Origin: Thermoanaerobaculia bacterium
Lineage (GTDB): Bacteria > Acidobacteriota > Thermoanaerobaculia > Gp7-AA8
Assembly: GCA_038230535.1 (NCBI GenBank)
Contig: JBBRNB010000006.1
Coordinates: forward strand, 10,531-74,530
DNA: 64,000 nt
Direction of reading: 5' to 3'
The notes beneath the pieces were generated by a model. That model was not told where the DNA came from. It did no database searches and worked only from the letters and a program-made list of their open reading frames with translations. This document shows, one piece after another, positions 1-64,000 of the stretch; position 1 is the stretch's first letter; each line of letters opens with the position of its first letter. Both the position numbers and the translations under genes were made by a program.

Positions 1-472
1 CAATGGCCGGCTCCACGGAGATCGTCTTGATGTTCGCGTCGCGCGAGACGAAGCGGCCGATCCAGGGATCCTGCCAGTTTGTGCGCAGTCCGAACGGAGT
101 GAACACACCGATGCCGGCCGTGAGGTTCGTGCCGATCGGTATGACGGCGTAGAAGTTGGGAGGCACGAAGGTGTGGCGCACGTAGTGGCCGGTGGCGCCG
201 CTGGTGAAGGCGTCCGTCGGGTCGCCGGTGAACTGGTTGCTGAAGTTGATGCCAGTACCGCCTGCGATTACCGTCATGCGGTGCTGCTGGGCGATGCCGG
301 CAACGTTGTAGAAGATGGCGCTCGGATCGTCCGCGGTTGCGGCGAAGGCGCCCCCCATGGCAGTTGCTTTGGCGCCCTGTTCGAAGAGCCCGAATCCGGC
401 TCCAAACGCCGTGCTGCTCACTACCAACAATGCTGCCGAAACCAATAGCCCGATTTTGTTGAAAGAACGCAA
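1..472 (-). CDS. FadL/OmpP1-family outer-membrane transport protein (partial; C-terminus lies beyond window start)
   Basis: Reverse-strand translation gives a signal peptide then GFGLFEQGAKATAMGGAFAATADDPSAIFYNVAG, typical of the FadL/TodX N-terminus. AGGAGG lies 7 nt upstream of a putative TTG start at 472-470. The ORF stays open to position 1. Confidence 0.55.
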   Translation of the reverse strand, partial: MRSFNKIGLLVSAALLVVSSTAFGAGFGLFEQGAKATAMGGAFAATADDPSAIFYNVAGIAQQHRMTVIAGGTGINFSNQFTGDPTDAFTSGATGHYVRHTFVPPNFYAVIPIGTNLTAGIGVFTPFGLRTNWQDPWIGRFVSRDANIKTISVEPAI

Positions 473-602
473 GCTGGACCTCCTAAAGTCACTCGAATTC
501 CGCTGGAAAGTAGGACCCCGGAAAACCGCCGGATCATAGCACAGGCATATCTCCACAACTTCTCTGTCGAGAGTGATTTCGCTCAGCGCGTCGGGACAAA
601 AG

Positions 603-1274
603 CTACCGGTACACTACGCAGCCGTTCGCTTCCAACTGTGCGGCCGTCGCCACCGGCATCGAGAAAGTCGTGATCCATCTCAGGTCGAGCTTTTCGAGCC
701 GGGGAAGATCCAGCAGGCTTGACGGCAGATCGGTAATAGGGTTACCGCGAAGGTCGAGTTGTCGAAGAGTCCGCAGCCGTCCGATCGATTCCGGAAGGGT
801 AATGAGATTGTTGTTCCTCAGATGCAGTTCCCGCAAGCTCGAGAGCGAGCCAATGCAGTCCGGCAGGGATCCGAGCTCGTTGTCCGAGGCGCGAAGCTCG
901 ATCAGGCCGGTCATCCTGCAGATCGCCGCAGGCAATGCTGTGAATTCGTTCTCGCTGAGGTTGAGATAGCGCAGCCGGGTCAGGTTTCCCAGGGAGTCGG
1001 GCAAGGTCGCGAGCTCGTTGTCGTGCAGGTAGAGAAAGTCGGTGAGGTTCACGAGGCCGCTGATCGTTTCAGGCACGGACGTCAGCTCGTTGTGTCCGAG
1101 GTCGAGCATGCGGAGCCGGGTAAGCGCTGTGAGCCTGGGAGAAACGACAGTCAGTCCGTTGTCTGCCAGTACCAATGTCTCGAGATCGTGCAGACCCCAG
1201 ACGTAATCAGGAACGGTGCCGAGTCGCTGCTTCCAGAGACTCAGATGCCTGATCGGTTCGTCCTGACCGCTCAC
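603..1274 (-). CDS. leucine-rich repeat (LRR) protein
   Basis: Repeated LxxLxLxxNxLxxLP units ([26 protein letters not shown] etc.). The GTG start overlaps the gatB stop (GTGA). Confidence 0.75.
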
Positions 1275-2668
1275 GATCCGAGCAACTCCCGGAGAACCTC
1301 ATTCGCCAACTCCGCTTTTGCTTTGCCACTCGTCTCTTTCATCAGTTGACCGACCAGAAATCCGAAGAGCTGCGCTTTGCCGGCACGGTACTGCCCGACC
1401 TGCACGGCATTGCGCTCGATCACGCGCCGCGCCGCTTCACGGATGACCTCGGGGTCGCTGATCTGCGACAGCCCTTTGCGTTCGACGATCTGCTCGGGCG
1501 CTTCACCGCTCACGGACATGTCGTCGAAGACTTCCCTGGCAGACTTGCCGCCGATGGCGCCGCTGTCGATGAGGCGGATCAGCCGTCCGAGCATGCCGGG
1601 GGTCACGCGATAGCCGCTGATGCCGGCCTTTTGCTCGTTGAGAACGCGCAGCACGTCGTTGCGCACCCAGTTCGCCGCGGCGCGAGGGTTGCCGCTGGCA
1701 TCAGCGACAGCTTCGAAGTATTCGGCGAGCTGCCTCGACGTGACGAGCGCCTCGGCGTCGACGGCGCTGAGGGCGAAGTCGCGCTGGTAGCGCTCCGCGC
1801 GGAGCTGTGGCAGCTCAGGGACGGAGCGTGCGATCTCGTCGATCCACGCTCGTTCGACAACGAGCGGCGGCAGGTCGGGATCGGGGAAGTAGCGGTAGTC
1901 GTGTGCCTCTTCCTTCGAGCGCATCGGACGCGTTTCACCCGAGGCCGGATCGTACAACCGCGTCTCCTGAGTGATCGCGCCGCCCGATTCGAGTACACCG
2001 GTCTGACGTGCGATCTCGAAGTCGATGGCGCTGCGAAGGTAACGGAAGGAGTTGAGGTTCTTGATCTCCGTGCGCGTCCCGAGCTCAGCTCCCGGCTGCC
2101 GCACGGACACGTTGGCATCGCAGCGCAGAGAGCCTTCCTCCATGTTGCCGTCGCAGACGCCGGTATACATGAGGATCTGCCTCAGACGCGTGAGGTACGC
2201 ATCCGCCTCTTCAGCGGAGCGGATGTCGGGCTCGGAGACGATCTCGACGAGCGGTGTCCCGGCGCGGTTGAGATCGACGTGCGAAACCTCGCCGTGATGG
2301 ATCGACTTCCCCGCGTCTTCCTCCATGTGGATGCGCAGGATGCGTACACGGCCAATGCTTCCTCCCGTCGCGAGCGGCCGGTCGAATTGCGAGATCTGAT
2401 ATCCCTTGGGCAGGTCTGGGTAGAAGTAGTTCTTCCGCGCGAAAACGGATCGTTCGTGGACGGTGCATCCCGAGGCGATCGCGGCGCGGATGGCCAGCTC
2501 TACAGCCCGCCGGTTCAGCACCGGTAATGCTCCCGGATATCCGAGACAGACAGGGCAGACCTGCGTGTTCGGTGGCGCACCAAAGGAGGTGGAACAGCCG
2601 CAGAAGATCTTCGTGGCGGTGGAGAGGTGCGCGTGGACTTCGAGGCCGATGACTGCTTCCCGCGACAT
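1271..2668 (-). CDS. gatB: aspartyl/glutamyl-tRNA(Asn/Gln) amidotransferase subunit B
   Basis: N-terminus [10 protein letters not shown]...KIFCGC...[19 protein letters not shown]...IHMEEDAGK and a C-terminal GatB/YqeY-like tail. ATG at 2668. Confidence 0.9.
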
Positions 2669-2685
2669 TTCCTCGATTATGACAT

Positions 2686-2790
2686 TGGGAGTAGGGAGTG
2701 GGGAGTGGGGAGTGGAGTGGGGGGTGGGGGGTGGTGGGGGAGGTTCTGTTATTTCCTTTACGACCCCCTACCCCCCACTCCCCACCCCCG
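2686..2790. repeat. G-tract/C-tract palindrome (GGGAGTAGGGAGTGGGGAGTGG...GGTGGGGG / CCCCTACCCCCCACTCCCCACCCCC) in the divergent gatB/GGDEF promoter region
   Basis: Read directly: a run of GGGAGT-type units is followed by its reverse complement. The same motif family recurs at about 22275-22330, 35165-35245, 52462-52500 and 60515-60610. Confidence 0.65.
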
Positions 2791-2812
2791 GGCATACAAT
2801 CCCCGGCAACCC

Positions 2813-5074
2813 ATGTCCCGCGCGTTACTCCTTCGTATCTATATACTTACAGCAATCACGATAGCCGTCGGGGCGGTGATGTGGACCTTCAGCGTGGCGT
2901 CGTTGACAACTGCCGAGGCCTTGTTCTATGCGGGGCTGGTCGCGGTTGCGGCGTGGGTGCGCATCGAAGAGGGGACGCCCGGTTTCGAGGCGGCGGTCGT
3001 ATTCGCGGCCATTCTCATACTGCATGACCCATCGGTCGCATTGATCGCTGTGTTTGCCGGCAGCGCGGTGTACCACGTGGGTCACGATGCCGGCCGCCGC
3101 GTCTTCAGGCTCGATTCGTTGTCCCAGGCTGCAGAACAGGCGCTTTCGTACTACATCGTTGCGCTGCTGTACTCGTCGGCGGTGGCGAAGGATGCGCTGC
3201 CGATGGCGAAGGTCTCGGGCTACATCCTTCTCGTCGTCGGCTATCTCGTCGTGCACTTGCTTTTCACGGCGGTCAGGTATGCGCTCGGGGGACGCGGGGA
3301 CGCTCTCGACGTTCGCCGCATTCTGGCCGTCCAGGGTCAGATGCTGTTCGTGATGACGCCGGTCGTCGCGGCGGAGGTACTCTGCCACTCCCTTTATGGG
3401 ATGCCTGGTTTCGCGCTGGCCTTCCTGCCGGCGCTCGTGATCGCGTACGCGATGCGCAACGAGTCGGACGCGGCGCGGCAGAATGCGGAACTGGTCCGGC
3501 GCAACCGAGATTTGTCCATCCTCACGGAGAGCGCTTCGCAGATCCTTTCAGCCGAGGGCGATCAGGAGACGCTTCGGCGAATGGTGTCACTCCTCGGCCG
3601 GCTGGCCCGGCTGAAGGCGTGCGCGGTCGTGACGTGGGGACCGAACCCTGACACTCCGGCCACGGTCTATCGCCACGGAGCCTGTCAACCGGCCGACCAG
3701 GGGATTCTCGCCTGGGTCGAATCAGCCGGCTTCGCCGAGTCGGCTCCGAGCCGTGCCTTCATCTTTCACAACGATCAGCGGCGCTTCCCGTTGTCCGAGG
3801 GGAACGCCATCCAGGTACTGATCGGCATTCAGACGGTGGAGGTCATCTACGGAGTCCTCATCTACGAGACCGAAGAGCAGTCGATCCTGAAGAGCGGCAG
3901 CATCAATCTCCTGACGTTGCTGGCCAGTCAGACGGGGCTATCGCTTCAGGATCAATTGCTGCGGCGTGAGATGGAAGAGAAGAGGACGCAGCTCGAGGCG
4001 CAGGCGGCGACGAAGTCACTGATCCTCGAGGTCGCCCACGATCTCATCGGCTCGTTTGACGTCGACGCCATGCTGACACGCATCGCTCAGGCAATCAGCA
4101 CGGCGCTCGGTTTCGAGAAGGTGGTCTTCGCGCTCTACGACGTGAAACGTGCGGAGTTCACACGCCGCGCGCACGCCGGACTCGATGATGTTTGGGAGGA
4201 GATGAAAAAGAAGACCGTGGCTTCGAGCGAGATCACGCCATTCTTCGCGGGCGAGTTCAGCGTCTCGAACTCGTTCTTCATCTCGCACACCGTGCTGCAG
4301 CAGAGTGAGCACGGGTTCTTCGTCAGACATGATGACGATCTCCTGCGGCGCCCCGACGAGTGGCATGACAACGACAACCTGATCGTGCCGCTGGTCAGCG
4401 CGGAGGAGATGCTCGGCTACCTGTCCGTACGCGACCCGCATGACCGGCGCGTGCCGAATCTGGAGATGGTGCAGACGCTGGAGATCTTCGCGTTCCAGGC
4501 TGTGTCTGCGCTGCGGTCGGCGAGGCAGTACGATGAGATCCGCCGCCTTACCTTCATCGACGGGCTGACCACCGCGTTCAACCATCGCTACTTTCAGGAC
4601 GCGCTGGCGAAGGAGCTCAATCGCAGCGTGCGCACCAGCCGCCAGTTCGCGCTGGCCATGCTCGACATCGATAATTTCAAACGGATCAACGACACCTTCG
4701 GCCATCCTGCCGGCGACGAGATCCTCAAAGGACTGGTCGACGAAATGATGACGAACGCGCGCGACAGCGATGTCGTGGCACGCTACGGCGGTGAGGAGTT
4801 CGCCATCATCTTCGCCGACACACCAGCAGCGTCGGCGCGCGACGCGGCAAACCGGATGCGTGAGCTGATCGCCAGGCGCGAGCTCACAGTGACATCGATC
4901 GGACGGACGTTGCGAGTGACTGTGAGCATCGGTGTCGCCGTCTATCCCCACGACGGCGCAACGACGGCCGATCTGGTCGCCCGCGCCGATTCCGCTCTCT
5001 ACTACGCCAAGAAGAACGGCAGGAATCAGGTGGCGATGGCAGGGGAGTTGCCGGCGGAGAGTGCGCTGGCTTGA
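2813..5074 (+). CDS. membrane-anchored sensor diguanylate cyclase (N-terminal TM segments, GAF-like region, GGDEF domain)
   Basis: C-terminal RYGGEEFAIIF GG(D/E)EF motif and FNHRYF...LAMLDIDNFKRINDTFGH. Hydrophobic N-terminus. The start was moved to the ATG at 2813 (MSRALLLRIY) because the upstream part of the ORF only translates the G/C-tract repeat. Confidence 0.85.
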   Translation: MSRALLLRIYILTAITIAVGAVMWTFSVASLTTAEALFYAGLVAVAAWVRIEEGTPGFEAAVVFAAILILHDPSVALIAVFAGSAVYHVGHDAGRRVFRLDSLSQAAEQALSYYIVALLYSSAVAKDALPMAKVSGYILLVVGYLVVHLLFTAVRYALGGRGDALDVRRILAVQGQMLFVMTPVVAAEVLCHSLYGMPGFALAFLPALVIAYAMRNESDAARQNAELVRRNRDLSILTESASQILSAEGDQETLRRMVSLLGRLARLKACAVVTWGPNPDTPATVYRHGACQPADQGILAWVESAGFAESAPSRAFIFHNDQRRFPLSEGNAIQVLIGIQTVEVIYGVLIYETEEQSILKSGSINLLTLLASQTGLSLQDQLLRREMEEKRTQLEAQAATKSLILEVAHDLIGSFDVDAMLTRIAQAISTALGFEKVVFALYDVKRAEFTRRAHAGLDDVWEEMKKKTVASSEITPFFAGEFSVSNSFFISHTVLQQSEHGFFVRHDDDLLRRPDEWHDNDNLIVPLVSAEEMLGYLSVRDPHDRRVPNLEMVQTLEIFAFQAVSALRSARQYDEIRRLTFIDGLTTAFNHRYFQDALAKELNRSVRTSRQFALAMLDIDNFKRINDTFGHPAGDEILKGLVDEMMTNARDSDVVARYGGEEFAIIFADTPAASARDAANRMRELIARRELTVTSIGRTLRVTVSIGVAVYPHDGATTADLVARADSALYYAKKNGRNQVAMAGELPAESALA

Positions 5075-5129
5075 TCGCGCGATTGCAAACGCGCTCGGAG
5101 TGTTGCCGCGCTCAGGTCATAATCTCCGC

Positions 5130-6440
5130 ATGAAGCGAATCGCAATCCTCATCCTGCTCATCACCTCATCCGCCTTCGCCCAGTCGCTCGATCAGATGAT
5201 CGACCGCGAGATTCCATCGCTTCTCACGACGTACAAGCAGCTTCATGCCGCTCCCGAGCTATCGATGCAGGAGAAGAACAGCTCGGCGCTCGTTGCCGCG
5301 CGGCTGCGCGAGCTTGGTTACGATGTGACCTATCCGGTTGGCCAGTACAGCGAGCCGGGCGCGACCTGCTACGGTGTCGTCGCCATCATGAAGAATGGCA
5401 ACGGTCCGGCCGTTCTGGTTCGCAGCGACATGGATGCGCTGCCGGTGCTGGAGCAGACCGGTTTGCCGTACGCGAGCAGCGTCCGCGCGAAGAGTCCGTC
5501 CGGAGACGACGTACCGGTGATGCACGCCTGCGGACACGACATCCACATGACCACGCTCCTCGGAACAGCGAAGATGCTGGCTCAACTCAAGTCTCAGTGG
5601 CACGGAACGGTGATACTGATCGGCCAGCCAGCCGAGGAAGTGGTCAAAGGGGCGGAGGGGATGATGCGCGACCGGCTGTACGAGCGATTCCCGAAGCCTG
5701 ACTTCGTCATCGCTCTCCACGACAACGCCAACCTCCCTGCGGGGCAGATCGGCTACACATCCGGCTACTTCATGGCCAGCGGAGACTCGGTCAACGTGAC
5801 GATCCGCGGCATGGGAGGTCACGGCGCAGCGCCGCAGGCGACGAAGGATCCGGTAGTGATGGCGGCGCAGTTCATTAATGCGCTGCAGACGATCGTGAGC
5901 CGCGAAGACTCGCCGCTGGACCCGGTGGTCGTCACGGTCGGCTCGATCCACGGCGGGACGAAGCGAAACATCATTCCCGACGAGGTTCAGCTCTTGATGA
6001 CCGTTCGAACGTACAAGCCCGAGGTGCGCAAACGCGTGCTGGCGTCAATCGAACGGATCGCGCGCGGCGTGGCGATGGCGGCGGGCGTACCGGAGGATCG
6101 TGCCCCGATCTTCGAGCTGGTGCCGGGTGAATCAGTCGAAGCGACGTACAACGATCCGGCGCTGACCGAGCGCCTGGCCGCGGCGTTGACGCGCGGGATG
6201 GGCGCCGCGAATGTGATCCGTATCGATCCGCTCATGGTCAGCGAAGACTTCGGCCGTTTCTCCCCCGACCACAAGATCCCCCTCACCATGCTCAACCTCG
6301 GCGCCGTCGACCCCGCAAAGATCGCCAGCGGCCAGCGCCTCCCCTCACTTCACTCGTCCGGCTTCGCGCCCCTTCCCGACCCGACGCTGCGTGGAGGGAT
6401 CAAGGCGATGACGCTGGCGGTGATGGAGTTGTTGCATTAG
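5130..6440 (+). CDS. secreted M20D-family amidohydrolase (hippurate hydrolase/aminoacylase-like)
   Basis: Signal peptide MKRIAILILLITSSAFA. MHACGHDIHMTTLLGTAKML metal-binding motif of the M20/M20D peptidase family. ATG at 5130. Confidence 0.85.
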   Translation: MKRIAILILLITSSAFAQSLDQMIDREIPSLLTTYKQLHAAPELSMQEKNSSALVAARLRELGYDVTYPVGQYSEPGATCYGVVAIMKNGNGPAVLVRSDMDALPVLEQTGLPYASSVRAKSPSGDDVPVMHACGHDIHMTTLLGTAKMLAQLKSQWHGTVILIGQPAEEVVKGAEGMMRDRLYERFPKPDFVIALHDNANLPAGQIGYTSGYFMASGDSVNVTIRGMGGHGAAPQATKDPVVMAAQFINALQTIVSREDSPLDPVVVTVGSIHGGTKRNIIPDEVQLLMTVRTYKPEVRKRVLASIERIARGVAMAAGVPEDRAPIFELVPGESVEATYNDPALTERLAAALTRGMGAANVIRIDPLMVSEDFGRFSPDHKIPLTMLNLGAVDPAKIASGQRLPSLHSSGFAPLPDPTLRGGIKAMTLAVMELLH

Positions 6441-6940
6441 GGCACGCCTTCGGCGTGCGTTTTCTGCGCTGCGCGCGTTGTCGGCGTTGCACGCGTTTTC
6501 TGCGCTGCGCGCGTTTTCTGCGCTACGCGCGTTGTCGGTTGTCGGTTGTCTGCGGCCTGCGGGCCGCGTTGGCGCGTACGCTCTCGATCCTGGACAAACT
6601 CGATCAGGCCTTGCAGAGGGGCGGCGACACGGCGAATCGAACTTCGGAGCCGCCTCCACGTATCGTCGTCGATGTACTCGAGCCGGTGGGCGGCGATCAT
6701 CTGCGCCTGAACCTCGTACAACGACCCGCGCGCATGGCTGAGAAACTGCCGCCATTCACCGGGAGACAACCGTCCTTGTCCTTCTGCGATGTTGCTGACC
6801 ACCGACACAACTGCCCGCCGAAGCTGCTGCGTCAAACCGAATCGCTCGTCTCGCGGAAAGGCCTTGGTTGTCTTGTAGATAGCTACCATCAGATCGAGAG
6901 AGCGCTTGAATGTATCGAGATCTTCAAATGACCTGGTCAT
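6437..6940 (-). CDS. four-helix-bundle protein ('23S rRNA intervening-sequence protein' family), with a C-terminal tail encoded by the flanking repeat arm
   Basis: MTRSFEDLDTFKRSLDLMVAIYKTTKAFPRDERFGLTQQLRRAVVSVVSNIAEGQGR... matches the PF05635/TIGR02436-type family. ATG at 6940. The last roughly 45 aa (QPTTRVAQKTRAAQKTRA...) are a translation of the GCGCGAAGCGCAGACAAC repeat. Confidence 0.8.
   Translation of the reverse strand: MTRSFEDLDTFKRSLDLMVAIYKTTKAFPRDERFGLTQQLRRAVVSVVSNIAEGQGRLSPGEWRQFLSHARGSLYEVQAQMIAAHRLEYIDDDTWRRLRSSIRRVAAPLQGLIEFVQDRERTRQRGPQAADNRQPTTRVAQKTRAAQKTRATPTTRAAQKTHAEGVP
6442..6470 (+). terminator. putative Rho-independent terminator of the amidohydrolase gene
   Basis: GCACGCC-TTCG-GCGTGC stem-loop followed by GTTTTCT. 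Confidence 0.5.
6458..6557. repeat. left arm of inverted tandem-repeat element (units like CGCGTTGTCGG / TTCTGCGCTGCGCG)
   Basis: Tandem copies that are the reverse complement of the 7028-7155 arm. The same family occurs at 8275-8345 and 49586-49945. Confidence 0.75.
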
Positions 6941-7027
6941 CGCGTTTTGCGGTGCTACGGAGAGGAACGAGAGCGATCGAAAACGCAAGAGGCGACCTGC
7001 CGGTCACTCGGTGGGAACCAAATCATA

Positions 7028-7155
7028 CCATCCCACCGCCACTGACAACGCGCGAAACCGCAGACAACGCGCGAAGCGCAGACAACGCGTGAAGCCGCAG
7101 ACAACGCGCAAAGCGCAGACAACGCGTGAAGCCGCAGACAACGCGCAAAGCGCAG
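7028..7155. repeat. right arm of inverted tandem-repeat element (CGCAGACAACGCG(C/T)GAAGC x about 6)
   Basis: Roughly 22-bp units in tandem, complementary to 6458-6557. Together the arms bracket the IVS-protein gene. Confidence 0.8.
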
Positions 7156-8259
7156 CTATCTCACCCCCTCCGCCATCCTCATCACCTCGGCTTCCATCTC
7201 GGGACCGAATTCTGTCTTGATTTCGTTGATCCAGCCGGAGAGGAGCTCGTTGAGGATCTTGCGGATGACAGTGGGGTAGTCGCTGGTGCCGGAGGCGATG
7301 ACGTTGTTGAGGAGCTGGTCGAAGTCGAGGCGGGCTTCGTTCACCAGGTTCATGCCGGAGAGGTGGGGCGTGGTGCCGGCCGGAAGGTGGAAGATCAGGC
7401 GGTCCATGAAGTCGTAGATGTGATCGCCGATGCGCTGAAAGACCAGACTGAAGATCGATTCGTACATCCGGTTGTAGCGCTCGACGACTTCTTCCAGCTC
7501 GTACTCCGTCTCGGCCGCCGCGCGCTGTTCATTGACCGCGCTGCTTTCCGTTTCCGCGACCAGATTCACGCTGAGCAGCGCCCAGAGCGTACGGCAGGTG
7601 ACGAAGTTCGAGAAATAGCTGCGCGAGCAGACTTCCTCGACCGTGCCGGGCTCGGTGAGGAGGCTCAGTACATGGCTCTCTTCGTCCGTCAGCTCCAGAG
7701 AATAGGTCCGTGTGCCGGCGTCGGATACCTGCTGCAGAATGCGGTCGGGCCGCGCCAGACCGCGAATGATCAGCGACCAGAACTCGATGCTCTGTACTCC
7801 GTCGAGGATGAGGCGTTCGGTGTTCAGGGGCAGGGAGATGATCTCCGGCGGAAACTCGCTCGTGAACTCCATGCTGTAACTGCCGGTGCGGTAGCTGACG
7901 GCGTTGAGCACGATCGTGCTCACCTGGCGCTCCACGGCGCGCAACAGCTCGTCAGGCTGCAGGTAGCCAAGCTCGCAGAGCAGTGCGCCGATGCGCCGGG
8001 CCACGACGATCCGGTCCATGGCGAGGTTGTATTGATGAAGCGACAACTCGCCGCTGCGGAGCAGAATCTCGCCAAGCCCCATGTCCGGATCGGAGCTCGA
8101 CGCGAAGATGATCTTCCCCTCGTTGAAGTAGATGACATCGTTCCGGCCGATCGCTTCCAGCGACACGATGCCGGTCTCACCACTCCGAAGCAGCGTCCGG
8201 AAGAGATCCGGAACAGTCGTCTCCGCAAGGGTTCCCTGGATACTCAGACCGTCGGACAT
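7156..8259 (-). CDS. DUF4388 (PatA-like N-terminal domain) protein
   Basis: N-terminus GTLAETTVPDLFRTLLRSGETGIVSLE is the DUF4388 signature. ATG at 8259. Lies 132 bp downstream of the 8392-9684 gene on the same strand. Confidence 0.7.
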   Translation of the reverse strand: MSDGLSIQGTLAETTVPDLFRTLLRSGETGIVSLEAIGRNDVIYFNEGKIIFASSSDPDMGLGEILLRSGELSLHQYNLAMDRIVVARRIGALLCELGYLQPDELLRAVERQVSTIVLNAVSYRTGSYSMEFTSEFPPEIISLPLNTERLILDGVQSIEFWSLIIRGLARPDRILQQVSDAGTRTYSLELTDEESHVLSLLTEPGTVEEVCSRSYFSNFVTCRTLWALLSVNLVAETESSAVNEQRAAAETEYELEEVVERYNRMYESIFSLVFQRIGDHIYDFMDRLIFHLPAGTTPHLSGMNLVNEARLDFDQLLNNVIASGTSDYPTVIRKILNELLSGWINEIKTEFGPEMEAEVMRMAEGVR

Positions 8260-8274
8260 GGCGCGATTATATTG

Positions 8275-8345
8275 CGCTGGCGTATTGCGCTTCGCGCGTT
8301 ATCGGTTGCCGGTTGGTTGCGCGGCTGGGCGCCGCGCGGGCGGTT
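8275..8345. repeat. solo arm of the GCGCTTCGCGCGTT...GGTTGCCGGTTG repeat family
   Basis: TGCGCTTCGCGCGTTATCGGTTGCCGGTTGGTTGCGCGG resembles the arms at 6458-6557 and 49590-49730. Confidence 0.5.
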
Positions 8346-8391
8346 GGACTTTACGGTGCAGCTTCCCGGCAAGAGCCGAAGTTTCGCCGTC

Positions 8392-9684
8392 CTACGGCGC
8401 CTTCGCCAGTAATTCGTCGAGTTTCTGGAGTTGGCCGGTCATCGAGTCCACCATCCACGATGGTGCCGTCCTGGCGATGTTCTCGCGCAATTTGTCCGCT
8501 TCGTCCTTCTGGCCGCTGCCGGCAAGTGCCTCGACGAGGGACGCCGTAACCCAGAAGGTCTCTTCCGGGTCATGTTTTCCGTCGTCAACTTTGATGCCGG
8601 AAGCGAGCATCGCCCGGGCGATGTCGATGACGCGGCGACGGATGCGCTCGGCCTGCACCACGTCCGCGTTCGCCTCCCGCGGATCGGCGGTATTGGCGGC
8701 GCGTACGTTGAGCATGAAGGCGAGATTGATCCCGTTGTAGTAGTCGTTCTTGACGTAGAAGCCTTTCTCGTAAGCCCAGATCGACTCCTCGAGGTCCGCG
8801 GCTTCGCCTCTCAGTTCGAACAGCCGCTTGTGAATCGCGCCCCAGAGGCCGAGCGTTTCGGGATCGGTGGTCGTGCGTGGGTGCAGCTCTTCGAGAATCT
8901 TGCGGGCCTCGAGGAGCGCCGTGACGGGATCCGGCTTCTTGCTTTTGTACGTCGCGAGCGCGAGTTGCTGCCGGAAGAATGCGTCGTTGGGACGCTTCTC
9001 GACCAGGCGTCTCAGAGAGCGCACGGCCGAGCTCCACTCCGAGTCCGCCTTTGCCTCGCGATACATGGTCATCAACTCGCTGATGCTGTCGTCCGGGACA
9101 GAGGCGGGGGTAGCGGCCGCCACAGCGAACGACTTGCCCGAGTCGGCCACCGCGGTAGCCTCGAGAACCGGCGCCACGCCCGCATTCCAGGCGCGCAGTC
9201 TCGGCAGGAACGTGTAGATGGGGCTGTCAATGTCGGGGTTCGCGAGTAATTTGTGGATCGCGTCCTTCAACTCCGCACGGACGGTCTCGGCATGCTCGGC
9301 ATCGATCCCTTTGCCGAGGTGCTCGTAAGGGCGGATCACGATATGCGAAAGGTCGAACGGAAACTTGAACTGCGATTCCGCCATGATGATGGTGGTGTGC
9401 GGGCGGAGCGCGTGGCGTACGCCGAGCTCATAGATCGCATTCGGATTGGCGGTGGAAATGTCGGCGACGACGATGTCGGCGGTGAGCAGCAACTCGTACA
9501 TCGGCACGTCGATCAGCCCGGAGTGCTTGATGTCGTCGGCCCGGATACATTCGAGTCCCGCCTCTTCGACCGCTTTCCTGATGATGATGCGATAGGTCTT
9601 ATCGAGATCGAGGGTGCGCCCGGTGGCGAGGTCCGTCTTCTCGCCGAACCCCATCACGACGAAGCATTTCTTTTTTTCATCCAT
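8392..9684 (-). CDS. hypothetical protein: N-terminal Rossmann-like domain resembling nucleoside 2-deoxyribosyltransferase/TIR-like folds, plus a C-terminal TPR-like helical region (tentatively DUF4071/ASK1-N-terminal-like)
   Basis: N-terminus KKKCFVVMGFG...ADIVVADISTANPNAIYELGVRHALRPHTTIIM parallels the D(S/T)G..FE.G.A.ALGKP core of nucleoside deoxyribosyltransferase-like domains. The C-terminal 250 aa are helical and repeat-like. The track ORF starts at a TTG at 9696; the first ATG is at 9684. Confidence 0.6.
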   Translation of the reverse strand: MDEKKKCFVVMGFGEKTDLATGRTLDLDKTYRIIIRKAVEEAGLECIRADDIKHSGLIDVPMYELLLTADIVVADISTANPNAIYELGVRHALRPHTTIIMAESQFKFPFDLSHIVIRPYEHLGKGIDAEHAETVRAELKDAIHKLLANPDIDSPIYTFLPRLRAWNAGVAPVLEATAVADSGKSFAVAAATPASVPDDSISELMTMYREAKADSEWSSAVRSLRRLVEKRPNDAFFRQQLALATYKSKKPDPVTALLEARKILEELHPRTTTDPETLGLWGAIHKRLFELRGEAADLEESIWAYEKGFYVKNDYYNGINLAFMLNVRAANTADPREANADVVQAERIRRRVIDIARAMLASGIKVDDGKHDPEETFWVTASLVEALAGSGQKDEADKLRENIARTAPSWMVDSMTGQLQKLDELLAKAP

Positions 9685-9795
9685 GTGATCCGGCAATGTA
9701 GCCTCAGGATGGAGTTAAGTCCAGCGACGGAGGTTGAGGAGAACGCTTCATTGATGACTGGCAAAAATTGCCGAACTGCGTTGTCAGCGGCAGAG

Positions 9796-10068
9796 GCGAT
9801 GCCTAAATGCTAGGGATCGATGCCTATTAACTAGGGATCGATGCCTAAGGATTAGGAATCGATGCCTATGAATTAGGGCTTGATGCCTGAAAGTTAGGAA
9901 TCGATGCCTAGTACTTAGAGATCGATGCCTAGGAGATAGGGATCGATGGCTAAAAGTCAGGGATCGATGCCTGTTAGATAGGAGTTGATCCCTAAAAGTT
10001 AGGGGTCGATGCCTAAGAGATAGACATCGATCTAGAAATCATGGATCGATCCCGGATCGATATTTGAG
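9796..10068. repeat. AT-rich tandem array, about 12 copies of a 21-bp period (16-bp core TAGGGATCGATGCCTA plus a roughly 5-nt variable spacer); iteron-like
   Basis: Read directly: TAGGGATCGATGCCTAttaac TAGGGATCGATGCCTAaggat TAGGAATCGATGCCTAtgaat ... The last copy is the perfect palindrome GGATCGATCC. Every unit contains GATC. Local GC is far below the window average. Lies 110-380 bp upstream of the start of the 8392-9684 gene. Confidence 0.85.
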
Positions 10069-10124
10069 ACTCACAGACGTGCGGCATCTCCTTCAGCCGT
10101 CTTGACCGGAGCGGTGGCCGCGTC

Positions 10125-10640
10125 GTGCCGCTCCGGCAGAACGCCGGCGATGATGGCGCGTTCATTTATGTTCCGAAGGCGCTGGATGCCAGCGTCGACA
10201 TGGAGCTGCGCGTGCGCGATCTTTCACGCGACAACAAAGGGCTCGGCAGCGAGGTCCCGATCGTGCCTGCGACGGCCTTCAGTAACCCCGTCCGGCTCAT
10301 CGACATCCCGAACGATCCGCGCTTCCGAGTCTCTCTCCGCGTCTACGGCGCTACGAGTACGAGTCCGGTCCCCATTCACTATCGAGTGCTGTCTGGCGGC
10401 TCAAACTCCATCGTGGCAGCAGGGGATGCGGCGCTGTCGATCTACCCGTTCGTCGGAGACCTGCCGGTGAATCCTTCGTATGCCCAGCTCGACCCGATGA
10501 GCAACGCGGTCCGGGCCTCGAGCGAGACCAGTCTCCGGATCGAAGTATCGACGCCAGGGTCGCAAACGCCACTCTGGGCGATGGCGTCGATCACGAACAG
10601 CGATACGCAACAGGTAACGATCATCTCGCCGCGACGGTAG
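10125..10640 (+). CDS. hypothetical protein (no recognisable domain)
   Basis: 171-aa ORF with host-like codon usage, beginning right after the AT-rich array. No signal peptide and no motif recognised. Confidence 0.4.
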   Translation: MPLRQNAGDDGAFIYVPKALDASVDMELRVRDLSRDNKGLGSEVPIVPATAFSNPVRLIDIPNDPRFRVSLRVYGATSTSPVPIHYRVLSGGSNSIVAAGDAALSIYPFVGDLPVNPSYAQLDPMSNAVRASSETSLRIEVSTPGSQTPLWAMASITNSDTQQVTIISPRR

Positions 10641-10723
10641 CCGAGAGACATCGATGATGGACAACCCTTGGAGACCGCCCTTCGAGGATCGACCTGTGCC
10701 AGAATCACACCCCGGAGGATGCC

Positions 10724-10921
10724 ATGGGCCAGGACGAAGAAGAAGACAAGACGATCTATAAGGCCGTGCTCAACCACGAGGAGCAGTACTCAATCTGGCC
10801 GGCGGATCGTGAGAATCCGCTCGGATGGACCGACGCCGGGAAGAGCGGTACCAAGGCCGAGGTCCTCGACTACATCAAGGAAGTGTGGACTGATATGCGT
10901 CCTCTGAGCGTTCGGAAATAG
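10724..10921 (+). CDS. MbtH-like protein
   Basis: [19 protein letters not shown]...[13 protein letters not shown] is the MbtH family signature. GGAGGA RBS before the ATG at 10724. Confidence 0.9.
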
Positions 10922-10924
10922 ATG

Positions 10925-11050
10925 AATGAGATGGGGTAGGCAGAAAGCAGAAAGCAGAAAGCAGAAAGCAGAAATGCTGCGCTACGCCCCACGTTTCGGC
11001 GTAGCGCAGCATTTCTGCCTTCTGCTTTCTGCCTTCTGCTTTCTGCTTTC
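10925..11050. repeat. hairpin element with (GCAGAAA)n / (TTTCTGC)n arms; convergent terminator between the MbtH gene and the 11051-11941 gene
   Basis: GCAGAAAGCAGAAAGCAGAAAGCAGAAAGCAGAAATGCTGCGCTACGCC-loop-GGCGTAGCGCAGCATTTCTGCCTTCTGCTTTCTGC... Confidence 0.8.
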
Positions 11051-11941
11051 TCAACCCCTCTCTAACTCCGCCCGATCCCAACCACCCGCGGCGGCGGCGG
11101 CGGCGTAGGTAGACTGGCAGAAGCGGAGGAGGGCATCCTCCGGGTCGGACGACATGCGGACGGCCTCATACGGGAGGACGTACTCGGAGAAGGCGTCGCT
11201 GTAGAAAGCTTCCGCCGGTTCGACGCGGGCGTCCTTGAAGCCGGCCGGCTGCGGGGCGGCGTAGGCGTAGAACGCCGGCGCGGGGAAGGCGCCGCCGCCG
11301 GGCCACCATCCGCAACTGCTGACCTCGTGTGAGTAAGCTTCGCGCGTGATCGGATCGGCGTTCGGATTGTCCGGGGCGCGGCGGCCGGAGAAGCGGGTGA
11401 CGGCCATGTCGAAGCTGCCCCAGAAGAAGTGTACGGGGCTGCTCTTGCCGATGAACGACGCGCGGAACTGGTTCAACAGGCGGTCGGTGAAAATCAGGAT
11501 GCGCCGGAAGCGTTCGACGGCGTCTCGGTCGTATGATGTGTGCTCATGGTCTTCGGCGAACGGAATCGGGTTGTCGATCTCGACCGGGACCGGCCAGATC
11601 TTGACGTCGATGCCGCACTCATGGAGACGCGCCATCGTCTCGGCGTAGAAATCGGCGACGGAGCGAGGGACGAGCGGCACCCGTCCGTGGCGGCCGTCGC
11701 TGCAGCGGATGACGAGTTGGTGATCGATGAAGTCGAATTCGCAGTCGAAGACGCGGCCGCGATACGGGATCGCCGATGTGGTCAGGCCCCTCGCGCTGAC
11801 GTAGAGCGCAGTGTCCCACCAGTGGTTCACCCGAGGAGCGAGAGCGAGGCGGACCTTGCCGGCGATCTGCGTCCACATGTGCAGAGTGTCGCAGGTCGGC
11901 TTCCAATCTGGCAGCGGCAGGGGATCAAGATCGTTGATCAT
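11051..11941 (-). CDS. conserved hypothetical protein (possibly DUF5996-like; family assignment uncertain)
   Basis: 296-aa ORF with ATG at 11941 (MINDLDPLPLPDWKPTCDTLHMWTQIAGKVRL...). No catalytic motif recognised. Confidence 0.65.
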   Translation of the reverse strand: MINDLDPLPLPDWKPTCDTLHMWTQIAGKVRLALAPRVNHWWDTALYVSARGLTTSAIPYRGRVFDCEFDFIDHQLVIRCSDGRHGRVPLVPRSVADFYAETMARLHECGIDVKIWPVPVEIDNPIPFAEDHEHTSYDRDAVERFRRILIFTDRLLNQFRASFIGKSSPVHFFWGSFDMAVTRFSGRRAPDNPNADPITREAYSHEVSSCGWWPGGGAFPAPAFYAYAAPQPAGFKDARVEPAEAFYSDAFSEYVLPYEAVRMSSDPEDALLRFCQSTYAAAAAAGGWDRAELERG

Positions 11942-12013
11942 GGGAAAGATTATGAACCTGGCAGAGCGATTGCGATGATAGGAGACAGCAGTGAACGGCC
12001 CAAAGGAGGCAAC

Positions 12014-13045
12014 ATGAACAGCACAAAGAGGTTAGCAGCGCAGATGGCCGGAGTGGTTGCGATTGCGACTCTCTTCGGAACGTCCGCTTTTGCGGACAGT
12101 CGTCACTCAGATGCGACGGAGCGCGATCGTTCCCACCATTCCGACAGGGGCGACAGCCGCGACAACGGCAGACATTCGAATGACCGGCGCGACAACAACA
12201 GCAATCAGTCGCAGACCTTTGAACGGCGCGATTTCCGGGGAAGTGCGCCGCAGACGTTCGAACGGCGCGATGTCCGGGGAAGTGCGCCGCAGACGTTCGA
12301 ACGGCGCGATTTCCGGGGAAGTGCGCCGCAGACCTTTGAACAGCGCGATATCCAGAGAAGCGCGACGCAGACGTTCGAGCGGCGCGATGTCCGCGATAAC
12401 GGGACGCGGTCGTTTGACCGCCGCGAACCCGCCAACAACTTCCGGAATGAGAGCCGCTCGCAGGCCGGGAACTTCCGCGGCAACGAGCGCTGGCAGGGTT
12501 CCCGGGATGACAACCGTTGGCAGGGTTCCCGGAATGACCGCCGGGAGGGCTCTCGAAATGAGCGTCCGTCGTTCGACGATCGTGGCCGCCGCAGCTCGTT
12601 CGTCGAGGGACGGGTCAAGCGCTTCGAACACGAACGGGGTGGTTTCCGCGTGTGGGTCGACGGCGGCCGTTTCCCGGTCTGGATTCCTGAAGCGCGCATC
12701 AATCTCTTCCCCCACCTGCGCGTCGGCGTGTCGCTCCGCTTTGGCGGCTACTACGATCCAGCCGGCTATCTCGATGCGTATGACTACTACGGCGGCCCGG
12801 CGTATGCCGGCGCGCCTGTCTACAGCTCCGGCTACCTGCGGGGAACCGTGGAGACTGTCGACTTTCGCCGCGGCACGCTGGTCATTCGCGATGAGACTTC
12901 CGGCGCCTTCGTAACGGCGGTCATCCGCGACCGCAGTCTGGAAACCCTGCGGCCCGGCGACTACGCCGAGATCGCCGGCGACTGGACCCGCAGCGGTCTC
13001 TTCGAAGGACTGCGTCTCGAAGATGTGCAAGGTGGGCGGTACTGA
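12014..13045 (+). CDS. secreted low-complexity protein with 5 tandem 13-aa repeats (QTFERRDFRGSAP) and a C-terminal globular domain
   Basis: AAAGGAGG RBS and ATG at 12014. Signal peptide MNSTKRLAAQMAGVVAIATLFGTSAFA. 39-bp nucleotide repeats at about 12200-12400. The upstream part of the track ORF is antisense to the neighbouring gene. Confidence 0.7.
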   Translation: MNSTKRLAAQMAGVVAIATLFGTSAFADSRHSDATERDRSHHSDRGDSRDNGRHSNDRRDNNSNQSQTFERRDFRGSAPQTFERRDVRGSAPQTFERRDFRGSAPQTFEQRDIQRSATQTFERRDVRDNGTRSFDRREPANNFRNESRSQAGNFRGNERWQGSRDDNRWQGSRNDRREGSRNERPSFDDRGRRSSFVEGRVKRFEHERGGFRVWVDGGRFPVWIPEARINLFPHLRVGVSLRFGGYYDPAGYLDAYDYYGGPAYAGAPVYSSGYLRGTVETVDFRRGTLVIRDETSGAFVTAVIRDRSLETLRPGDYAEIAGDWTRSGLFEGLRLEDVQGGRY

Positions 13046-13094
13046 GGGTAGTCGTATCGCTTAGATGCGAAGGCCGCCTGTGGTTTGGGCGGCC

Positions 13095-13230
13095 TTTGTG
13101 TTTTGCGGTCTCGCGGGGTGCTGGGTCTCGCGGTCTCGGGGTTGCCTGGTTGCTGGGTTGTAGGGTTGGTTCAACATCTCTCCGACAACCACGCAACCCT
13201 GCTACCGAGCAACTCCGCAACCTCGCAACC
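13095..13230. repeat. hairpin element of the GTTGCTGGGTTG / CAACCCAGCAAC family
   Basis: GGTCTCGCGG-containing loop flanked by CTGGGTTGC-type units and their complements (GCAACCCTGCTACCGAGCAACTCCGCAACC). Confidence 0.7.
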
Positions 13231-13305
13231 GCAACAGTGAGCACCATCACGCCCTCCCGTCGAAATTGCGGTAAAGTTGATTCCTTACACAACCCACAGG
13301 AGAAA

Positions 13306-14010
13306 ATGATGCGCAAAGTACTGTTCGTGATTGCTTCACTCACGTTGTTCGTCTCCTCAGCCTTCGCAGCGAAGCCTGTTCTCGCTGTCGCTGAGTTCCG
13401 GAACGACACTTCGGCTGGCTGGTGGTCGTCCGACGTTGGCAGTGATCTGGCCGGAATGCTCACCAATGAGCTGGCCGGTACCGAGAAGTTCAAGCTCGTG
13501 GAACGCCACAAGCTCAATTCAGTCCTCGACGAGCAGGATCTCGCCACCTCGGGACGCGTCAAGAAGTCGACCGGCGCCAAGCTCGGCCAGATGACCGGCG
13601 CGCAGTATGTCGTCGTGGCCACCGTCAGCGCCTTCGATTCGAAGACGCGCGACACCGGCGGTGGCATCAGCTTCCACGGGATCGGCCTCGGCGCCAAGCA
13701 GGAAGAGGCGTACATCGCCGTCGACCTGCGCGTCATCGACACCACCACCGGTGAGATCGAGTTCACGCGCACCGTCGAGGCCCGCTCCACCGGCGGCGGC
13801 GTCGGCGTCAGCGTCTACCGCGGTGGTTTCGGCGGCCACCTCTCGAACTACGAGAAGACCCCGACCGGCAAAGCCATCCGCGCCGTCATCATGGAGATCT
13901 CCGACTACCTCGGATGTGCCATGGTCGACAAGGACTCCTGCCTGGACGAGTACAAGGCCAAGGAACAGAACCGGCGGGCAAAGGACAAGAAGTCGATCAA
14001 GCTGGACTGA
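13306..14010 (+). CDS. CsgG-family lipoprotein (curli production assembly/transport component-like)
   Basis: Signal peptide. KFKLVERHKLNSVLDEQDL...GAQYVVVATVSAFDSKTRDTGGGISFHGIGLGAKQEEAYIAVDLRVIDTTTGEIE aligns with the CsgG core. ATG at 13306 with a GGAG RBS. Confidence 0.8.
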   Translation: MMRKVLFVIASLTLFVSSAFAAKPVLAVAEFRNDTSAGWWSSDVGSDLAGMLTNELAGTEKFKLVERHKLNSVLDEQDLATSGRVKKSTGAKLGQMTGAQYVVVATVSAFDSKTRDTGGGISFHGIGLGAKQEEAYIAVDLRVIDTTTGEIEFTRTVEARSTGGGVGVSVYRGGFGGHLSNYEKTPTGKAIRAVIMEISDYLGCAMVDKDSCLDEYKAKEQNRRAKDKKSIKLD

Positions 14011-14031
14011 TTCCAAGTCGACTGCCGACGT

Positions 14032-14064
14032 AAAAAGCGCCGCTGTTCGCAGCGGCGCTTTTGT
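14032..14064. terminator. bidirectional Rho-independent terminator
   Basis: AAAAAGCGCCGCTG-TTCG-CAGCGGCGCTTTTGTG: a perfect 10-bp GC-rich stem flanked by an A-tract and a T-tract. Confidence 0.85.
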
Positions 14065-14072
14065 GCGTGGCG

Positions 14073-14240
14073 TGTCAGTGGATCAGTAGGTCAGTGGATC
14101 AGTGGATCAGGAACATGCTGGTCGTTGGGTCCTGATCCTGATTCTCTGGTCAACTCATCAAGTCGTTGTTTCGATCAGAAACGAGAGGTCTTCTGATCCT
14201 GATCCACTGATCCACGAACCACCGATCCACTCACTGAATC
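14073..14240. repeat. hairpin element of the GATCAGTG / CACTGATC family
   Basis: GTCAGTGGATCAGTAGGTCAGTGGATCAGTGGATCAGG...loop...CTGATCCTGATCCACTGATCCACGAACCACCGATCCACTCACTG. Confidence 0.8.
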
Positions 14241-15673
14241 TCGATCCCGCCGTTCGTCGTCTGGAGTTGCATGCGGCAGGCGCCGTTGCCGATCGTCCCG
14301 GCGAGCGAGTGTTCGGACTTTGACGTCATCGTGATCGGAATGGCGGTCATGATCGAGCCGAAGCTGGTTCGGGCGTCGACCTGGTAGCCGCCGCTGCGCG
14401 GGACATCGAGCTTGATCGGGGCGAAGCTGGTCTTCAGGTTGATGCCGGCGCACGCGCCGCGAAGGTCGGAGACGGAGATCGAGCCGTTCGCATTCTCGAC
14501 CGTGACGCGGCCGGCGATCGTCTTCAGCAGGACCGGGGCGAAGGTGGTGTGTACGCGCACGCCGCCCGAGACGTCGGTGGCCGTGACGCCGCCGTTGGCG
14601 TTGTCGACGTCGAGTATGCCTTTGATCAATTCGGCGCGGACCAGGCCAAACCTCGCCTGGATGTTCAGATTGCCGCGGATGTCGAGAGCCGTCACGTTGC
14701 CGTTTGCGTTCGTGATCTTTGACGGCCCGCCAATGTCGTGTACGGAGATGGCATCGAAGCTCCCGGTGATCGTGGCGCTTCCGCCGACGTGCGAGCCTTC
14801 GATGCTTCCGTTCTGCACGATCACTATGAGATCGCGGCCGATATTGACGAACTGAGTAGAGGCGAAGGAGTTCTTGATCGAGGCGCGGCCTTTGATGTCT
14901 CGCACATCGACGCGGCCATTCTGGTTACTCAGATCGAGGTCGCCGGAGACGTTCGCGACGGTGACGCTGGCGAAGGTGTTTACGATCGAAGCGTTACCCG
15001 TCACGTCGCGCACATCGACCGAGCCGTTGCCGTTGTGGATGGTGAGGTTGTGCGCGTCGTTCACATTGACGGAGCCAAAGCGGTTCGTGATGCCGAGGTT
15101 GCCGTCTACGTTGACGGCGCTAACCGACCCGTTGGCGTTCTGTACGGTCGTGTCGCCCGCGCTGTTCTCGACCGTGATCGAGCCGAAGGAGTTCTCCACA
15201 GTCTGCGTTCCGCGGCTGTCCTTCAGTACGATCGAGCCCTGTGCATTCACGATCTCGCCCGCCGCGCGAGTGCCGGAGACGTCGATACTGCCGAAGCGGT
15301 TGTGAACGGTGAGGGGTGCGCTGGCAGGCATCGTCACGTCGATGTCGACGGAGTAGGAGAAGGAGAAGTGTCCGCGAAAGTGCATCTCCGGATATTCAGT
15401 CTTGATGGTGACGCCGTTCGCTGACGACTCGGAGACGGAGATGGTGATGGCCTTTCCGATCTCGGCATCCGAGGCGCGGATCAGCGCGCGCACGCGGACG
15501 TCATTGCCGCTCACTGCGTGTACCGTGACGGCACCGTAGGAATGGTCGATGGAGATGCGGCCGCCCTGATACGTCTGCGTTCGGCTGAACGTGCGCTCGA
15601 AGCGTTCGGTGCAGAGTGCCGGCGCCGCCACGAACAGCAGCGCCGCGGCAAGCCATTTATTGATTCGAAGCAT
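14231..15673 (-). CDS. DUF4097/DUF4098 beta-helical repeat protein (putative adhesin; LiaG-like envelope-stress module)
   Basis: Signal peptide followed by many G(S/N)(V/I)xVxxxxG repeat units (NGSVDVRDVTGNASIVNTFASVTV...). Last gene of the sigma/anti-sigma operon. Confidence 0.8.
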   Translation of the reverse strand: MLRINKWLAAALLFVAAPALCTERFERTFSRTQTYQGGRISIDHSYGAVTVHAVSGNDVRVRALIRASDAEIGKAITISVSESSANGVTIKTEYPEMHFRGHFSFSYSVDIDVTMPASAPLTVHNRFGSIDVSGTRAAGEIVNAQGSIVLKDSRGTQTVENSFGSITVENSAGDTTVQNANGSVSAVNVDGNLGITNRFGSVNVNDAHNLTIHNGNGSVDVRDVTGNASIVNTFASVTVANVSGDLDLSNQNGRVDVRDIKGRASIKNSFASTQFVNIGRDLIVIVQNGSIEGSHVGGSATITGSFDAISVHDIGGPSKITNANGNVTALDIRGNLNIQARFGLVRAELIKGILDVDNANGGVTATDVSGGVRVHTTFAPVLLKTIAGRVTVENANGSISVSDLRGACAGINLKTSFAPIKLDVPRSGGYQVDARTSFGSIMTAIPITMTSKSEHSLAGTIGNGACRMQLQTTNGGIEIQ

Positions 15674-16295
15674 GGTGGTTCTCCTCTCGCAGAACGTCCT
15701 GCAGCGTCCGCTGTTTTTCCGAGTACATGGTCAGCAGTTGCGCGCGGAGGTATGCGTTCTGGCGGTTTTTTTGAATAACGCTTTGGCACTCGGCGATGGC
15801 GTCGTCGAGCATCATCAGTTTCTCTTTGTAGCTGACCATTAGCGGTGTGGACGGCTGGCCGAGCTTCGGGGATGCGAGTGATTCCAGGTGGTCGATGGCA
15901 ACCATGTGCGCCTTCTCCGCGCGGTCGACCTCATCAATGGTGCTCTCCTTGATGAGGGCTTCGTCGAACGCCGTGGCGTGCATGCGTCGCTGGGCGATCC
16001 AGGCGGTCACACCTAGTGCGATGAGCAGGAAGAGGGCAGCGGCGATCTGCCACGCGCGCGTCCGCGTGTGGCGCTTTTCGTTCCGAATGGCCCGGATGCC
16101 GTTTTCGATGCGCGGCCACAGCAGGTCGTTGTTCCATGTCGTGCGAAGGTCGCGCGCCGTGGCCGAGATCTCATTCCACTCCGCGAGCTTCTGCATGCAT
16201 TCGTCGCACGACTGCGCATGCCGGGCGGCGAGCTCGAGCGAAAAGCGGCCGCCTTCGAGAAGGAGATCGTCGAGTTGATTGCAACTGATGTTCAT
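15657..16295 (-). CDS. anti-sigma factor (zf-HC2 type, single TM)
   Basis: N-terminal CNQLDDLL...HAQSCDECMQKL zinc-finger-like motif and a central hydrophobic helix. ATG at 16295 overlaps the sigma-factor stop (ATGA). The track ORF start is a GTG at 16343. Confidence 0.75.
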   Translation of the reverse strand: MNISCNQLDDLLLEGGRFSLELAARHAQSCDECMQKLAEWNEISATARDLRTTWNNDLLWPRIENGIRAIRNEKRHTRTRAWQIAAALFLLIALGVTAWIAQRRMHATAFDEALIKESTIDEVDRAEKAHMVAIDHLESLASPKLGQPSTPLMVSYKEKLMMLDDAIAECQSVIQKNRQNAYLRAQLLTMYSEKQRTLQDVLREENHHASNQ

Positions 16296-16816
16296 GATTT
16301 CCACTGCTCCTGGAGCTGTTTCCTGGTGGAGAAGAGAATCCACTTGGAGTTCCCTTCAGTGATGTCGAGGATCCCGGCGATCTCGGCGTGGCTGAGGCCC
16401 TCGATCTCGAAGAGGGCGAAGACGGTGCGGCGCTGTTCGGGAAGCTCGGCGAGCATTTTGCGCAGGGCCATGCGCTTGACGTCGTCGACCGCGTTCGCGG
16501 CGCGGCCGGCGGCCAGCAGGTCGTCGATCGGCGTCTCCCGGACCCTGCGGCTGCGCTTTCGCAGCATGTCGTAGCAGGTGTTGATGAGGATGCGGTACAG
16601 CCACGTGGTGAAGGCCGCCTCGCCGTTGTAGCTCGCCGCGGCCCGATGCACCTTGAGGAACGTCTCCTGCACGGCATCCTCGGCATCCGAGACGTTGCCG
16701 AGCTGGTTATACGCGATCGATTTCATCCGATCGCCATGCCGGGTGTAGATCGAGGCGAACACTTCCGAGTCGCCGGCGGCACAGGCGCGCGCCAGGCGAA
16801 GATCCTCTTCGCTCAT
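16292..16816 (-). CDS. ECF-type RNA polymerase sigma factor
   Basis: Sigma-70 region 2 (DAEDAVQETFLKVHR) and region 4 (LPEQRRTVFALFEIEGLSHAEIAGILDITEGNSK). Start taken at the ATG at 16816 (MSEEDLRLA). An alternative ATG at 16891 would add 25 aa. Confidence 0.8.
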   Translation of the reverse strand: MSEEDLRLARACAAGDSEVFASIYTRHGDRMKSIAYNQLGNVSDAEDAVQETFLKVHRAAASYNGEAAFTTWLYRILINTCYDMLRKRSRRVRETPIDDLLAAGRAANAVDDVKRMALRKMLAELPEQRRTVFALFEIEGLSHAEIAGILDITEGNSKWILFSTRKQLQEQWKS

Positions 16817-16990
16817 GCGCGGCGGCGGTTGCAGTGTGATCGTCAGGTTCACGTCCCGGGGCAAGTCTACGGCGAGGGGTGCGGCGTCCATCGGTCTGAG
16901 GGGATAGACGCCGGGGAGGAGGGGAAGTTAGAGCTCGTCGGTTCGGGTACACTGGCTTTAGATGGAAGGACCTCATGGTCGAACCCTGTA

Positions 16991-17260
16991 TTGGCGAACC
17001 GGGAACAGATACTCAGGCTTGCGCGACGGCATGGCGTTACGGGAATCCGCGTCTTCGGATCGATGGCCCGAGGCGACGCCGGCCCTGAGAGCGACGTCGA
17101 TCTGTTGATCGAAGTCGGGGCGGAGCCGAGCGCCTGGTTTCCGGGAGGACTCGTTGCCGAGTTGGAAGAACTTCTCGGCAGGCGAGTCCAGGTCATCACG
17201 GAGCGTGGCCTTGATGAACTACAACTCATCGATCGACTTCGGCCAGTCGCTATGCAGTAG
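16991..17260 (+). CDS. nucleotidyltransferase-domain protein (MNT/antitoxin-like, solo)
   Basis: GIRVFGSMARGDAGPESDVDLLIE is the GS...D.D minimal nucleotidyltransferase motif. Only a TTG start at 16991 is available in frame. No HEPN partner gene is adjacent. Confidence 0.6.
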   Translation: MANREQILRLARRHGVTGIRVFGSMARGDAGPESDVDLLIEVGAEPSAWFPGGLVAELEELLGRRVQVITERGLDELQLIDRLRPVAMQ

Positions 17261-18100
17261 CCGCGACAACGCCCGATCGGCGAGCAGCTTCCCACCCGTC
17301 TGACATCGAGCGCAGTAGTTCGTCTCGTTCTCGGAGTAGACGATGTGCTGCACGTGGGTGCCGCAGTCGGGGCAGGGTTTGCCGTAGCGGCCGTGGACGG
17401 CGAAGTCGGGGCGGAAGGCGGTGACTTTTTCCGGGAAGCGCTCGATGGCCTCGGCGCGGAGGCGTTCGGTCCAGCCGATGAGCGTCTGCCGCGTGGCGTC
17501 GTAGAGGCGGGAGATCTCCTCGTCGGAGAGGTTCGTCGTCATCTGTACGGGCGAGAGGCGGGCGCGATGCAGGATTTCATCGGAGTAGGCGTTGCCGATG
17601 CCGCTGAAGACGTGGGGATCGGTGAGTGTCCGCTTGAGTGTGTGACGCTCGTGGGTGAGCGCGGCGCGGAAGTCATCGAGCGATGCATCGAGAGGCTCGA
17701 TGCCGCCGGGATCGTGAGCACTGACCGACTCTTCGCCGCGTACGATGTGAATCGACGCTCTCCGCTTCGACCCGGCTTCCGTCAGCAGGAGCGTGCCGTT
17801 GGGGAAGTCGAAGGCGGCCAGCCCCATCTTTCCGGGGAGCTTCGCGCCGGACGGCAACCATTTGAACCGGCCGGCGATCATCAGGTGGATGACGATGAAG
17901 AGATCGCCCTCGGTGGCGATGACGATCCTCTTGCCGAGGCGGCGAACGCCGGTGGCGCGTTTGCCTGCGAGATCGGACGGCGGCGGATCGACGGTACGCA
18001 GGACGAAGGGGCTGCCGAGGCGGATCTTCAGCAGAGGCTGATCGACGATCCTACTCGCGATCGATTCGACGTACACGGTCACGTCCGGCAATTCAGGCAT
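17219..18100 (-). CDS. Fpg/Nei-family DNA glycosylase/AP lyase
   Basis: MPELPDV N-terminus with the catalytic Pro2, and a C-terminal zinc finger CPDCGTHV...YCARCQ. ATG at 18100. The upstream ORF extension was discarded. Confidence 0.85.
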   Translation of the reverse strand: MPELPDVTVYVESIASRIVDQPLLKIRLGSPFVLRTVDPPPSDLAGKRATGVRRLGKRIVIATEGDLFIVIHLMIAGRFKWLPSGAKLPGKMGLAAFDFPNGTLLLTEAGSKRRASIHIVRGEESVSAHDPGGIEPLDASLDDFRAALTHERHTLKRTLTDPHVFSGIGNAYSDEILHRARLSPVQMTTNLSDEEISRLYDATRQTLIGWTERLRAEAIERFPEKVTAFRPDFAVHGRYGKPCPDCGTHVQHIVYSENETNYCARCQTGGKLLADRALSRLLHSDWPKSIDEL

Positions 18101-18137
18101 ATCGGGATTATCGCGGCTCCGTTGCTTTTTATGGAGC

Positions 18138-18731
18138 GTGCCCATGCGCAACACCCTCAGGCTACTTGTAGCCGTCGCCGGCGTAGCTATATTCGTCACT
18201 GGGCGGATCACTCCGGTGGCGCGCGCGCAGACGACCGTTGCCGGCGTGACCGCCGTCGTTCCCTTCGGCGACGATGCCATCGTCATTCCCGTCGCCGGCG
18301 TCGCGAAGAAAACCTTGCGGGGCGACTTCGACGCCATTCACAACGGGCATCGGCATCACGCCATCGATATCCTCGCTCCACGCGGTACGCCGGTACTTGC
18401 GGCGGTCGGCGGGACGATCCGGAAACTGTGGGACAGCCGCGACGGCGGGCATACGATTTACGAGTTCGACCTGGCGGGGGAGCGGAGCTACTACTACGCG
18501 CATCTCGACGGGTATGCGGACGGCCTTGTCGAAGGGATGCGCGTGCGGCAGGGCGACGTCATCGGTTATGTCGGTACGACCGGCAATGCGCCGCCAGATA
18601 CGCCGCATCTGCACTTCGCCATCACGTTGTTACCGCCGAACAAGGCGTGGTCGAAGGGCGAACCGATCGATCCGTACCCGATCCTCGTCACGCGCGGTGT
18701 GACGAGAGTGGTCGAACTTGTGGACAAGTGA
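18138..18731 (+). CDS. M23-family (LytM-type) metallopeptidase
   Basis: HxxxD...HxH signature: GHRHHAIDI...TGNAPPDTPHLHFAI. Signal/TM N-terminus. Confidence 0.85.
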   Translation: MPMRNTLRLLVAVAGVAIFVTGRITPVARAQTTVAGVTAVVPFGDDAIVIPVAGVAKKTLRGDFDAIHNGHRHHAIDILAPRGTPVLAAVGGTIRKLWDSRDGGHTIYEFDLAGERSYYYAHLDGYADGLVEGMRVRQGDVIGYVGTTGNAPPDTPHLHFAITLLPPNKAWSKGEPIDPYPILVTRGVTRVVELVDK

Positions 18732-18739
18732 CCGTTGGT

Positions 18740-18835
18740 ATTGGTCGATCAGTGGATTTAGCAGGTCTGTGGTTCAGGATCAGAAGCCCGCGATTCGATT
18801 CTGAATCAACTGATCTACGGATCTATCGGCTGAGA
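18740..18835. repeat. degenerate GATCAGTG-family hairpin
   Basis: GATCAGTGGATTTAGCAGGTCTGTGGTTCAGGATCAG...CTGAATCAACTGATCTACGGATC. Confidence 0.5.
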
Positions 18836-18847
18836 CACTCCCCGACC

Positions 18848-19711
18848 CTACGACACCCTCTTCAACGCCTCGGCTACATCCTTCTGCTTCGGATTGAGTT
18901 TGAGCGAGAGTACGAAGCTCGCCTTTGCCTCGGCCTTTTTCCCTTGCTTCTCGAAGATCTGACCGAGCCAGTAGTGTGCGCGGGCGAGGGGAGGCTCGTC
19001 TTCCTTCGGTGTGTAGGCGATGTATTTGCGGAGCATCTCTTCGCCGTGAGGGAGGTTGGTGTTGGAGAGAACGGCGAGCTGTCCGATACGGAAGGTTGCC
19101 GGCATGTAGGTGGCGTCCACCTTGAGGGCGGTCTCGAGCTCTTCACCGGCGGCTTTGTAGTTCTTCTCGGTACTCGCGTAGTACAACCCCAGGTCCAGGT
19201 GCGCGCGAGCTGATTTCGGGAACTCCCTGACTTCGTCGATGTACTCCTTCCTAACGAGGTCGGGTTTCTTCTGATGCGAGTAGATGAACGCCGCGGAGCG
19301 GTGCGCCATCATCGGATCGCGCTTGCGGATCTCGTCAACCTGTGCGAAGGCTTTGTCGTAGCTGCCGCCCATGATGCCCGGTGCGATGGTGTAGTACTCG
19401 ATAAGGCTGGAGCGGGCTTCGAGAAGGTTCGGATCGAGGGCGACGGCCTGTTCGAATTCGGACTTGGTCTTCGACGCGAGGGAAGCCTGGCTGAAGATGT
19501 TCGCCTCCTCGGCCTGCGATCCGTATGCGTTGCCGAGCCAGAGATGCGCCTCGGCGCTCTTTGGACTCTGCGCTACAGCCTTCTCGAAAAGTGACGCGGC
19601 TGTCGCGTAGTCATTCCGAGCCATGGCGGCACGGCCCTGATCGAGCAGCGAGTTTTGTGCGAACAGAGGAAGAACGATCAGCCCGGTCAGGAGGGCGAAC
19701 ATGTGGCGCAT
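18848..19711 (-). CDS. secreted TPR-repeat protein (paralog 1)
   Basis: Signal peptide plus TPR-like repeats. 287 aa and colinear with its neighbour (AHLWLGNAY, AHLDLGLYY, AHYWLGQIFEKQGKKAEAKASF). Confidence 0.8.
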   Translation of the reverse strand: MRHMFALLTGLIVLPLFAQNSLLDQGRAAMARNDYATAASLFEKAVAQSPKSAEAHLWLGNAYGSQAEEANIFSQASLASKTKSEFEQAVALDPNLLEARSSLIEYYTIAPGIMGGSYDKAFAQVDEIRKRDPMMAHRSAAFIYSHQKKPDLVRKEYIDEVREFPKSARAHLDLGLYYASTEKNYKAAGEELETALKVDATYMPATFRIGQLAVLSNTNLPHGEEMLRKYIAYTPKEDEPPLARAHYWLGQIFEKQGKKAEAKASFVLSLKLNPKQKDVAEALKRVS

Positions 19712-19753
19712 GTGAACCTCTACGCGGTTCAGGCGCCGGAGGTTTCCTCTGCG

Positions 19754-20617
19754 CTACGACACTCTCTTCAACGCTTCCGCCACATCCTTCTGATTCGGAT
19801 TGAGCTTGAGTGACGCCGCGAAGCTCGCCTTTGCCTCAGCCTTCTTTCCCTGCTTCTCGTAGATCTGGCCGAGCCAGTAGTGGGCACGGGCGAGCGGAGG
19901 ATCGTCCCCCTTCGGTGTGTAGGTGAGGTACTTGCGGAGCACCTCCTCGCCACGGGGGAAGTTCGTGCCGCTGAGAGCGGCGAGCTGTCCGATGCGGAAG
20001 AATGCTGCCATGTAGGCCGCGTCGATCTTCAGAGCGGCATCGAACTCGTCGCCGGCGGCTTTGAAGTTCTTCTCACTGTTCATGTAGAACAACCCGAGGT
20101 CGAGGTGAGCCCGTTGCGATTTCGGATTCTCCTTGACCTCGTCGAGGTATTCCTTCTTCGCCAGGTCGGGTTTCTTCTCGGAGGAGTGGACGAACGCGGC
20201 GGCGCGATGCCCCATCAGCGGGTCGCGTTTCCTGATCTCTTCCGCCTGAGCGAGCGCCTTGTCGACGCTGCCTCCCATCATGGAGGGCATGTTCGCGTAG
20301 ATTTGAACGAGCGCGTATCGAGCGTCGAGCAAGTTCGGGTCGAGCGCGACGGCCTGCTCGAACGCGTCCTTCCCTTTCGAACCGATCGAGGCGGCGCTGA
20401 ACATGCCTGCACTCTCGATCTGCAGTGCGTATGCCTTGCCGAGCCAGTAGTGCGCCTGGGCGTTCTTTGGACTCTGAGCGACGGCTTTCTCGAGTAGCGC
20501 GACCGCGCCATCTCCATCGTTCCTGGTAATTGCGGCGCGTCCCTGGTCGACGAGGGAGCTCTGAGCGAGTAGAGGTAGGACGATCAGTCCCGTGAGGACA
20601 GCGATTATCGTGCGCAT
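19754..20617 (-). CDS. secreted TPR-repeat protein (paralog 2)
   Basis: 287 aa, clearly homologous to 18848-19711 along its whole length (AHYWLGKAY, AHLDLGLFY, AHYWLGQIYEKQGKKAEAKASF). Confidence 0.8.
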   Translation of the reverse strand: MRTIIAVLTGLIVLPLLAQSSLVDQGRAAITRNDGDGAVALLEKAVAQSPKNAQAHYWLGKAYALQIESAGMFSAASIGSKGKDAFEQAVALDPNLLDARYALVQIYANMPSMMGGSVDKALAQAEEIRKRDPLMGHRAAAFVHSSEKKPDLAKKEYLDEVKENPKSQRAHLDLGLFYMNSEKNFKAAGDEFDAALKIDAAYMAAFFRIGQLAALSGTNFPRGEEVLRKYLTYTPKGDDPPLARAHYWLGQIYEKQGKKAEAKASFAASLKLNPNQKDVAEALKRVS

Positions 20618-20682
20618 GAGGAAGATTGTACGGGATTTAGGTGTGGAAGGTTTTCTCTCGGCTAGAATGCCCGGACTTTTCG

Positions 20683-22674
20683 ATGACTGAAGCGATTACT
20701 CTCGACTCTCGCCCGACCATCCCGATCTTCGACGCCGCCGCGCTGGCAACGGCGTCCGAGCGCGTGCTCGCCGAAGCCCGGCGCCGGCTGGGAGTGATCG
20801 AGCGGCTACCGCTCGAAAAGATCACGGCGCAGTCCGTGCTCGAGGCATGGGACCGGATGGCCATGGTGCTCGAGGACGCATACGGCCCGATCTCGCTCCT
20901 CAACAGCGTCCATCCTGATGCCGAGGTGCGCGATGCGGGTGACCGCGCCCTCATCGAAGAGTCCGTCTTCATGACGGATCTCTTTCAGAACGAACAGCTC
21001 TACGAACGCGTGCGCCGTGTCGAGCCGCGGACGAGCGCACAGAAGCAGTTGAAGAAAGATCTGCTGGAAGCGTTCGAGGACAGCGGTGTGGCACTGCCGT
21101 CGGAAAAGCGCCAGCGTTTCAAGGCGATCTCGGAACGCCTCACAGAGCTCTCCCAGGAGTTCAGCAAGAACATCCGCGAGAACAGAACCGTCCTCACGTT
21201 TACCCCCGAGGAGTGCCAGGGTCTGCCGCAGTCCTATCTGGAGCGGGTGGCGCGCGACGAACAGGGGAACATCGTCGTCGGCTTCGACTATCCAGACTAT
21301 GTCCCGTTCATGGCGAACGCCGCGAACGAGCAGGCGAGAAGGCGCTACTACATCGCCAATACGAACCGTGGTACGGCGCGGAACCTCGAGATTCTCGATG
21401 AGATCGTGGCGCTGAGAAAAGAGACCGGTGATCTCTACGAGGTTCCCAGTTACGCGCACTACGTCACGAAGCGCCGGATGGCCGGAGACCCCGAAACGGT
21501 GACCCGTTTTCTCGATGAGGTGAGAAATGCGGTTACCGAGGCCGAGCTGAATGACCTGCGGCAGCTCGCTGAAACGAAGGCAGAGCTGACTGGCTTGCCG
21601 GTCGAGCAGGTGCCGATCGAGCGGTGGGACGTTGTCTATTACCGCGAGCGTCTTCGGGAGAAGCGCTACGCCGTCGACCAGGAAGCGCTGCGCGAATACT
21701 TCCCGACCCTGCCGGCCGTGCATTGGATGCTGGACATTACCGAACGCCTCTACGGCATCCGCTTCAGCATGGCCAGCGTTCCCGTGTGGCACGACGACGT
21801 CATTTACTACGACGTCGATGATGTCGTCTCCGGCGAACGGATCGGCGGTATTTATCTCGATCTCTTCCCTCGCCCGGACAAGTACAAGCACGCGGCAGCA
21901 TGGCCGGTTCGCGGCGTCTCGAGCAGGGCCGGCCGCAAGCCCATCAGTGCCCTGGTCACGAATTTCAACCGGCAGGGGCTGACCCATAGCGAGCTCGAGA
22001 CGCTGCTTCACGAATTCGGGCACGTCATGCACGGCATCCTCTCCCGGACCGAATACAACCAGCATTCCGGCACGAGCGTGGAACGTGACTTCGTCGAGGC
22101 TCCGTCGCAGATGTACGAGGAGTGGGCCAGCCGCATGGAGAGCCTGGCGCTCATGCGCAACCACTGTCCGAACTGCCCGCTCATCGACGAGTCGCTCGTG
22201 CAACGGATCCGGGCGGCTGGGAAGTTTGGCTCGGGAGTCGACTACGGAAGGCAGCTTCTTTACGCCAGCTACGACATGGAACTGTGTGGATCGGGAGTCG
22301 GGAGTGGGGTATCAGGTATCGGAGATGAGCACGGTGCTTCTTCGACCCCGGACTCGCACTCCTTGAAGATCTGGAAACGGATGGAGGCCTCCACCCCCAT
22401 GGGTCACGTCGAAGGGACGGCATTTCCCGCCACCTTCGAACACATCGCCAGTGGCTATGCGGCGGGGTATTACGGTTACATGTGGGCGAAGGTGATCGCG
22501 CTCGATCTGATCTCGGCGTTCGGTCCTGACGTAATGAACGAGGCGACCGGCCTTCGTTTCCGTGAGTTGATTCTCTCGCGAGGCAGCGAGGAGCCGGCCC
22601 GCGATCTCGTTGAGCGCTTCCTCGGGCGGCCAGTTTCCAGCGAAGCATTTTTCGCGGAGATCCGCGGCGAGTAG
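20683..22674 (+). CDS. M3-family zinc metallopeptidase (oligopeptidase A / peptidyl-dipeptidase Dcp-like)
   Basis: HEFGHVMH HExxH motif with a downstream E (EAPSQMYEEW). Size is typical of M3A. Start taken at the ATG at 20683; the track start is a GTG at 20641. Confidence 0.85.
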   Translation: MTEAITLDSRPTIPIFDAAALATASERVLAEARRRLGVIERLPLEKITAQSVLEAWDRMAMVLEDAYGPISLLNSVHPDAEVRDAGDRALIEESVFMTDLFQNEQLYERVRRVEPRTSAQKQLKKDLLEAFEDSGVALPSEKRQRFKAISERLTELSQEFSKNIRENRTVLTFTPEECQGLPQSYLERVARDEQGNIVVGFDYPDYVPFMANAANEQARRRYYIANTNRGTARNLEILDEIVALRKETGDLYEVPSYAHYVTKRRMAGDPETVTRFLDEVRNAVTEAELNDLRQLAETKAELTGLPVEQVPIERWDVVYYRERLREKRYAVDQEALREYFPTLPAVHWMLDITERLYGIRFSMASVPVWHDDVIYYDVDDVVSGERIGGIYLDLFPRPDKYKHAAAWPVRGVSSRAGRKPISALVTNFNRQGLTHSELETLLHEFGHVMHGILSRTEYNQHSGTSVERDFVEAPSQMYEEWASRMESLALMRNHCPNCPLIDESLVQRIRAAGKFGSGVDYGRQLLYASYDMELCGSGVGSGVSGIGDEHGASSTPDSHSLKIWKRMEASTPMGHVEGTAFPATFEHIASGYAAGYYGYMWAKVIALDLISAFGPDVMNEATGLRFRELILSRGSEEPARDLVERFLGRPVSSEAFFAEIRGE

Positions 22675-22835
22675 ACTTATTCGCAGAAAAAGCGTATGGT
22701 GTGGGCTCTTGAGGAACCTTCCTCAACCTTCAGGCCGCCTGAGCTGAGTCAGCGCTTCTGAACATCAATCTTCTTAGCAAACTACTTTTTTCAGGCTGCT
22801 CGAAGTGTGCGGCAGAAAGAACGGGAGTCCCTCTC

Positions 22836-23108
22836 ATGAAGGTCTATTTTGGAAACCTGCCCAAGGATATCGATGACACGAAGCTCGGCGAGATCGTGAA
22901 GCCGTATGGTACCGCCACGACCGCAGAAGTCGTCAAAGACCGTGTCACCGGATCATCCAAGGGTTTTGCTTTCGTCGAGTTCGCGAATGACGACGAAGCG
23001 CGCGCAACGATCACAGCCCTTGACGGCAAGGACATGAACGGGCAGGCGGTCGTGGTGAACGAAGCGAAATCGAAGAAAGACGCGCCGAAGGCTGCCGCCT
23101 CGGCCTGA
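22836..23108 (+). CDS. RRM-domain RNA-binding protein
   Basis: RNP-2 (VYFGNL) and RNP-1 (KGFAFVEF) motifs. Confidence 0.9.
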   Translation: MKVYFGNLPKDIDDTKLGEIVKPYGTATTAEVVKDRVTGSSKGFAFVEFANDDEARATITALDGKDMNGQAVVVNEAKSKKDAPKAAASA

Positions 23109-23129
23109 TCAGAAAAGGAGCTTGTACTG

Positions 23130-23348
23130 ATGACGAACGTGTTGAAACCGAAACGCGCCCCGAAGGTTACTGTCTCTGAGACCAACATCCGGAAAGCGGC
23201 CGCGCGCCTGATGCAGAAGCCACTCGTCTCACCCGAGGTGCAGTACATCCAGCGTGTCCTCGGTGCCACAGCAACGCAGGACGCGGTCGACGAAAAAGTC
23301 CTCGCGGTCCGCAAGATGCCGTGGTCAAGCATCGTCATACCGGAGTAG
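23130..23348 (+). CDS. small hypothetical protein (72 aa)
   Basis: AAAAGGAG RBS 9 nt before the ATG at 23130. Co-directional with, and 21 bp after, the RRM gene. Confidence 0.5.
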   Translation: MTNVLKPKRAPKVTVSETNIRKAAARLMQKPLVSPEVQYIQRVLGATATQDAVDEKVLAVRKMPWSSIVIPE

Positions 23349-23351
23349 GGG

Positions 23352-23378
23352 TCAGCGGATTGCGCTGACTTCTACCTC
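23352..23378. terminator. putative bidirectional terminator between convergent genes
   Basis: GGTCAGCG-GATT-GCGCTGAC stem-loop followed by TTCT. Confidence 0.45.
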
Positions 23379-24743
23379 CGCCCCTCCTGTCGCCAGCACG
23401 TGGAGGACGATTCCGCTCGCGTCGAGCATCAGCACGCCCGGCTCGATGGTGTCGACGTGGCCGCGCATCACCACGCCAGGTGCGAGCGGCCGTGTGATGG
23501 CGCGCTCGATCTCTTCGCGGATCGAGTCGATCTGTGGAGCGACGGACCAGTGCGCCGTACTCGCCAGGCTCGCGCGCAGCTTGTCATGAGACACACGGTC
23601 AGCGATGCGGAGGAACGGGTTTCTTCGCCGCGGATCGAGCGAGTAGTCGAGGTTCTGGAGTGAGATCGTTCGCGTAGCCGGATCGAAGAACGGCGTCCCT
23701 TCCAGGAAGACCAGACCGCTGTAATGCTTCAGGAATGAGGCGTGATAGTTGATGTTCAGCTCGATCGACACGCGGCCATCAGCCGCTGCGCCGAGGCGGA
23801 TTGAATCGACCGCGATGCCCTCGTACGTGCGTTTCGCGAAGTTCTCCGTCATCAGGCGGTTGGCCTCTTCGTAGGGCAGCTCGACGTCGAACGGGATGCG
23901 GATGCCGTCGTTCGCAGCTTGAGAAACCCGTAGCGCAGGTAGAGGCTTTGGCGTCACCGGCGGCCGTTCGCCGACGACGACGCGCGTGCGAGCGCGCAGG
24001 GTGAGAGCGCTGGTGAGCGAGAGCCCCGAGCCGGCGATCGGACCGAGCGCAATGTCGAGAGGTTCCATGACCAGCCACGTTCGCGGCGCGATCTCCGTGG
24101 GGGCCTGGAGCGCCGACCAGACCTGCACCGCGGCGGGGCGGATGTTCGTCAGTTTGGGTGTGTTGGCATCGATCGTCTTGACTGTCTGCCGCAACTGCTC
24201 ATTCACGATCGGAGCGATCTTCCAGTCGGTGATATCGATGTTGGCGAAGGTCACCTGACAGCGGTTCGACGAGAAGCCGGCCGGCGACGCCCGTGTCACG
24301 GAGCGGAGGCGCCAGTTGGCATCCCATTCCAGGTGAGAAGAGAACGAGATCCAGGCGTCGCGCATCGGCTCACCGAAGCCGCACGAGATGCAGGGCCACA
24401 TCACGACGTCCTCGCTGAACGGTTTCTTTGTCCGGCGGCAGCCTTCCAGCGCGTAGTGGACCGTGGTCATGGCGTGGATGCCGCTGCCCAGTACATTGAG
24501 CGCGATCGGATCGCGCACCACCCGGTACTTCATCCCGAATTGCTTCTGTGGATCGAGCTCATACGCATCCGTCTTCGCCAGACTCTTCGGCACCTGCGAC
24601 TCCAGTTGCGGAAGGAGTGGCGCGAGCGACGCACGGATCGGAATGACGATGGTCGAGAGCTCGGGGGGCGGTGGTGGTGCTGTGGGCGGAACCGGTGCGG
24701 TGGCCGTGGCGGCAGCGACGGCTAGGAGGAGGGTTGTGAGCAT
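23352..24743 (-). CDS. secreted hypothetical protein (possibly DUF4403-like; uncertain)
   Basis: ATG at 24743 (MLTTLLLAVAAATATAP, a signal peptide). 463 aa with no catalytic motif recognised. Confidence 0.65.
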   Translation of the reverse strand: MLTTLLLAVAAATATAPVPPTAPPPPPELSTIVIPIRASLAPLLPQLESQVPKSLAKTDAYELDPQKQFGMKYRVVRDPIALNVLGSGIHAMTTVHYALEGCRRTKKPFSEDVVMWPCISCGFGEPMRDAWISFSSHLEWDANWRLRSVTRASPAGFSSNRCQVTFANIDITDWKIAPIVNEQLRQTVKTIDANTPKLTNIRPAAVQVWSALQAPTEIAPRTWLVMEPLDIALGPIAGSGLSLTSALTLRARTRVVVGERPPVTPKPLPALRVSQAANDGIRIPFDVELPYEEANRLMTENFAKRTYEGIAVDSIRLGAAADGRVSIELNINYHASFLKHYSGLVFLEGTPFFDPATRTISLQNLDYSLDPRRRNPFLRIADRVSHDKLRASLASTAHWSVAPQIDSIREEIERAITRPLAPGVVMRGHVDTIEPGVLMLDASGIVLHVLATGGAEVEVSAIR

Positions 24744-24744
24744 G

Positions 24745-24920
24745 CGGTTGTTGGGTGGGTGGCTGGGTTTTCTGGTTGCTGAGTTGCTGGGCCGCCGCCG
24801 GATTCGTTGGCGGCGAATGATAAAGTCACTTGGCAACCTGGTAGCCGGGGAACTCGGCAACCGTCGAACCCGTCAACCTGGCAACCCTTAACCCAGCAAC
24901 CCGTAACCAGTAACCACACA
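24745..24920. repeat. hairpin element of the GTTGCTGGGTTG / CAACCCAGCAAC family
   Basis: GGCTGGGTTTTCTGGTTGCTGAGTTGCTGGG ... GGCAACCTGGTAGCC...CAACCTGGCAACCCTTAACCCAGCAACCCG. Confidence 0.7.
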
Positions 24921-24924
24921 ATCC

Positions 24925-25308
24925 ATGAGCGACACAACCACACGCGGCATCCGCATCCAGGTCGAGAGCATGTACGTCGAGGAGCGTAGCGATCCGCAGG
25001 AGAGCTACTTCTTTTTTGCGTACCACGTCGTGATCTCGAACGATGGCACCGAGACAGCGCAGCTCATCAGCCGCGAGTGGGTCATCACCGACTCCGACGG
25101 GAACGTTGAGCGGGTGCAGGGGGCAGGAGTGGTCGGCGAAACGCCGGCGCTGCAACCAGGAGCGTCATTCGAGTACACCAGTTTCTGCCCGCTGCGTACA
25201 TCGATGGGATCGATGCAGGGGGGGTACATGATGCGTCTGTCGAGCGGGGAGACGTTCCAGGCGGAAATCGAGCCCTTCACTCTCGCTGTTCCGGGCGTTG
25301 TCAACTAG
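24925..25308 (+). CDS. apaG: ApaG (DUF525) protein
   Basis: IQVESMYVEERSDPQESYFFFAYHVVISNDG...VQGAGVVGETPALQPG...MQGGYMM matches ApaG along its whole length. Confidence 0.85.
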   Translation: MSDTTTRGIRIQVESMYVEERSDPQESYFFFAYHVVISNDGTETAQLISREWVITDSDGNVERVQGAGVVGETPALQPGASFEYTSFCPLRTSMGSMQGGYMMRLSSGETFQAEIEPFTLAVPGVVN

Positions 25309-25318
25309 AGGTTCAGCC

Positions 25319-26899
25319 GTGCGCCGGCGAGTCCAGATCTCCTTTCTATCCGTTTTCCTGACGCTTCTGACCGTCGGATTTGCCGCGGCGCTGGTGGTGC
25401 GCGTCTATTCGTACTCTGAGAAGACGCCGGCTGGACCGGACGCGGTATCCACGGTACGGCGGCAGCCGCTGGTGGCGAAGGGGACGACTGTCGCCCCGCG
25501 AACGACCTATCTTCCCCTTCCGGCCGGCGAGGCATCCAATTCGGCGGTGAGTGGGACGACGGCAACATCGTCCTCATCTCCCGCCGCGAAGACACGTGCT
25601 CAGCGTTTCCGCGAATTGCTCGCCCTCGATGTGCCGAAACCGGTAGCCACGCCGCCGGTGTCCGCGAAGCCGCAGCCGAAGACCGCTTCCCCGGCCCCGC
25701 CGGTAAAGCCGCAGTCGGCGATCACGAAACTGCTGCAGCCGATCGTGAATGCGTTCAGCGGCTCGAGACCCGCGCCGGTCCCCTCGACGACGCAAACGCC
25801 GCAGCCGAATGGCAAGACGAACACCGGCACCGCCGATCCGCGCGACCCGAACTCCGACACAACGCCTCCGCAACTCCTCTCCGTCAACTTCGATCCGCCG
25901 CAAGTGCAGGACGGTGGTGATACCACGCTCATCATCGTCGCCACGGACGACCTCTCCGGGATCCGCGGCATCTCCGGCACGCTGACCAGCCCGAACGGCA
26001 AGGCGGTGCAGGGCTTTGCGCAGCAGCGGGACGGCGAGACGACGCGGTATGTGAGCCGAATCCATATTCCGGAGAAGGCGGAGGAGGGGATCTGGAAGGT
26101 GAGCTTCCTGACGATGAGCGACATGGCCACGAACTCAGTAACGCTCAGCTCCGCGCAAGGAAGCCTTCCCCCGACCGCGGTACTGAAAGTGATCTCCTCC
26201 GCATCCGACTCGACTCCCCCCACGCTGACCAACGTCTGGCTGGACCGGCGGGCCATGCGTGCCGGTGAGCACAACACGCTCTATGTCGATGCCACGGACG
26301 ACAAGTCGGGAGTTCATCTCATCGCTGCGGTCTTCCTCAGCCCCTCGAAGTTCGCGCGCATCGGCGTCGGGTGCCAGAAAGGGGCAAACGACGTCTGGCA
26401 GTGTGACCTCTTTCCCCCCACCTGCCTCGACTGTGGCGACTGGACGCTCGAACAGGTCCAACTCCAGGACAACGCCACCAACTTCAACACCGTGCGCAGC
26501 GAGAATCCGGCCGTGGCGGCCATCCGTCTCAATATCACCGCCAACAGTTGCGACAACACGCCGCCCGTGTTGCAGGGTCTGACTTTGAATCGTAACGAGC
26601 TGATCATGTCGCGTGAAGAGCCCGTCATCGAGTTCACGGCGCAGGTCACCGATGACAATTGCGGCGTCGGCGGCGTGAGCGGGCAGATCGTCGGACCGGG
26701 CAGCAGCTCAAGCGGGACATTCTTCTCGTTTACGAGGAGAGACGGGAACACGTACGCCGGCACAGTTCGCCTCGATGCTCACTCGGCACGTGGCGTATGG
26801 CGGCTGCAATCGCTCACCGTGAATGATGTCGGGCAGAATCTGAAGATCTACTACGGGACCGACCCGTTGCTGTCGCGGGCCATGTTCACGGTGAAGTAG
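25319..26899 (+). CDS. membrane-anchored protein with a Pro/Ser/Thr-rich linker and three homologous Ig-like repeat domains of about 100 aa
   Basis: The unit PP.L....DPP.V..G....L...ATDD.SG.......L.SP.GK... recurs three times. N-terminal TM helix. GTG start at 25319 preferred; the track start is a TTG at 25298. Confidence 0.7.
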   Translation: MRRRVQISFLSVFLTLLTVGFAAALVVRVYSYSEKTPAGPDAVSTVRRQPLVAKGTTVAPRTTYLPLPAGEASNSAVSGTTATSSSSPAAKTRAQRFRELLALDVPKPVATPPVSAKPQPKTASPAPPVKPQSAITKLLQPIVNAFSGSRPAPVPSTTQTPQPNGKTNTGTADPRDPNSDTTPPQLLSVNFDPPQVQDGGDTTLIIVATDDLSGIRGISGTLTSPNGKAVQGFAQQRDGETTRYVSRIHIPEKAEEGIWKVSFLTMSDMATNSVTLSSAQGSLPPTAVLKVISSASDSTPPTLTNVWLDRRAMRAGEHNTLYVDATDDKSGVHLIAAVFLSPSKFARIGVGCQKGANDVWQCDLFPPTCLDCGDWTLEQVQLQDNATNFNTVRSENPAVAAIRLNITANSCDNTPPVLQGLTLNRNELIMSREEPVIEFTAQVTDDNCGVGGVSGQIVGPGSSSSGTFFSFTRRDGNTYAGTVRLDAHSARGVWRLQSLTVNDVGQNLKIYYGTDPLLSRAMFTVK

Positions 26900-27569
26900 T
26901 ACCCTTCTCGTTCCACACCTTCGACAACCGGTTGGCCGGCACTCCGGGCACATCGCCGCAATAGTGAGACGTGTCGTTGAACAGCGTCAGACGTGGATGG
27001 GTGATGTCCTTGAAGTCGAGGATGTTGAGAGCACAGGGGCTCTGGTCGAGGCGATCGCGGTACTTGCGGGGATCGAAGCCGAGGAGAGAGCTGAGGAGGA
27101 GGCGGATCGTCGCTTTGTGCGAGACCACCACGATCCGCTGGCCGTCATGTTCTTCGACGATCTTCAGCAGTGCCGGCAACGCTCGCGCCGTAACCTGGAG
27201 GCCACTCTCTCCCTCGGTCGGCGCAAACGAGAACGGGTCGGTCTCATAGCGTGCGTATTCTTCAGGGAACTCGTGCTCGACCTCGGCACGCGTCTTCCGC
27301 TCCCATCGGCCGTGCGCGATCTCGCGCAGTCCGTCGACGGGTGCGACCGCGAGGCCATGTGGTGCGACGATGAGGCCGGCAGTATCCATTGTTCGGGTCA
27401 TCGGGCTGGCGAAGGCGACGCTGATCGGCTCCGTTGCCAGACGCTGCCCGAGTAGCCGGGCCTGCTCGCGGCCTTCGTCCGAGAGCTGAACGTCGATGGC
27501 GCCGGCGAAACGGTCTTCAGCACTCAGTTCCGTCGCCCCGTGGCGGACGAGATAGACGCGGGTAGTCAT
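26886..27569 (-). CDS. histidine phosphatase family protein (phosphoglycerate mutase-like)
   Basis: LVRHGATE catalytic RHG motif at the N-terminus and a conserved H near the C-terminal third (VVVSHKATIR). Confidence 0.85.
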   Translation of the reverse strand: MTTRVYLVRHGATELSAEDRFAGAIDVQLSDEGREQARLLGQRLATEPISVAFASPMTRTMDTAGLIVAPHGLAVAPVDGLREIAHGRWERKTRAEVEHEFPEEYARYETDPFSFAPTEGESGLQVTARALPALLKIVEEHDGQRIVVVSHKATIRLLLSSLLGFDPRKYRDRLDQSPCALNILDFKDITHPRLTLFNDTSHYCGDVPGVPANRLSKVWNEKGTTSP

Positions 27570-27599
27570 CGGTTCAGCATCGTAGCAGACGGGAAGAGT

Positions 27600-27676
27600 G
27601 AGTGTAGAGCCGCCGCCCTCGAGGGCCGGGTGCCTGCGCCACGACGATGGCCGCCGAGGGCGGCGGCTCTACACTC
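27600..27676. promoter_or_regulatory. perfect 22-bp inverted repeat (GAGTGTAGAGCCGCCGCCCTCG ... CGAGGGCGGCGGCTCTACACTC) with a 33-bp spacer
   Basis: Read directly. Lies 31 bp upstream of the phosphatase start, in the 550-bp divergent region shared with the S1-protein gene. Confidence 0.6.
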
Positions 27677-27734
27677 TTGAAGTGGAGCAAGAAAAGCAAG
27701 GGCTCGCGATCCCTGATCTCGCGAGCCCGTTCTC

Positions 27735-27915
27735 GATCCGTTGACAGCCACCAGGGGGCATCCGAACCGACTTTGGTTCCGACGTCCTTTGCCCGTCGCA
27801 ACCGCTCGCCACGCGTTGACAGCCGCAAGGAAGCATCCGCGTGGCAGTCCCGGCACCCATCGCGTTCCGGAACCACCCAACCCGCCGTTGACATCTGCGA
27901 TGAAGCGTCCGGCGC
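27735..27915 (+). promoter_or_regulatory. three direct repeats of about 73 bp, each with a TTGACA hexamer (CCGTTGACAGCCNC.AGG.AGCATCCG); candidate tandem promoters or operator sites in the long leader of the S1-protein gene
   Basis: TTGACA at 27741, 27816 and 27888 with similar flanks. No clear -10 hexamer was identified. Confidence 0.35.
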
Positions 27916-28121
27916 GTCAGGGATCACCAATCTAGGTCCGCATTTCACGGTTCGCAAGGGGGGTACGAAAATAGTTTTTCGATGTCGCGGACTCAGTCGG
28001 CGGAGCCTCAGGCAACCGTCGCCGCAGGCCTGTCGCCAGGTTTCCAACTTTCGAGTAAGATACGCTGCCCAGCCGATCTCGCCGACCTTGAGATCCATCC
28101 CACTGAAAGGCTTTACGATCC

Positions 28122-29534
28122 ATGACCCAGAGTAGAGAAGCCGCCGAAGCAACGTTTGCCGAGGCGTTTGAAGCGAGCCTGAATTTCAAGACCCCTGAGC
28201 AGGGCGAGTTGCTCAAAGGACAGATCGTCTCGATCTCCGGAGACGATGCTTTCGTCTCGTACGGCGGACCATCGGAAGCGGTCATGGCAGCCAACGAGCT
28301 CGACGGGCTCGATGTTGGCGACACGGTCGAAGGGACCGTGGTCAAGACTTCCCCCGAGATCCGCATCTCACGCAAGCTCGCCAAGGGGAAGGCTTCTCTC
28401 GATCTGCTCCGGCAGATGTACGAGAACCGTCTGCCGGTGGAAGCGAAGGTGGCAGCCCGTAACAAGGGCGGCTTCGACGTGAACATCGGCGGTTTGCGGG
28501 CGTTCTGTCCGCTCTCCCAGATCGCCCTCGGCAAGATCGACAATGCTGACCAGTTCATCGGCCAGTCGTACGAGTTCCGGGTGACGGAGCTGTCAGACGA
28601 TGGCCGCCGCATCGTTGTCTCCCGGGCCGCGTTGCTCAAGGAAGCCAACGCTTCCCGCGCCGAGGAGACGAGACGCAATATCGTGCCCGGCGCCGAGCTC
28701 ACCGGCTCGATCAAGACCATTACCCCTTTCGGCGCATTCGTCGACCTCGGTGGGATTGATGGCTTGCTCCATGTCTCGGAGATGAGCCGGCGACGCGTTA
28801 CCGACCCGAAGGAAGTGGTCACGGTTGGCCAGGAAGTCCGCGTCAAGGTCATCAAGGTCGAGAACGACGGCAAGCGCATCTCGCTGTCGATGAAAGACCA
28901 GGAGCCTGACCCGTGGAGCGACGTCGGCGATCGGTATCCGGCCGGCACGCAGTTCAGCGGACGTATCGTCCGCACCACCGACTTCGGTCTCTTCGTCGAA
29001 GTGGAGCCCGGCATCGACGGGCTTGTTCACTACTCGCAGCTTCCCTTCGGCGTGAAGCAGGGCGATGCCGACATCGCCATCGGTACCTCGGTTTCCGGCT
29101 GGGTGCGTGAAGTCGATCCGTCGAAGAAGCGCCTCTCGCTTTCGCTTCGCGAAGTGGCCACGCGCGATCCGTGGGAAGGTGCCTCGCAGCGCTACCCCGC
29201 GGGCAAAGTGGTCGAAGGGACCGTAGATCACGGCGGTGCCCCGGGCATCTTTGTACAGATCGAACCCGGTCTTACCGGCCTGATTCCAAACTCCGAGATA
29301 TCCGTCGCGCCAGGTGCTGATCCGTCACGCGCGCATGAGGCGGGTGAGAAGCTCATGGTCCGGATCATGAACATCGACCCGCAGCGCAAACGCATCTCTC
29401 TCTCTCACGAGGCGGCCAAGGCCGCAGCCGAGCGCGATGAGTATGTGAAGTTCGCGGAAGAGCGCGGCGACAACGAAGCGGGCGAGAGCGCGATGGCTCT
29501 GGCCTTCAAACGTGCCATGGAGAAGCGGAAGTAA
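28122..29534 (+). CDS. S1 RNA-binding domain protein (30S ribosomal protein S1-like, about 5 S1 repeats)
   Basis: Repeated S1 motifs (G.IV....FGAFVDLGGIDGLLHVSE etc.). Long 5' leader. The rpsA assignment is tentative because the protein is shorter than E. coli RpsA. Confidence 0.8.
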   Translation: MTQSREAAEATFAEAFEASLNFKTPEQGELLKGQIVSISGDDAFVSYGGPSEAVMAANELDGLDVGDTVEGTVVKTSPEIRISRKLAKGKASLDLLRQMYENRLPVEAKVAARNKGGFDVNIGGLRAFCPLSQIALGKIDNADQFIGQSYEFRVTELSDDGRRIVVSRAALLKEANASRAEETRRNIVPGAELTGSIKTITPFGAFVDLGGIDGLLHVSEMSRRRVTDPKEVVTVGQEVRVKVIKVENDGKRISLSMKDQEPDPWSDVGDRYPAGTQFSGRIVRTTDFGLFVEVEPGIDGLVHYSQLPFGVKQGDADIAIGTSVSGWVREVDPSKKRLSLSLREVATRDPWEGASQRYPAGKVVEGTVDHGGAPGIFVQIEPGLTGLIPNSEISVAPGADPSRAHEAGEKLMVRIMNIDPQRKRISLSHEAAKAAAERDEYVKFAEERGDNEAGESAMALAFKRAMEKRK

Positions 29535-30394
29535 TGCGGGTCTTCGTCACTGGTGCAACGGGATACATTGGCAGCGCGGTCGTGCCGGCGTTAGGCGATC
29601 ACGGACATGACGTGACGGCGCTCGTCCGGCCGCAGACCGACTCGAAGAGTCTTCGCGATCGCGGCGTCGCGATCGTCGACGGGGACCTTGCGTCGCTCCC
29701 GACGCTGGCCAGTTCACTCGGCGGCTACGACGCCTACCTGCACATCGCGCAAGCGAACACCCCGGACGCCGCGGCTCTGAACCGTACGGCGTTGGATGTG
29801 TTTACCGCGCAGCCAGGCTTCCTGATCTACACCTCGGGTGTCTGGGTCTGCGGCAACACGAACAACCAGATCGTCGATGAGTCGACGCCGCCCAATCCAC
29901 TCCCCATCGTGGCCTGGCGTCCGGAACAGGAACAGGCGGCGCTGGCGACAGGACGGAGCGCGGTCCTGCGTCCGGGCTGCGTCTACGGCGGGAAGCAGAG
30001 TCTCTGCCGCGGATGGTTCGAGGCCGCCGAGCAAAAGAAGCCCCTGTATCTCGTGGGCGACGGCAACAATCAGTGGGCGATGGTGAACCTGCACGATCTT
30101 GCCGATTGCTACGTTCTTGTGACCGAGCAGCGCGCCACCGGCATCCTTCACGCCGTCGATGACACGAATGAAACGCTTCTCGGATGTGCTCTGGCGGCCG
30201 CGCCGGGCTCGGTGATCGAAACGATTCCGGTCGAGACCGCACGTGAGAAATACGGCGCCTTTGCCGACGCCCTGAACATCGATCAGCGTGTCTCGAGCAC
30301 CGCCACGCGCCGAAAGATCGGTTGGAAACCTTCACGCGATTTCACGGACTCGCTGGACGAGCAGTGGGCGGAGTGGAAGAGTATCCGAGGTTAG
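29534..30394 (+). CDS. NAD(P)-dependent epimerase/dehydratase (atypical SDR/NmrA-like)
   Basis: N-terminal VTGATGYIGSAV Rossmann motif. TAATG overlap with the upstream S1 gene. Confidence 0.85.
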   Translation: MRVFVTGATGYIGSAVVPALGDHGHDVTALVRPQTDSKSLRDRGVAIVDGDLASLPTLASSLGGYDAYLHIAQANTPDAAALNRTALDVFTAQPGFLIYTSGVWVCGNTNNQIVDESTPPNPLPIVAWRPEQEQAALATGRSAVLRPGCVYGGKQSLCRGWFEAAEQKKPLYLVGDGNNQWAMVNLHDLADCYVLVTEQRATGILHAVDDTNETLLGCALAAAPGSVIETIPVETAREKYGAFADALNIDQRVSSTATRRKIGWKPSRDFTDSLDEQWAEWKSIRG

Positions 30395-30590
30395 TAGTCG
30401 ATCAGTGGGCTGGTCGATCAGTAGATTGGTCGATCAGTAGATCAGAAACATGAAACCTGATCCTGATCCACTGATCCACCGCGGTCCCTGATCCACTGAT
30501 CTACTGATCCACTGATCCACTGATCCACTGATCCACTGATCCACTGATCCACCGCGGTCCCTGATCCACCGATCACTGATCCACAGCATC
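30395..30590. repeat. large hairpin element of the GATCAGTG / CACTGATC family
   Basis: GTCGATCAGTGGGCTGGTCGATCAGTAGATTGGTCGATCAGTAGATCAG...loop...(CCACTGATC)x6. Confidence 0.85.
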
Positions 30591-31451
30591 CACCGCCTTC
30601 AAGAACCCAATCATCAACTCATTCACTTTCCCTGGCGCATCGGTCTGGACGAAGTGACCAGCGTCGGGGACGTGCTCGAGACGGAGGTCGGGGACGTACT
30701 CGCTGAAATCGCGCAGAGTCTCCTTCGTGAAAAACGGATCGAGATCGCCCCAGATCATCAAGGTCGGGATGTCGATGCGGCGAATCAAGCCGCGCATCGG
30801 TTTGCGGTGCCTCATGGCGCGGTAGTAGTTGGCCATGCCGGTGAGCGCGCCGGGCTTCGCCCATGCCTCGACATACCTCTCGATCTCCTCGGAGGTGAAG
30901 CAGCCGAGTCGTGACATGGCACGGCGCAGGACGGCGTAGCGGAAACGGCGCAGGACGAATTCCGCCAGCCATGGCAGATGGAAAAGGAGCTGATACTTGG
31001 CCCGCCACTTCTGCCGCGCCGACCGCCGCAGCTCGCGCAGGTATGTCACCGGATGCGGCGAATTGAGGATGATGAGACGGCTGACCAGCTCAGGATAGAG
31101 CATCGCCGTCAGCCAGGCCACGGCGCCACCCCAGTCATGGCCTGCCAGCGCGCACGGTGCGTCGCCACTCTGCGCGATCACGCCCGCGATGTCTTTGGCA
31201 AGCTCAGTAAGGCGGTAGGCGTCAATTTCCTGAGGCCTGGATGAGTCGTTGTAGCCCCGCAGGTCGACTGCGATGACGTGAAAGCCCGCCGCGGCGAGCA
31301 CCGGAATCTGATTCCTCCACGAATACCAGAACTCCGGGAAACCATGCAGCAGCACGATGAGCGGACCGCTCCCCGCCTCGACATAGTGGATGGTCATGCC
31401 GCCGACCTCGCACGTACGGTCGGTGACACTCAGTTCCGAAACCAGCTGCAT
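30573..31451 (-). CDS. alpha/beta hydrolase (epoxide hydrolase-like)
   Basis: HGFPEFWYSWR, GHDWGG nucleophile elbow and a C-terminal DAGHFV catalytic His. ATG at 31451 (MQLVSELS). The 162-codon upstream ORF extension translates the 21-bp repeat as heptads and was not annotated as coding. Confidence 0.85.
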   Translation of the reverse strand: MQLVSELSVTDRTCEVGGMTIHYVEAGSGPLIVLLHGFPEFWYSWRNQIPVLAAAGFHVIAVDLRGYNDSSRPQEIDAYRLTELAKDIAGVIAQSGDAPCALAGHDWGGAVAWLTAMLYPELVSRLIILNSPHPVTYLRELRRSARQKWRAKYQLLFHLPWLAEFVLRRFRYAVLRRAMSRLGCFTSEEIERYVEAWAKPGALTGMANYYRAMRHRKPMRGLIRRIDIPTLMIWGDLDPFFTKETLRDFSEYVPDLRLEHVPDAGHFVQTDAPGKVNELMIGFLKAVDAVDQ

Positions 31452-31611
31452 TGAGACATTGTATGGGAGCAGAGGAGGAGCCCACGCGAATGACTGTTGC
31501 CGGCCGAAGTCTGTGTCTGGGTTTGCGCGCGGGATCTCGCGAGCGAAGGTGCCGCTCCGCGGCACGCATTCGCCGTCTGTTTTGGGTTGGGGGGCACCAG
31601 CCCGCGCTGTG

Positions 31612-31905
31612 AAACGCCTGGCGCACACTGTCAGCCGGTGGCGCGCACTGTGAGCCGGGTGGCGCGCACTGTGAGCTGGGCGGCGCGCACTGTGAGCCGG
31701 GTGGCGCGCACTGTGAGCCGGGTGGCGCGCACTGTGAGCCGGGTGGCGCGCACTGTGAGCCGGGTGGCGCACACTGTCGGCCGGGCGGCGCACACTGTGA
31801 GCCGGGTGGCGCGCACTGTGAGCCGGGTGGCGCACACTGTCGGCCGGGCGGCGCACACTGTGAGCCGGGTGGCGCACACTGTGAGCCGGGCGGCGCACAC
31901 TGTGA
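31612..31905. repeat. 21-bp tandem repeat x about 14 (GGCGCGCACTGTGAGCCGGGT and variants)
   Basis: Read directly. The period is exactly 21 bp and sits in frame with the downstream hydrolase ORF, giving PAHS(V/A)R(H/R) heptads on the minus strand. Confidence 0.9.
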
Positions 31906-32248
31906 ATTGGGGTGATTGCCCTGCGGGCGGGATACACACCTTCGGCACCCTTCGACTCGCTGCGTTCGCTCAGGGCAGGCTCTTCTCCCCGCTGCGGAGG
32001 GGAGAAGGCGATCGATTGTAAGTTGTTGTTATAGCTGCACTTTCACATCGATGCCCCTCGCCCCACGAAGTGGGGAGAGGGAGACACGGACCCTGAGTGC
32101 AGCGAAGGGGGAGTGCGGGTGAGGGGCTGGAGTCAAGGCCTGAAGCCGGGGGGCTACGGATCTCATGCCGGCTCCGTCGGCGAAGACGAGCCAAAACATA
32201 CGCATGGCTCTTCGCACGACCGAATCGTCCGGACTCCAGTCCCTCTAC

Positions 32249-32575
32249 TCAATCCTTCTTCAGCGCCGCGTTGATCAACAGCCCCGCACCGACGGCGACG
32301 ACGGCAACACCGGCGGCTACTTTGCCCGGATTCTCCTTGGCGTACGTCGTCGCCTTCTCGCTGCCGGCCTTGAGGTAGTTGCGGACGGTGTTGAGGTACT
32401 CCTCAATATCGATTTCCTTGATCGACGTTTTGAGGTTGGCGATCATCTCTTCGCTGATGCCGAGGCGGCTGAGGAACTGGTCAAGCCCGCTGTTTGTCGC
32501 CGCGGCGCGTGACTGTCCGCAAGTCGGGCAGTATCCGGTCGTGTCCGGCGTCGATTCAGTCATCGGTGTGTCCAT
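32249..32575 (-). CDS. small membrane-anchored protein (N-terminal CxxC pair, C-terminal TM helix; YqjD/ElaB-like topology)
   Basis: CPTCGQ near the N-terminus and ENPGKVAAGVAVVAVGAGLLINAALKKD at the C-terminus. ATG start. Confidence 0.55.
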   Translation of the reverse strand: MDTPMTESTPDTTGYCPTCGQSRAAATNSGLDQFLSRLGISEEMIANLKTSIKEIDIEEYLNTVRNYLKAGSEKATTYAKENPGKVAAGVAVVAVGAGLLINAALKKD

Positions 32576-32639
32576 ACTCGTAATCTCCTGTTCGGAATCC
32601 AGTTGGGGAAAGACTACTGCAAGAGGGAAGCCGTGAATG

Positions 32640-32700
32640 AGTCGATCAGTGGATCAGACGGCGTGTTTCTGATCCACTGATCTACCAACCCACGGATCGA
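32640..32700. repeat. short GATCAGTG-family hairpin
   Basis: GTCGATCAGTGGATCAGACGGCGTGTTTCTGATCCACTGATCTAC. Confidence 0.6.
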
Positions 32701-32725
32701 CCGCAAGAACCACCCGACCCAACCC

Positions 32726-33922
32726 TCACTTCCGATACGTCACCCGCCAGATCTTTCCGGCTCCGTCATCGGAGATGAGAAGCGATCCGTCGCCGAGGAC
32801 GAGCAGACCTACGGGGCGGCCCCAGACATTGCGGCTCGTCTCGTCGGTCATCCAACCGGCGACGAAATCGTCGTAGCCACCGGTGGGGCGTCCGTTTTTG
32901 AACGGGATGCTGATGATTTTGTAGCCGGTGCGCCGCGAGCGGTTCCAGGAGCCGTGCAGGGCGACAAAGGCGCGGCCGCGGTATTCGGGCGGAAACATCG
33001 TCCCCTGATAGAAGGCGATACCGAGCGGTGCGGAGTGAGACTGGATCGGCACCGATGGGGGAATCGTTTTCCTGACCAGGTCGGGGCGCTCGCCGGCGCG
33101 GCGCGGATCCTCGTTTGCGCCAAGGTAGGCGTACGGCCAGCCGTAGAACGCGCCGGGCTGCACGCTGGTGGCGTAGTCAGGGACGAGATCGTCGCCGAGG
33201 CCGTCGCGCTCGTTCACCGCGGTCCAGAGAGCGCCGGTCACCGGCTCCCAGGCCATGCCGACCGGGTTGCGCAGGCCGGAGGCGAAAATCCGTTTGCCGC
33301 TGCCGTCCGGATTGAGCTCGAGGATGGCAGCGCGCTCGAGCTCTTCCCCCGAGTTGACGTTGGAGTGCGAGCCGACAGAGACGTACATCTTCGTCCCGGT
33401 CCGGTTGAACAGGACGCCACGCGTCGAATGACCGCCGGACGGCAGAGGGATGATCTGCTCCGGCTTCCCGTTTGCGGTTGTCTGGCCTGCCGCGTATGGA
33501 AAGCGGACGACGGCGTTTTCGTTGCCGGCGTAGAGCCAGCGGCCGTGAAAGGCGAGCCCGTAGGGATCGTCCAGACCGCTGGCGAATGTGAATCGCTGGT
33601 CAGCCACGCCGTGGTGGCCGGAGTCACGGAGGATGGTGATCTTCCCTTCGCCCGGTTCGGAGAGAATTACGTCCCCGTTCGGCGCTTGAAGCATTGCCCG
33701 CGGATTGCCGAGCTTCTCGGCAAAGAGGGTGATGCGGAACCCCGGCGGCAGGTGCAGCGTCGCATTGACGGGTTGTGCGCCGACGATTGGCGGATTCCCC
33801 GAGGAAGTCGTGGCGTACGGCTTCGGCAATTGATCGATGCGAATCTCATGATGCTGAAGTAGTGGATCGGATGGTGCGGTGACAGCGGCGGCGATGGCTG
33901 CGATGAGTAGAAGGCGTGTCAT
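32726..33922 (-). CDS. PQQ-dependent sugar dehydrogenase (soluble glucose/sorbosone dehydrogenase-like beta-propeller)
   Basis: Signal peptide. Motifs DPYGLAFH, GGHSTRGVLF, GLRNPVGMAW and HGSWNRS are typical of YliI/sGDH-family propellers. Confidence 0.8.
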   Translation of the reverse strand: MTRLLLIAAIAAAVTAPSDPLLQHHEIRIDQLPKPYATTSSGNPPIVGAQPVNATLHLPPGFRITLFAEKLGNPRAMLQAPNGDVILSEPGEGKITILRDSGHHGVADQRFTFASGLDDPYGLAFHGRWLYAGNENAVVRFPYAAGQTTANGKPEQIIPLPSGGHSTRGVLFNRTGTKMYVSVGSHSNVNSGEELERAAILELNPDGSGKRIFASGLRNPVGMAWEPVTGALWTAVNERDGLGDDLVPDYATSVQPGAFYGWPYAYLGANEDPRRAGERPDLVRKTIPPSVPIQSHSAPLGIAFYQGTMFPPEYRGRAFVALHGSWNRSRRTGYKIISIPFKNGRPTGGYDDFVAGWMTDETSRNVWGRPVGLLVLGDGSLLISDDGAGKIWRVTYRK

Positions 33923-33924
33923 TT

Positions 33925-34115
33925 TTGGTTAGGTTTGCTGGGTTGTGGGGGTCTCGCGGTCGTTGGTTACGGGGCACGAGGTTGCCAGAACGCGTAGCCT
34001 GAAGACAACGGAGCTTGAATACAAGTGAACATCCGGTAACTTGTACCCACTGATCGCGAATCACACACCCCGAGACCCAGAAACACCAGCACCCCAGCAA
34101 CCATACAATCCCCAG
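33925..34115. repeat. GTTGCTGGGTTG-family hairpin with a large loop; the right arm overlaps the DUF58 5' region
   Basis: GGTTTGCTGGGTTGTGGGGGTCTCGCGGTCGTTGGTTACGGGG ... CCCCAGCAACCATACAATCCCCAGCCC. Confidence 0.5.
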
Positions 34116-34118
34116 CCC

Positions 34119-35138
34119 ATGCCCCCCTCCCCACCCACCTGGCAATTCGAAGGCGTCGTAAGGCTGACGCGCATCGGCACCTCGTTTGTCGTCTTCACAG
34201 TCGTCATCGGGTTCGCGGCCATCAATACCGGCAACAACTCTCTCTACATCGGGCTCTCCTTCCTGCTCGGTTGTCTGCTCCTGTCGGGCATCGCTTCGAA
34301 GGGCGGTCTCGAGCATCTCGTCGTGGAGCTCGACGGCATCGACGAGGCGTGGGCGATGCGGACGGCGCACGGGCGGCTTCGCATCATCAATCGTTCGCGG
34401 ATCTGGAACGTGCGTGACGTGATTCTGACTTCTGACGACCTGGCCGCACCGCTCTCCCTCCCGCTGATCGAGCGCCGCGGCGAGGTCGTGGCACACGCGC
34501 AGTTCCGCTTTCGCCGCCGCGGCCTCGTGCAACCCAGCCGCGTCGGTCTTTACACCCGCTACCCGTTTGGCTTTTTCCTGAAGAAGCGCCGCGTGCGGCT
34601 GTCCGGCGATGTCGTCGTGTTTCCCCGGCTTCTCGACGAGGATGTTGTTCGCGATCGTTTTCGTGCGATCGAAGGGGAGTTGCATTCATCCAACCGCGTT
34701 GGCGGCGGTACCGAGCTTCACTCTTTTCGCGACTACGTCCGCGGCGACTCTCTCCGCCGGGTCCACTGGAAGAAGTCCGCATCCCTCGGGCGCTGGATCA
34801 TCAAGCAGACCGAGATCGAGGCCGGCCGATCGGTACACGTCGTCGTCGACCCGTACCGGCCGGGGGGTGTGAGCGAAGAGGAATTCGAAGAGATGATCAG
34901 CGAGGCCGCGACGTTCCTCGATGGCGCGCTGCGAGGGGAGCTCGAGATCGCCTTCTCCATCCCTGCGATGACCCTTCGTTCTGACCGTGATACCGAAGCG
35001 TCGATGTTCCGCGCTCTGGCGTTACTCGAAGCGACGCGTGAGCCGATTGCTCAGGTGGTCGATGGGGATAGCGTTGTGTTTAGCGTGTCGCAATACGCGC
35101 GTGTCGGGAGTCGGGTGCCGGGGGTCGGAGGTGGCTGA
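34119..35138 (+). CDS. DUF58 domain protein
   Basis: DSLRRVHWKKSASLGRW matches the D.R.IHW..SAR DUF58 motif. Two N-terminal TM helices. Start taken at the ATG at 34119; the track start is a TTG at 34041. Confidence 0.8.
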   Translation: MPPSPPTWQFEGVVRLTRIGTSFVVFTVVIGFAAINTGNNSLYIGLSFLLGCLLLSGIASKGGLEHLVVELDGIDEAWAMRTAHGRLRIINRSRIWNVRDVILTSDDLAAPLSLPLIERRGEVVAHAQFRFRRRGLVQPSRVGLYTRYPFGFFLKKRRVRLSGDVVVFPRLLDEDVVRDRFRAIEGELHSSNRVGGGTELHSFRDYVRGDSLRRVHWKKSASLGRWIIKQTEIEAGRSVHVVVDPYRPGGVSEEEFEEMISEAATFLDGALRGELEIAFSIPAMTLRSDRDTEASMFRALALLEATREPIAQVVDGDSVVFSVSQYARVGSRVPGVGGG

Positions 35139-35283
35139 CGTGGAGCGGCGCTTCTCGAGAGAGACAGAGGTCTTGTCTGCGGGAGTCGGGGGGCGGGCGT
35201 CGCGCGTCGGAGAAGCTGTCTCCGACCCCCGACCCCCGACAGCCGGCACCCGTCATCGCGACCTCGAGCTCCTCTTCTTCACA

Positions 35284-37191
35284 ATGTTTGCCGCGATCCC
35301 GCTGTACGCGACGCAGACGATCTCGGCGCCGTCGCTGCTGGCCTTTCACGCAATGATGCTGGCGATCGCGGTTCGTGTAGCGCGCGGGAAGGGACCGGAA
35401 GTCGTTCCGGCGATCGTCATGCGCGTTCTGGCGGCCGCGTACGTCCCGTTCTACATCATCGATGCGGCAGTGATCTCGCGCAGCGCCATCGCCGCGTCGA
35501 CGCATCTCATCCTCTTCATCGCCGCGTACCAGCCGATCGAATCGACGCGGACGCCCAACACCGCACAGCGCCTGCTCACGGCATCGCTCATCTTCACCGC
35601 CAGCGTGGCCACGTCGACACACATCGCCATCCTTCCGTTCGTCATCCTCTTCGGATTCCTCCTGCTGCGGCAGCTCATGCACGTCAGCCACGAAGAGACC
35701 GCGAAGATGACCGGTGTTCCGGCTCACGCACTGCCGTCCGGCCGTGCCGCTGCGTTCTACGTCTGTGGCGCGATGTTCATCGGCGTTCTTCTCTTTCCGA
35801 TGCTGCCGCGTGTCCGCAATCCGCTGCTCCCGGGGATGTCAGGGCCGCTCAACAACGCCGCGACGGGCCTCAGCGACTCGATCAACCTCAACGAGCCGCG
35901 GTCGATCAGCAGCGACGCCACCGTGGTCAGCCGCATCTGGATGGGGCCGGAGACGATCCCGTTCTTCACGCCGTTGCGGCTGAAAGGGACGATCTACGAG
36001 CGATTTACGAACAACACCTGGCTGCAGGGACGGCGTGACTTCTACCCCCTCGAAAGCAGCGACGGCGCGACGCGGGTGGCACTGCCGGAGGGATTCACCA
36101 GGAAGGCCAGCGTGCAGCAGCGCTTCATTCTCGGGAGCCGTCTGTTTCTGCCGGTCGGCACCTACGAGGTCAGCGGCGCCGGTCAGATCGCGGAAGGGCC
36201 GACGCGCGACATCTTCACGGTCTGGCAGTCGCATCGCGACGTCGTCACCTACGACGTGGCTTTGGCGCACGAGACCACTTCGCGGCGGCCGCGGAATGTA
36301 GCAGTCTCGAATTATCCGGTGACGCCTGCGGTCCTCGCGCTGGCGCAGCAGATCGCTGGGCGCGAGACCGATCCCATGCGGCAGGCCGCGGCGGTCGAGC
36401 GGTACCTCTCCACCCGCTTCCGCTACGTGCCCGACCCATCGAAGATCGGACACTCCATGACTGTCGACCAGTTCCTGCTGCAGGAACGCCGCGGGCATTG
36501 CGAGTACTTTGCGGCCGGGATGGTGGCGCTGATGACGGCGCTCAACACCCCGGCGCGCATCGTTGGCGGCTTCTACGGTGGGACGCTCAATCCGTTGGCG
36601 GGCTACTTCATCATCCGCCGCGAGGACGCTCATGCATGGGTGGAGGTGTGGGACGGAAGGTTGTGGCAGACCTTCGACCCGACTCCCGCATCGCTCCGTC
36701 CCGGCAATACGCAGGATGGCCTGCTGCACATGTACGCATCCGCACTGTCGGACTCGGTGAACTATTTCTGGGACCGCCATATCCTTACATTCGGCCTGGG
36801 TGACCAGATCGCACTGGTGCTCGACCTTTACGGCCGCGTCCGCGGCTTGACTGTAGCGTCGAACGTCGTGCTGCGCAGCCCGGTCACCCGCAACCTGGCC
36901 TCGCTCATCGCCGTTCTCCTCATCGCCGGTTGCGCCTTCTTCGTCCTCTCACGCCGCCGCCGCACGCTCTTCGACCTTCTCGCCGCGCACATGCGCCGCT
37001 TCGGCATTCAGGTAGGTCCGGCGATGACGATGGCTGAGGCGTTGGACCAGCTGCGGTCGTTACACCCTGCCGCCGCGCTGGAGCTTGCCCCGCTGATCGA
37101 GCTCTACGAAGCGGAACGGTTTTCAGGTAATCCCGAAAAGGAGAGAGTGAAAAAAATTCGCAGGCGCCTGTCCGAGATCACGACTTCTTGA
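35284..37191 (+). CDS. transglutaminase-like (TGc) membrane protein with an N-terminal multi-TM (DUF3488-like) region
   Basis: Cys protease-like core GHCEYFAAGMVALMTALNTPARIV ... DAHAWVEVWDGRLWQTFDPT (C/H/D triad). 6-7 N-terminal TM helices. ATG at 35284; an earlier GTG start near 35140 is possible. Confidence 0.8.
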   Translation: MFAAIPLYATQTISAPSLLAFHAMMLAIAVRVARGKGPEVVPAIVMRVLAAAYVPFYIIDAAVISRSAIAASTHLILFIAAYQPIESTRTPNTAQRLLTASLIFTASVATSTHIAILPFVILFGFLLLRQLMHVSHEETAKMTGVPAHALPSGRAAAFYVCGAMFIGVLLFPMLPRVRNPLLPGMSGPLNNAATGLSDSINLNEPRSISSDATVVSRIWMGPETIPFFTPLRLKGTIYERFTNNTWLQGRRDFYPLESSDGATRVALPEGFTRKASVQQRFILGSRLFLPVGTYEVSGAGQIAEGPTRDIFTVWQSHRDVVTYDVALAHETTSRRPRNVAVSNYPVTPAVLALAQQIAGRETDPMRQAAAVERYLSTRFRYVPDPSKIGHSMTVDQFLLQERRGHCEYFAAGMVALMTALNTPARIVGGFYGGTLNPLAGYFIIRREDAHAWVEVWDGRLWQTFDPTPASLRPGNTQDGLLHMYASALSDSVNYFWDRHILTFGLGDQIALVLDLYGRVRGLTVASNVVLRSPVTRNLASLIAVLLIAGCAFFVLSRRRRTLFDLLAAHMRRFGIQVGPAMTMAEALDQLRSLHPAAALELAPLIELYEAERFSGNPEKERVKKIRRRLSEITTS

Positions 37192-37214
37192 TCTGCGGAT
37201 CGAGTCTTCGAAAC

Positions 37215-37940
37215 TCATCTCCGGGGCGAAGACATCAAACCAATCATCTCCCGCACGGCCCGCTCCAACCCCACCAACGCCGCCCGTGCCACGATCGAAT
37301 GTCCGATGTTCAGCTCCTCGATGTCGCTGAGCGCCGCGATGCCGTCGATGTTGCGATAGTTCAGTCCATGTCCAGCCAGAACCACCAGCCCCATCTTCCG
37401 CGCCGCCTTCGCCGCCGTAGCGACCTTCTCCAGCTCCGCCGCCCAACCGCTCCCGCGCTTCCACGCCTGGGCGTACTTCCCGGTGTTGATCTCCACCTTC
37501 GGCGCCCGCAATTTCTGACACTGCCGCAACTGCTCCAGATCCGGATCGACGAAGATCGAGACGTCGATGCCGGCATCGATCAATTGCCGGACGGTCTTGT
37601 CGACATTGCCCGAGTGCAGGACGACGTCCAGCCCCCCCTCGGTGGTCAGCTCGTCGCGCCGCTCCGGCACCAGCGTCACCTGATGAGGCTTGATCGTCTG
37701 CGCGACGCGAGCCATCTCCACCGAGGCCGCCATCTCGACGTTGAGGTGCGTGGTCACCGTGCGCACCAGCAACTCGGTATCGCGGTCCTGGATGTGCCGC
37801 CGGTCGCCGCGCAGATGGACCGTAATCCCCTGCGCCCCCGCCAGCTCACAAATAGCCGCGGCCGTAACCGGATCAGGCTCGTCGCTCTTGCGAGCTTCAC
37901 GGATGGTGGCGATGTGATCGATGTTGACGGCCAGACGCAT
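37215..37940 (-). CDS. pdxJ: pyridoxine 5'-phosphate synthase
   Basis: LAVNIDHIATIREAR...VHLRGDRRHI...VEINTGKYA matches PdxJ over its full length. Confidence 0.9.
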   Translation of the reverse strand: MRLAVNIDHIATIREARKSDEPDPVTAAAICELAGAQGITVHLRGDRRHIQDRDTELLVRTVTTHLNVEMAASVEMARVAQTIKPHQVTLVPERRDELTTEGGLDVVLHSGNVDKTVRQLIDAGIDVSIFVDPDLEQLRQCQKLRAPKVEINTGKYAQAWKRGSGWAAELEKVATAAKAARKMGLVVLAGHGLNYRNIDGIAALSDIEELNIGHSIVARAALVGLERAVREMIGLMSSPRR

Positions 37941-37992
37941 GAGGGAAGGTTAGCAGATCACCCCGTAGCGCCGGCGCTACGATTGCCGCGTC

Positions 37993-38769
37993 TCACAACC
38001 GCCGCAGCGTCACGTACGTGATCGCAGCCATCGTGACGAGTACGAACCCCAGATAGATCGACACGATGGCAGCGGTCTTTACCGCCGTCAGCCAGCGACG
38101 CCCACCGTAGACGCGCTGTAACGCCATCCCGAGGTATGGAAACACCGTCAGAACCAGCAGCAGCCGGATCACTGTGAAGACACGGTTATGAATCGGACTG
38201 AGCGCTTCGAACAGCGCCAGCATCACGAACGCGAAGGCGTGATAATGCACGGCGAAGTAGAAGTGGGGGACATACATCCGTTCGGCGCGGAAGTAGAAGG
38301 CGAAGACGATCAACGCGAAGAGCGGCATGAGGATGAACATGGCCTTGGGGAACGCCGACTCCATGGCATGCGCGAGAATGGCCGGATCTTTGTTCACTCG
38401 ATCCGCTGCCTCGATCAACTGCGCGTCTCCCCCTTTTGTAATGTTCACATGCATCTTCGAAACGGGAAGGAGACCGAGGATTGCGAAGAAAAGAAGGCTG
38501 CAGAGCAGGTAGACGCGTACCGGCGTCACCGAACGGATTCGCTTCCCAGCCAGGAATTCGGCGGTCAACTGGCCGGGCCTGAGGAGCAGCAGCCCCGCCG
38601 TACGGATGAGCTTCCCGTCAACGTGCGCGAGCTCGTGCACCGCCTCGTGCAGCAACTCATGCATGGTCGGACGAACGTGAACGACTCGCTGCCCACACTG
38701 ACCACACCATTGCCCAGCCAGCGCCGCGCCGCAGTTCAAGCACGGTCCGGTGTATGTCGTCTCATCCAT
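37993..38769 (-). CDS. DUF3667-like zinc-ribbon membrane protein
   Basis: CLNCGAALAGQWCGQCGQ zinc ribbon and an HELLHEAVHEL motif, then 4-5 TM helices. ATG at 38769 (MDETTYT). Confidence 0.65.
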   Translation of the reverse strand: MDETTYTGPCLNCGAALAGQWCGQCGQRVVHVRPTMHELLHEAVHELAHVDGKLIRTAGLLLLRPGQLTAEFLAGKRIRSVTPVRVYLLCSLLFFAILGLLPVSKMHVNITKGGDAQLIEAADRVNKDPAILAHAMESAFPKAMFILMPLFALIVFAFYFRAERMYVPHFYFAVHYHAFAFVMLALFEALSPIHNRVFTVIRLLLVLTVFPYLGMALQRVYGGRRWLTAVKTAAIVSIYLGFVLVTMAAITYVTLRRL

Positions 38770-38879
38770 CGATAAAGGAATGATAGCAACTGGAACCCGC
38801 CGTCTCGACAGCCAGACGCTTGACTCGACGAAACGCCGGCGTCTCGCCGGCTGGCTCGGCGGCGTCCCGCCGCCGAACG

Positions 38880-38945
38880 CGAAGGTGAAAACCACTCACC
38901 CGAGGGTGAAAATAACTTGCGCGAGGGTGAGAACCAAATGCACGC
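38880..38945. promoter_or_regulatory. three direct repeats (GAGGGTGAAAA-like) at about 21-bp spacing upstream of the ABC-F gene
   Basis: AAGGTGAAAACCACTCACCC GAGGGTGAAAATAACTTGCGC GAGGGTGAGAACCAAATGCAC. Confidence 0.35.
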
Positions 38946-39044
38946 CCGCCTTCGGCCTGCTTTCGCTGAGATCCGAAACGTCCAAACTCGTTCCGCCCGA
39001 CTTCGTGGAAGGCCCGCGACCTCCGTTGCGTTGACGGCTCGGCA

Positions 39045-41006
39045 ATGCTCTATCGGTTTGACAATATTGAGAAATCCTACGGGCCCCACGACATCGTAAA
39101 AGGGGCGACGTGGCAGCACAATCCTGGCGAGAAGGTCGGTCTGGTCGGCCGTAACGGTGCGGGGAAGACGACGCTCTTCCGATTGCTGCTGAAACAGGAG
39201 GATACGGATCACGGCCAGATCCTGCGTGCCTCGGGGCTCACCATCGGCCACGTCGGCCAGCATCTCGATGCAGAGCCGGGGATGTCGCTCTTCGACTACG
39301 TCGAGACGGCGTTTGCTGACGTGCTGGCGATCGAGCGGAAGATGCGTGCCATCGAGCACGATCTGGCCGATTCCACGAAAAGCGCTGCCGAGCACGAGAA
39401 GTTGCTAGGGAAGTACGCCGGACTGCAGCACGACTACGAGCATGCGGATGGCTACACCCTGCACGCCGAGGTCGAGAGGGTACTGACGGGGGTCGGGTTT
39501 GCGAAAGAGGAGTGGGAACGTCCGATCGCGGAGTTCAGTGGCGGCCAGCAGAATCGGGCCATGCTCGCCCGCGTCCTCCTCACCGACGTCGACCTCCTGC
39601 TTCTTGACGAGCCCACCAACCATCTCGACCTGGCCGGCATCGAGTTCCTCGAGGAGTTCCTCCAGTCGTTCAAGGGTAGCTATCTCCTCATCTCTCATGA
39701 CCGGACGTTTCTCAACCGAACCGTCCAAAAGATCGTCGAGCTCGCCCATGGCAAGCTGATCGAGTACTCCGGCAACTACGAGCGCTTTCTCCAACTCCGT
39801 GGCGAGCGGATGGAGAAGATGGCCGCCGACTACGAGAGGCAGCAGGAGTACGTCGAGAAGACGCAGGACTTCATCCGCCGCAATATCGCCGGCCAGAAAA
39901 CGAAACAGGCCAAGTCGAGGCGCAAGATGCTGGCGAAGCTGGACGAGGTGGAGCGGCCGGAGACCGACGAGACGCTGGCGAACTTCAAGCTCGAAGCAGG
40001 CCCGCGCTCCGGCGCCGTGGCGCTGACGGCGGACCACATCACTGTCGGATACGGCGACAAAGCGGTGGTCAACGACCTGACCATGACCATCCGCCGCGGC
40101 GAGCGCTACGCCATCATTGGTCCGAATGGATCCGGCAAATCGACGTTGCTGAAGACGTTCGCCGGTAGGCTGGCAACACTGGACGGCGCTGTCACCTACG
40201 GACACAACGTCCAGGTTGGCTACTACGATCAGACCCTCGGCGACCTGAATCCGACGGGCAACGTCATCGACGAGGTATGGAACCTCGATCACTCGCAGTC
40301 CGAAGAAGAGGTGCGGAGCTATCTCGCCCAGTTCTCATTCTTCGACGATGACGTTTTCAAGAAGACGCGCGAGCTCTCCGGCGGTGAGAAGGGGCGGCTG
40401 GCGCTTGCGAAGATCATCTACACCGGAGGCAACGTCATGCTGCTTGACGAGCCGACGAACCATCTCGATGTCTACACCCGCGAAGCTCTGGAGGAGGCGT
40501 TGGAGCGCTTCACCGGAGCGCTGATCGTCGTCTCCCACGATCGCTATTTCATCGACCGGGTCGTCGAGCACGTGATCCTTGTCGAGGACGGGAGTGCGGA
40601 TGTTTTTGCCGGCAACTACAGCGATTACGCGGAAAGGGTGAAGACGGACGCTGCCATTCCGCGCAAACAGGAAGCCCTCGCGCAGCCGTCTCGACGTGTG
40701 GAGCCGGCGCCCTCGCCGGCCCGCGCCGCCGATCGAAAACAACAATCCCCTGAGCAGCGCGCCGAACAGAAGAAACGCGACAAACGCCTGAAGAAGATCG
40801 ACGAAGAGATTGCGGAAATCGAGTCGCGCATCGCCGCGGCGGAGCGCGAGCGCGAGCGCAACGATCTCCTGCTCTGTTCCGAAGAGGTCTTCCGCGACGG
40901 CGAGCGCAGCCGGAAGATCCAGGCTCAGAACGCCGATCTGAAGGCAATGGTGGAGCTGCTGTACGGCAAGTGGGAAGTGCTGACCAAGGGGAGGGAGGCG
41001 GAGTAA
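39045..41006 (+). CDS. ABC-F family ATPase (two ABC domains plus C-terminal coiled-coil; Uup/YheS-like translation or DNA-associated factor)
   Basis: Two Walker A motifs (GRNGAGKTT, GPNGSGKST) and two LSGG signatures (FSGGQQNR, LSGGEKGR). No TM domains. Lys/Glu-rich C-terminal helix. Confidence 0.9.
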   Translation: MLYRFDNIEKSYGPHDIVKGATWQHNPGEKVGLVGRNGAGKTTLFRLLLKQEDTDHGQILRASGLTIGHVGQHLDAEPGMSLFDYVETAFADVLAIERKMRAIEHDLADSTKSAAEHEKLLGKYAGLQHDYEHADGYTLHAEVERVLTGVGFAKEEWERPIAEFSGGQQNRAMLARVLLTDVDLLLLDEPTNHLDLAGIEFLEEFLQSFKGSYLLISHDRTFLNRTVQKIVELAHGKLIEYSGNYERFLQLRGERMEKMAADYERQQEYVEKTQDFIRRNIAGQKTKQAKSRRKMLAKLDEVERPETDETLANFKLEAGPRSGAVALTADHITVGYGDKAVVNDLTMTIRRGERYAIIGPNGSGKSTLLKTFAGRLATLDGAVTYGHNVQVGYYDQTLGDLNPTGNVIDEVWNLDHSQSEEEVRSYLAQFSFFDDDVFKKTRELSGGEKGRLALAKIIYTGGNVMLLDEPTNHLDVYTREALEEALERFTGALIVVSHDRYFIDRVVEHVILVEDGSADVFAGNYSDYAERVKTDAAIPRKQEALAQPSRRVEPAPSPARAADRKQQSPEQRAEQKKRDKRLKKIDEEIAEIESRIAAAERERERNDLLLCSEEVFRDGERSRKIQAQNADLKAMVELLYGKWEVLTKGREAE

Positions 41007-41135
41007 TTCTGGGTCTCGTGGTTGCCGAGCTGCTCGCATAGGTTGCCAGGTTGCTGGGTTGCTCGGTACGCTGCGCGGAATGGTTACTTCCAAGAACGGG
41101 CAACCTGGCAACTCAGCAACCCAGCAACCAACCAA
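41000..41135. repeat. GTTGCTGGGTTG / CAACCCAGCAAC-family hairpin; the right arm overlaps the cinA start region
   Basis: GGTTGCCAGGTTGCTGGGTTGCTCGG...GGCAACCTGGCAACTCAGCAACCCAGCAACCAACC. Confidence 0.7.
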
Positions 41136-42366
41136 TGCAGCATCGATCATCGCCATCGGCTCCGAGATGCTCGGGCCGGCTCGTGTCGACACCAACTCTC
41201 TCAAAGTCACGGCTGCTTTCGAGTCGTTCGGGATTGGCGTTATCCGCAAGAGCGTAGTTGGTGATACGCAAGGCGAATTGGTCGACGAGATCCGCTACTC
41301 GCTGGCGCACGCGGACATCCTCATCACCTCGGGCGGTCTCGGGCCAACCGAGGACGACATGACCCGCGAAGCGCTCGCCGAAGCGCTGGGACTGAAGATG
41401 GAGGTCGATACGGGGATCATCGAGCGGCTCGAGAAACGCTTCGCTGCTCGAGGCTGGAAGATGCCGGAAGTCAACAAGCGGCAGGCGAATGTCTTCATCG
41501 GCCAGAATACGCTCACGAACGAGCGGGGGACGGCGCCCGGCTTTCACATCGGGCAAGAGGGCAAGCATGTCTGGGTTTTCCCTGGCGTGCCGCACGAGCT
41601 GGAGTGGATGGTGGCCACGTACCTGACTCCGTGGCTGGCGTCGATCACGTCCGGACAGTCTCGCTTCCGCCGTGTCCTGAAGATCGCGGGGATGACAGAG
41701 TCGGGCGTCGAGGAGCACTTGAAGCCGTACTACACCGCCCATCCGGAGCCGCTGACGATCCTCTCCACCATGGGGCAGATCGAGTTGCACCTGGCCGCCG
41801 ACGGCGCCGAGGCCGAGGCACTGGCGCGGATCGGCGCGCTCGAGGGCGAACTGCGTGAGCTCTTCGGCGACAAGATCTTCGGCGCTGATGACGACACGCT
41901 GGAGGCAGTTGCCGGCCGGATACTGACGGAGCGTGCCGAGACCGTTGCCACTGCGGAGTCGTGTACCGGTGGTCTGATGGCATCGCGTATTACCGATGTA
42001 CCCGGCAGTTCGGCGTACTTCAAGGGTGGCGCCGTCTGCTATACGGCTGCCGCGAAGACGGCGCTGGCCGGTGTCGATCCGGTACTCATCGCGGAGCACG
42101 GCGAAGTTTCCGAGGCTGTAGCGATCGCTCTCGCTCGCGGTGCGCGCGAGAGGTTCGGTACAACGTACGGTGTCGGAATCACCGGCATCGCTGGGCCAGG
42201 CGGTGGCACCGAGGAGAAGCCGGTCGGTACCGTTCACATCGCGGTAGCCGGCCCCGAGGGGTACAAACATCGCAAGATGTTGTGGCCGCTGGAGCGCAGC
42301 CTCTTCAAACGCATCACCACACAATCGGCGATGGATCTGTTGCGGTTGTTCATCGTGCGCACGTGA
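41080..42366 (+). CDS. cinA: competence/damage-inducible protein CinA (MocF-like domain plus CinA C-terminal domain)
   Basis: IIAIGSEML...ILITSGGLGPTEDDMTREALAEAL and a C-terminal TAESCTGGLMA motif. First in-frame ATG is at 41080, so the first roughly 19 aa (MVTSKNGQPGNSATQQPTN) are encoded by the repeat arm. Confidence 0.8.
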   Translation: MVTSKNGQPGNSATQQPTNAASIIAIGSEMLGPARVDTNSLKVTAAFESFGIGVIRKSVVGDTQGELVDEIRYSLAHADILITSGGLGPTEDDMTREALAEALGLKMEVDTGIIERLEKRFAARGWKMPEVNKRQANVFIGQNTLTNERGTAPGFHIGQEGKHVWVFPGVPHELEWMVATYLTPWLASITSGQSRFRRVLKIAGMTESGVEEHLKPYYTAHPEPLTILSTMGQIELHLAADGAEAEALARIGALEGELRELFGDKIFGADDDTLEAVAGRILTERAETVATAESCTGGLMASRITDVPGSSAYFKGGAVCYTAAAKTALAGVDPVLIAEHGEVSEAVAIALARGARERFGTTYGVGITGIAGPGGGTEEKPVGTVHIAVAGPEGYKHRKMLWPLERSLFKRITTQSAMDLLRLFIVRT

Positions 42367-42376
42367 CATCCACCTT

Positions 42377-42559
42377 GTGTGTATGAAGCGGATGAACGGC
42401 ATCACAATCCGGTCGGCAAACGATTGTCTGATTGCAGCGAGTGCGATTCTCAACCGCATCGAGCTTCTGCATGCCGATCGCGATTTTGACTACATCGCAG
42501 GCATTACCAATCTGCAGGCACGCAACATCAAACCTTCCGTGCCGGCAGCGTGTTCGTGA
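42377..42559 (+). pseudogene. remnant of a PIN-domain (VapC-like) toxin gene, C-terminal third only
   Basis: A 60-aa ORF ending ...DCLIAASAILNRIELLHADRDFDYIAGI resembles the conserved C-terminal D-containing block of VapC. No N-terminal PIN residues and no antitoxin gene are present. Confidence 0.4.
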
Positions 42560-42575
42560 GCGGCGGGGAAACTGC

Positions 42576-45077
42576 CTATCGTTTCGTAAGCTCGGTGAGA
42601 AGGCCTTGTAGAGCCTCCGCGACGCGAGTCAGCGTTTCAGGACGTGGCATCGGAATGGCGAGAAAGAGATCACCGTTTTCGTCGCGTCGTGCTTCGATCG
42701 GGCGGCGTGGGCGAGTCTCTTCGCTGTTCGATTGTGTTGGTAGTGACGTGGTGAATTGTTGCAGGAGGGCGACTCCGCTCTCGATGAGTTGCGCGAGCGG
42801 TGAGGACGCCATCGCGGGTTCCGGGATTTCGAGTACGACAGGCGCGGTCTCTTCGAGGGGCACGGTGTCTTCCGGTGCGGGCATTTCGACAGGCTGTGGT
42901 TGCGGGACCGCCCTTGTCACGCTCTCGACATCTTCGAGGAGGCGTCCCAGACGGCTCTTGCCGAGGAAGACTTCCGTCTCGCCGCCGTCGAGGACACCGG
43001 CGAATAGCGACTTCTTGAAGCGGAGGACGGTCAGCATCCCCTGTTCGATCGTTCCCTGCGCGACTAGATTGATGACACGTACCGGACGAGCCTGACCGAT
43101 CCGGTGTACGCGTCCGATGCGCTGCTCCAGGACGGCCGGATTCCAGGGCACATCGACGTTCACCACGACGCTGGCGTTCTGGAGGTTGAGCCCCACGCCG
43201 CCTGCGTCGGTGGAGAGGAAGATGCGGCACTCGGATTCGGCGCGGAAGCGGTCGACGAGGTCCCTTCTCTGCCGTGTATCGATGCCGCCGTGAAAGAGAA
43301 CGTGCCCCCAGCCGCGTTCCGCAAAACTCCGCTTCAGAAGCTCGTGCATCCGCAGCCACTCGCTGAAGACGACGACCTTCACGCCTTCTTCCTGCAGTAC
43401 CTCGTCGAGGATGGTCATTAATTCACCAACCTTGGTGCCGTGATCCGCGCGTTCGTCAAGGAGGTATGTGCTGTCGCAAACCATGCGCATGTACTGCAGA
43501 GCCACCAGAAGCTGCCGCTGGTCGGCGTCGGAAAGGAAGTGATAGCGTTTCCATTTGGCGGCGATGCGGGCCACCGTCTCGCGATGCTCCGCGTGCAGGG
43601 AGGCCTGCTGCGGCGTAATCGGGATGAAGTAGTGCTTCTCGATGCGCTCCGGTAGCTGTTTCAGCACCTCGCTCTTCCGGCGGCGGATGACGACCGATTG
43701 CAGGCTCTTTGTAACCTTGCCGAGGTCGCGGTATCCGACCACGCGGCCCTCCTCGAGCACCTGGTGGTTCTCGAGGAAGCGGAACGTTGGACCGAGACGG
43801 AAAGGGTCGATGAACTCGACGATAGAGACGAGCTCCTCGATCCGGTTTTCCAGCGGCGTGCCGGTCAGCACGACGGCATATGGCGAAGCGATTTGCTTGA
43901 TGCTGCGGGCTGCGCGAGTGTTCCAGTTCTTGATCCGCTGGGCCTCGTCGAGAATGACGATGTCCGGCGCCAGGCGACGGATGAATGCGAGATCGTAGTG
44001 GACGGTGTCGTAGTTCGTGATCTTGAAGAAGGTGTCGGCGGCAAAGAGGTCATCACGCACACGCCGTCCCCCCTGGATGACGGTGACGCTACGTTCGGAG
44101 AAGGCGCCGATTTCCCGTTCCCACTGATGCTTGAGCGACGCCGGACAGATGATCAGGACCCTGGCGACGCCGAGGTTCCGAGCCATGATCTCCGCGGCGG
44201 CAATGGCCTGGATCGTCTTACCGAGCCCCATTTCGTCGCCAAGAAGACTCCTCCCGGCGCGGGCGGCAAAGAGGGCTCCTTCCTTCTGATAGTCATACAG
44301 AGGCTGCTTCAGGATGCCGTCGAGAGCGCGGCTGGCGATGCCATCCGGGAAGGCAGTGCGAATGGTCTCTTCCCGCCGTTTGACGTCTCGAACTTCGGCG
44401 ACGAACGGCAGCACGTCCTCATACATCCGCAGCTCGGGATCGATCGTCCGTGCCTCTGCCACAAAACGATCGAACGCTCCGAAACCGAACGGGGTAAGCC
44501 GGCTGTTGCGATCGAAGTGGCGCTCGGCCAGGCGGATGACTGCCCGCGGACACTTGCTGCCGGCGCGGAAGCGCACGTGGCGTTGCGGTCCGTACTCCAG
44601 GCTGATGCTGCTGTACTCCGGCTCGTAGCCCGCGGCGAGCGCCTGTTTCGCACCGCGCTTCGCCAGGACGTTCGCCAGTGTGAACTCGATGTGTTTGCAG
44701 GTGCCGAGATGGTTCGTCCGGAAGTCGGCGCAGGAGCAGTAGTTTCGACCGAGCTCCGTGTCGCGAATGGCGACGCGATAGGTGTTCTTACTGGCCGGAT
44801 TGGTGACACGAAAGTCCGAGAAGATAGGATGGTCGCCGAGGTTCTCCAGCTCGAATTTCTGCTCGCGTCCGAACTGACGCCTCAACTCGCGCTGCCACGC
44901 TTCGAGAGACAGCTCAGGCGGCTGGTGCAAACGCGAGACACGTTGCACATCCGGCTTTTTGCGGGGCGCTTTTGCAGCTCGTTTCATGTGAGGAGGAGAG
45001 TACACCGAGGGCGTACTCGAGGTAGCGCCGGCGGCTCGCCGGCTGGACCGCCGCCGGCCCGGCGGCGCCACACTCAA
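42576..45077 (-). CDS. SNF2-family helicase with an N-terminal SWIM zinc finger
   Basis: SWIM motif YRVAIRDTELGRNYCSCADFRTNHLGTCKHIEF. SNF2 motifs DEMGLGKT, DEAQRIKN and a C-terminal helicase domain. Confidence 0.9.
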   Translation of the reverse strand: MSVAPPGRRRSSRRAAGATSSTPSVYSPPHMKRAAKAPRKKPDVQRVSRLHQPPELSLEAWQRELRRQFGREQKFELENLGDHPIFSDFRVTNPASKNTYRVAIRDTELGRNYCSCADFRTNHLGTCKHIEFTLANVLAKRGAKQALAAGYEPEYSSISLEYGPQRHVRFRAGSKCPRAVIRLAERHFDRNSRLTPFGFGAFDRFVAEARTIDPELRMYEDVLPFVAEVRDVKRREETIRTAFPDGIASRALDGILKQPLYDYQKEGALFAARAGRSLLGDEMGLGKTIQAIAAAEIMARNLGVARVLIICPASLKHQWEREIGAFSERSVTVIQGGRRVRDDLFAADTFFKITNYDTVHYDLAFIRRLAPDIVILDEAQRIKNWNTRAARSIKQIASPYAVVLTGTPLENRIEELVSIVEFIDPFRLGPTFRFLENHQVLEEGRVVGYRDLGKVTKSLQSVVIRRRKSEVLKQLPERIEKHYFIPITPQQASLHAEHRETVARIAAKWKRYHFLSDADQRQLLVALQYMRMVCDSTYLLDERADHGTKVGELMTILDEVLQEEGVKVVVFSEWLRMHELLKRSFAERGWGHVLFHGGIDTRQRRDLVDRFRAESECRIFLSTDAGGVGLNLQNASVVVNVDVPWNPAVLEQRIGRVHRIGQARPVRVINLVAQGTIEQGMLTVLRFKKSLFAGVLDGGETEVFLGKSRLGRLLEDVESVTRAVPQPQPVEMPAPEDTVPLEETAPVVLEIPEPAMASSPLAQLIESGVALLQQFTTSLPTQSNSEETRPRRPIEARRDENGDLFLAIPMPRPETLTRVAEALQGLLTELTKR

Positions 45078-45113
45078 ACAGAATCGCCGGGCGTGGCCGC
45101 CGGCGCTACGGGC

Positions 45114-46430
45114 TCACCCCTTGCGCGTTGTTCGCAGCACATTCGAGATCACGTCGTTGTAGAGGACGACGATCATCAGTGCGGCGAGGACGGCGAAGCC
45201 GGCTTGCTGGATGCGCTCTTTGACGCGCAGGGAGAGCTCGCGGCGGGCCACGCCTTCGACGAGCAGCACCATGATGTGGCCGCCGTCGAGGACGGGGATG
45301 GGGAGGAGGTTCATGATGCCGAGCTGCAGCGAGATGGAGGCCATGAGGGCGATCACGGGCATCCATCCCCGGCGCAGCATTTCGCCGGAGATTCGCGCGA
45401 TCGAGATCGGCCCGCTCAACTCCTTGACGCTTCCTTCCGGGCGAAAGAGGCGCCGGAGGGCGAGGAAGGTGGTGCGCAGCATCTTCCAGTTCAGTTGGAC
45501 GCTCTCTTTGAGGGCGGGAAAGAGCGTGAGCTTGTGGATCTCGGTGGGCGGGAAGAAGCCGCGGTAAGGATCGTTCGGATCAAGTTTCATGGCCGCCAGA
45601 GTGGTGTGGAAGCGTGACGAGCCGCGAGCGACGTCGAGCGAGACAGCGGCTCCCTTGGCGGATTCGAGCGCGGTGTCGAACTCGGCGAGCTGCGTTGCCG
45701 GCTTCCCGTTCACGGAAAGGATGTGATCACCGGTCCGCAACCCGGCGATGCCGGCGGGCGAGCCGGGCCTGACGCGGCCAATCGTGGATTCGAAATACGG
45801 CCGGATACCGGCGCGGCCGACTGGGCCGAAGTCGCCGGACTCGCGGTCCGGCGTCATGATGGTCGACCGAAGCTGTCCGTTGCGAATGTAGTCGACGTGC
45901 AGGGCCGTACCGCCGTTCATGCCGATGGCGAGGTGCAGGTCATCGAAGTCCTCGATCTTCTCGCCTGCGATGGCGACGATGCGGTCACCGGGCAGCAGTC
46001 CCGCGCGCGCCGCCGGTTTGCCGGGCGTAACGTCGCCGACGACCGCATGCATGATGACTGACTCGGTACCGGCCATACTGATGATGGCCATGAAGATGAT
46101 GGCGATGGCCACGTTCATGAACGGGCCGGCCACGAGGATGAGGAAGCGCTGCCATTTCGGCTTGGAGAGGAACTCGTCGGAGTTCCCAGGCTGATTCTCT
46201 TCCGGTATGTCGCCGGCCATCCGGACGTAGCCGCCGAGGGGAACGAGCGAGACACGGTAGTCCGTCGAGCCCTTGCGAAAGCCGAAGAGCCGCTTTCCAA
46301 AACCGAGCGAGAAGACCAGAACGCGGACGCGGAAGAGCTTTGCGACGAAGAAGTGTCCTGACTCGTGCGCGAAGATCAGAAAGCCGAGGACGATGACGAT
46401 GCCGAGGATGTTGGTGGCGGCGTTTTGCAT
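45114..46430 (-). CDS. rseP: RIP metalloprotease RseP (site-2 protease, PDZ domains)
   Basis: HESGHFFVAKLF HExxH in TM1, two PDZ regions and a C-terminal LDGGH motif. Confidence 0.9.
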   Translation of the reverse strand: MQNAATNILGIVIVLGFLIFAHESGHFFVAKLFRVRVLVFSLGFGKRLFGFRKGSTDYRVSLVPLGGYVRMAGDIPEENQPGNSDEFLSKPKWQRFLILVAGPFMNVAIAIIFMAIISMAGTESVIMHAVVGDVTPGKPAARAGLLPGDRIVAIAGEKIEDFDDLHLAIGMNGGTALHVDYIRNGQLRSTIMTPDRESGDFGPVGRAGIRPYFESTIGRVRPGSPAGIAGLRTGDHILSVNGKPATQLAEFDTALESAKGAAVSLDVARGSSRFHTTLAAMKLDPNDPYRGFFPPTEIHKLTLFPALKESVQLNWKMLRTTFLALRRLFRPEGSVKELSGPISIARISGEMLRRGWMPVIALMASISLQLGIMNLLPIPVLDGGHIMVLLVEGVARRELSLRVKERIQQAGFAVLAALMIVVLYNDVISNVLRTTRKG

Positions 46431-46439
46431 GGTTGGTTT

Positions 46440-46590
46440 GTGTGAATCAGTGGGTCAGTGGATCAGTGGTCAGTGGTCAGTGGGTCAGTGGGTCAGTGGG
46501 TCAGTGGGTCAGTGGACGGACAGAAACAGCATTCTCCCGATCTACCGATCACGAATCGACTGATCCACTTGATTACTGCCTCATCGCAAC
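46440..46590. repeat. GTCAGTGG-family hairpin inserted between dxr and rseP
   Basis: (GGTCAGTGG)x8 ... GATCTACCGATCACGAATCGACTGATCCACTTGA. Confidence 0.8.
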
Positions 46591-47736
46591 ATCAATTCCT
46601 CGCGCTTCTTCCCGAGCCCATCGGTCCCATGCAAGCGCATCGCCGACCGACGAGATCGGAGCGATGCGGCCGGCATGCCGGTCGAGTACGCGGGACACCA
46701 TGTCTACGATTCCGGTGAACGGAAGTTCCCCAGCCAGGAAGCGCTCTACGGCCACCTCGTTTGCAGCGTTCAGTACCGCGGGCATCGAGCCGCCGGCGCG
46801 GCAGGCGGCGTAGGCCAGCTCGACGGCAGGGAAGCGCTGAGGATCGACGGCGGTGAATTCGAGCTTATGAATCTTCGCCAGATCGAGTCTCGCGAACGGT
46901 GCTGCTACGCGCTCGGGATAGAGCAGTGCGTACTGGATCGGGAACTTCATATCGGTCGTGGATAGCTGTGCGATGAACGAGCCGTCGACGTACTCGACCA
47001 TCGAATGGACGATCGACTGTGGGTGGATGAGGATGTCGATGGCTTCCGGCGGCATGGAGAAGAGGTGGTGCGCCTCGATTACTTCGAGGCCTTTGTTCAT
47101 CATGGTGGCGGAGTCGATGGAGATCTTGTTCCCCATCTTCCAGGTCGGATGAGCCAGAGCGTCGGCGATGGTGACGTTCGCGAAGGTGTCTAGATCGCGG
47201 CGGAGGAATGGTCCGCCCGAGGCGGTGAGCACGATGCGCTGGACCTCGGCGTGTACACCGCAGCGGAGAGCCTGGTGGACAGCGTTGTGCTCGGAGTCGA
47301 CAGGAAGGATCTCGCCGCCGTTCTCTGCGGCTGCACGCGTCATCAAATCGCCGGCGGCGACGAGGACTTCCTTGTTGGCGATTCCGACGCGCTTCCCTGC
47401 TTTCAGCGCCGCGTAAACGGGCGGGATGCCTGCCGCTCCGACGATCGCGGCGATGACGGCGTCGGCTTTGGGCAGCGAAGCGACTACCGAGGCTCCCTCC
47501 GCGCCGCAGACGATCTCCACGCGGCGCTTGACGCGCGTGCGCAACGCTGCGACGTCTTCGGGATTGCGAACCGATACGACTTCCGGTGCGTAGCGCTCGA
47601 TTTGCTCCGCGAGGAGATCAAGATTTCCGCCCGCGGCCAGGCCGATGACGCGCAGTGCCGCGGGGAACGCATCGACGACGTCGAGCGTCGATCGCCCGAC
47701 GGAACCGGTGGAGCCGAGGATTGTGATGTTGCGCAT
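46573..47736 (-). CDS. dxr: 1-deoxy-D-xylulose 5-phosphate reductoisomerase
   Basis: MRNITILGSTGSVGRSTLDVV N-terminus and full-length colinearity with Dxr. Confidence 0.9.
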   Translation of the reverse strand: MRNITILGSTGSVGRSTLDVVDAFPAALRVIGLAAGGNLDLLAEQIERYAPEVVSVRNPEDVAALRTRVKRRVEIVCGAEGASVVASLPKADAVIAAIVGAAGIPPVYAALKAGKRVGIANKEVLVAAGDLMTRAAAENGGEILPVDSEHNAVHQALRCGVHAEVQRIVLTASGGPFLRRDLDTFANVTIADALAHPTWKMGNKISIDSATMMNKGLEVIEAHHLFSMPPEAIDILIHPQSIVHSMVEYVDGSFIAQLSTTDMKFPIQYALLYPERVAAPFARLDLAKIHKLEFTAVDPQRFPAVELAYAACRAGGSMPAVLNAANEVAVERFLAGELPFTGIVDMVSRVLDRHAGRIAPISSVGDALAWDRWAREEARGIDVAMRQ

Positions 47737-47744
47737 GGGTTGTG

Positions 47745-47880
47745 GTGGATCGGTCGATCAGCGGCTGGTGGTTCAAAGCAGTGGATCGGTCGATCAGTCG
47801 GCCAGTGGATCTGGATCAGAATACCAAGTGTTCCTGATCCGCTAGTCTACCGATCCACTAGTCTGCTTATCCACTGATCC
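47745..47880. repeat. GATCAGTG-family hairpin (degenerate) between cdsA and dxr
   Basis: GATCGGTCGATCAGCGGCTGGTGG...CAGTGGATCGGTCGATCAGTCGGCCAGTGGATCTGGATCAG...CTGATCCGCTAGTCTACCGATCCACTAG. Confidence 0.65.
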
Positions 47881-47882
47881 TC

Positions 47883-48707
47883 TCACGCCGACATGATCTT
47901 GAAACTCCTGAAATCGTGCAGGATGAGGAACCAGTACACGTACAGGATCGGGGTTGTGTAGAAAATCGAGTCGAATCGATCGAGGAAGCCTCCGTGACCG
48001 GGGATCAGGGTCCCTGAGTCTTTCACGGCCGCAGAGCGTTTCCACATCGATTCCGCGAGATCGCCGATCACGCCGGCGAGCGAGAGAATCACGCCTGCGA
48101 TGATGGCGTGTACGAGCGGGAAGGTCTTGAAGAAGGTGAAGTGGATGATGACGGCGGTGGCGATTGCCGTGGCCACGCCGCCGATGAGTCCTTCCACGGT
48201 CTTCTTCGGGCTGATGCGCGGCGATAGCTTGTGACGGCCGAAGGTACGGCCGAAGTAGTAGGCGCCGCTGTCGCCGAGCCAGACCACGAGCAGCAGGAAG
48301 AACACCAGCTTCGCGCCATCGGCGAAGTCGTCGTGCAGACGGATCAGCGACCCGCCGAGCATTCCCACATAGAGCGTGGCCATCACGGCGATGGCACTCG
48401 ATGGCAGTGCCTCTTCGAGCTCCCCGTGCGAGAGGACATAGAAGCCTGGGATCACCAGCAACGCCACGAAGACGCCCATCTCGACGGAGATGGGCTCCAG
48501 GATGAATGCCGCGATGATGAAGAGCATCACCGCGATGCAGAGTGGAATGGGGAGGTGGTAGCCCTTCCTCTTGCCGAGGTCGAGGAGCTCGTAGAGGGCG
48601 AGCGCCGATATGAGGGCCATGGCCGCGTCGAAGACATACGGCTGCGCCCAACCGATCATCCAGATGGCGAAGGGAGCGGCGATGAGTGCGGTCAGCTCGC
48701 GCTTCAT
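47883..48707 (-). CDS. cdsA: phosphatidate cytidylyltransferase
   Basis: Multi-TM protein with a C-terminal DSGAYYFGRTFGRHKL...KTVEG signature. Confidence 0.85.
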   Translation of the reverse strand: MKRELTALIAAPFAIWMIGWAQPYVFDAAMALISALALYELLDLGKRKGYHLPIPLCIAVMLFIIAAFILEPISVEMGVFVALLVIPGFYVLSHGELEEALPSSAIAVMATLYVGMLGGSLIRLHDDFADGAKLVFFLLLVVWLGDSGAYYFGRTFGRHKLSPRISPKKTVEGLIGGVATAIATAVIIHFTFFKTFPLVHAIIAGVILSLAGVIGDLAESMWKRSAAVKDSGTLIPGHGGFLDRFDSIFYTTPILYVYWFLILHDFRSFKIMSA

Positions 48708-48749
48708 GAGATTGACATGGGACTGAACGGGCGGGGGCGGATGGTAGCG

Positions 48750-49565
48750 CTAAGACTGTTGATTATCCGCCTCGATGAACATCTGCGCGTCGGATTCATC
48801 GACGGCACCGTAGCGGCGCTCGCGCGACTGGAAGTCGATGATCGCTTCGAAGAGGTCGCGGCGGCGAAAATCGGGCCAGAGCACTTTCGTGACATGGATC
48901 TCCGCATAGGCGATCTGCCAGAGCAGGAAGTTCGAGACGCGGAGCTCGCCGCTGGTGCGGATGAGGAGATCCGGGTCGTCGATGTTGGCGGTATAGAGAT
49001 GATCGGCAAAGAACTGCTCGTCGATCTGGGCGTCGCTCATCTCCCGCTCGCGCAGGACGGCCATGATGCGGTTGACGGTGTCGACGATCTCGGCGCGGCC
49101 GCCGTAGTTGAGGGCGATCTGGAAGAGCAGACCGCTGTTCTTGGCGGTCTGGTCCTCGGCATACTTCAGCTCTCGCTGCACCGAGGGATCGAGCCCTTCC
49201 ACGCGGCCGATGGCGGTGAAACGAATGTTGTTTTCCATCAGCGTGGCCAGCTCTTTCCGCAGGTACTCCTTGAGCAGCATCATGAGCGTGGCCACTTCGA
49301 AGCGTGGGCGTTTCCAATTCTCCACGGAGAACGCGTAGAGCGTCATGACGCGCAGCTCGAGGCGGGCTGCCGTCTCGACGATCTCGCGCACCGAGGCGAT
49401 GCCGGCGCGGTGTCCTTCCACGCGGGGAAGGTTGCGGGCACGCGCCCAGCGCCCGTTCCCATCCATGATCACAGCGATGTGCCGCGGCAGCCTCTTGAAG
49501 TCGACGCGATCGAGGATTGTTTCCTCGATCGAGCCTGGTTCAGCGAGTTTGCGCAAGTCAATCAT
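48750..49565 (-). CDS. uppS: isoprenyl transferase (undecaprenyl diphosphate synthase)
   Basis: HIAVIMDGNGRWA and ...RTSGELRVSNFLLWQIAYAE motifs. Confidence 0.9.
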   Translation of the reverse strand: MIDLRKLAEPGSIEETILDRVDFKRLPRHIAVIMDGNGRWARARNLPRVEGHRAGIASVREIVETAARLELRVMTLYAFSVENWKRPRFEVATLMMLLKEYLRKELATLMENNIRFTAIGRVEGLDPSVQRELKYAEDQTAKNSGLLFQIALNYGGRAEIVDTVNRIMAVLREREMSDAQIDEQFFADHLYTANIDDPDLLIRTSGELRVSNFLLWQIAYAEIHVTKVLWPDFRRRDLFEAIIDFQSRERRYGAVDESDAQMFIEADNQQS

Positions 49566-49585
49566 GGAGCGAGGGATGTTATCGC

Positions 49586-49945
49586 AGCTTTGTGGTTAAT
49601 TGCACTTTGTTGTCTGCGCTTCGCGCGTTGTCGGTTGCCGGTTGTCTGCGCTTCGCGCGTTGCCGGTTGCCGGTTGTCTGCGCTTCGCGCGTTGCCGGTA
49701 GTCGGTTGTCTGCGCTTCACGCGTTGCCGCACCGAGAGGGGCGCGAAGGTGTAACCATCGCCCGACGGGCCGCTAACGCCCAAAGGGCAGACAACGTGCG
49801 AAGCGCAGACAACGCCCAAAGGGCAGACAACGCGCGAAGCGCAGACAACGCCCGAAGGGCAAACAACGCCCAAAGGGCAGACAACGCGTGAGCGCAGACA
49901 ACGCCCGAAGCGCAGATAACCGACAACGCGCGAAGCGCAGACTAC
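49586..49945. repeat. cargo-less palindromic element of the GCGCGAAGCGCAGACAAC family (tandem-repeat arms in inverted orientation around a roughly 50-bp centre)
   Basis: Left arm (GTTGTCTGCGCTTCGCGCGTTGCCGGTTGCCG)x4, right arm (GCAGACAACGCGCGAAGCGCAGACAACGCCCAAAGG)x4. Same family as the arms flanking the IVS-protein gene at 6458-7155. Confidence 0.85.
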
Positions 49946-49952
49946 GAAGGGC

Positions 49953-50660
49953 CTAGTACCCCACATCCCACAACGTCAGCCCTTTCGACGGGGCGGTCCA
50001 TCGCGCTTCGGTCCAGAGCGCTTCCGGTTCCAGCTTGCCGCGGCCGATCTCGATGAGGGAGCCGGCGATGCGGCGGACCATGTAGCGGAGGAAGCCGCCG
50101 GCGGTGACGGGGATGACGATCGCGGTGCCGTCGCGAATGACGTCGATCGACGTGATCGTCCGCTCCGTCGAGCTGACCTCGGGGCCGGCGACGGTGAAGA
50201 GCGCAAAGTCATGGCGGCCGGTCAGCTCCATGGCGACGGCGCGCATTCTGCCGGTATCGAGCGGCTGAGGGACATGCGCATGGGTCTGCCAGGCGAAAAC
50301 GTCTGCAGTCTCATCGTTCCAGATGCGGTAGATGTAGCTCTTCGAGCTCGCTGCGAAGCGGCAGTGGAAATCATCCGCCACGATCTCGACCGCGGTGACG
50401 CGGATGTCGTGTGGCAGCAGGTTGTTGATGCCCTGGCGGAACCCGCGAGGCTCGATGGCGAAGGGCACGTCGGCGTGCGCGCGTTGCGCCCGTGCGTGGA
50501 CGCCTGCGTCGGTGCGGCCGGCCCCTTCGATGCGGATGGGGCTGCTGAACATCGTCGTCAGCGCGGCCTCGATGACGTTCTGAATGCCCGTCGCGTTCGT
50601 CTGCGACTGCCAGCCGGCGTAGCGCGTGCCGAGGTATTGAAGCGTCAGGAGAACGCGCAC
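49953..50660 (-). CDS. truA: tRNA pseudouridine(38-40) synthase
   Basis: MRVLLTLQYLGTRYAGWQSQ...GRTDAGVHA (catalytic Asp) matches TruA. Confidence 0.9.
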   Translation of the reverse strand: MRVLLTLQYLGTRYAGWQSQTNATGIQNVIEAALTTMFSSPIRIEGAGRTDAGVHARAQRAHADVPFAIEPRGFRQGINNLLPHDIRVTAVEIVADDFHCRFAASSKSYIYRIWNDETADVFAWQTHAHVPQPLDTGRMRAVAMELTGRHDFALFTVAGPEVSSTERTITSIDVIRDGTAIVIPVTAGGFLRYMVRRIAGSLIEIGRGKLEPEALWTEARWTAPSKGLTLWDVGY

Positions 50661-50667
50661 GGCGGCG

Positions 50668-51417
50668 CTACTTCGTGCTTTCGATATTCACGATGGATGC
50701 GTCGGCGAAACGCCATTTGCCGCCTTCATTCGCATACACGAGAGTGGCATCGACGCGCACCGGCTTCGTGCGCTTTTCCGGGAGAAATCCGGCCATTCCG
50801 GAGGAGCTGTCATCGAGAGCCTCGCGAGCGATGTTGCAGGCATCGTGCGGCAGGAGCATCGACACGTCGTACTCGCGCTTGCCGTCGGATGCCGCCTTGA
50901 CCGCGGTGATGGCGAGCTCGAGGAAATCGTCCAGCGAAGTAATCGTCGCGTTGTTGAGAGCGACGCCGCTTTCGATCTTGACGATCATATGCTTCTTGAT
51001 CAGATCATCCTTCATCTGCGCGATGAGCGCCGGATCCTGCGCGACGAAAGGCCTGGACACCGGCGGATTGCCGACCAGGGACGCGTAGCGGCATAGCGCG
51101 GTCTTGCTGGCTGCGGCGGAGGAGCGGAAGGTCACGCGCGTGGCGCTGCCGGACGCTTCCGCGCTGACCTCGAGGCCGGCTGCTTTGAGGGTGCCCTTCT
51201 GCGGCTCAGTCCATTCCATCGATGCGCCTGCCGCGGCGAGCCGGGAAGGCAGCCGTTCGATCACCGCCTTCGGAGTCAGGCTGGTCATGACGAGTGTCTC
51301 CGCCGACTTGCCGTCGGAGTGATAGTTCGTCGCGCATTCCGGTTCCTGGCCCAGGACCGCGGTGGCGGCGAGGCAGACGGCGGCAGAGATGGCGATTCGG
51401 CGAAGGCGCATGGCCAC
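50668..51417 (-). CDS. secreted hypothetical protein
   Basis: Signal peptide MAMRLRRIAISAAVCLAATAVLG. No motif recognised. Only 8 bp upstream of truA on the same strand. Confidence 0.6.
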   Translation of the reverse strand: MAMRLRRIAISAAVCLAATAVLGQEPECATNYHSDGKSAETLVMTSLTPKAVIERLPSRLAAAGASMEWTEPQKGTLKAAGLEVSAEASGSATRVTFRSSAAASKTALCRYASLVGNPPVSRPFVAQDPALIAQMKDDLIKKHMIVKIESGVALNNATITSLDDFLELAITAVKAASDGKREYDVSMLLPHDACNIAREALDDSSSGMAGFLPEKRTKPVRVDATLVYANEGGKWRFADASIVNIESTK

Positions 51418-51465
51418 CGAAACCTGCTGGCGCGATGTCCTAATCCCAGCTTTACAATCGCAAAG

Positions 51466-51927
51466 ATGAACTACTGGTTAATGAAGTGCGAGCCGTCCGC
51501 CTATACGATCGATGACCTCAAACAAGACGGCAAGACGAGTTGGGAAGGGGTCCGCAACTATCAGGCGCGCAACTTCATGCGCGATGGGATGAAGCGTGGC
51601 GACCGCGTGCTCTTCTACGCCTCGAATGCCGATCCTTCCGGCGTCACGGGCGTGGCCGAGATCAGCCGCGAAGCCTACCCCGATCAGTTTGCCCTAAAGA
51701 AAGGGCACGAGTACTACGACGAGAAGTCGACCGCGGAGAACCCCATCTGGTACAGCGTCGACATCGGCTTCGTGGAGAGGTTCCCGCACATCGTGCCGCT
51801 GGATACGCTGAAGTCGGCGCGCGGTCTCGAAGAGATGGTGGTGACGAAGAAGGGGTCGCGTCTTTCGATCCAGCCGGTGACGAAGAGTGAGTTCGAGATC
51901 GTGGTGAAGCTGGGCCGTGCGAAGTGA
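51466..51927 (+). CDS. EVE (PUA-like) domain protein
   Basis: [18 protein letters not shown]...[26 protein letters not shown] is the canonical EVE N-terminus. ATG at 51466. Confidence 0.85.
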
Positions 51928-52433
51928 CACGTTTCGAAGTCGTTCGAGCCGACATCACAAAGCTCGCGGTCGATGCGATCGTGAACGCAGCGAACTCGTC
52001 GCTCCTTGGCGGAGGCGGCGTCGACGGCGCGATCCACCGCGCGGCCGGCCCTGATCTCGTCGCCGCTTGCCGGCTCCTCGGGGGCTGCGCCACCGGCGAC
52101 GCGAAGATCACCCCCGGCTTTCGTCTGCCTGCGAAGTACGTCATCCACACCGTCGGCCCGGTCTGGCGTGGAGGCACCAACGATGAGCCGGAGTTGCTGG
52201 CCTCCTGCTACCGGCGCAGTCTCGAGGTGGCGATCGCGAACGGCGTCCGCTCGATCGCATTCCCCGCCATCAGTTGCGGCATCTTCGGCTATCCCCTCGA
52301 TGCCGCCGCGGAGATCGCGGTAAACGAGACGCGACGAGTGCTCGGCGAGAGCGATGCCGTCGATCAGGTTCTCTTCGTCGCGTTTGGCGAGGAGGTTCGG
52401 TTTGTTCTGGAGCGTTCTTTGCGTTTGTTGTAG
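51924..52433 (+). CDS. macro domain protein (O-acetyl-ADP-ribose deacetylase/MacroD-like)
   Basis: [24 protein letters not shown] and ...[15 protein letters not shown] motifs. GTG start overlaps the EVE stop (GTGA). Confidence 0.85.
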
Positions 52434-52585
52434 GGCTGGCCGGCAGTCCGCTGTCGGGTTGTGTACTTTGTCTCCAACTCCCGACACCACGACCCCCGAC
52501 AGCCGAGAGCTGATAGCCGAGAGCCCACTGCCAACAGCCAATAACCAGCTCCCACGCACGCCCCCGGTGTTACTCTAGATAAGTC

Positions 52586-53311
52586 ATGCCGAAGTTCTTC
52601 TTCTATGCAGGCACCGGCTTCTGTCTTTTCGTCGCGCTTTGCGCGGCGGCAGGGTTGATGTCGCAGGCGGAAGGGGGGCCGTTGGCATTCGTGGCGGTGC
52701 ATGGGTCGGTCGTGTCGGCGAAGAACGCGGCGGGATGGGCGATCGTCGTCGCGCTCATCGCCGGGATCGCCACCACGGCCATGCTGATCCGGATGGCAGC
52801 GCTGCTGGCGGCGCGGAATGTCTTCGGTGCGCTCTTCGCGCTGTTGACGACGTCCGCCGCCGTGGTCTCGCTGGCCTGGACGCTGCTGTTGCAGACGCGG
52901 ATGGTGATGCTCGTCCGCCACGGCTACGGATACGGTGAGATCGGGCAGCTTCACTTCGCCGCGTTGATGATGCTCGGTTGCTTCCTCTCGCTCACGTTCC
53001 TGGCGCTGCGGCCTTACTTCTCAGTGCAGGCCAGCCGAGTGCTCTCCGCGCTGGTCTTTTTTCCATTTCCGCTCTACTGCCTGATCCTGACGCAGGAGCT
53101 CTTCGTTTCGACGCGGCTCTCGCCATTGCCGGCCGCATCTCCCGCGGCGCTCGTCTTCTTCGGTGTCGTAGCCATGCTGTTTTTCGCCATCGCCATTCAC
53201 TGCATCCGGCACCGGCACATGTTCATCGAGACGACGAACCTCCGCGAGCTGCTCGACACACGCGTCGACCGCTCCTCGCGCCCCATCGGCGGCGTGGCTT
53301 ACGACTCGTAG
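52586..53311 (+). CDS. hypothetical polytopic membrane protein
   Basis: 6-7 hydrophobic helices. No motif recognised. Confidence 0.55.
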   Translation: MPKFFFYAGTGFCLFVALCAAAGLMSQAEGGPLAFVAVHGSVVSAKNAAGWAIVVALIAGIATTAMLIRMAALLAARNVFGALFALLTTSAAVVSLAWTLLLQTRMVMLVRHGYGYGEIGQLHFAALMMLGCFLSLTFLALRPYFSVQASRVLSALVFFPFPLYCLILTQELFVSTRLSPLPAASPAALVFFGVVAMLFFAIAIHCIRHRHMFIETTNLRELLDTRVDRSSRPIGGVAYDS

Positions 53312-53320
53312 GGGCCGCGA

Positions 53321-54802
53321 TCATCGCTTTGGGCACAACGACGCCCATTGCCGGAGCTCCGAGGCGCGCGAGGTGACGATCGTATGCGCCAGCGAGCGCG
53401 AAGCGTTCCAGGTGCGTGGATCGCTTTCGAATTGCGCATCGCGATCGAGGAGACGTTTTGCGATGCACGGCCGTTCACCTGGTAGCGAGCTCAATCCCTG
53501 GACGAGCGCGGGGGTGGCGTCGCTGCTCAGCAGCAGTGCGTAAGAAGTGTCGAGCGCACGCCGGCCGCCGGCCGCTCGGGCCAGATTCGTGCGCGTGATG
53601 AGGTCGTCGGGGCTGAGGGTGTGCAGCGTCATCACGAGAATGAACCCCGCCGCGAGGGCGCCGATCATGAATTGGGGGCGACGGCCGCGGAGCACCGTCA
53701 GCGCGAACCAGAGGAGAAGCACGCCGAGCCAGATCATGAATGCCGTGGTGTAGAGACGCAGCTCCGTCATCCCGTACTCCTCCGTGTAGATCCGCATCCT
53801 CTTCATCGCCGAGACGATGATGACGAATACGAGCACGATCTGGAGCGCCGCCAGCGATCGGAACATTGCCAGCGCACGGGGGAAGCGTTTGTCGATCAGC
53901 CATTCGCTCCAGAGCAGGAGCGGTACGACGATGGCGGCAACGGTGACCAGCTCGAAGAATCCGCTCCGTGCGTAGTCGGCGTACGTCAGTTTCGGATCGA
54001 GTCTGATCAGCGCCGCGCCGCCGAAGAGGTAACGGAACTGCACGGCGACGAAGGCGGCGAAGAGCAGGTCGATGGCCGCGGTGGCGGTGTTCGTCTCGAT
54101 CGCGCCGAGGCGGAGGAAGTCGGGCTTCATGACCGAGGGGAGTGTCCTGCCGCGCACCAGGCTCCGCAGGAAGCCGCCGCAGACTCCGGCGATGGCGATC
54201 GCCAGAAAGATATGTCCGATCACCTTCGGGATATCGATGGCGAAGACATCGCGGATGATTGCGCTGAACGCGGCGTCAGCCGACATCAGCAGCGCTCCGA
54301 GGAGCAGCAACGCAGGCGTGGCGATGAGGAGACCACGGAAAATCGCCAGCCCGCGCCGGCTCAAACGTCCGAGGGGCACCTGCCGCCAGGAGATATCCAG
54401 CAGCGAGAACTGCACGGTACCCAGCAGTGACTCCACGAACGTATAGAGGAGCGCCGCGCAGTAGTGCAAGATCCCGGCCGCCCAGGCACGCACCTCTTTT
54501 GGTCCGAGAGCCAGAAGGCCGATGAAGGCGAAGAGAAGGATGATGTCGACAGCCGTGAACACGCTCGAGTCGCGCCACGCCAGTCCGGCCGCTGCCGCGA
54601 TTGCGCCGATCGCCGGAATCGCCAGAGACGCCTTCGGCTGCGGCCTGAACCGCTGCAACAACGGGATCGTGACCGCGAAGAGAAGCACCACCCAGATCGA
54701 GGCGTTGATCCCCCAGGGTCCCGCGTGCAGAAGCGCGTCCCCAAGGACGCCGAGAACGGCGGCGGTGATGAAGAGGCGGGAGGAGGAGGTTGTCTCTTGC
54801 AT
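53321..54802 (-). CDS. hypothetical large polytopic membrane protein (about 12 TM)
   Basis: 493-aa ORF with ATG at 54802, hydrophobic throughout. No motif recognised. Confidence 0.6.
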   Translation of the reverse strand: MQETTSSSRLFITAAVLGVLGDALLHAGPWGINASIWVVLLFAVTIPLLQRFRPQPKASLAIPAIGAIAAAAGLAWRDSSVFTAVDIILLFAFIGLLALGPKEVRAWAAGILHYCAALLYTFVESLLGTVQFSLLDISWRQVPLGRLSRRGLAIFRGLLIATPALLLLGALLMSADAAFSAIIRDVFAIDIPKVIGHIFLAIAIAGVCGGFLRSLVRGRTLPSVMKPDFLRLGAIETNTATAAIDLLFAAFVAVQFRYLFGGAALIRLDPKLTYADYARSGFFELVTVAAIVVPLLLWSEWLIDKRFPRALAMFRSLAALQIVLVFVIIVSAMKRMRIYTEEYGMTELRLYTTAFMIWLGVLLLWFALTVLRGRRPQFMIGALAAGFILVMTLHTLSPDDLITRTNLARAAGGRRALDTSYALLLSSDATPALVQGLSSLPGERPCIAKRLLDRDAQFESDPRTWNASRSLAHTIVTSRASELRQWASLCPKR

Positions 54803-54979
54803 ATGTGTAGAGTACTTTACGTAGAAGAGTTAGGTGGGTTTCTTTCTCCTCGGTGTTGATCTGCTGGCCATGTCCATGAACACGGCCATCGGCGGGCGCG
54901 GTCACGGATACCCCTCGAACCCGTCCGCCCGGGACAGAGGCCTGAGCACTACGACTCGTAGATTACAATCCGCTCACCC

Positions 54980-57004
54980 ATGAGAAAACAACGTCTCCTG
55001 TTCGCCGCGCTCGCTCTCTGCCTGCCCGTTTCACTATTCGCTGCCGCGCCCATGACCGACTTTGTCGCTGCCGCGAAGAACCTCAAGCTCGGTGAGTCTG
55101 CAAACGTCAGTAATGCCACCTGGACCGTCGGGCACATGACTCTGCATTTAGCCTCCGGATCGATGGCTCGAGTCCTGGCCGGCAGCGAGCAGGCCGGTGT
55201 CTATTTCAAAGGCAGCGGAACGTTTGATTACGAGACCGTTGAGGCGACAGAACTGCCGGTGGTCGACCACAACGTCAAGGCGGTTGCGCACGTGAAGATG
55301 ACCGCCGACGCGCAGCACGCCACGCTGAGCGGTGACTTCGCCGACATCCTGCTCCTCGGCGGCGGCGTGCCGATGCCTGAGGTGACCGGCAGCGGCGGCG
55401 CAGCGCTCGGCGACAGCTTCACGCAGCACGCCGCGCTCTTCGACCATTTGCGCATCACCCCGGCCGCGCACATTCTGGCTGTGCAGAAGTTCTCGTTTCC
55501 CGCCTCGAAGCGCGTATTCATGGAGCTCAGCGGCGGCCGGGACAACATGTTCTATGACTACGACGACGCCGAGGATCACGACGAGAGCCTCTCCGCCGTC
55601 ACAGGAGTCTCCTCGCCCAGCTCGGACAAGCGCATTCAGCAGTGGCTCTTCCTGAGGCTACTCTCAGATCAGCCTGTGGGGCATGACCATTGGACGGCTG
55701 CGAAGCCGCCGTTCGCGCTGACTGCCCTCGACTATTCGCTCACGGCCGACGGGGACAACGTCAAGGCGGAGGTCACAGAAACGCTTTCACGTCTGAGCCC
55801 CGGCCAGAACGTCCTCCGCTTCAATATGCTCAGCGAAGAGATCGTCAAGGCTAACGTCGCTGCCCGCGCGTTCAACGTTCGCAGCGTCACCGACGAGCAG
55901 GGTCATGCGCTGGCGTTCCATCACGAGAAGAACGATCTTGTCGTTGCGGTTGACGGGATCGCCTCCCCGGCGTTGAAGCTGAAGTTCGTCATCGACGGCG
56001 ACTTCCTCGTGCGGGAGGGGGGCGACAACGCCTGGCAACTTCGGCTTGGTCAACCGTGGTTTCCTCTGCCGCGCCAGCAATCAGGGCAGGCCTACACCAT
56101 TCACTCCGTTCTTCGAGTCAAGAAGCCGTTTATCGGCCTCGCGCCCGGCGACACGATCTCGCGCCGGGATGAGGGTGACTACAACATCGTGGAGAACGTC
56201 ATCGACAAACCGGTGGAGTTCACGATGGTCGAAGCGGGAAAGTACAACCTGTACGAGCAGAAGCGTGGCGAGCGGACCATTCGTGTCGCCACCTACGGTC
56301 TTCGCAACGAGCGTGCGGCGAAGCAGTTGACCGATCTGGCGGAGGGGATCATCGGCTACTACGAGTTTTTCCTTGGGCCCTTCCCCTGGAAGGAGTTCAA
56401 CATCATTCAGGTGAACACCTACGGTTACGGCCAGGCGCCTCCCGCGACCATGTTCATCACGAACGAGGCATTCAGCCCGTCGCTGGGCGACGAGGAAGCG
56501 AAGTTCTTCACACAGGGAATCAACGAACGCTTCGCCCATGAGATCGCCCATCAATATTGGGGATATGTGGTGCGGGATGCCAGCCCCGAAGAGACATGGC
56601 TTGCGGAATCGTTCGCCGAGTACTCTGCCGCTCTCGCGCTCAAGAAGCTGATGCCGAACGGCGATGGCGTCTACAACCGCCTCGTGTCGACCTGGAAGGG
56701 ACAGGCGGTGCTCGCAGCAAAAATTGCGCCGATCCCCTACGCGCGCCGTATCGAGGGCGATCCGAGGACTTCATTTGGTCAGTACTTCGGACTGGTGTAC
56801 AACAAAGGGCCCTATCTGCTATACACGCTGCACAAAGAGTTGGGCGATACTACCTTCCTCACATTCATGAAGTCGTATCAGAAGTCCTTTGCATGGAAGG
56901 CGGGTACTACCAAGGACGTTGCCGGTCTTCTCAGTTTCATGACCAAGAAAGATTACAAACCGTTCTTCGACCAGTACTTCTGGGGGACGGCGATGCCCCA
57001 GTAG
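54980..57004 (+). CDS. secreted M1-family zinc metallopeptidase (gluzincin)
   Basis: Signal peptide. HEIAHQYWG followed by WLAESFAEY about 20 aa later (HExxH...E). Confidence 0.8.
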   Translation: MRKQRLLFAALALCLPVSLFAAAPMTDFVAAAKNLKLGESANVSNATWTVGHMTLHLASGSMARVLAGSEQAGVYFKGSGTFDYETVEATELPVVDHNVKAVAHVKMTADAQHATLSGDFADILLLGGGVPMPEVTGSGGAALGDSFTQHAALFDHLRITPAAHILAVQKFSFPASKRVFMELSGGRDNMFYDYDDAEDHDESLSAVTGVSSPSSDKRIQQWLFLRLLSDQPVGHDHWTAAKPPFALTALDYSLTADGDNVKAEVTETLSRLSPGQNVLRFNMLSEEIVKANVAARAFNVRSVTDEQGHALAFHHEKNDLVVAVDGIASPALKLKFVIDGDFLVREGGDNAWQLRLGQPWFPLPRQQSGQAYTIHSVLRVKKPFIGLAPGDTISRRDEGDYNIVENVIDKPVEFTMVEAGKYNLYEQKRGERTIRVATYGLRNERAAKQLTDLAEGIIGYYEFFLGPFPWKEFNIIQVNTYGYGQAPPATMFITNEAFSPSLGDEEAKFFTQGINERFAHEIAHQYWGYVVRDASPEETWLAESFAEYSAALALKKLMPNGDGVYNRLVSTWKGQAVLAAKIAPIPYARRIEGDPRTSFGQYFGLVYNKGPYLLYTLHKELGDTTFLTFMKSYQKSFAWKAGTTKDVAGLLSFMTKKDYKPFFDQYFWGTAMPQ

Positions 57005-57075
57005 TTGTCGGTTGCTGGGTTAGGCGGTCTCCGAGTCGCGCGAGACCTCGAAACCAAGCAACCAGCAACTCAGCG
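57005..57075. repeat. GTTGCTGGGTT / AACCAGCAAC-family hairpin upstream of dnaE
   Basis: GTTGTCGGTTGCTGGGTTAGGCGGTCTCCGAGTCGCGCGAGACCTCGAAACCAAGCAACCAGCAACTCAGCG. Confidence 0.6.
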
Positions 57076-57126
57076 ATCCCGCATCCCCAGCGAACACCTC
57101 GGATAGAATGACCACCCCGAGGCCTG

Positions 57127-60100
57127 ATGTCCTTCGTTCACCTCCACCTTCACACTGAATTCTCCCTTCTCGACGGCGCCAGCAGGCCCGTGGAGTTGGC
57201 GAAGCGCGCTGCCAAGCTCGGTATGCCGGCCTGCGCCATCACCGACCACGGCAACATGTTCGGTGCGGTCGAGTTCTACGAGGCCATGAAGAAGGAGCAG
57301 GTGAAGCCGATCATCGGCTGCGAGATGTACGTCGCGTACGGCTCACGGTTCGACAAGGCGGGGGTCGAGGATGGGCAGGCCGACGCGGGCGCGAACAATC
57401 ACCTCATTGTCCTGGCGGCGAACAACGAGGGATACAAGAACCTTGTCAAGCTTGTCTCGGCTGGCTACACCGAGGGCTTCTACTACAAGCCGAGGATCGA
57501 CAAAGAGCTGCTGCGCGAGCATCGCAAAGGGCTGATCGTCCTCTCGTCGTGTCTCAAAGGCGAGGTTTCGCAGAGTCTCGCCGGCGGCAACCTCACGAAA
57601 GCCAAAGAGGCAGCGCTCCAATACAAAGACATCCTCGGCGCGGACAACTTCTTCCTGGAGATCCAGGACCACGGCATCCCCGACCAGCAGAAGATCGTTC
57701 CGATGATGGCGAAGCTCGGCGAGGAGACCGGCCTCCGCCTGGTGGCCACGAACGACTCGCACTACCTCTCGAAGGATGACGCCTTCGCGCACGAGGTCCT
57801 TCTCTGCATCGGCACCGGCAAGACGCTCGGCGACGAGAAACGGATGAAGTTCTACAGCGACGACTTCTACGTCAAGAGTCCGGACGAGATGCGGCGCATC
57901 TTCAGCGGTTACGGCGAGGCGCTCGACAACACGGTGAAGATCGCCGAGCGTATCAACGTTTCACTCGACGTCAGTGGCTATCACTTGCCGAATTTTCCGG
58001 TGCCGCCGGGGAAGGATCTGGCCGGATACTTCGCCGAGGTTGCGCGGGCGGGGCTGGAGCGGAGGCTGAAGGCAGCCGCCCCGCTCTTCGCGGCGAAGAA
58101 GAAAAAGCACGAGCCGCAGGAGTACCACGACCGGCTGCAGACCGAGATCGACATCATCATGTCGATGGGTTTCCCCGGCTACTTCCTGGTGGTCTGGGAC
58201 TTCATCAAGTACGCGAAGGACAACGGCATCCCGGTTGGACCGGGACGCGGCTCCGGCGCCGGATCGCTTGTGGCGTACTCGATGGGGATCACCGACATCG
58301 ACCCCCTCGACTACGACCTTCTCTTCGAGCGCTTCCTCAACCCCGAGCGCATCTCGATGCCTGATATCGACATCGACTTCTGCATGAACCGCCGTGGCGA
58401 GGTGATCGACTACGTCCGCCGCAAGTACGGCGCGGACAAAGTTGCGCAGATCATCACCTTCGGGACCATGGCTGCGAAGTCGGTGGTGCGCGACGTCGGC
58501 CGCGTTCTCGGGCTGCCGTACGGGCTGGTCGATAAAGTGGCCAAGACCATTCCGGCCGGGCCGGACGTCACGCTGCAGTCGGCGGCGAAAGACTCGCCGG
58601 CCCTCATCGAGGCGATGAAGAACGACCATGAGGTCGAGCGCATCGTGGAGATCGGCTCGAGGCTCGAAGGTCTTTCACGTCACGCCGGCATGCACGCAGC
58701 CGGGGTCGTCATCACGCCCGAGCCGGTCACGAATTACGTGCCGCTCTATCGCACGAACCGCGATGAAATCGTGACGCAGTACGACTGGCGCGTCGTCGAG
58801 AAGATGGGTCTTCTCAAGATGGACTTCCTCGGCCTGCGCACTCTGACGGTGATCGACGACGCCATCAAGTCAGCGAAGGCGGTGGAAGGTGTGTCGATCG
58901 ATATCGAGAACCTCCCGCTCGACGACCCCGAGGTCTTTCGCGTGTTTCAGGAAGGGCGAACCAAGGGTGTGTTCCAGTTTGAATCTGGCGGCATGGTTGA
59001 CGTCCTGCGCAAGTCGCGGCCGACTCAGTTCGAGGATCTGGCCGCGCTCAACGCCCTCTACCGGCCGGGCGCGCTGGATGCCGGCATGGTCGATGTCTAC
59101 GTGAGAGTCAAGAGTGGTGCGCAGAAGCCGAAGTACCTCGTACCGTTGATGAAGGAGTTGCTGGAAGAGACGTGTGGCGTCATCGTCTACCAGGAGCAGA
59201 TCCTGCTGATCGCGCAGCAAGTGGCCGGGTACTCACTCGGCCAGGCCGATCTGCTGCGTAAGGCCATGGGCAAGAAGGACGCCGTGATCATGGCCGCGGA
59301 GCGCGGCAGGTTCGTCGATGGCGCCGCCGCCAAGGGGTACGACAAGAAGAAGGCCAACGAGATCTTCGACTACATCGAGCCGTTCGCCCGCTACGGCTTC
59401 AACAAGGCGCACTCGGTGGCCTACGCGCTGGTGGCGTACCAGACGGCGTGGCTCAAGGTGTACTACCCGAGACACTTCATGGCCGCGCTCATGACCTCGG
59501 AGATGGACCGCACCGACTTCGTGGTGAAGTTCATCAACGAATCGTCGCAGATGGGCATCCGGATCCTGCCGCCGGATATCAACGAGTCGAATTTCGCCTT
59601 TACCGTGGTCGGTCCGAACATCCGTTTCGGTCTCGGTGCCGTGAAGGGAGTCGGCGAAGGCGCCATCGAGTCGATCCTCGAAGCGCGGCAGAAGAAGGGG
59701 AGGTTCACCTCACTCCTCGACTTCTGCGAGGCGGTCGATCTCCGCGCCTGCAACAAGAAGGTCATCGAAGCGCTGATCAAGTCGGGCTCGTTCGATTTCC
59801 TCGGCGTACCGCGCAAGGTGTTGTTCGAGACGCTCGAGGTCACCGCCGATTCCGCCCAGCGAGCCAGGGAGGAGAAGGAGCGGGGCCAGTCGTCCCTCTT
59901 TGGCGGGATGATGTCGAGTGTAGCGCCCTCGCCGGCGAAGGCCGCCGAGGCGGCGGCCATACACAAGCTTCGCAACGCCGAATGGCCCGACGAAGAGAAG
60001 CTCCGCTTCGAGAAAGAGACCCTCGGCTTCTACATCACCGGCCATCCCTTGAACCGATACTCCGACGAGCTGCAGCTCTTCGCAAACGCCACCACCGCCA

Positions 60101-60978
60101 CACTTCATCAACATATTGACGAGATCGTGAACATCGGCGGCATCGTCTCGCAACTCAAGAAGTCGAAGATCAAAAAGGGCCCGAACGAAGGAAAGCAGAT
60201 GGCGAAGTTCATCCTCGACGACCAGACCGGCTCCGTCGACGTGGTGGTCTTCTCCGATCTCTATTCGAAGTACACCAAATGGCTGGAGAACGGGATCGCC
60301 GTCCTGCTCACCGCCGCGGTCAAAGACACTGGCGGCATGCAGACCGGCCGGAGCGCCGCGCTGCAGTCGGCTGAACAGAACGCACAACGCGCAGACGACG
60401 AGTATGCGCAGGTGTCGGGTTATGACGTGAGCGAAGACGATGTCGACGATGACCGGGATCCGAAAGAGATCGAAGAGGAGAAGTATGGAGATCGAACGGC
60501 CAACCTCGGACTGTTTGCGGGGGTCGGGAGTAGGGAGTCGGAGGTCGTAGAGGATCTTCAGTCTGATGACGACGGATCCACGACCCTCGATCCCCCACTC
60601 CCGATTCCCGGCGAAGACACCTCCTTCTCATCCCATTCCGCCGCGTTTCATGAAGCTCCCATCACTCCCGAGCTCAACGCGCTGGAGATCATTCCGCTCG
60701 AAGGGATCCGCGACAAGAAAGTGAAGGAGATCGCGCTGGAGGTGGCGTATCCGCGTATGTCGGAAGACACCGTGCGCCGAATCCGCGAGATCGTCGATGA
60801 GCACGTTGGGGAAGTGCCGTTGACGATCACGATCGTCGATCTCCCGCAACAGCTCGCCGACAGCTCCAATCGAGGCGAAGTGCGGCTGAGAGTGAACCAG
60901 CACTTCCGCGTTCAGCCTGGCGCCGCACTCAGCGCGAAATTGCTGCAGGTGCATGCGACGGCCAAATACGTTTTCTGA
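57127..60978 (+). CDS. dnaE: DNA polymerase III alpha subunit with a roughly 120-aa acidic C-terminal extension
   Basis: PHP domain MSFVHLHLHTEFSLLDG, a polymerase core with GPGRGSGAGS and a C-terminal OB region. At 1283 aa it is longer than the E. coli protein (about 1160 aa). Confidence 0.95.
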   Translation: MSFVHLHLHTEFSLLDGASRPVELAKRAAKLGMPACAITDHGNMFGAVEFYEAMKKEQVKPIIGCEMYVAYGSRFDKAGVEDGQADAGANNHLIVLAANNEGYKNLVKLVSAGYTEGFYYKPRIDKELLREHRKGLIVLSSCLKGEVSQSLAGGNLTKAKEAALQYKDILGADNFFLEIQDHGIPDQQKIVPMMAKLGEETGLRLVATNDSHYLSKDDAFAHEVLLCIGTGKTLGDEKRMKFYSDDFYVKSPDEMRRIFSGYGEALDNTVKIAERINVSLDVSGYHLPNFPVPPGKDLAGYFAEVARAGLERRLKAAAPLFAAKKKKHEPQEYHDRLQTEIDIIMSMGFPGYFLVVWDFIKYAKDNGIPVGPGRGSGAGSLVAYSMGITDIDPLDYDLLFERFLNPERISMPDIDIDFCMNRRGEVIDYVRRKYGADKVAQIITFGTMAAKSVVRDVGRVLGLPYGLVDKVAKTIPAGPDVTLQSAAKDSPALIEAMKNDHEVERIVEIGSRLEGLSRHAGMHAAGVVITPEPVTNYVPLYRTNRDEIVTQYDWRVVEKMGLLKMDFLGLRTLTVIDDAIKSAKAVEGVSIDIENLPLDDPEVFRVFQEGRTKGVFQFESGGMVDVLRKSRPTQFEDLAALNALYRPGALDAGMVDVYVRVKSGAQKPKYLVPLMKELLEETCGVIVYQEQILLIAQQVAGYSLGQADLLRKAMGKKDAVIMAAERGRFVDGAAAKGYDKKKANEIFDYIEPFARYGFNKAHSVAYALVAYQTAWLKVYYPRHFMAALMTSEMDRTDFVVKFINESSQMGIRILPPDINESNFAFTVVGPNIRFGLGAVKGVGEGAIESILEARQKKGRFTSLLDFCEAVDLRACNKKVIEALIKSGSFDFLGVPRKVLFETLEVTADSAQRAREEKERGQSSLFGGMMSSVAPSPAKAAEAAAIHKLRNAEWPDEEKLRFEKETLGFYITGHPLNRYSDELQLFANATTATLHQHIDEIVNIGGIVSQLKKSKIKKGPNEGKQMAKFILDDQTGSVDVVVFSDLYSKYTKWLENGIAVLLTAAVKDTGGMQTGRSAALQSAEQNAQRADDEYAQVSGYDVSEDDVDDDRDPKEIEEEKYGDRTANLGLFAGVGSRESEVVEDLQSDDDGSTTLDPPLPIPGEDTSFSSHSAAFHEAPITPELNALEIIPLEGIRDKKVKEIALEVAYPRMSEDTVRRIREIVDEHVGEVPLTITIVDLPQQLADSSNRGEVRLRVNQHFRVQPGAALSAKLLQVHATAKYVF

Positions 60979-60981
60979 CCG

Positions 60982-62700
60982 ATGCGTCTCCGGATCATCG
61001 TGCCGCTTCTCATCGCGCTGCTCGGCTCTCCGCAGCTCGCGCGCGGTTTCAGCGGCCCGTGCTGCGATTTCTGCACCGATCAATACCAGCAGGAAGGACA
61101 GTTCCCTTACTTCGAGGTGATCCGCACACGCCGGTTGATCATCAACGGAGACATCGTTGGTGGTCAGGGGTGGAAGCGCGTCTTCGAGAGTTGCGAGCAG
61201 GCGGGGCGGGTCAACATCACCGCATCGACCGAGGTCACTGTTGTCGCACGCGCCTACCTCGAGATTGCTGAGCCGAGCACGCCGGGCGCCGGCATCGAGT
61301 ACCGTTGGCTGCTCGACGACGTGCCCGTCGGTCCGACGTTTCATTTTCTTGCTGGCCGGGCCGGGTTCCCGCAGGGGGATGACATCAACATCGTTCTCCC
61401 GCAAGTACCTGCCGGACAACATCGCGTGGCCATCGACGGGCGCGTGACCGGCGACGGCCGTATCAGTTTCCGGCTCCTCTTCATCACCGCGCAAGGGTTT
61501 CCATCCGCCGCGTTTCCGAGTGATTCGCTGATCGTCTCGAGCAGCAGGACGATTGGCAGCGATTGGACCGAAGTGAGTCCTTCGCTCGGCCTTTCTCTGC
61601 CGCAGTCAGCGCACCTCTACTTCCAGGGGTATGTCGAATTCGCAGGCGGCGAGACAGTCAATTTCCGTTACGTGGTCGATGGTATTCCTCTGACGCCCTT
61701 GCGCGTCGTCATCCCGCCTGGTGGTGGCCTCAGCCTCTGGGATCACCTCGGCGACCCCATCGCGGCCGGCGCGCACAGCGTCCGGCTGGAGGGGCGCGCG
61801 GACTCTCCGGCGGTGATGACGCTCGCGCAGGTCGAAGCCGCGACGGGACCGGCGACGATCCAGAACAAGCCGTTGCCAGTGTTCAATGCCGATGTGAACG
61901 GCTCGCTCGGTACGGATCATCAGCCGCTCAACTGCCTCATCCTCGCCGAGGGGGCTTCCGGAGGGACGGGTGGGTTGGGCGGGACGCCCGCGTGCGGTAA
62001 GTACGACCTGCTATTCGATGCCCAACTGCCGGCGGCACCGCTCACATCGTCGGGGAGCGCCTTCGATGATTACACCGCGTTTGGCGACGGCTTTGTCGAG
62101 ATCGAAAACCGGAGCGGCACGAACGGAGTGGTCACGCTGACCGTCGAAGCGATCTACGAGGATGCGAGGGCGGGCGCCTGCAACGCGCTCGTCGAAGCGG
62201 CAGATACGGCATGCGCGAATCCGAGTGCCTGTTCGACGGCCGACTTCACGCTCGTCGAGTTCGCTGTACCGCCCGGCCGCACGCAGAAGTTCTTCTATGT
62301 CGATCCGATTCACTGGGGCTCTTTGGCGCCGAATCGCATTCGTCTCTGGGCGCGCTCGCAGAACGGCTGCGGCTCGGCTCCTGTCGGCCTGACATTCGGC
62401 CGCAGCCGCCTGGGCATGCAGCTCGTTCCAGCCGGCAACGGATCCTGTTTCTCCGCGCACGCGACGGGGCGCGCCGCGGCACCAGCGGTATCGGTATCGG
62501 CAGCGGGCTCGAAGGTTCCGCTCCGACCCCATCAGCGTGACCGTGCCACCGATCGCGCCGCGACGGCGAAGTGCGGGGAATTGATGCTGTCGGTCGATCA
62601 GTGGATTGGTGGATCAGTGGATCAGTGGATCAGTGGATCAGTGGATCAGTTGATCAGTGGGGCAGTGGTCAATGGTCAGTGGGGTCAACGACCCAGTTGA
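60982..62700 (+). CDS. secreted Cys-containing hypothetical protein whose C-terminus is encoded by GATCAGTG repeats
   Basis: Signal peptide MRLRIIVPLLIALLGSPQLARG. ATG 4 bp after the dnaE stop. The last roughly 35 aa (SVDQWIGGSVDQWISGSVDQLISG...) translate the hairpin arm. Confidence 0.6.
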   Translation: MRLRIIVPLLIALLGSPQLARGFSGPCCDFCTDQYQQEGQFPYFEVIRTRRLIINGDIVGGQGWKRVFESCEQAGRVNITASTEVTVVARAYLEIAEPSTPGAGIEYRWLLDDVPVGPTFHFLAGRAGFPQGDDINIVLPQVPAGQHRVAIDGRVTGDGRISFRLLFITAQGFPSAAFPSDSLIVSSSRTIGSDWTEVSPSLGLSLPQSAHLYFQGYVEFAGGETVNFRYVVDGIPLTPLRVVIPPGGGLSLWDHLGDPIAAGAHSVRLEGRADSPAVMTLAQVEAATGPATIQNKPLPVFNADVNGSLGTDHQPLNCLILAEGASGGTGGLGGTPACGKYDLLFDAQLPAAPLTSSGSAFDDYTAFGDGFVEIENRSGTNGVVTLTVEAIYEDARAGACNALVEAADTACANPSACSTADFTLVEFAVPPGRTQKFFYVDPIHWGSLAPNRIRLWARSQNGCGSAPVGLTFGRSRLGMQLVPAGNGSCFSAHATGRAAAPAVSVSAAGSKVPLRPHQRDRATDRAATAKCGELMLSVDQWIGGSVDQWISGSVDQLISGAVVNGQWGQRPS

Positions 62701-62820
62701 TCAGTTGACCTGATCCACCGATAACCGATCCACTGATCACCGATCACCGATCCACCGATCCACCGATCACCGATCCACTGATCGACTGACCCACTGATCC
62801 ACTGATCCACCGATCGACAT
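62590..62820. repeat. large GATCAGTG / CACTGATC-family hairpin
   Basis: (GGATCAGTG)x6 ... loop ... (CCGATCACCGATCCAC)-type units and CCACTGATCC copies. Confidence 0.85.
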
Positions 62821-62823
62821 ACC

Positions 62824-63300
62824 TTGCGATATCCTGACGGAAAAGAGGAGGGTCTCATGGCCGACGCAACCCAGACCTACGCCACCCACCGCCGGTACTT
62901 CCCCCTGTTTCACTTCATCTCAATTCCACTGCTTGTCATCAATGTGATCGTCCGCCTTATCTACGCCTGGATGCACAGGGGCGCAAGGCTGGTGTGGTGG
63001 GAGGTCGTGTTCGCCATCGCGCTGGTCTGCCTGGCGTTTGCCGCACGGCTCATGGCTCTCGCCGTGCAGGATCGTCTGATCCGGCTCGAAGAGACTCTCC
63101 GCCTTCAGCGCTGCCTGCCGGATGACCTGCGCGCACGTATAGGCGAGCTCTCGACCGGGAAATTGATCGCTCTCCGCTTCTGTGGCGATGAAGCCGAGCT
63201 TGTCGGGTTGACGCGTTCCATTCTGAATGGCGAGCTCAAGACCCGCGACGACATCAAGAAGGGCATCAAGACGTGGAGGGCGGACACGATGCGGGCATAG
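62824..63300 (+). CDS. hypothetical membrane protein (2 TM)
   Basis: Two hydrophobic helices after an N-terminal basic stretch. An alternative ATG at 62857 (MADATQ) is possible. Confidence 0.5.
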   Translation: MRYPDGKEEGLMADATQTYATHRRYFPLFHFISIPLLVINVIVRLIYAWMHRGARLVWWEVVFAIALVCLAFAARLMALAVQDRLIRLEETLRLQRCLPDDLRARIGELSTGKLIALRFCGDEAELVGLTRSILNGELKTRDDIKKGIKTWRADTMRA

Positions 63301-63943
63301 CCGCCCGCAACGCCTCGGCAAAGCCGCTGTCGTCGTCGGCGAGCATCGCCACCGCGTCGATCGTTCGTGTCATCCCTGCCAGACCGTGGGCTGTATGGGG
63401 TGTCTTCAAACGAATGATGAGGCACGGGTCGTCCAGCATCGCCACCTTCAGCACGTTCTTGCGTTTCCACTCATCCTCGTTGAGTACAGGATCGATCGAT
63501 GCGATGGCGGCGAGCGGGATCGTGATGCGCCAGCGCATGCCGTAGTTGACGACGAGGGTGTCGCCACCGATCCGTGTCGGCCGCAGCCGGAGCGCCTGGT
63601 AATCGCCGAGGAGCCAGAGGACGCCGTAGACATCGAGCGCGGTGACGATCCACGCCGCCTTCACGCTCCAGAGCTGCACGATCAGGTGCGCCGCCACCGA
63701 CTCGATGCCGATGAGGAAAACGAACACGCCGGCGATCGCCGGCCAGCCGCTTCGCTGGTGTACGGTGAAGCCTTCCGGTGCCCGTTTGCGCCAGCCGAAG
63801 AAGGCGTAGTAGAGCGTAGCGATCTCGAACGCCACCACGCGCGCGGCACGGCCGCCGCCAAACAGCTCCGCGCACGCGCGCTCGATCCGGTCGAGCGGAT
63901 CGTCGCCGCCGAGGCCGCGGATTCGCGCCACCCGCCGCGCCAC
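63266..63943 (-). CDS. hypothetical membrane protein
   Basis: 225-aa ORF with 3 predicted TM helices. Its 3' end overlaps the convergent 62824-63300 ORF. Confidence 0.5.
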   Translation of the reverse strand: MARRVARIRGLGGDDPLDRIERACAELFGGGRAARVVAFEIATLYYAFFGWRKRAPEGFTVHQRSGWPAIAGVFVFLIGIESVAAHLIVQLWSVKAAWIVTALDVYGVLWLLGDYQALRLRPTRIGGDTLVVNYGMRWRITIPLAAIASIDPVLNEDEWKRKNVLKVAMLDDPCLIIRLKTPHTAHGLAGMTRTIDAVAMLADDDSGFAEALRAAMPASCPPSTS

Positions 63944-64000
63944 GAGCGCGATTGTGAGGAGGTCGAGCGGAGCAGCGATATAGCGAAGCTGGTCGACGAA

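Follow-up and report, generated by a model that had tools for sequence, protein, structure and literature searches.

Can a palindromic repeat that mostly lies between genes be carried in frame inside conserved proteins? This question is raised by the 64-kb stretch of DNA analyzed here (the window), which is from an uncultured member of the Thermoanaerobaculia (Acidobacteriota) and is rich in hairpin elements whose arms are built of tandem 7–8-nt units followed by their reverse complement. A first-pass annotation of the window proposed that such palindromes were in-frame insertions in coding sequences. All of the sequences quoted in that annotation were present in the window, and its proposal held for the genes of an M3 family oligopeptidase and DnaE but not for the DUF58/TgpA junction or for a site near 52 kb.

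A Hairpin Family Built of Heptamer Units

The heptamer units of the arms followed the patterns GGNNGTC and GACNNCC. They included GGGAGTC, GGGGGTC, GGGAGTG, GGCTGTC, GGGTGTC, and GGTTGTC, of which the reverse complements made up the opposite arm. An inner core, GTCGGAGA-loop-TCTCCGAC, was common to many Thermoanaerobaculia copies, and sister unit types, such as GGCTGTC, GGTTGTC, and 8-mers like GTGGATCA, co-occurred in the lineage. With up to 2 mismatches, GGGAGTCGGGAGT matched the window 16 times, compared with 2.8 matches expected, and none of 100 shuffled sequences reached 16. The matches were clustered at 2687–2789, 22293, 35099–35237, 52477, and 60519–60609. Period-7 arrays of GGGAGTC were found at 22291–22309, 35103–35128, and 2687–2734, and those of the orthologues had 3–8 units. 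In every window copy, the G-arm preceded the C-arm to form a convergent pair, and the fold z scores ranged from −3.2 to −6.1, except for the decayed copy of the peptidase gene. Each window copy possessed only three clean G3 tracts, compared with at least four in the orthologues.

Of the five window copies with the GGGAGTC-type unit, two were in coding sequences, one overlapped a stop codon, and two were intergenic. Moreover, 74 heptamer/octamer palindromes were identified in 1.07 Mb of related loci, a sample picked via the two host genes (peptidase and DnaE) and not from whole genomes, and nearly all of them were outside long ORFs, the two queried genes excepted. In this lineage, the elements appear to be mostly intergenic and typically to lie right after a stop codon, similar to REP or terminator-type hairpins, and the intergenic copies probably function as hairpins.

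For instance, the copy at 2687–2789 (+ strand) has arms of (GGGAGTG)n and (CACTCCC/ACCCCCC)n and a DNA fold z score of −4.0. It is flanked by a divergent gene (1271–2668, − strand) and by a GGDEF gene that probably starts at 2813. An ORF extension (2627–2812) that would place this copy in frame was rejected, as the Pfam-supported protein starts at 2813.

The DUF58/TgpA junction contains a composite palindrome (35099–35252, + strand; repeat families D18 and D20; fold z −4.2), which consists of an outer G-arm at 35099–35131, a nested inner hairpin at about 35181–35221, and an outer C-arm at 35222–35252. The outer G-arm encodes the last 13 codons of DUF58 (ARVGSRVPGVGGG and then the stop codon, at 35136–35138), and the remainder precedes the likely start of TgpA (35287). 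An ORF extension (34987–35286) placing this copy in frame was also rejected, the Pfam-supported protein starting at 35287. The element previously placed at 35165–35245 is real and carries the end of DUF58, but that range covers only the inner part of the palindrome, which is not an in-frame insertion. Near 52 kb, a degenerate GGCTGTC/GACAGCC-type palindrome (about 52433–52545, + strand; fold z −3.2) lies between a macro-domain gene (51924–52433) and an ORF at 52586–53311, as assigned from codon-position GC and translations. The + strand at this site contains an EVE-like ORF and a macro-domain-like ORF, both recognized by eye, with coding-type GC3; an overlapping − strand ORF (51714–52559) had no Pfam match and was rejected as a gene. 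The C-arm reported at 52462–52500 is present, but it is the right arm of this full palindrome and not a half copy. Both the DUF58/TgpA site and the 52433–52545 site are essentially intergenic.

Insertion in the M3 Peptidase

The peptidase gene (20683–22674, + strand) encodes a thimet oligopeptidase-like M3 family oligopeptidase of 663 amino acid residues (Pfam PF01432, E 1.9e-93), which also matched thimet oligopeptidase of PDB entry 1s4b (E 2e-94). Its start codon agrees with that of the public gene call. Repeat matches and comparison with orthologues placed an in-frame, decayed GGGAGTC-type palindrome at 22291–22364 (+ strand). Its G-arm at 22291–22309 includes GGGAGTCGGGAGTGGGG (22293–22309), its loop has a GGTATCGGAGA core, and its C-arm at 22347–22364 includes CCCCGGACTCGCACTCC (22347–22363). 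The range given before, 22275–22330, corresponds to the left arm and loop only, and the element extends to about 22364; its reading as ELCGSGVGSGVSGIGDEHGASSTPDSHSLKIW, downstream of the HEFGH motif, was confirmed. The insert adds 18 codons (54 nt) relative to the empty site. By itself, the window hairpin did not differ significantly from shuffled sequence (RNA fold z −1.3; an equally good fold in 23 of 200 shuffles), so that the identity of the element rests on its orthologues. The window copy is a late-decay remnant.

The weak hairpin of this copy would also fit an alternative explanation, in which the segments in both proteins are ancestral low-complexity linkers that resemble the intergenic repeats only because of their composition. 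The orthologues argue otherwise. When the length of the site was measured as the nucleotides between the anchors YA.[FY]DM and W..ME, exactly 13 codons (39 nt) were found in 69 of the 81 species-level orthologous loci, and this fixed site has no such sequence. The site was filled with 22–84 codons in the remaining 12 loci, which are the window and its closest relatives. An alignment of 120 orthologous proteins revealed the same pattern of filled and empty sites. At the DNA level, the orthologous inserts are near-perfect heptamer palindromes: filled sites form hairpins of about −21 to −145 kcal/mol with GGNNGTC/GACNNCC heptamers, and when the window copy and one further locus (L007) are set aside, the range is −53 to −145 kcal/mol and the arms consist of heptamers. 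Paired arms also co-vary among the orthologues as GGGAGTC/GACTCCC, GGGAGTG/CACTCCC, and GGCTGTC/GACAGCC.

The site varied in length nearly at the strain level, as the first-pass annotation had anticipated. Peptidase proteins that are 99.8% identical outside the site have 38 or 63–67 residues at the site, and genes with 98.9% DNA identity differ by 81 nt of in-frame indels within the element. In three relatives (L003, L004, and L147), a nested palindrome, (GGTTATC/GGTTGTC)n...(CGACAAC)n, is found in the loop. The element is not a clean addition, as it replaces a small number of native codons (QPRK-type).

Given that the number of heptamer units varies among close relatives, that the native empty site (TCCGGCGAG...CCCGG) is G/C-rich and weakly self-complementary, and that heptamers are the commonest class of long simple repeats in bacteria (PMC4679880), the arrays might also have grown in situ from native sequence by replication slippage and hairpin-templated synthesis, with no incoming copy. 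However, no heptamer array was found at the empty peptidase sites, two unrelated genes share the units and the GTCGGAGA...TCTCCGAC core with each other and with intergenic copies, and the nested palindrome, which has another unit type, appears whole, not gradually. In situ growth is therefore an unlikely explanation.

On the gene tree, filled peptidase alleles are interspersed with empty ones, which retain an ancestral E-x-P-x-x-x-[LIM]-E pattern and thus cannot be deletion products. For the same reason, a single gain followed by loss or decay was rejected as the full history of the site. The identities of the flanks do not separate recombination from repeated insertion at this site.

In the predicted structure of the peptidase (mean pLDDT 82), the insert is a coil between the helices of residues 517–534 and 559–569, and the pLDDT is below 50 at residues 542–555. 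The position of the insert aligns to a loop of thimet oligopeptidase 1s4b. Judged from this model, insertion at the loop is compatible with the fold.

Insertion in the DnaE Linker

The dnaE gene (57127–60978, + strand) encodes the DNA polymerase III alpha subunit of 1283 amino acid residues, with Pfam PHP, DNA_pol3_alpha, finger, HHH_6, and OB domains. An exact look-up of this protein found no identical record. Repeat matching and folding identified a well-preserved in-frame copy at 60518–60610 (+ strand), with a G-arm at 60518–60547 (GGGGGTC GGGAGTA GGGAGTC GGAGGTC) and a C-arm at 60581–60610. The segment carries GVGSRESEVVEDLQSDDDGSTTLDPPLPIPG. This copy folds into a strong hairpin (RNA, −62.1 kcal/mol and z −6.1; DNA, z −4.2). 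The element is in frame, as claimed previously, but the linker in which it is located is internal, with the OB fold on one side and the last domain on the other, and is not the C-terminal extension named before.

Throughout the class, the position of the element in DnaE is occupied by a long and variable acidic linker, as ancestral low-complexity linkers would predict. The element itself, however, occurs in about half of the close relatives (86–91% identity) and in none of the distant ones, which lack the element-coded GVGSRESGVGEE...LSPTPDPRLPTPD and instead have a DAFNxAV-type sequence. Together with the enrichment of the motif in the window and the comparison of peptidase loci, this renders the ancestral-linker explanation extremely unlikely and agrees with the lineage-specific insertion that had been proposed. 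The linker as a whole is ancestral, and only the element within it is new. In most DnaE alleles, the element replaces about 16 native residues; in one relative (L100), it adjoins a retained ancestral ISEAFNEAVA motif, and in another (L083), it has grown to 342 nt. The predicted structure of the C-terminal 362 residues, which was based on a 12-row alignment, was uninformative (mean pLDDT 45), so that support for the disordered loops expected earlier comes from the coil and low pLDDT of the peptidase insert.

In-Frame Entry and Later Change

Our results are best explained, with good confidence, by a dispersed hairpin family of which two copies entered tolerant positions of the peptidase and DnaE in frame, were readable owing to their stop-free units, and later expanded or decayed. 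Whichever of the three frames is used, neither the GGNNGTC units nor their complements have a stop codon, which accounts for the tolerance of the element in coding sequence. A copy is therefore read through whenever its length is divisible by 3. The peptide readings of the G-arm are rich in Gly, Ser, Val, Arg, and Glu (GSRESGV), and those of the C-arm are rich in Pro, Thr, Asp, Ser, and Arg (DSRLPTP). The inserts are probably translated, as suggested by conservation of the frame, although this argument is partly circular where the sequences were retrieved as full-length ORFs. Selection may have acted as the filter for the frame. Copies also occur in other coding sequences: a Ser/Thr kinase has a perfect copy (−87 kcal/mol) in its catalytic core, with the catalytic loop on one side and the DFG motif on the other, and an N6-DNA methylase of Gemmatales (Planctomycetes) contains two copies.

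The peptidase copy ended up in a loop between two helices, where extra residues are tolerated, and the DnaE copy in an acidic linker that was probably already disordered. The arrays then expand and contract, gain a second palindrome in the loop, and decay via in-frame deletions. Such expansion, nesting, and decay lead to length differences even among near-identical genes. The orthologues, the length polymorphism, and the peptidase structure support the previous interpretation that the element is tolerated as a flexible linker and drives the evolution of protein length.

Alternatively, the insert could be kept for the action of its hairpin or G-quadruplex in mRNA or DNA, such as translation pausing, an RNase site, or fork slowing, with the peptide being incidental. 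The arms have remained complementary while their units differ among orthologues, the hairpin of the DnaE copy is very stable, and both transcription and in vitro G-quadruplex formation have been described for related GGGAATC repeats (PMC4692102). Yet many alleles lack one arm or most of the hairpin with the gene intact, and close relatives lack the insert. An arm mismatch also occurs where the perfect complement would be a stop codon: the right arm of the L003 peptidase insert has GACAACC where the perfect complement, GATAACC, would create TAA. Thus, the reading frame wins over pairing in this copy, and maintenance for a nucleic acid function is very unlikely.

In-frame entry of a dispersed hairpin leaves two routes by which copies may have arrived, transposition by a trans-acting enzyme or copy-in from other copies through template switching or gene conversion. 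When filled sites were compared with empty ones, no target-site duplication was seen at the junctions, whose flanks, GGCGAGGGAG ... CTCCCTCCGCCTC, are inverted and not direct. In addition, none of GTAG, CTAC, CGTC, and GACG was a consistent tag at the ends of 24 copies. Given the lack of both target-site duplication and terminal tag, there is no direct sign of transposition. Searching the entire window with Rfam at gathering thresholds matched no family, and a first k-mer clustering of inverted repeats was dropped as too permissive.

A further possibility, which we regard as rather doubtful, is that the family is a hairpin-seeking mobile palindrome that has inserted repeatedly and independently into the same small native coding hairpin and into the loops of earlier copies. 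This would explain the interleaved alleles (in genes of 90–96% identity), the identical junctions across lineages, and the nesting. If hairpin seeking were true, the family would, given the kinase and methylase copies, create new disordered segments in proteins across phyla.

Comparison With Known Repeat Systems

The event is of a known kind, and the element type and the lineage are new; precedents have been published (PMC4692102, PMC3733652, PMC10969869). Similar to the family described here, Rickettsia palindromic elements (RPEs) are palindromic, are also found in intergenic regions, and occur in frame in unrelated conserved proteins, where they are read through at fold-compatible positions (Ogata et al., 2000, via PMC10969869 and PMC3733652). 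As with RPEs, our palindromic repeat is in frame in conserved protein genes and absent from orthologues. However, as described there, RPEs form families of about 100–150 bp in which both the consensus and the peptide it encodes are conserved, whereas the element here has tandem 7-nt arms readable in three frames, unrelated loops, hypervariable length, and nesting. Furthermore, its host is a free-living soil acidobacterium and not an obligate intracellular alphaproteobacterium. Because architecture and host differ, we did not assign the element to the RPEs.

The unit is near-identical to the GGGAATC or (GGGANTN)n heptamers of Xanthomonas and GGGGA(C/T)T of Nostoc, and GGGAGTC fits GGGANTN (Rehm et al., 2015, PMC4692102). 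These heptamers also form tandem arrays with variable copy numbers, including 70–75 convergent inverted pairs per genome in Xanthomonas; they are mostly intergenic near the 3′ end of the upstream ORF, and 7–11% overlap ORFs (PMC4692102). Similarly, the elements here have at least two tandem G3 heptamers (≥14 bp) in a convergent inverted pair. Peptide searches also found the GSRESGV/DSRLPTP reading in Xanthomonas oryzae, Moorena, Spirulina, and Burkholderia. Different from this study, that of PMC4692102 did not include in-frame translated copies, presence or absence in orthologues, nesting, or location in protein loops.

REPs, which can also occur inside genes, are short palindromes that are mostly intergenic and downstream of genes, as the elements here also appear to be. 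In some cases the end of a REP provides a stop codon (Di Nocera et al., 2013, PMC3733652), as the element does for DUF58. REPs, however, are single stem-loops of 20–40 bp with a GTAG/CGTC tag and a link to RAYT transposases, whereas the arms here are tandem arrays, with no consistent tag in 24 copies. The combination of terminal inverted repeats and target-site duplication that defines MITEs was not found. Within ORFs, the unit lengths of Borg repeats are reportedly multiples of 3. Borg proteins likewise gain intrinsically disordered stretches from fast-evolving repeats that are also intergenic (PMC9879509); those repeats are direct and tandem, whereas ours are inverted arrays of a 7-nt unit.

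Implications

Our results suggest that selfish or structural intergenic hairpins can enter proteins that are essential to free-living bacteria, among them the replicative polymerase, and that once inside proteins they evolve as hypervariable disordered loops. Given that the 7-nt unit is read in three frames, a simple rule of entry follows, in which repeat families without a stop codon in any frame are the ones that can enter genes. For genome annotation, linkers of metagenome proteins that are rich in Gly, Ser, and Val or in Pro, Thr, and Asp may be repeat DNA, and many small hypothetical proteins, such as those of Moorena and Xanthomonas, are translated repeats. Finally, the filled and empty alleles could act as strain markers for soil Thermoanaerobaculia.

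Heptamer and Octamer Palindromes in the Window

The proteins encoded by the 64-kb window, whose G+C content was ~62%, matched those of uncultured Thermoanaerobaculia of the phylum Acidobacteriota in protein comparisons. A repeat census identified one recurrent and unusually abundant architecture, in which an array of 7- or 8-nt units was followed by a short loop and the reverse-complement array. Palindromes of the G/C-tract type (GGGAGTC/GGGAGTG/GTCGGGA...GACTCCC/CCGACCC) were found at 2687-2789, 22291-22364, 35099-35252, and 60518-60610, and a GGCTGTC-type relative at ~52433-52545. The palindromes of other types included (GTGGATCA)n...(TGATCCAC)n at 14075-14231, 30397-30593, 46447-46569, 47779-47875, and 62596-62815, (TAGGTTGC)...(GCAACCCA) at 41039-41129 and (GCAGAAA)5...(TTTCTGC)n at 10940-11051. 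A further 7-8-mer palindrome was located at 13139-13230, and GGGTTGCA was also among the unit types outside the G/C-tract class. On a rough gene map built from codon-position GC, most palindromes were intergenic, typically directly 3' of a stop codon; those outside the G/C-tract class, the one at 62596-62815 aside, lay mostly between convergent or co-directional genes. The latter class probably represents REP- or terminator-like hairpins. No Rfam family was matched anywhere in the window.

The DNA and peptides quoted in the first-pass annotation were all found in the window, and the motif similarity that it reported exceeded chance: GGGAGTCGGGAGT with up to two mismatches matched 16 times vs. 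2.8 expected, and 0 of 100 shuffled sequences reached 16. The individual copies differed in hairpin strength. The DnaE copy folded at -62.1 kcal/mol as RNA (z -6.1; DNA z -4.2), and the regions 35090-35260, 2680-2795, and 52400-52560 had z values of -4.2, -4.0, and -3.2, respectively. The peptidase copy of the window had a z value of -1.3, with 23 of 200 shuffled sequences folding equally well. On its own, this copy is only a motif match, and its identity was therefore settled through orthologue comparison.

The window contained further tandem repeats as well. Two composite arrays, both large and made up of 18-, 32-, and 37-nt units around GACAACGCGCGAAGCGCA and GTTGTC(G/T), at 6453-7155 and 49609-49946, were mutually reverse-complementary across 43 kb (85-nt arms, 76% complementary). 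Eleven tandem 21-nt units (CGATGCCTAAAAGTTAGGGAT), each containing a small palindrome, occupied a divergent intergenic region at 9797-10031, and a 39-nt repeat (4.7 copies, 87% matches) at 12210-12426 overlapped long ORFs on both strands. At 31619-31905, ~13.7 tandem 21-nt units (TGGCGCACACTGTGAGCCGGG) read on the minus strand as 7-residue repeats, PAHSVRH/PAHSARH, at the 5' end of ORF 30573-31937; they are either N-terminal coding sequence of this ORF or upstream DNA.

Insertion in the M3 Peptidase

The ORF at 20683-22674 (+), whose start codon at 20683 was confirmed by a public gene call, encodes an M3 oligopeptidase (PF01432), of which the nearest solved structure is thimet oligopeptidase 1s4b. 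Directly upstream are adjacent 287-aa TPR-repeat genes (18848-19711 and 19754-20617); they share, at matching relative positions, a 300-nt stretch that is 81% identical and are therefore a tandem duplication.

The site was defined as the interval between the anchors ...YA.[FY]DM and W..ME and was compared among 120 orthologues (the window protein and 119 others, 71–100% identity). This interval was 13 residues long (e.g., ALSGEQPRRSLDL) in 71 of them and 19–83 residues in the remaining 49, which were the closest ones. The added residues read GVGSRESGVG... and then ...PTPDSR.PTP, and some inserts additionally read VVGSRLSVVG...TTDNRQPTTDNRQ. Exactly these peptides result when (GGGAGTC)n, (GACTCCC)n, (GGTTGTC)n, and (GACAACC)n are translated in three frames. 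At the DNA level, the site measured exactly 39 nt in 69 of 81 species-level loci and 66–252 nt in the other 12, consistent with the lineage-specific insertion proposed in the first-pass annotation. Ten of these 12 filled loci formed a long hairpin (-53 to -145 kcal/mol) with tandem-heptamer arms; the exceptions were the window copy (-34 kcal/mol), whose additional 54 nt made it the third-shortest filled site, and L007 (-21 kcal/mol), which had no clear array. The arms covaried between orthologues (GGGAGTC/GACTCCC, GGGAGTG/CACTCCC, and GGCTGTC/GACAGCC), and in loci L003 and L004 the loop of the palindrome enclosed a further, nested one, (GGTTATC)n...(CGACAAC)n. Thus, the segment at 22291-22364 stands as an element copy by orthologue comparison, but not as a hairpin alone.

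The AlphaFold2 model of the window peptidase (41-row alignment) had a mean pLDDT of 82 and a pTM of 0.84. Residues 535-558 formed a coil between helices 517-534 and 559-569, with pLDDT <50 at 542-555, in line with the suggested disordered loop. The insert site aligned to a short loop of 1s4b far C-terminal of the HEFGH zinc motif, as the first-pass annotation had placed it.

Insertion in the DnaE Linker

The DnaE homologs (57127-60978, +, in the window) of all class relatives were ~1255–1355 residues long, and in each the OB fold was followed by a long acidic linker. The linker is therefore ancestral and internal, not the C-terminal extension for which it had been taken. After NLGLF, distant relatives had ...DDISEAFNEAVASVAEE..., as did roughly half of the close relatives; among those at 86–91% identity, the other half had GVGSRESGVGEE...LSPTPDPRLPTPD instead. 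In DnaE of locus L100 both occur, the element lying upstream of ISEAFNEAVA; the in-frame DnaE element is therefore an insertion. Its DNA is the same heptamer palindrome as in the peptidase copies, and the inner core GTCGGAGA...TCTCCGAC, frequent in DnaE copies, is shared with peptidase copies and an intergenic copy at 35203-35230. In L083, the DnaE element (2131-2472 of that locus) was enlarged to 342 nt; it contained four 51-nt repeats, which encode DEDDDLSPTPDPRLPTP, and two nested G-arms. For the last 362 DnaE residues, the quality of the structure model (mean pLDDT 45) was too low for interpretation.

Probable Translation, Length Change, and Allele History

None of the three frames of GGGAGTC, GGGGGTC, GGGAGTG, GGCTGTC, GGGTGTC, GGTTGTC, and their complements contained a stop codon, but one was present in GTGGATCA, TAGGTTGC, and most other unit types tested from the window and related loci. 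The absence of stops explains why the former units can persist inside genes. In L003, the right arm opposite GGTTATC is GACAACC, not the exact complement GATAACC, which would create TAA. Frame maintenance thus prevails over pairing in L003, which argues, at the sequence level, for translation of the insert.

Peptidases 99.8% identical outside the site had 38 vs. 63–67 residues within it. Such length polymorphism, proposed as a check in the first-pass annotation, extended close to strain level: L146 and L147 were 98.9% identical in nucleotide sequence, yet differed by 81 nt of in-frame indels within the element, which take out the inner left arm and the outer right arm. Within genes, symmetry is lost by frame-keeping deletions, and the window peptidase copy looks like such a product.

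Filled and empty alleles (with and without the element) were intermixed within the inner clade of a neighbour-joining tree built with the site masked. For instance, the proteins P0051 (empty) and P0012 (filled) were 95.7% identical, and the empty locus L010 grouped with the filled L002, L005, and L006 at 90–92% nucleotide identity, with flank identity normal up to the site edge. Origin of the empty alleles by element deletion was rejected, because deletion could not restore the ancestral E-x-P-x-x-x-[LIM]-E pattern that they retain. The interleaving therefore reflects either repeated filling of the same site or recombination moving alleles between lineages, and the data fit both. Neither target-site duplications at the element junctions nor GTAG or CGTC tags at the elements were found. 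Peptidase and DnaE could be assigned to a single genome or contig in four cases, and their states were concordant in each: both filled in the window and OY970380.1, and both empty on a 162.5-kb contig and CAWGEI010000003.1. This concordance, which is not independent of phylogeny, fits lineage-dependent element activity.

C-Terminal Tails and Stop Codons

Two other regions listed in the first-pass annotation are not in-frame insertions. The segment at 35165-35245 is the inner portion of the composite palindrome 35099-35252, whose left arm supplies DUF58 with its tail ARVGSRVPGVGGG and its stop codon. A protein starting at 35287 matches Pfam TgpA_N from residue 3 onwards, which makes this position the most likely start of the TgpA-like protein. 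At 52462-52500, the supposed C-tract half copy forms the right arm of a full but degenerate palindrome located between a macro-domain-like gene, so labeled from its translation, and the next ORF; a minus-strand ORF overlapping it was rejected as not credible. Moreover, the left arm of the GTGGATCA/TGATCCAC palindrome at 62596-62815 lies inside the 3' end of ORF 60982-62700 (572 aa, no Pfam match) and encodes its tail SVDQWIGGSVDQWISGSVDQLISG (62596-62700), and the right arm, which would yield TGA stops, lies beyond the stop codon. Element arms can thus provide C-terminal tails and stop codons.

Copies in Other Bacteria and Relation to Known Repeats

Most matches to the idealised peptide were small "hypothetical proteins" of Moorena, Xanthomonas oryzae, Spirulina, Burkholderia, and others. 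Dozens of these matches (among P0241-P0360; 45–100 aa) included ones from Spirulina subsalsa, Burkholderia cepacia, and Vulcaniibacterium. The 13 inspected contained runs of GSRESGV or DSRLPTP and, judged by these runs, are probably translated (GGGAGTC)n repeats, i.e., annotation artefacts. Searching 1.84 billion representative proteins with a profile built from 12 real inserts gave 46 matches, real domain proteins among them. A Ser/Thr kinase with WD40 repeats (L149 1150-1275) had a perfect in-frame palindrome (-87 kcal/mol) reading TGVGSRESGVGRAGSSPTPDSRFPTPE between the HRDLKPANIL catalytic loop and the DFG motif. An N6-DNA methylase of Gemmatales (Planctomycetota) contained two nested copies, both perfect in-frame heptamer palindromes (L150 418-624 and 1348-1515), and a match clustering with a Terriglobia hypothetical protein had two element copies.

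Heptamers are the commonest class of long simple repeats in bacteria (PMC4679880). The unit GGGAGTC fits the Xanthomonas consensus GGGANTN, whose G-rich heptamers (GGGAATC/(GGGANTN)n) occur as 70–75 convergent inverted pairs per genome, overlap ORFs in 7–11% of cases and form G-quadruplexes in vitro (PMC4692102). Rickettsia palindromic elements are the classic case of in-frame palindromic-repeat insertions at fold-compatible positions (PMC10969869). A literature search for repeats in Thermoanaerobaculia found no paper. In the literature searched, in-frame, translated, and hypervariable heptamer-armed palindromes, their nesting, their interleaved presence and absence at a single site, and their occurrence in Thermoanaerobaculia appear undescribed.

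Together, the original observation is confirmed and its interpretation as repeat-driven insertion is supported.

Follow-up and report, generated by a model that had tools for sequence, protein, structure and literature searches.

What are the facing arrays of short tandem repeats that recur between genes of a contig from a soil acidobacterium (Thermoanaerobaculia), and how do they come and go? The stretch analyzed here (the window) comprises 64,000 nt, and an initial annotation, made from the letters alone, had reported dispersed hairpins of tandem units at seven sites in it. This was confirmed when all seven sites were read. We found 28 exact matches of GATCAGTG on both strands against 2.87 expected, a number that none of 100 dinucleotide shuffles got to, and the order was the same at 7/7 sites: GATCAGTG-like G-rich units, a loop, and CACTGATC-like complementary units. 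The hairpins were recovered both by TRF, with a period of 8, and by an inverted-repeat finder, and the consensus unit of the family is GATYAGTR. All seven copies are intergenic, non-coding and ORF-less:

Copy 1, 14073-14240, with TRF arrays at 14075-14110 and 14199-14231
Copy 2, 18740-18835, degenerate, beginning with GTCGATCAGTGG, just 3' of a TPR gene (18848-19711, minus strand)
Copy 3, 30395-30593, the copy at the position first reported
Copy 4, 32641-32701, the shortest, with termini GTCGATCAGTGG...CCACGGATCGAC, 3' of a GSDH-like gene (32726-33922, minus strand)
Copy 5, 46440-46580, occupying the dxr-rseP spacer (142 nt)
Copy 6, 47745-47880, occupying the cdsA-dxr spacer (146 nt)
Copy 7, 62590-62820, the largest, 11 + 13 units (62596-62815), with termini GTCGATCAGTGG...CCACCGATCGAC

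The copies are 61-231 nt long and their loops are unrelated. Their size range is wider than the 3-8 units per copy first given, from about 2 units (18740, 32640) to 16 (30463-30593) and 11 + 13 in copy 7. Complementary units do follow the loop at every site, as had been described, but the two arms are frequently unequal and do not mirror each other. In copy 3, the left arm has about 6 units with a 16-nt super-period and the right arm has the 16 units just mentioned; in copy 5, the left arm (46447-46515) is GGTCAGTG repeated 8 times, against a short and degenerate right arm. The statement that every unit carries GATC did not hold, as GGTCAGTG and GATTGGTC lack it; GATC is indeed dense in the elements, at 1 per 15 nt inside versus 1 per 105 nt outside, but the link to Dam is incidental. 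An inner unit, GATCAGRAA...TTYCTGATC, recurs among copies and genomes, and GTCGATCAGTGG starts 4/7 window copies, with copies 4 and 7 also ending in ...GATCGAC. The shared inner unit and the terminal GTCGATCAGTGG speak for common descent of the copies. The element ends are not conserved between genomes, and this, like the unrelated loops, counts against reading the copies as insertions.

Folding, a check proposed in the initial annotation, gave RNA z values below 100 dinucleotide shuffles on at least one strand for each of the seven copies. On the plus and minus strands, respectively, z was -5.4 and -6.3 for copy 1 (14070-14240), -2.7 and -0.9 for copy 2 (18738-18838), -5.6 and -8.4 for copy 3 (30395-30595), -4.3 and -4.8 for copy 4 (32638-32705), -2.9 and -1.1 for copy 5 (46440-46580; the minus strand is the mRNA strand), -6.2 and -4.8 for copy 6 (47745-47882), and -12.1 and -14.3 for copy 7 (62590-62820).

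The placement at gene ends, including two copies in the dxr-rseP operon, was also as claimed. The group uppS-cdsA-dxr-rseP, in which orthologues served to identify Dxr, RseP and CdsA, contains copy 6 at the cdsA-dxr junction and copy 5 at the dxr-rseP junction. Convergent sites are those at 14.1 kb and 30.4 kb, and the 18.8-kb site would be convergent only with a genuine ORF at 18274-18702, which is doubtful, and otherwise lies 3' of the TPR gene; the 32.6-kb site is 3' of a gene, and the 62.6-kb site is between two plus-strand genes. Copy 1 is flanked by a csgG-like gene (13096-14010, plus strand) and by the stop of a DUF4097 gene (14231-15673, minus strand; Pfam), and a canonical bidirectional terminator called at 14038-14057 by a terminator scan adjoins it. 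Copy 3 lies between a convergent epimerase gene (29534-30394, plus strand) and an alpha/beta hydrolase gene (30573-31937, minus strand), and translation places the final codons and TGA stop of the latter inside the last units. The left arm of copy 7 is read through by the upstream ORF 60982-62700 (...SVDQWIGGSVDQWISGSVDQLISG...stop), and a DUF6526 gene (Pfam) comes next. Rfam at gathering thresholds gave no match in the window, and no rRNA, tRNA or tmRNA genes were found in it.

The family extends beyond the window, to relatives and to at least three GTDB Thermoanaerobaculia genomes, and the matches listed also include Bacteroidota MAGs. Most of the matches listed in a three-unit contig scan are one-directional arrays of Actinomycetota and other groups, which are probably unrelated or coding; the window's own genome was not among the matches listed. 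The literature that we searched holds no name for the GATCAGTG arrays, in agreement with the initial annotation, and no paper on these arrays or on Thermoanaerobaculia repeats.

The GATCAGTG hairpins are only part of what the window contains, since GATCAGTG is one of many unit families of the same architecture in the window and in the lineage. TRF paired eight hairpins in the window, built from six different units, and, besides the GATCAGTG copies, at least six window hairpins have the same architecture with other 7-8-nt units. These, and one single array, are:

2687-2789, GGGAGTG x7 / ACCCCCC x4, between divergent gatB (minus strand) and GGDEF (plus strand) genes
10940-11051, GCAGAAA x5 / TTTCTGC x5.7, 96% complementary, between convergent MbtH-like and DUF5996 genes
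13139-13230, GGGTTGCA x3.8 / CAACCCCG x5.6, of the GGTTGC family
24861-24915, plus strand, a single C/A-rich GCAACC-type array directly upstream of an apaG-like start codon
35098-35255, GTCGGGA / CCGACCC, found by TRF and the inverted-repeat finder
41039-41129, TAGGTTGC x3.6 / GCAACCCA x3.8, between ABC-F and cinA genes
49602-49952, a large ORF-less hairpin of the GTTGTC...GCGCTTCGCGCG / CGCGCGAAGCGC...GACAAC family, occupying the truA-uppS spacer

The C-rich arm of the 41039-41129 hairpin stops 6 nt short of an ATG, and the array at 24861-24915 looks like a lone 3' arm. The family of the 10.9-kb hairpin, GGCAGAA, also occupies the cdsA-dxr junction in other relatives.

We call the class tandem-unit hairpins and counted it in 1.14 Mb, made up of the window and the dxr loci of Thermoanaerobaculia relatives. 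This census gave 109 hairpins with 58 distinct units, with a period of 7 in 80/109 and of 8 in 24/109. Arms most often have 4 units (108 of 218 arms; about 2 to 16 in the GATCAGTG arms of the window), with a median of 26 inter-arm bp (interquartile range 20-29) and a median total length of 86 nt. The G-rich arm is the 5' arm in 96/109 hairpins and in all seven GATCAGTG copies of the window. The same polarity was seen when each unit was counted once and a |G-C| of 2 or more was required (29 G-first versus 2 C-first), in the GATYNGTN family at all loci (22 G-first versus 1), and at convergent sites (11 versus 1). Hairpins lie close to the genes beside them, the median distance of the hairpin edge being 2 nt from the neighboring stop codon and about 9 nt from the start codon, and arrays frequently start within the stop codon or the last codons (distance -10 to 0 nt). 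Single arrays stand 27 nt versus 70 nt from the flanking gene, a bias as in Xanthomonas.

The two junctions of dxr allowed gain and loss to be followed at orthologous sites. In relatives, cdsA and dxr overlap by 4 nt (ATGA), are 2-7 nt apart, or have a hairpin of a different unit family between them. The cdsA-dxr spacers are bimodal, either at most 7 nt or mostly 73-238 nt, the exceptions being two single-array alleles of about 40 nt and one unreliable value. About 40 of 75 of these spacers are filled, by at least 15 unit families. Of the dxr-rseP spacers, about 27 of 78 are filled; orthologous hairpins of the GATCAGTG family are common to relatives with at least 89% Dxr identity, whereas relatives that are more distant or 'empty' have 2-23 nt at this junction. 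Flanks that are near-identical may enclose a hairpin or lack one (L096-L100 versus L101/L104, and L131/L135 versus L126/L136/L143), and copy number differs among orthologous hairpins. These filled and empty sites were compared by anchors; whole-locus pairwise alignments gave 10 clean indels amid synteny breaks, and several filled/empty pairs represent replacement of the spacer and gene end rather than a clean insertion. In seven independent fillings of the ATGA-overlap junction between cdsA and dxr, ATGA is kept on both sides, and in L132/L136/L143 the 7-nt CATGAAA stands on both sides of the insert. The duplication at this overlap is of 4 nt (ATGA) to 7 nt (CATGAAA), with no clear duplication at other sites. 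Given that this is an overlapping stop/start junction, where selection would purge insertions that arrived without a duplication, the target duplication has to be read with caution.

Some sister families carry a gene between their arms. The example in the window is a relative of the 49.6-kb hairpin:

6453-7155, minus strand, ORF-bearing element with inverted arrays at 6453-6550 and 7044-7155 around the gene
6578-6940, minus strand, four-helix-bundle protein gene in the loop of 6453-7155 (PF05635 23S_rRNA_IVP, TIGR02436)

The arms of this element pair at -151 kcal/mol (RNAduplex), beyond 100/100 shuffles (z -7.1). The product matches PF05635 with a Pfam E of 8.8e-32 and NCBIfam TIGR02436 with an E of 3e-30, and has a distant match to Avd (DivGenRetAVD, E 2.7e-4, below its cutoff); in translation, the ORF continues into the 3' array up to 6437. 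A PF05635/TIGR02436 gene lies between inverted arrays in 7/9 loci (the window, L059, L172, L174, L175, L176 and L177), which span at least four genomic sites and two phyla, and 8/8 arm pairs beat 100 shuffles (z -5 to -11). A tblastn search of the 1.1 Mb of dxr loci with the four-helix-bundle protein gave no further copy. This protein is, to our knowledge, not a known nuclease or transposase, which counts against reading the elements as insertions; in diversity-generating retroelements, a member of the family acts as a reverse-transcriptase cofactor.

The GATCAGTG hairpins thus belong, as a single family, to a much larger class of hairpins at gene boundaries, which changes fast and bears a resemblance to the intervening sequences (IVS) in rRNA genes. 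For the GATCAGTG copies themselves, the reading that we prefer, at a probability of about 0.5, is that they are hairpin insertions of the IVS type that lack an ORF, are selfish or near-neutral and evolve by slippage. A hairpin would insert at a gene boundary with a short target duplication; presence and absence at orthologous sites were observed, and ATGA is duplicated at one junction. The arms would then lengthen, shorten and homogenize independently through replication slippage, as suggested by unequal arms, by runs of one variant unit and by differences between relatives. Hairpins vanish or are swapped over short evolutionary distances, as the turnover at the dxr junctions shows. As for tolerance, the arms of the transcript would pair as a long stem, and since this stem is flush with the upstream stop and the downstream start, the flanking cistrons would be left intact. 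RNase III cuts stems of 20-30 bp. By analogy, the stems here are probably RNase III substrates, and the enzyme would cut them as it does in the removal of 23S rRNA IVS.

The kinship with IVS would come through sister families of the same genomes, whose S23p/Avd-like gene sits in the loop as in ORF-bearing IVS; because of these families, the GATCAGTG copies are best seen as IVS-like ORF-less members. In Coxiella burnetii, the 23S rRNA IVS is closed by a terminal stem of 28 bp, encodes S23p in its loop and is excised by RNase III, and its arm holds a tandem heptamer, GACAGAT x2-3, that varies between strains (PMC4990558). The IVS known from Coxiella, Leptospira and Salmonella, among others, are sporadic and deemed selfish, their spread is unexplained, and their sites are helices 25 and 45 of 23S rRNA. 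The hairpins described here share the sporadic distribution, the terminal inverted repeats (28 bp in Coxiella; median 26 bp in our census), the arms of tandem units in variable copy number (heptamers there, 7-8-nt units here) and the coexistence of forms with and without an S23p/PF05635 ORF in the loop. They differ in lying between protein-coding genes instead of in helix 25 or 45, and excision by RNase III is documented for IVS only. Moreover, we saw no GATCAGTG element with an ORF, S23p/PF05635 or other; the link to the four-helix-bundle gene is confined to the GTTGTC/GCGCTTCGCGCG, GGTTGCC and GGGACTA families, which counts against the IVS reading. The unequal arms and the z of -1.1 on the mRNA strand of copy 5 likewise argue that pairing is not strictly maintained.

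Alternatively, nothing would move at all, and the hairpins would be a mutational by-product formed where they stand: slippage would multiply a heptamer or octamer present at the end of a gene, a fold-back template switch would then copy the array in inverted form, and shared units would reflect shared gene-end sequence. Such an origin is in keeping with the dominance of period 7, since among 'long simple sequence repeats' of 5-11 nt (Mrazek et al. 2007) the heptamer excess has been ascribed to slippage (reviewed in PMC4679880). The independent expansion of the arms and the frequent start of arrays in the stop codon or last codons agree with it as well. Several units at cdsA-dxr (GGCATGA, GGATGAA, CGATGAA and GGCAGAA) are similar to GGCATGAA, the sequence of that junction, as would suit an origin on the spot and not insertion; the 'empty' allele L134 holds a bare tandem GGTATAAGGTATAA at the position of the L139 hairpin; and the insert at L143:19621 terminates in an inverted copy of its own left flank. 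However, one family occupies unlinked sites with unrelated flanks (seven in the window) and is present in other genomes and phyla, GGCAGAA lies at 10.9 kb in the window and, in relatives, at two further junctions, and the GATCAGTG copies have the inner variant unit in common and, within this genome, also the terminal GTCGATCAGTGG. Fold-back also predicts both polarities, against 29/31 skewed units that are G-first, and the four-helix-bundle genes in loops are left unexplained; we consider an origin in place unlikely. It is still less likely that the hairpins are selected regulatory RNAs, in which case the stem-loops would terminate transcripts, shield 3' ends or adjust the expression ratio of neighboring cistrons, as some REPs do. 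In support of this, they are confined to intergenic DNA and abut stop and start codons, their stems are strong, and some are old, the dxr-rseP hairpin being common to relatives down to 89% Dxr identity; a terminating ribosome might also open the lowest part of the stem and make the next start codon accessible, which would keep translational coupling. On the other hand, the same junctions are empty in close relatives, unit families are freely exchanged at one junction, the arms lose complementarity (as in copy 5), and the 5' G polarity persists at convergent sites, where no gene lies downstream. An intrinsic terminator in particular was rejected: reading of the sequence gave no T-run after any of the seven GATCAGTG copies, and a scan of 13500-33400 called none of copies 1-4, although it did call the canonical terminator next to copy 1 (14041-14057).

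The initial annotation had likened the elements to REP/BIME elements or MITEs; the genomic niche is indeed the same (dispersed, at gene ends), but membership of either class was not supported. With REP, BIME and REPIN elements they have in common short, abundant, strain-polymorphic inverted repeats at intergenic gene ends, as well as a repeat-flanked protein gene (RAYT there, the four-helix-bundle gene here). A REP or REPIN unit, however, is an imperfect palindrome of 20-40 nt, and GATCAGTG, at 8 nt, has dyad symmetry in its GATC alone, so that only the whole element is palindromic and its arms are slippage-prone tandem arrays. The REP tag is an unpaired GTAG/CGTC at one end of the stem (PMC3733652); GT[AG]G does occur in every GATCAGTG unit, but is repeated there and lies within the predicted stem. 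Mobilization by a RAYT (Y1 HUH transposase), as in Proteobacteria, is highly improbable in addition because dozens of unrelated unit families have one architecture, and because Pfam scans of the 51 called window ORFs gave no RAYT/Y1_Tnp domain, nor any other transposase or reverse transcriptase. HUH transposition (IS200/IS605) is not expected to duplicate its target, and at one junction here the target is duplicated. The least credible of the readings considered is that of protein-binding DNA arrays, either GATC clusters for Dam/SeqA-type proteins or restriction, or heptad operators of a ribbon-helix-helix protein. The GATC density inside the elements would suit the former, and the ATCAC cores of the C-rich arm (GATCACC heptads at 62730-62775; AATCACT in L047 and L076) the latter, since the parS of pSM19035 reportedly consists of WATCACW heptad arrays bound by omega; this likeness amounts to five bases. 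Sister families of identical architecture have neither GATC nor ATCAC, GATC is undepleted outside the elements (602 observed versus 482 expected) and thus not avoided, and the sites are at gene ends and within operons, not at promoters. Dam or restriction clusters were rejected as an identity on these counts.

Several other identities were considered and rejected. Like MITEs, the copies look non-autonomous, have inverted arms that can serve as terminal inverted repeats, a short target duplication at one junction, and presence/absence polymorphism. Unlike MITEs, they are not fixed in length, termini or internal sequence, and many unrelated 'TIR' families occur together; the copies of 61-231 nt with unrelated loops do not have the near-constant length and sequence of a MITE. 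No parent element was seen, and no cognate transposase is known. GATCAGTG has no G run of 3 or more, which speaks against quadruplexes, and a barrier of stop codons is contradicted by the lack of any stop in the G arm of pure GATCAGTG or GGCAGAA arrays. Mimicry of the Shine-Dalgarno or anti-Shine-Dalgarno sequence (GGTGATC versus the 16S 3' end) was rejected because the motif order is wrong and the motif is absent in other families. Start-codon context or Rho avoidance does not account for the polarity, which holds at convergent sites. Telomere-like 3' addition at breaks would fit the polarity, but was dropped as unsupported.

The architecture itself is already known from Xanthomonas, and it matches the heptamer-bearing stem of the Coxiella IVS; the Xanthomonas report describes neither an exchange of families within one junction nor a link to four-helix-bundle genes. 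The GGGAATC heptamers of Xanthomonas and GGGGAYT heptamers of Nostoc (Rehm et al. 2015) are about 90% intergenic, and where they form inverted pairs these are 'always' convergent (PMC4692102). Xanthomonas has 70-75 such inverted pairs per genome, mostly of 4 units; the arrays lie near an ORF at the 5' side of the G-rich strand, vary in length between close relatives, and are left unexplained in function (PMC4692102). The hairpins here resemble them in their tandem units on the 7-nt scale, about 4 per array, and in their intergenic, convergent arrays with the G-rich arm 5'. The focal GATCAGTG is an octamer of an acidobacterium, though, and there are dozens of unit families in one genome where Xanthomonas has one. 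Most of these units lack G-tracts and form no quadruplex but keep the four-unit arms and the polarity, which weighs against the quadruplex rationale published for Xanthomonas. TAACTGA repeats are found in Beggiatoaceae, Cyanobacteria and Bacteroidetes, with 169 direct versus 1 inverted in BOGUAY (MacGregor 2015, PMC4679880). Like these and the STRR heptamers of cyanobacteria, the present arrays are intergenic, lie beside start codons, are patchy across phyla and break assemblies, and the heptamer form TCACTGA of the MAG HyVt-532 is one base off TAACTGA; TAACTGA arrays are almost all direct, whereas the paired hairpin is the rule here.

Two puzzles may be one, namely the intergenic 7-nt tandem repeats, often in convergent pairs, and the 23S IVS with their S23p genes; both occur in the same genomes with the same anatomy and may share an explanation. 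A broader proposal, which we offer tentatively and with the odds against it, is that tandem hairpins are the ORF-less majority of one widespread mobile class. Its autonomous members would be those with an S23p/TIGR02436, Avd-like gene in the loop, 23S IVS would be its special case in rRNA, and the heptamers of Xanthomonas, cyanobacteria, Beggiatoaceae and Bacteroidetes would belong to it as well. The 5' G polarity and the four-unit arms could then be footprints left by a strand-specific intermediate, made of single-stranded DNA or RNA, on which the four-helix-bundle protein acts.

With at least 15 hairpin families, or none, in close relatives, the cdsA-dxr junction is a natural experiment on gain, loss and expression. 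The arrays also mislead ORF callers, which translate them as C-terminal tails: the tails of 68/120 four-helix-bundle homologues are translated heptamer arrays, and ORF 60982-62700 of the window runs into copy 7 in the same way. Translated GATCAGTG arrays are undetectable among these tails, since every frame of the C arm contains a TGA. Short-read assemblies break at the hairpins, as seen in the Logan contig L001, which ends at the copy 3 repeat, and most contigs with a four-helix-bundle gene are shorter than 3 kb.

The seven dispersed GATCAGTG hairpins proposed in the initial annotation are real. At all seven sites a GATCAGTG-like array is followed by a non-repetitive centre and a CACTGATC-like array, and the seven hairpins were also detected by TRF and by an inverted-repeat finder. 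The window (62% G+C) carries 28 GATCAGTG matches vs 2.87 expected from dinucleotide shuffles (shuffle maximum 10). Folded as RNA, each copy is much more stable than shuffled controls on one or both strands (z between -2.7 at 18.7 kb and -14.3 at 62.6 kb). The complementary arrays are present as annotated, but the arms are often unequal, and an arm holds about 2 to 16 units instead of 3 to 8: copy 3 (30463-30593) has 16 units opposite about 6, and copy 5 (46447-46515) has eight units of GGTCAGTG opposite a short degenerate arm. GATC, described as present in every unit, is missing from some. In the window outside the elements it is slightly over-represented (602 observed vs 482 expected, first-order model), and so nothing points to a restriction system that targets GATC. 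The window has neither tRNA genes nor a match in Rfam.

The gene context bore out the location of the copies at gene ends, with two of them in the dxr-rseP operon.

Gene context of the seven GATCAGTG hairpins
Copy 1, 14.1 kb: csgG-like gene (own terminator) on one side, stop of a DUF4097 gene on the other
Copy 2, 18.8 kb: 3' of a TPR gene
Copy 3, 30.4 kb: convergent epimerase and hydrolase genes on either side
Copy 4, 32.6 kb: 3' of a GSDH-like gene
Copy 5, 46.5 kb: occupies the dxr|rseP spacer of the uppS-cdsA-dxr-rseP operon
Copy 6, 47.8 kb: occupies the cdsA|dxr spacer of the same operon
Copy 7, 62.6 kb: unannotated ORF on one side, DUF6526 gene on the other

Copy 1 is not needed to terminate the csgG-like gene, because a canonical bidirectional intrinsic terminator, AAAAAGCGCCGCTGTTCGCAGCGGCGCTTTT, lies at 14038-14057, 15 nt ahead of it. 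ORF 60982-62700 runs through the left arm of copy 7 (62596-62700), which adds about 35 array-encoded residues (SVDQWIGGSVDQWISG...), and copy 3 supplies the final codons and the stop of the hydrolase gene (30573-30593). The Dxr protein (46573-47736, minus strand) shares 80-90% identity with proteins from Thermoanaerobaculia (Acidobacteriota) MAGs.

We found that the GATCAGTG hairpins are one family of a broader class, so that the feature is more general than first described. Six further hairpins in the window share their build.

Units of the six further hairpins
2.7 kb: units GGGAGTG / ACCCCCC
10.9 kb: units GCAGAAA / TTTCTGC
13.1 kb: units GGGTTGCA / CAACCCCG
35.1 kb: units GTCGGGA / CCGACCC
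41.0 kb: units TAGGTTGC / GCAACCCA
49.6 kb (49602-49952): large GTTGTC...GCGCTTCGCGCG palindrome, ORF-less

The class was surveyed over 1.14 Mb, comprising the window, 80 loci of relatives from a Dxr metagenome scan (76-94% identity), four dxr loci (L087-L090) retrieved by an exact match of the protein, and five loci from GTDB Thermoanaerobaculia. A hairpin was defined as a TRF array of period 6-9 followed downstream by a reverse-complement array at a distance below 200 nt. This yielded 109 hairpins with 58 distinct units, about one per 10 kb. Of these, 80 had a unit period of 7 and 24 a period of 8, the arms peaked sharply at four units (108/218), and the median element was 86 nt long with 26 inter-arm base pairs. 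Restriction to the window, named in the initial annotation as a refuting result, does not hold for the GATCAGTG family; it occurs in relatives, in at least three GTDB Thermoanaerobaculia genomes (L008; L012/L030/L069; L018) and in another phylum, where the matches listed include GATYAGTG / GATCAGT hairpins of the same polarity in the MAG HyVt-532, labelled Bacteroidetes (L047:797-950, L076:2475-2704), and in a Saprospiraceae MAG (L062:1263-1384). The heptamer form of these Bacteroidota hairpins, TCACTGA, differs by one base from TAACTGA, a repeat known from Beggiatoaceae, Cyanobacteria and Bacteroidetes.

Across the survey, the median distance of a hairpin edge was 2 nt to the adjoining stop codon and about 9 nt to the adjoining start, so the whole spacer is filled by the hairpin. 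The cdsA|dxr spacers measured either 7 nt or less, often a 4-nt ATGA overlap, or mostly 73-238 nt, the exceptions being two lone-array alleles of 37 and 43 nt and a value of 396 nt that is unreliable. Among the relatives, about 40/75 cdsA|dxr and about 27/78 dxr|rseP junctions were filled. At least 15 unit families fill cdsA|dxr, including GGCAGAA, ACCAGAA, GATYAGTG, GGATGAA, CGATGAA, GGACTGA, GGCATGA-type, GTGCTGA, CGGTTGG, CCGTTGG, GGTTTCA, AAAATTG, AAAGGTN and AGAGATC, together with a few non-tandem palindromes. Hairpins were present or absent despite near-identical coding flanks (L096-L100 vs L101/L104; L131/L135 vs L126/127 and L132/136/143). Some copies nevertheless persist, since a GATYAGTG hairpin with varying unit numbers is common at dxr|rseP to many relatives with Dxr identity of about 90% or more.

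Several individual loci showed further variation. Very long arms occur at L111:5193-5300 (GGTCGGG/GGTCGGA over more than 100 nt) and L113:5231-5404 ((CGACACC)x12), compared with 3-5 units for the orthologous hairpin of L098 and L109; this exemplifies the expansion of a single arm. A palindrome of a different type, GCCTGGGAGCGCGGGCGTCTCGCCCGC...GCGGGCGAGACGCCCGCGTTCCCAGG, about 130 nt long with the direct repeat CGCGCGCCTTCCA at each end, is present or absent among close relatives (L098:16469-16600, L105:16500-16630, L109:15997-16098). An 89-nt near-perfect hairpin at L143:19621-19709 is missing from L136; its 3' end is the left flank inverted (CGCTAAGTT / AACTTAAGCG), which resembles the trace of a snap-back or template switch.

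Given that a palindrome is identical on both strands, G-rich-arm-first and C-rich-arm-first are separable states. The 5' arm had more G than C in 96/109 hairpins, and of the distinct units whose G and C counts differ by 2 or more, 29 were G-first and 2 C-first; for the GATYNGTN family over all loci compared the ratio was 22 to 1. The bias held at co-directional (67:8), convergent (11:1) and divergent (6:2) sites, and therefore start-codon context or Rho avoidance is not its whole cause. For lone arrays, the gene on the 5' side of the G-rich strand was the nearer (median 27 vs 70 nt).

A four-helix-bundle protein of the S23p type (23S rRNA intervening sequence protein, PF05635/TIGR02436) is encoded at 6578-6940 on the minus strand, with a weak, sub-threshold match to the DGR Avd model. 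Its gene is enclosed by inverted arrays (6453-7155) of the same family as the ORF-less hairpin at 49602-49952, and the arms pair at -151 kcal/mol, with 0/100 shuffles as low. We examined eight homologous loci (L059, L171-L177), and in six of them, from two phyla, the gene lies between complementary arrays with z of -5 to -11. Five of these (L172, L174, L175, L176, L177) are from Thermoanaerobaculia, at three or more genomic sites besides the window, and L059 is a Chloroflexota MAG with GGGACTA/TAGTCCC arrays; L171 and L173 retain 5' arrays only. The order of 5' G/T-rich arm, sense gene and C/A-rich arm is constant. Tails like TDNRQPTT or TGNRQPAT, in 68 of 120 homologues, are translated (GACAACC)n or (GGCAACC)n. 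None of the seven GATCAGTG copies in the window bears an ORF.

This arrangement has a counterpart in the 23S intervening sequence of Coxiella burnetii, a 428-nt selfish element with a 28-bp terminal stem, a 5' arm of 2-3 tandem GACAGAT heptamers that vary by strain and a loop that holds S23p, excised by RNase III; a crystal structure of S23p exists from Xanthomonas campestris (PMC4990558). The anatomy of the hairpins therefore matches it in stem length, unit length and variable copy number. Intervening sequences exist in ORF-bearing and ORF-less forms, as do the elements here, in which the ORF-bearing forms belong to sister families. By analogy, the hairpins may also work like intervening sequences. 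In appearance they resemble the GGGAATC heptamer arrays of Xanthomonas, the genus of that S23p structure; in each genome these arrays form 70-75 convergent inverted pairs, most with four units (PMC4692102). The likeness to REP/BIME or MITE elements first suggested was not supported as membership, since the hairpins failed the defining tests of REP/REPIN and of classical MITEs; they failed those of an intrinsic terminator likewise. No transposase, RAYT or reverse transcriptase was found among 51 ORFs of the window scanned with Pfam, and the GATCAGTG hairpins form long stems that directly adjoin stop and start codons and lack U-tracts. That they match no named family agrees with our literature search, which found no paper on these arrays or on repeats in Thermoanaerobaculia. 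The GATCAGTG octamer family and its occurrence in Acidobacteriota are new. Three further features exceed what is described in the cited papers: turnover of several unit families at one and the same junction, four-unit arms and polarity kept in the absence of G-tracts, and the association with genes for four-helix-bundle proteins.

How the junctions become filled bears on whether the hairpins are insertions or are made locally by slippage and template switching. ATGA is kept on either side of the insert in seven independent fillings of the ATGA-overlap junction, and the L132/L136/L143 insert has a 7-nt direct repeat, CATGAAA; some target duplication is therefore part of the event, at a junction where selection would remove anything else. 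The local origin stays alive through messier comparisons: in some filled alleles the hairpin stands in place of the spacer and the final codons of the gene upstream and is not a clean insertion, one 'empty' allele carries a bare tandem heptamer, one insert ends in an inverted copy of its flank, and several cdsA|dxr units resemble the junction sequence GGCATGAA. A purely local origin, however, is at odds with the inner variant unit GATCAGRAA...TTYCTGATC common to GATCAGTG copies, the terminal GTCGATCAGTGG...GATCGAC common to copies in this genome, and the recurrence of the family at unlinked sites, in the Thermoanaerobaculia genomes and in Bacteroidota MAGs.

We give a probability of roughly 0.5 to the reading that the hairpins are ORF-less, selfish or near-neutral insertions of the intervening-sequence type. 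They are dispensable in close relatives, and their perfect complementarity erodes. Selfish or near-neutral elements would be tolerated because the stem brings the stop codon next to the following start codon, and because RNase III could cut 20-30 bp of double-stranded RNA, as it does in rRNA; arm length may be set by slippage. A more novel reading, in which heptamer repeats and S23p genes belong with the intervening sequences of rRNA to a single mobile class, seems rather unlikely.

Hairpin repeats break assemblies. The only short-read contig with the epimerase gene of the window (L001, Logan SRR19962015, 12.9 kb) stops about 100 nt into copy 3, and most contigs with four-helix-bundle homologues are shorter than 3 kb. 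The window holds other tandem repeats. At 12210-12426, a 39-nt unit repeated 4.7 times (alternatively 78 or 117 nt) lies within ORF 12107-13030 (minus strand), for which no Pfam match was found. At 31619-31905, 13.7 copies of the 21-nt unit TGGCGCACACTGTGAGCCGGG (91% matches) lie in ORF 30573-31937 (minus strand), ahead of an alpha/beta-hydrolase domain (Pfam from residue 192), and may be a 7-residue protein repeat or a non-coding leader. Eleven tandem 21-nt units of CGATGCCTAAAAGTTAGGGAT at 9797-10031, each with GATC and a small palindrome, CCTAA...TTAGG, occupy a 430-nt divergent region between a TPR-S gene (8392-9696, minus strand) and ORF 10125-10640 (plus strand), and the arrangement looks like an iteron or operator array.

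Follow-up and report, generated by a model that had tools for sequence, protein, structure and literature searches.

The spacer between truA and uppS in the window, by which is meant the whole 64,000-nt stretch of Thermoanaerobaculia DNA analysed here, carries a palindromic element built from two tandem arrays in opposite orientation, which runs from the first nucleotide past the truA stop codon to 37 nt ahead of the uppS start codon (Table 1). We hold with moderate confidence that this hairpin is an ORF-less, IVS/REP-like member of a palindromic family dispersed in soil Thermoanaerobaculia, that it arose after the split from the nearest sampled relatives, and that it most likely acts as an RNase III substrate and/or a 3'-end barrier. 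It is most likely a selfish structural insert rather than a dedicated regulator of uppS. An earlier note on this DNA had described a palindromic tandem-repeat element within the conserved truA-uppS-cdsA-dxr-rseP block, and repeat searches, RNA folding, Pfam and NCBIfam assignments and gene order all confirm this. The five genes, all on the minus strand, were identified by both Pfam and NCBIfam, and their order is conserved across Acidobacteriota.

Table 1. Positions in the window of the truA-uppS element, its parts and neighbours, and of related or companion repeats
Feature	Position	Strand	Remarks
Whole palindromic element (paired region)	49602..49952		~350 bp; from RNA fold and inverted pair
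Left arm	49609..49729		Tandem Repeats Finder: period 32, 3.8 copies, 95% matches, score 214
Central non-repeated loop	49730..49777		~48 nt; small local hairpins only in the fold
Right arm	49778..49945		~9-10 copies of an 18-nt module
truA (tRNA pseudouridine38-40 synthase)	49953..50660	-	TIGR00071, 170 bits; PF01416
uppS (undecaprenyl diphosphate synthase)	48750..49565	-	PF01255, 281 bits; start codon 49563-49565
-10-like hexamer TAACAT	49576..49581	-	Between the element and uppS, 10 nt from the ATG; proposed uppS promoter
Gene-carrying sibling copy	6441..7155	-	Left arm 6441-6560 and right arm 7040-7155, inverted; TIGR02436 gene between them
Solo arm	~8270..8345		GCGCTTCGCGC GTTATCG GTTGCCG GTTGGTT GCGCGG..CCGCGC
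Second-family hairpin (GATCAGTG octamer arrays), cdsA-dxr spacer	47737..47882		Fold z = -5.0
TCAGTGGG tandem array, dxr-rseP spacer	46445..46515		Tandem Repeats Finder: 8.9 copies; opposite arm degenerate

The spacer measures 387 nt (49566-49952). When it is folded as RNA, the outer stem pairs the stretch at 49952 with that at 49602, and the repeat search returned the same two ends as an inverted pair (49602-49636 with 49918-49952, 91%); these limits replace the interval 49586-49945 given previously. On the minus strand, in the coding sense of the flanking genes, a single long branched hairpin is formed (-242.6 kcal/mol, z = -14.6, against -157.8 +/- 5.8 kcal/mol for shuffled sequences), and the plus strand reaches -236.1 kcal/mol (z = -11.6). 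The outer helix has about 25 consecutive pairs, so that the terminal inverted repeats make a stable stem, and inverted pairs between both arrays are numerous, with lengths of up to 40 nt at 83% and 24 nt at 100%. The truA stop codon, a TAG at 49953-49955, abuts the element, and a CTAC lies inside its right end (49942-49945) with no equivalent on the left.

Both arms are assembled from the same two pieces, a GC mini-hairpin of 11-16 nt with a GAA loop (TTC on the other strand) and a 7-nt spacer, GTTGYCN/NGRCAAC. The left module of 32 nt holds one mini-hairpin and three heptamers, in the order GTTGTCT, GCGCTTCGCGC, GTTGYCG (GTTGCCG in the Tandem Repeats Finder unit) and GTTGCCG. The right module of 18 nt holds one mini-hairpin, either GCGCGAAGCGC or GCCCRAAGGGC, and one heptamer, AGACAAC. 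Tandem Repeats Finder placed the right array at 49759-49920 (9.1 copies of the 18-nt GCSCRAAGSGC AGACAAC, 79% matches), and the repeat search continued it to 49946. Units of the right arm begin at 49778, 49796, 49814, 49832, 49850, 49868, 49903 and 49928, one of the units being 17 nt long and another having an additional heptamer. GTTGYCN/AGACAAC heptamers are present all along both arms, and the window has 17 matches to the 18-mer core at no more than 3 mismatches, where shuffled sequences predict 0.27. The arms are unequal, at 4 x 32 nt against ~10 x 18 nt, where four equal units on each side had been proposed. Because of this inequality the stem is interrupted rather than almost continuous, as had been thought: GCCCAAAGGGC units and GTTGCCG heptamers bulge out of it as side hairpins.

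The unit variants GCGC..GCGC and GCCC..GGGC differ by a compensatory pair of changes, and across the family the stems vary yet stay self-complementary (GCGGC..GCCGC, GCATGC..GCATGC, GCACGC..GCGTGC). Since stem sequence changes while self-complementarity is kept, every unit forms a hairpin of its own, as REP units do, and it is the pairing of two arrays of mini-hairpins, at a higher order, that makes the long one. The loop between the arms (49730-49777) has no ORF, in agreement with the earlier description, and a tblastn search of it with the four-helix-bundle protein discussed below found neither such a gene nor a remnant. A mechanically called ORF of 134 aa (49562-49966, minus strand) crosses the whole element; it is low-complexity sequence encoded by the repeats, has no Pfam match, and was rejected as a gene. 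A CRISPR array was also dismissed, as the units are contiguous, lack unique spacers, and form two inverted arrays. No Rfam family, rRNA included, matched in the window at the gathering threshold, and membership of an Rfam family was therefore rejected; with an E-value threshold instead, the best match below the gathering score (268) was to a long hairpin of generic type, MIR918 (55 bits).

The element is absent from the nearest relatives. The closest UppS loci come from an Acidobacteriota MAG (L001, 85% UppS identity to the window) and a Thermoanaerobaculia MAG (L002, 80%), and their truA-uppS spacers measure 75 nt and 36 nt, respectively. The TruA C-terminus has the same length in the window and L001 and ends at the same residue in all three, and the sequence just upstream of the uppS ATG, TAACAT included, aligns in all three. 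Short spacers with aligned flanks indicate that the 350-bp element is a lineage-specific insertion or expansion. Comparison of the orthologous spacer, which the earlier note had suggested as a check, accordingly gave an absence in both relatives instead of an identical position in all of them. The L001 spacer does contain one module-like piece, made of two GNCAACC heptamers and a GC mini-hairpin. Among more distant Acidobacteriota, two (L006, L011) have unrelated structured inserts at the truA-uppS junction, and most others have spacers of 36-140 nt. The suggestion of a mobile insertion stands in part: an insertion or lineage-specific expansion is evident from the relatives' spacers and the family occupies many other loci (see below), but the target-site duplications that were looked for at the ends of the element are missing, the flanks (GGTTAATT on one side, CTAGTACC on the other) being without a direct repeat.

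Repeat arrays also occupy other junctions of the truA-rseP block, as Tandem Repeats Finder and the folds both show, in line with what had been reported. The two GTCAGTGG hairpins described there as companions of the element fared differently. That in the cdsA-dxr spacer folds significantly (Table 1), whereas the fold of 46431-46572 in the dxr-rseP spacer does not (z = -1.06), this being essentially a one-sided tandem array. The GATCAGTG octamer pattern has 47 matches at seven sites in the window, including the cdsA-dxr and dxr-rseP spacers, against 0.5 expected. A perfect hairpin of GCAGAAA heptamers lies elsewhere in the window, at ~10938-11048 (z = -14.6). A 2.5-kb Logan contig is 100% identical to positions 46487-48951 and stops inside a repeat array. 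The relatives have arrays of their own at junctions of the block: in L001 these are GAACGAT/GTTCATC (uppS-cdsA) and GTTGTCG/GACAACT (cdsA-dxr), and in L002 GAGGCTG, both upstream of truA and between dxr and rseP. The pattern across relatives is one of frequent gain and loss of tolerated elements and not that of a conserved regulator. The differences between relatives in their hairpin arrays, and in the junctions of the block that bear them, argue for tolerated turnover and against the specific effect on operon polarity that had been considered.

Outside the block, the family of the truA-uppS element is dispersed. An exact 24-mer of the element (GACAACGCGCGAAGCGCAGACAAC) was found at 69 loci in JGI soil metagenomes, many of them on different large contigs of the same samples, and most of these loci are laid out as a left arm, a loop of 20-250 nt and a right arm. 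They share a multi-module consensus which includes a conserved outermost unit (CTGCGGCTTCGCCGC ... GCGGCGAAGCCGCAG), and orthologous copies from different metagenomes differ by whole units (L105/L106, L114/L124). Arm ends lie within 0-3 nt of a stop codon in 63 of 117 distinct ends under a strict pattern, and in more by eye; the ends read T[AG][AG], which is usually the stop codon of the flanking gene, with a preceding G in 33 of the 63 (52%). Between an element whose end points towards a gene start and the start codon of that gene, there is usually a TATAAT-, AATAAT- or TAACAT-like box. The proportion of spacers with strong hairpins is 43% for co-directional, 47% for convergent and 20% for divergent gene pairs. 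No target-site duplication is visible across the family, and the flanks instead prolong the palindrome (TAA...TTA). RNA-strand asymmetry (G-U against A-C pairs) was not found in 43 co-directional spacers, the sense strand being favoured in 22 and the antisense strand in 21 (Wilcoxon p = 0.30). With the two strands equally stable, there is no G-U trace of selection for one of the RNA strands, and the palindrome may matter as DNA or not at all.

Two further members lie in the window itself. The sibling copy at 6441-7155 directly adjoins, on both sides, the stop codons of two convergent genes (6438-6440 and 7156-7158), and carries between its arms a gene with an ATG at 6940 and a conserved domain to ~6557, the ORF of which continues into the arm as far as 6437. 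Beside the solo arm (~8270-8345) is a TATAAT box, which the start codon of a gene (7156-8259) follows at a distance of 6 nt. The gene of the sibling copy encodes a 'four helix bundle protein' (TIGR02436, 104.9 bits; cutoff 24) of PF05635, the family named after the intervening sequences (IVS) of 23S rRNA. The protein is related to DGR Avd and matches PDB entry 2GSC (Xanthomonas XCC0516) at E = 2.7e-22. The crystal entries of its relatives, 2GSC and 2RLD, contain five chains each. The PADLOC defence-system libraries gave no match to the protein.

Four-helix-bundle genes lie inside inverted arms at every locus examined, in three phyla. Within Thermoanaerobaculia, arms of GCGCTTCGCGC and GTTGTCG surround them in the window and in L128, L137/L150, L151, L153/L154, L155, L156 and L157. 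L156 holds an orthologous cassette at the same M20-peptidase/PatA_N site as the window, and in L151, L155 and L157 the cassette is found each time between lptB and an lptA-like gene. Such synteny between genomes, of the window with L156 and of L151 with L155 and L157, indicates that the cassettes are long-term residents and not visibly mobile. In Verrucomicrobia-like loci (L067, L158, L159) the arms are GTTGAG-type heptamer arrays. In Xanthomonas/Pseudoxanthomonas (L161-L163) the gene sits between the accB stop codon and the accC start codon, where four GGGAATC heptamers on one flank face their complement on the opposite one (30 nt; complementarity 83-87%). The arms beside four-helix-bundle genes contain 3-5 heptamers each, at a regular 7-nt periodicity. 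By the sequence of its arms, the truA-uppS element belongs to a family in which the copies with an ORF are IVS-like cassettes, and is itself a copy without one. The other ORF-less loops likewise had no detectable remnants of the four-helix-bundle gene, so a derivation from a gene-carrying copy is based on the shared arms; a weak four-helix-bundle match in L091 proved to be an unrelated internal repeat.

As regards expression, the earlier note had placed the element within the operon, and this is uncertain because the conserved TAACAT box sits between the element and uppS. The element's uppS-side end stops ~20 nt short of this box, which is invariant in the window, L001 and L002 at 10-14 nt from the uppS ATG. 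The uppS start has no Shine-Dalgarno sequence, and the same GCTAACATCC-type motif also precedes lptB (L151, L155, L157) and, in the window, cdsA. A two-hexamer sigma-70 promoter scan called no promoter and did not pick up TAACAT. By its conservation and position, the box suggests that uppS may have its own promoter downstream of the element. A role as terminator, which had also been put forward, is not borne out in its canonical form: the terminator scan found no U-tract or T-run after the stem, its sole call being an internal site at chance level, and an intrinsic (Rho-independent) terminator was rejected since the GC-rich hairpin lacks a U-tract.

From these observations the following sequence of events can be proposed. 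An element built of modules, each a GC mini-hairpin (GAA/TTC loop) with one to three GTTGYCN heptamers, would have arisen in the truA-uppS spacer by insertion and/or by the expansion of a one-module seed, after the split from the nearest sampled relatives. Copy number in the arms would change by slippage, which would explain the 4 x 32 nt and ~10 x 18 nt arms. Transcription of truA would then produce a hairpin with ~170 paired positions, starting right after the stop codon. RNase III could cut the heptamer stem, by analogy with the Coxiella IVS, and/or the hairpin could block 3' exonucleases and read-through; cleavage by RNase III is plausible. In either case the hairpin would mark the 3' end of the truA message, ending or stabilising it and uncoupling it from uppS, and uppS would be expressed largely from its own promoter as an mRNA with a short leader. 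Such expression of uppS would account for the insertion being tolerated, and the local effect of the element is probably modest.

Several other explanations could be offered for these data. If the element were a strict REP/REPIN, a REP-associated tyrosine (HUH/Y1) transposase would recognise the single-stranded DNA of its mini-hairpins and spread them without target-site duplication, with the four-helix-bundle gene a mere passenger or neighbour and any RNA effect incidental. Much of the structure is compatible with this, in that short GC hairpin units form head-to-head inverted pairs, which lie outside genes, for the most part downstream of ORFs, and often end directly against a stop codon (T[AG][AG], with a G before it in about half), comparable to the GTAG termini of REPs (PMC3733652). 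The lack of target-site duplications, at the truA-uppS copy as in the family, and the lack of strand bias in fold energy, as expected of a palindrome acting at the DNA level, also favour it, and a Y1_Tnp gene is present in a related contig (L153). However, this sole Y1 transposase in ~1.5 Mb of loci (L153/L154; a partial sampling and not a whole genome) has another palindrome, GGGGTCACACCTTCG, on its flanks, one that does not occur in the window, and no Y1 gene flanked by the truA-uppS family was found in the window and these loci. A GTAG-like tag is not clearly conserved at the ends of the truA-uppS copy, and the gene that the family does consistently flank, in three phyla, is the four-helix-bundle gene. 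We consider a strict REP/REPIN origin somewhat unlikely. Growth in place is clearly less probable. Here the hairpin would not be mobile but would have grown from a small terminator-like hairpin by replication slippage and arm-to-arm copying, and have been kept as a bidirectional barrier or insulator after truA. The module-like remnant at the same site in L001, the different module lengths of the two arms, as expected of independent slippage, the whole-unit differences between orthologous metagenome copies, and the use of different heptamers at different junctions in different genomes are all in keeping with such a history. Near-identical multi-module arms, outermost CTGCGGCTTCGCCGC unit included, nevertheless recur at dozens of unrelated loci, so local growth alone cannot explain the family, and there is no U-tract.

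It is also improbable that the arrays are DNA or RNA binding sites, for example iteron-like sites for a pentameric four-helix-bundle protein or another factor, forming a dispersed regulatory or nucleoid-organising network with the hairpin as a secondary feature. Avd binds nucleic acid. The regular 7-nt periodicity, with a few heptamers per arm beside four-helix-bundle genes, would suit such a protein, as would the five chains per entry in the crystals of its relatives, and paired heptanucleotide arrays in Geobacter have been annotated as putative global-regulator sites (PMC2700814). Against this, heptamer sequence is poorly conserved within arrays, and the inverted symmetry and compensatory changes in the mini-hairpins point to intramolecular pairing. 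A cis-regulator dedicated to uppS or truA (an attenuator or a riboswitch-like leader, for instance) would be consistent with the position of the element directly upstream of uppS, and it is the reading to which we attach very little probability: the nearest relatives lack the element in the orthologous spacer, the same sequence lies beside unrelated genes, Rfam offers nothing above threshold and only the generic long-hairpin match far below it, and the -10-like box intervenes between the element and uppS. A MITE of DDE type was rejected, as there is no direct target-site duplication and no transposase was found. The preferred reading therefore remains that of an ORF-less IVS/REP-like insert.

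The wider pattern is more useful than the element itself, since genes for the IVS protein lie in the loops of tandem-heptamer hairpins within conserved operons in three phyla as well as in the published Coxiella IVS. In the literature searched, no paper linking four-helix-bundle genes outside rRNA with heptamer arrays was found, and searches for such genes together with heptamer or inverted repeats led only to the Coxiella IVS paper. We tentatively propose, as a possibility held with low confidence, that PF05635/TIGR02436 genes are the signature of widespread hairpin cassettes, the stems of which are inverted arrays of lineage-specific heptamers, and which colonise transcribed spacers of housekeeping operons (lptA/lptB, accB/accC, truA/uppS-type) and also 23S rRNA. 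Hairpins without an ORF, like the present one, would be non-autonomous derivatives of these cassettes, and the pentameric protein might recognise the arrays for spread or for control of RNA processing. If true, this would unite three things that have so far been poorly understood: the ORF-bearing 23S IVS elements, the very abundant four-helix-bundle genes and the intergenic heptamer repeats. It would also make the function of the four-helix-bundle protein testable (binding to heptamer arrays, influence on RNase III processing), and would explain why short-read assemblies break at such spacers in these soil bacteria.

Several known classes of repeat share features with the element. MITEs such as Correia/NEMIS and ERIC are small, non-coding elements with terminal inverted repeats, which are dispersed in intergenic regions and co-transcribed, with RNase III or terminator effects in some. 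The truA-uppS element is like MITEs of DDE origin in its small size, lack of coding sequence, terminal inverted repeats and intergenic dispersal, but differs from them in having no target-site duplication, no related transposase-bearing IS, and arms that are tandem arrays and not unique repeats. Cyanobacterial STRR are intergenic tandem repeats of heptamers. TAACTGA heptamer repeats have been reported in Beggiatoaceae, Cyanobacteria and Bacteroidetes (PMC4679880), and the arrays of Geobacter metallireducens are paired (PMC2700814). Common to all of these and to the present element are the 7-nt period, intergenic location, lineage-specific heptamers and variable copy number, and short-read contigs break in them; the Geobacter arrays also occur as inverted pairs. 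In contrast to the present element, intergenic heptamer repeats are mostly direct arrays without a partner arm, and a link to four-helix-bundle genes was not found for them in the literature searched.

The element also resembles REP, BIME and REPIN elements. These are likewise short, GC-rich imperfect palindromes, clustered and in head-to-head pairs, extragenic and mostly downstream of ORFs, with ends that often coincide with stop codons, and they form species-specific families of many copies without target-site duplication (PMC3733652). GTAG termini of REPs have been reported to supply TAG stop codons (PMC3733652). Unlike in REPs, heptamer spacers here separate the units, which have been multiplied into long tandem arrays, the embedded gene is consistently a four-helix-bundle gene and not a transposase, no RAYT flanked by the truA-uppS family was found, and the GTAG tag is not clearly conserved. 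The element thus resembles REPs, with strict membership unproven given these last two points.

There is also a parallel with the 23S IVS of Coxiella and Leptospira, which carry an S23p/PF05635 ORF. The IVS of Coxiella burnetii has the S23p ORF in its loop and a 28-bp stem of terminal inverted repeats, with tandem GACAGAT heptamers that differ in number between strains and RNase III cleavage sites in the stem, at the first heptamer (PMC4990558). The truA-uppS element is not an IVS in the strict sense, as it lies in an mRNA spacer and not in a 23S rRNA helix (9, 25 or 45) and has no ORF. Its arms of ~120-190 nt are also far longer than the 28-bp stem and have GC mini-hairpins between the heptamers, and RNase III, which excises the IVS, is predicted to cut the truA-uppS element by analogy. 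In both, terminal inverted repeats give a long stem with a variable number of heptamers (GACAGAT in Coxiella, GACAACN/GTTGTCN here). A PF05635 ORF occupies the loop in members of both families, in the present one at 6441-7155 of the window and not in the truA-uppS copy, and, like the IVS, the truA-uppS element is located in a highly conserved unit that is transcribed, and does not destroy it.

The repeat family of the truA-uppS element also occurs in the window with a gene inside it. A cassette on the minus strand carries a four-helix-bundle gene (TIGR02436/PF05635, the '23S rRNA IVS protein' family), and the inverted arrays that form the arms around this gene belong to the element's family. 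The stop codons of two convergent neighbour genes lie flush with the cassette, and the four-helix-bundle ORF continues into the left arm, so that the repeat encodes the C-terminal tail of the protein. Another Thermoanaerobaculia locus (L156) has an orthologous cassette at this site.

The truA-uppS junction itself is interrupted in two distant Acidobacteriota. The L006 insert is a hairpin with perfect 25-nt outer arms and TCAATGG/ATTGACA heptamers, and that of L011 is made of GC-rich 15-16-nt arrays. These structured inserts are unrelated, and the junction is therefore a recurrent landing or expansion site.

Repeat-flanked four-helix-bundle genes were also seen in other phyla. In Xanthomonas and Pseudoxanthomonas an orthologue of XCC0516 (PDB 2GSC) is inserted in the accB-accC spacer and has GGGAATC heptamer arrays on its flanks, its GTG start likely lying inside the left array. 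In a Verrucomicrobia-like locus (L158), the first of two such genes has GTTGAG arrays on either side, and CGAACGT heptamer arrays lie ahead of the second. The majority of four-helix-bundle homologues are found on very short contigs, which is consistent with assembly breaks at multi-copy flanking repeats. Arrays also form the end points of short-read contigs (the end of comparison locus L081; many P00xx/P01xx contigs under 2 kb).

A second dispersed family in the window consists of octamer arrays, GATCAGTG/CACTGATC, in inverted orientation. The pattern has 47 matches in the window vs 0.5 expected, and GATC is present in all units.

Features in the window and in comparison loci (L-numbers)
Feature	Position	Setting
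Four-helix-bundle gene cassette	window 6441-7155	minus strand
GATCAGTG/CACTGATC octamer arrays, seven sites	window 14073-14220, 18740-18830, 30395-30575, 32636-32690, 46445-46565, 47748-47880, 62596-62815	
(GCAGAAA)5 ... (TTTCTGC)5 near-perfect hairpin	window 10938-11048	around GC stem
Tandem 21-nt units (n=11), CGATGCCTA-NNNNN-TAGGGAT	window 9797-10031	divergent intergenic region
Long tandem repeat, in-frame-looking, 21 nt x 13.7 copies	window 31619-31905	inside/adjoining predicted ORF
Long tandem repeat, in-frame-looking, 39 nt x 4.7 copies	window 12210-12426	inside/adjoining predicted ORF
TATAAT box	window ~8266-8271	
TACCAT box	window ~48741-48746	
TAACAT box	window 49576-49581	minus strand
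Boxes of recurring type	L151 ~10625; L155 ~3210; L157 ~3104	
Unrelated structured inserts	L006 5559-5982; L011 5628-5994	truA-uppS junction
XCC0516 orthologue region	L161/L162 2425-2872; L163 2489-2933	between accB and accC
P-II (glnB-like) gene flanked by two different four-helix-bundle genes	L158 2001-3341	upstream of bacA/uppP

The GCAGAAA/TTTCTGC hairpin (-91.1 kcal/mol, z = -14.6) sits between a small MbtH-like-looking ORF region and a gene at 11051-11941. The CGATGCCTA array has a constant CCTA/TAGG stem and a 5-nt loop that changes in nearly every unit. It differs in type from the other arrays. The two long tandem repeats probably encode repetitive protein segments.

Directly after repeat elements, a GCTA(A/C)CATCC or TATAAT-like box recurs 5-15 nt upstream of start codons; at cdsA the distance is about 33 nt. 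These starts have no Shine-Dalgarno sequence, and together this suggests leaderless or very-short-leader mRNAs and gene-by-gene promoters in the source lineage.

Palindromes were also observed in related Thermoanaerobaculia loci. The recJ gene of L151 carries an in-frame insert (6600-6790) that separates the DHH domain from DHHA1. It is a hairpin of GGTTGC/GCAACC inverted arrays, about 190 nt long, and is translated into a low-complexity linker; REPs within repair genes are on record in other bacteria (PMC3733652). A Y1_Tnp (RAYT-like) gene of 319 aa is present in L153 (16760-18661) and also in L154, flanked by a different palindrome, GGGGTCACACCTTCG / CGAAGGTGTGACCCC, which is absent from the window. 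This Y1_Tnp gene with its palindrome copies matches the arrangement of classical REP-RAYT systems.
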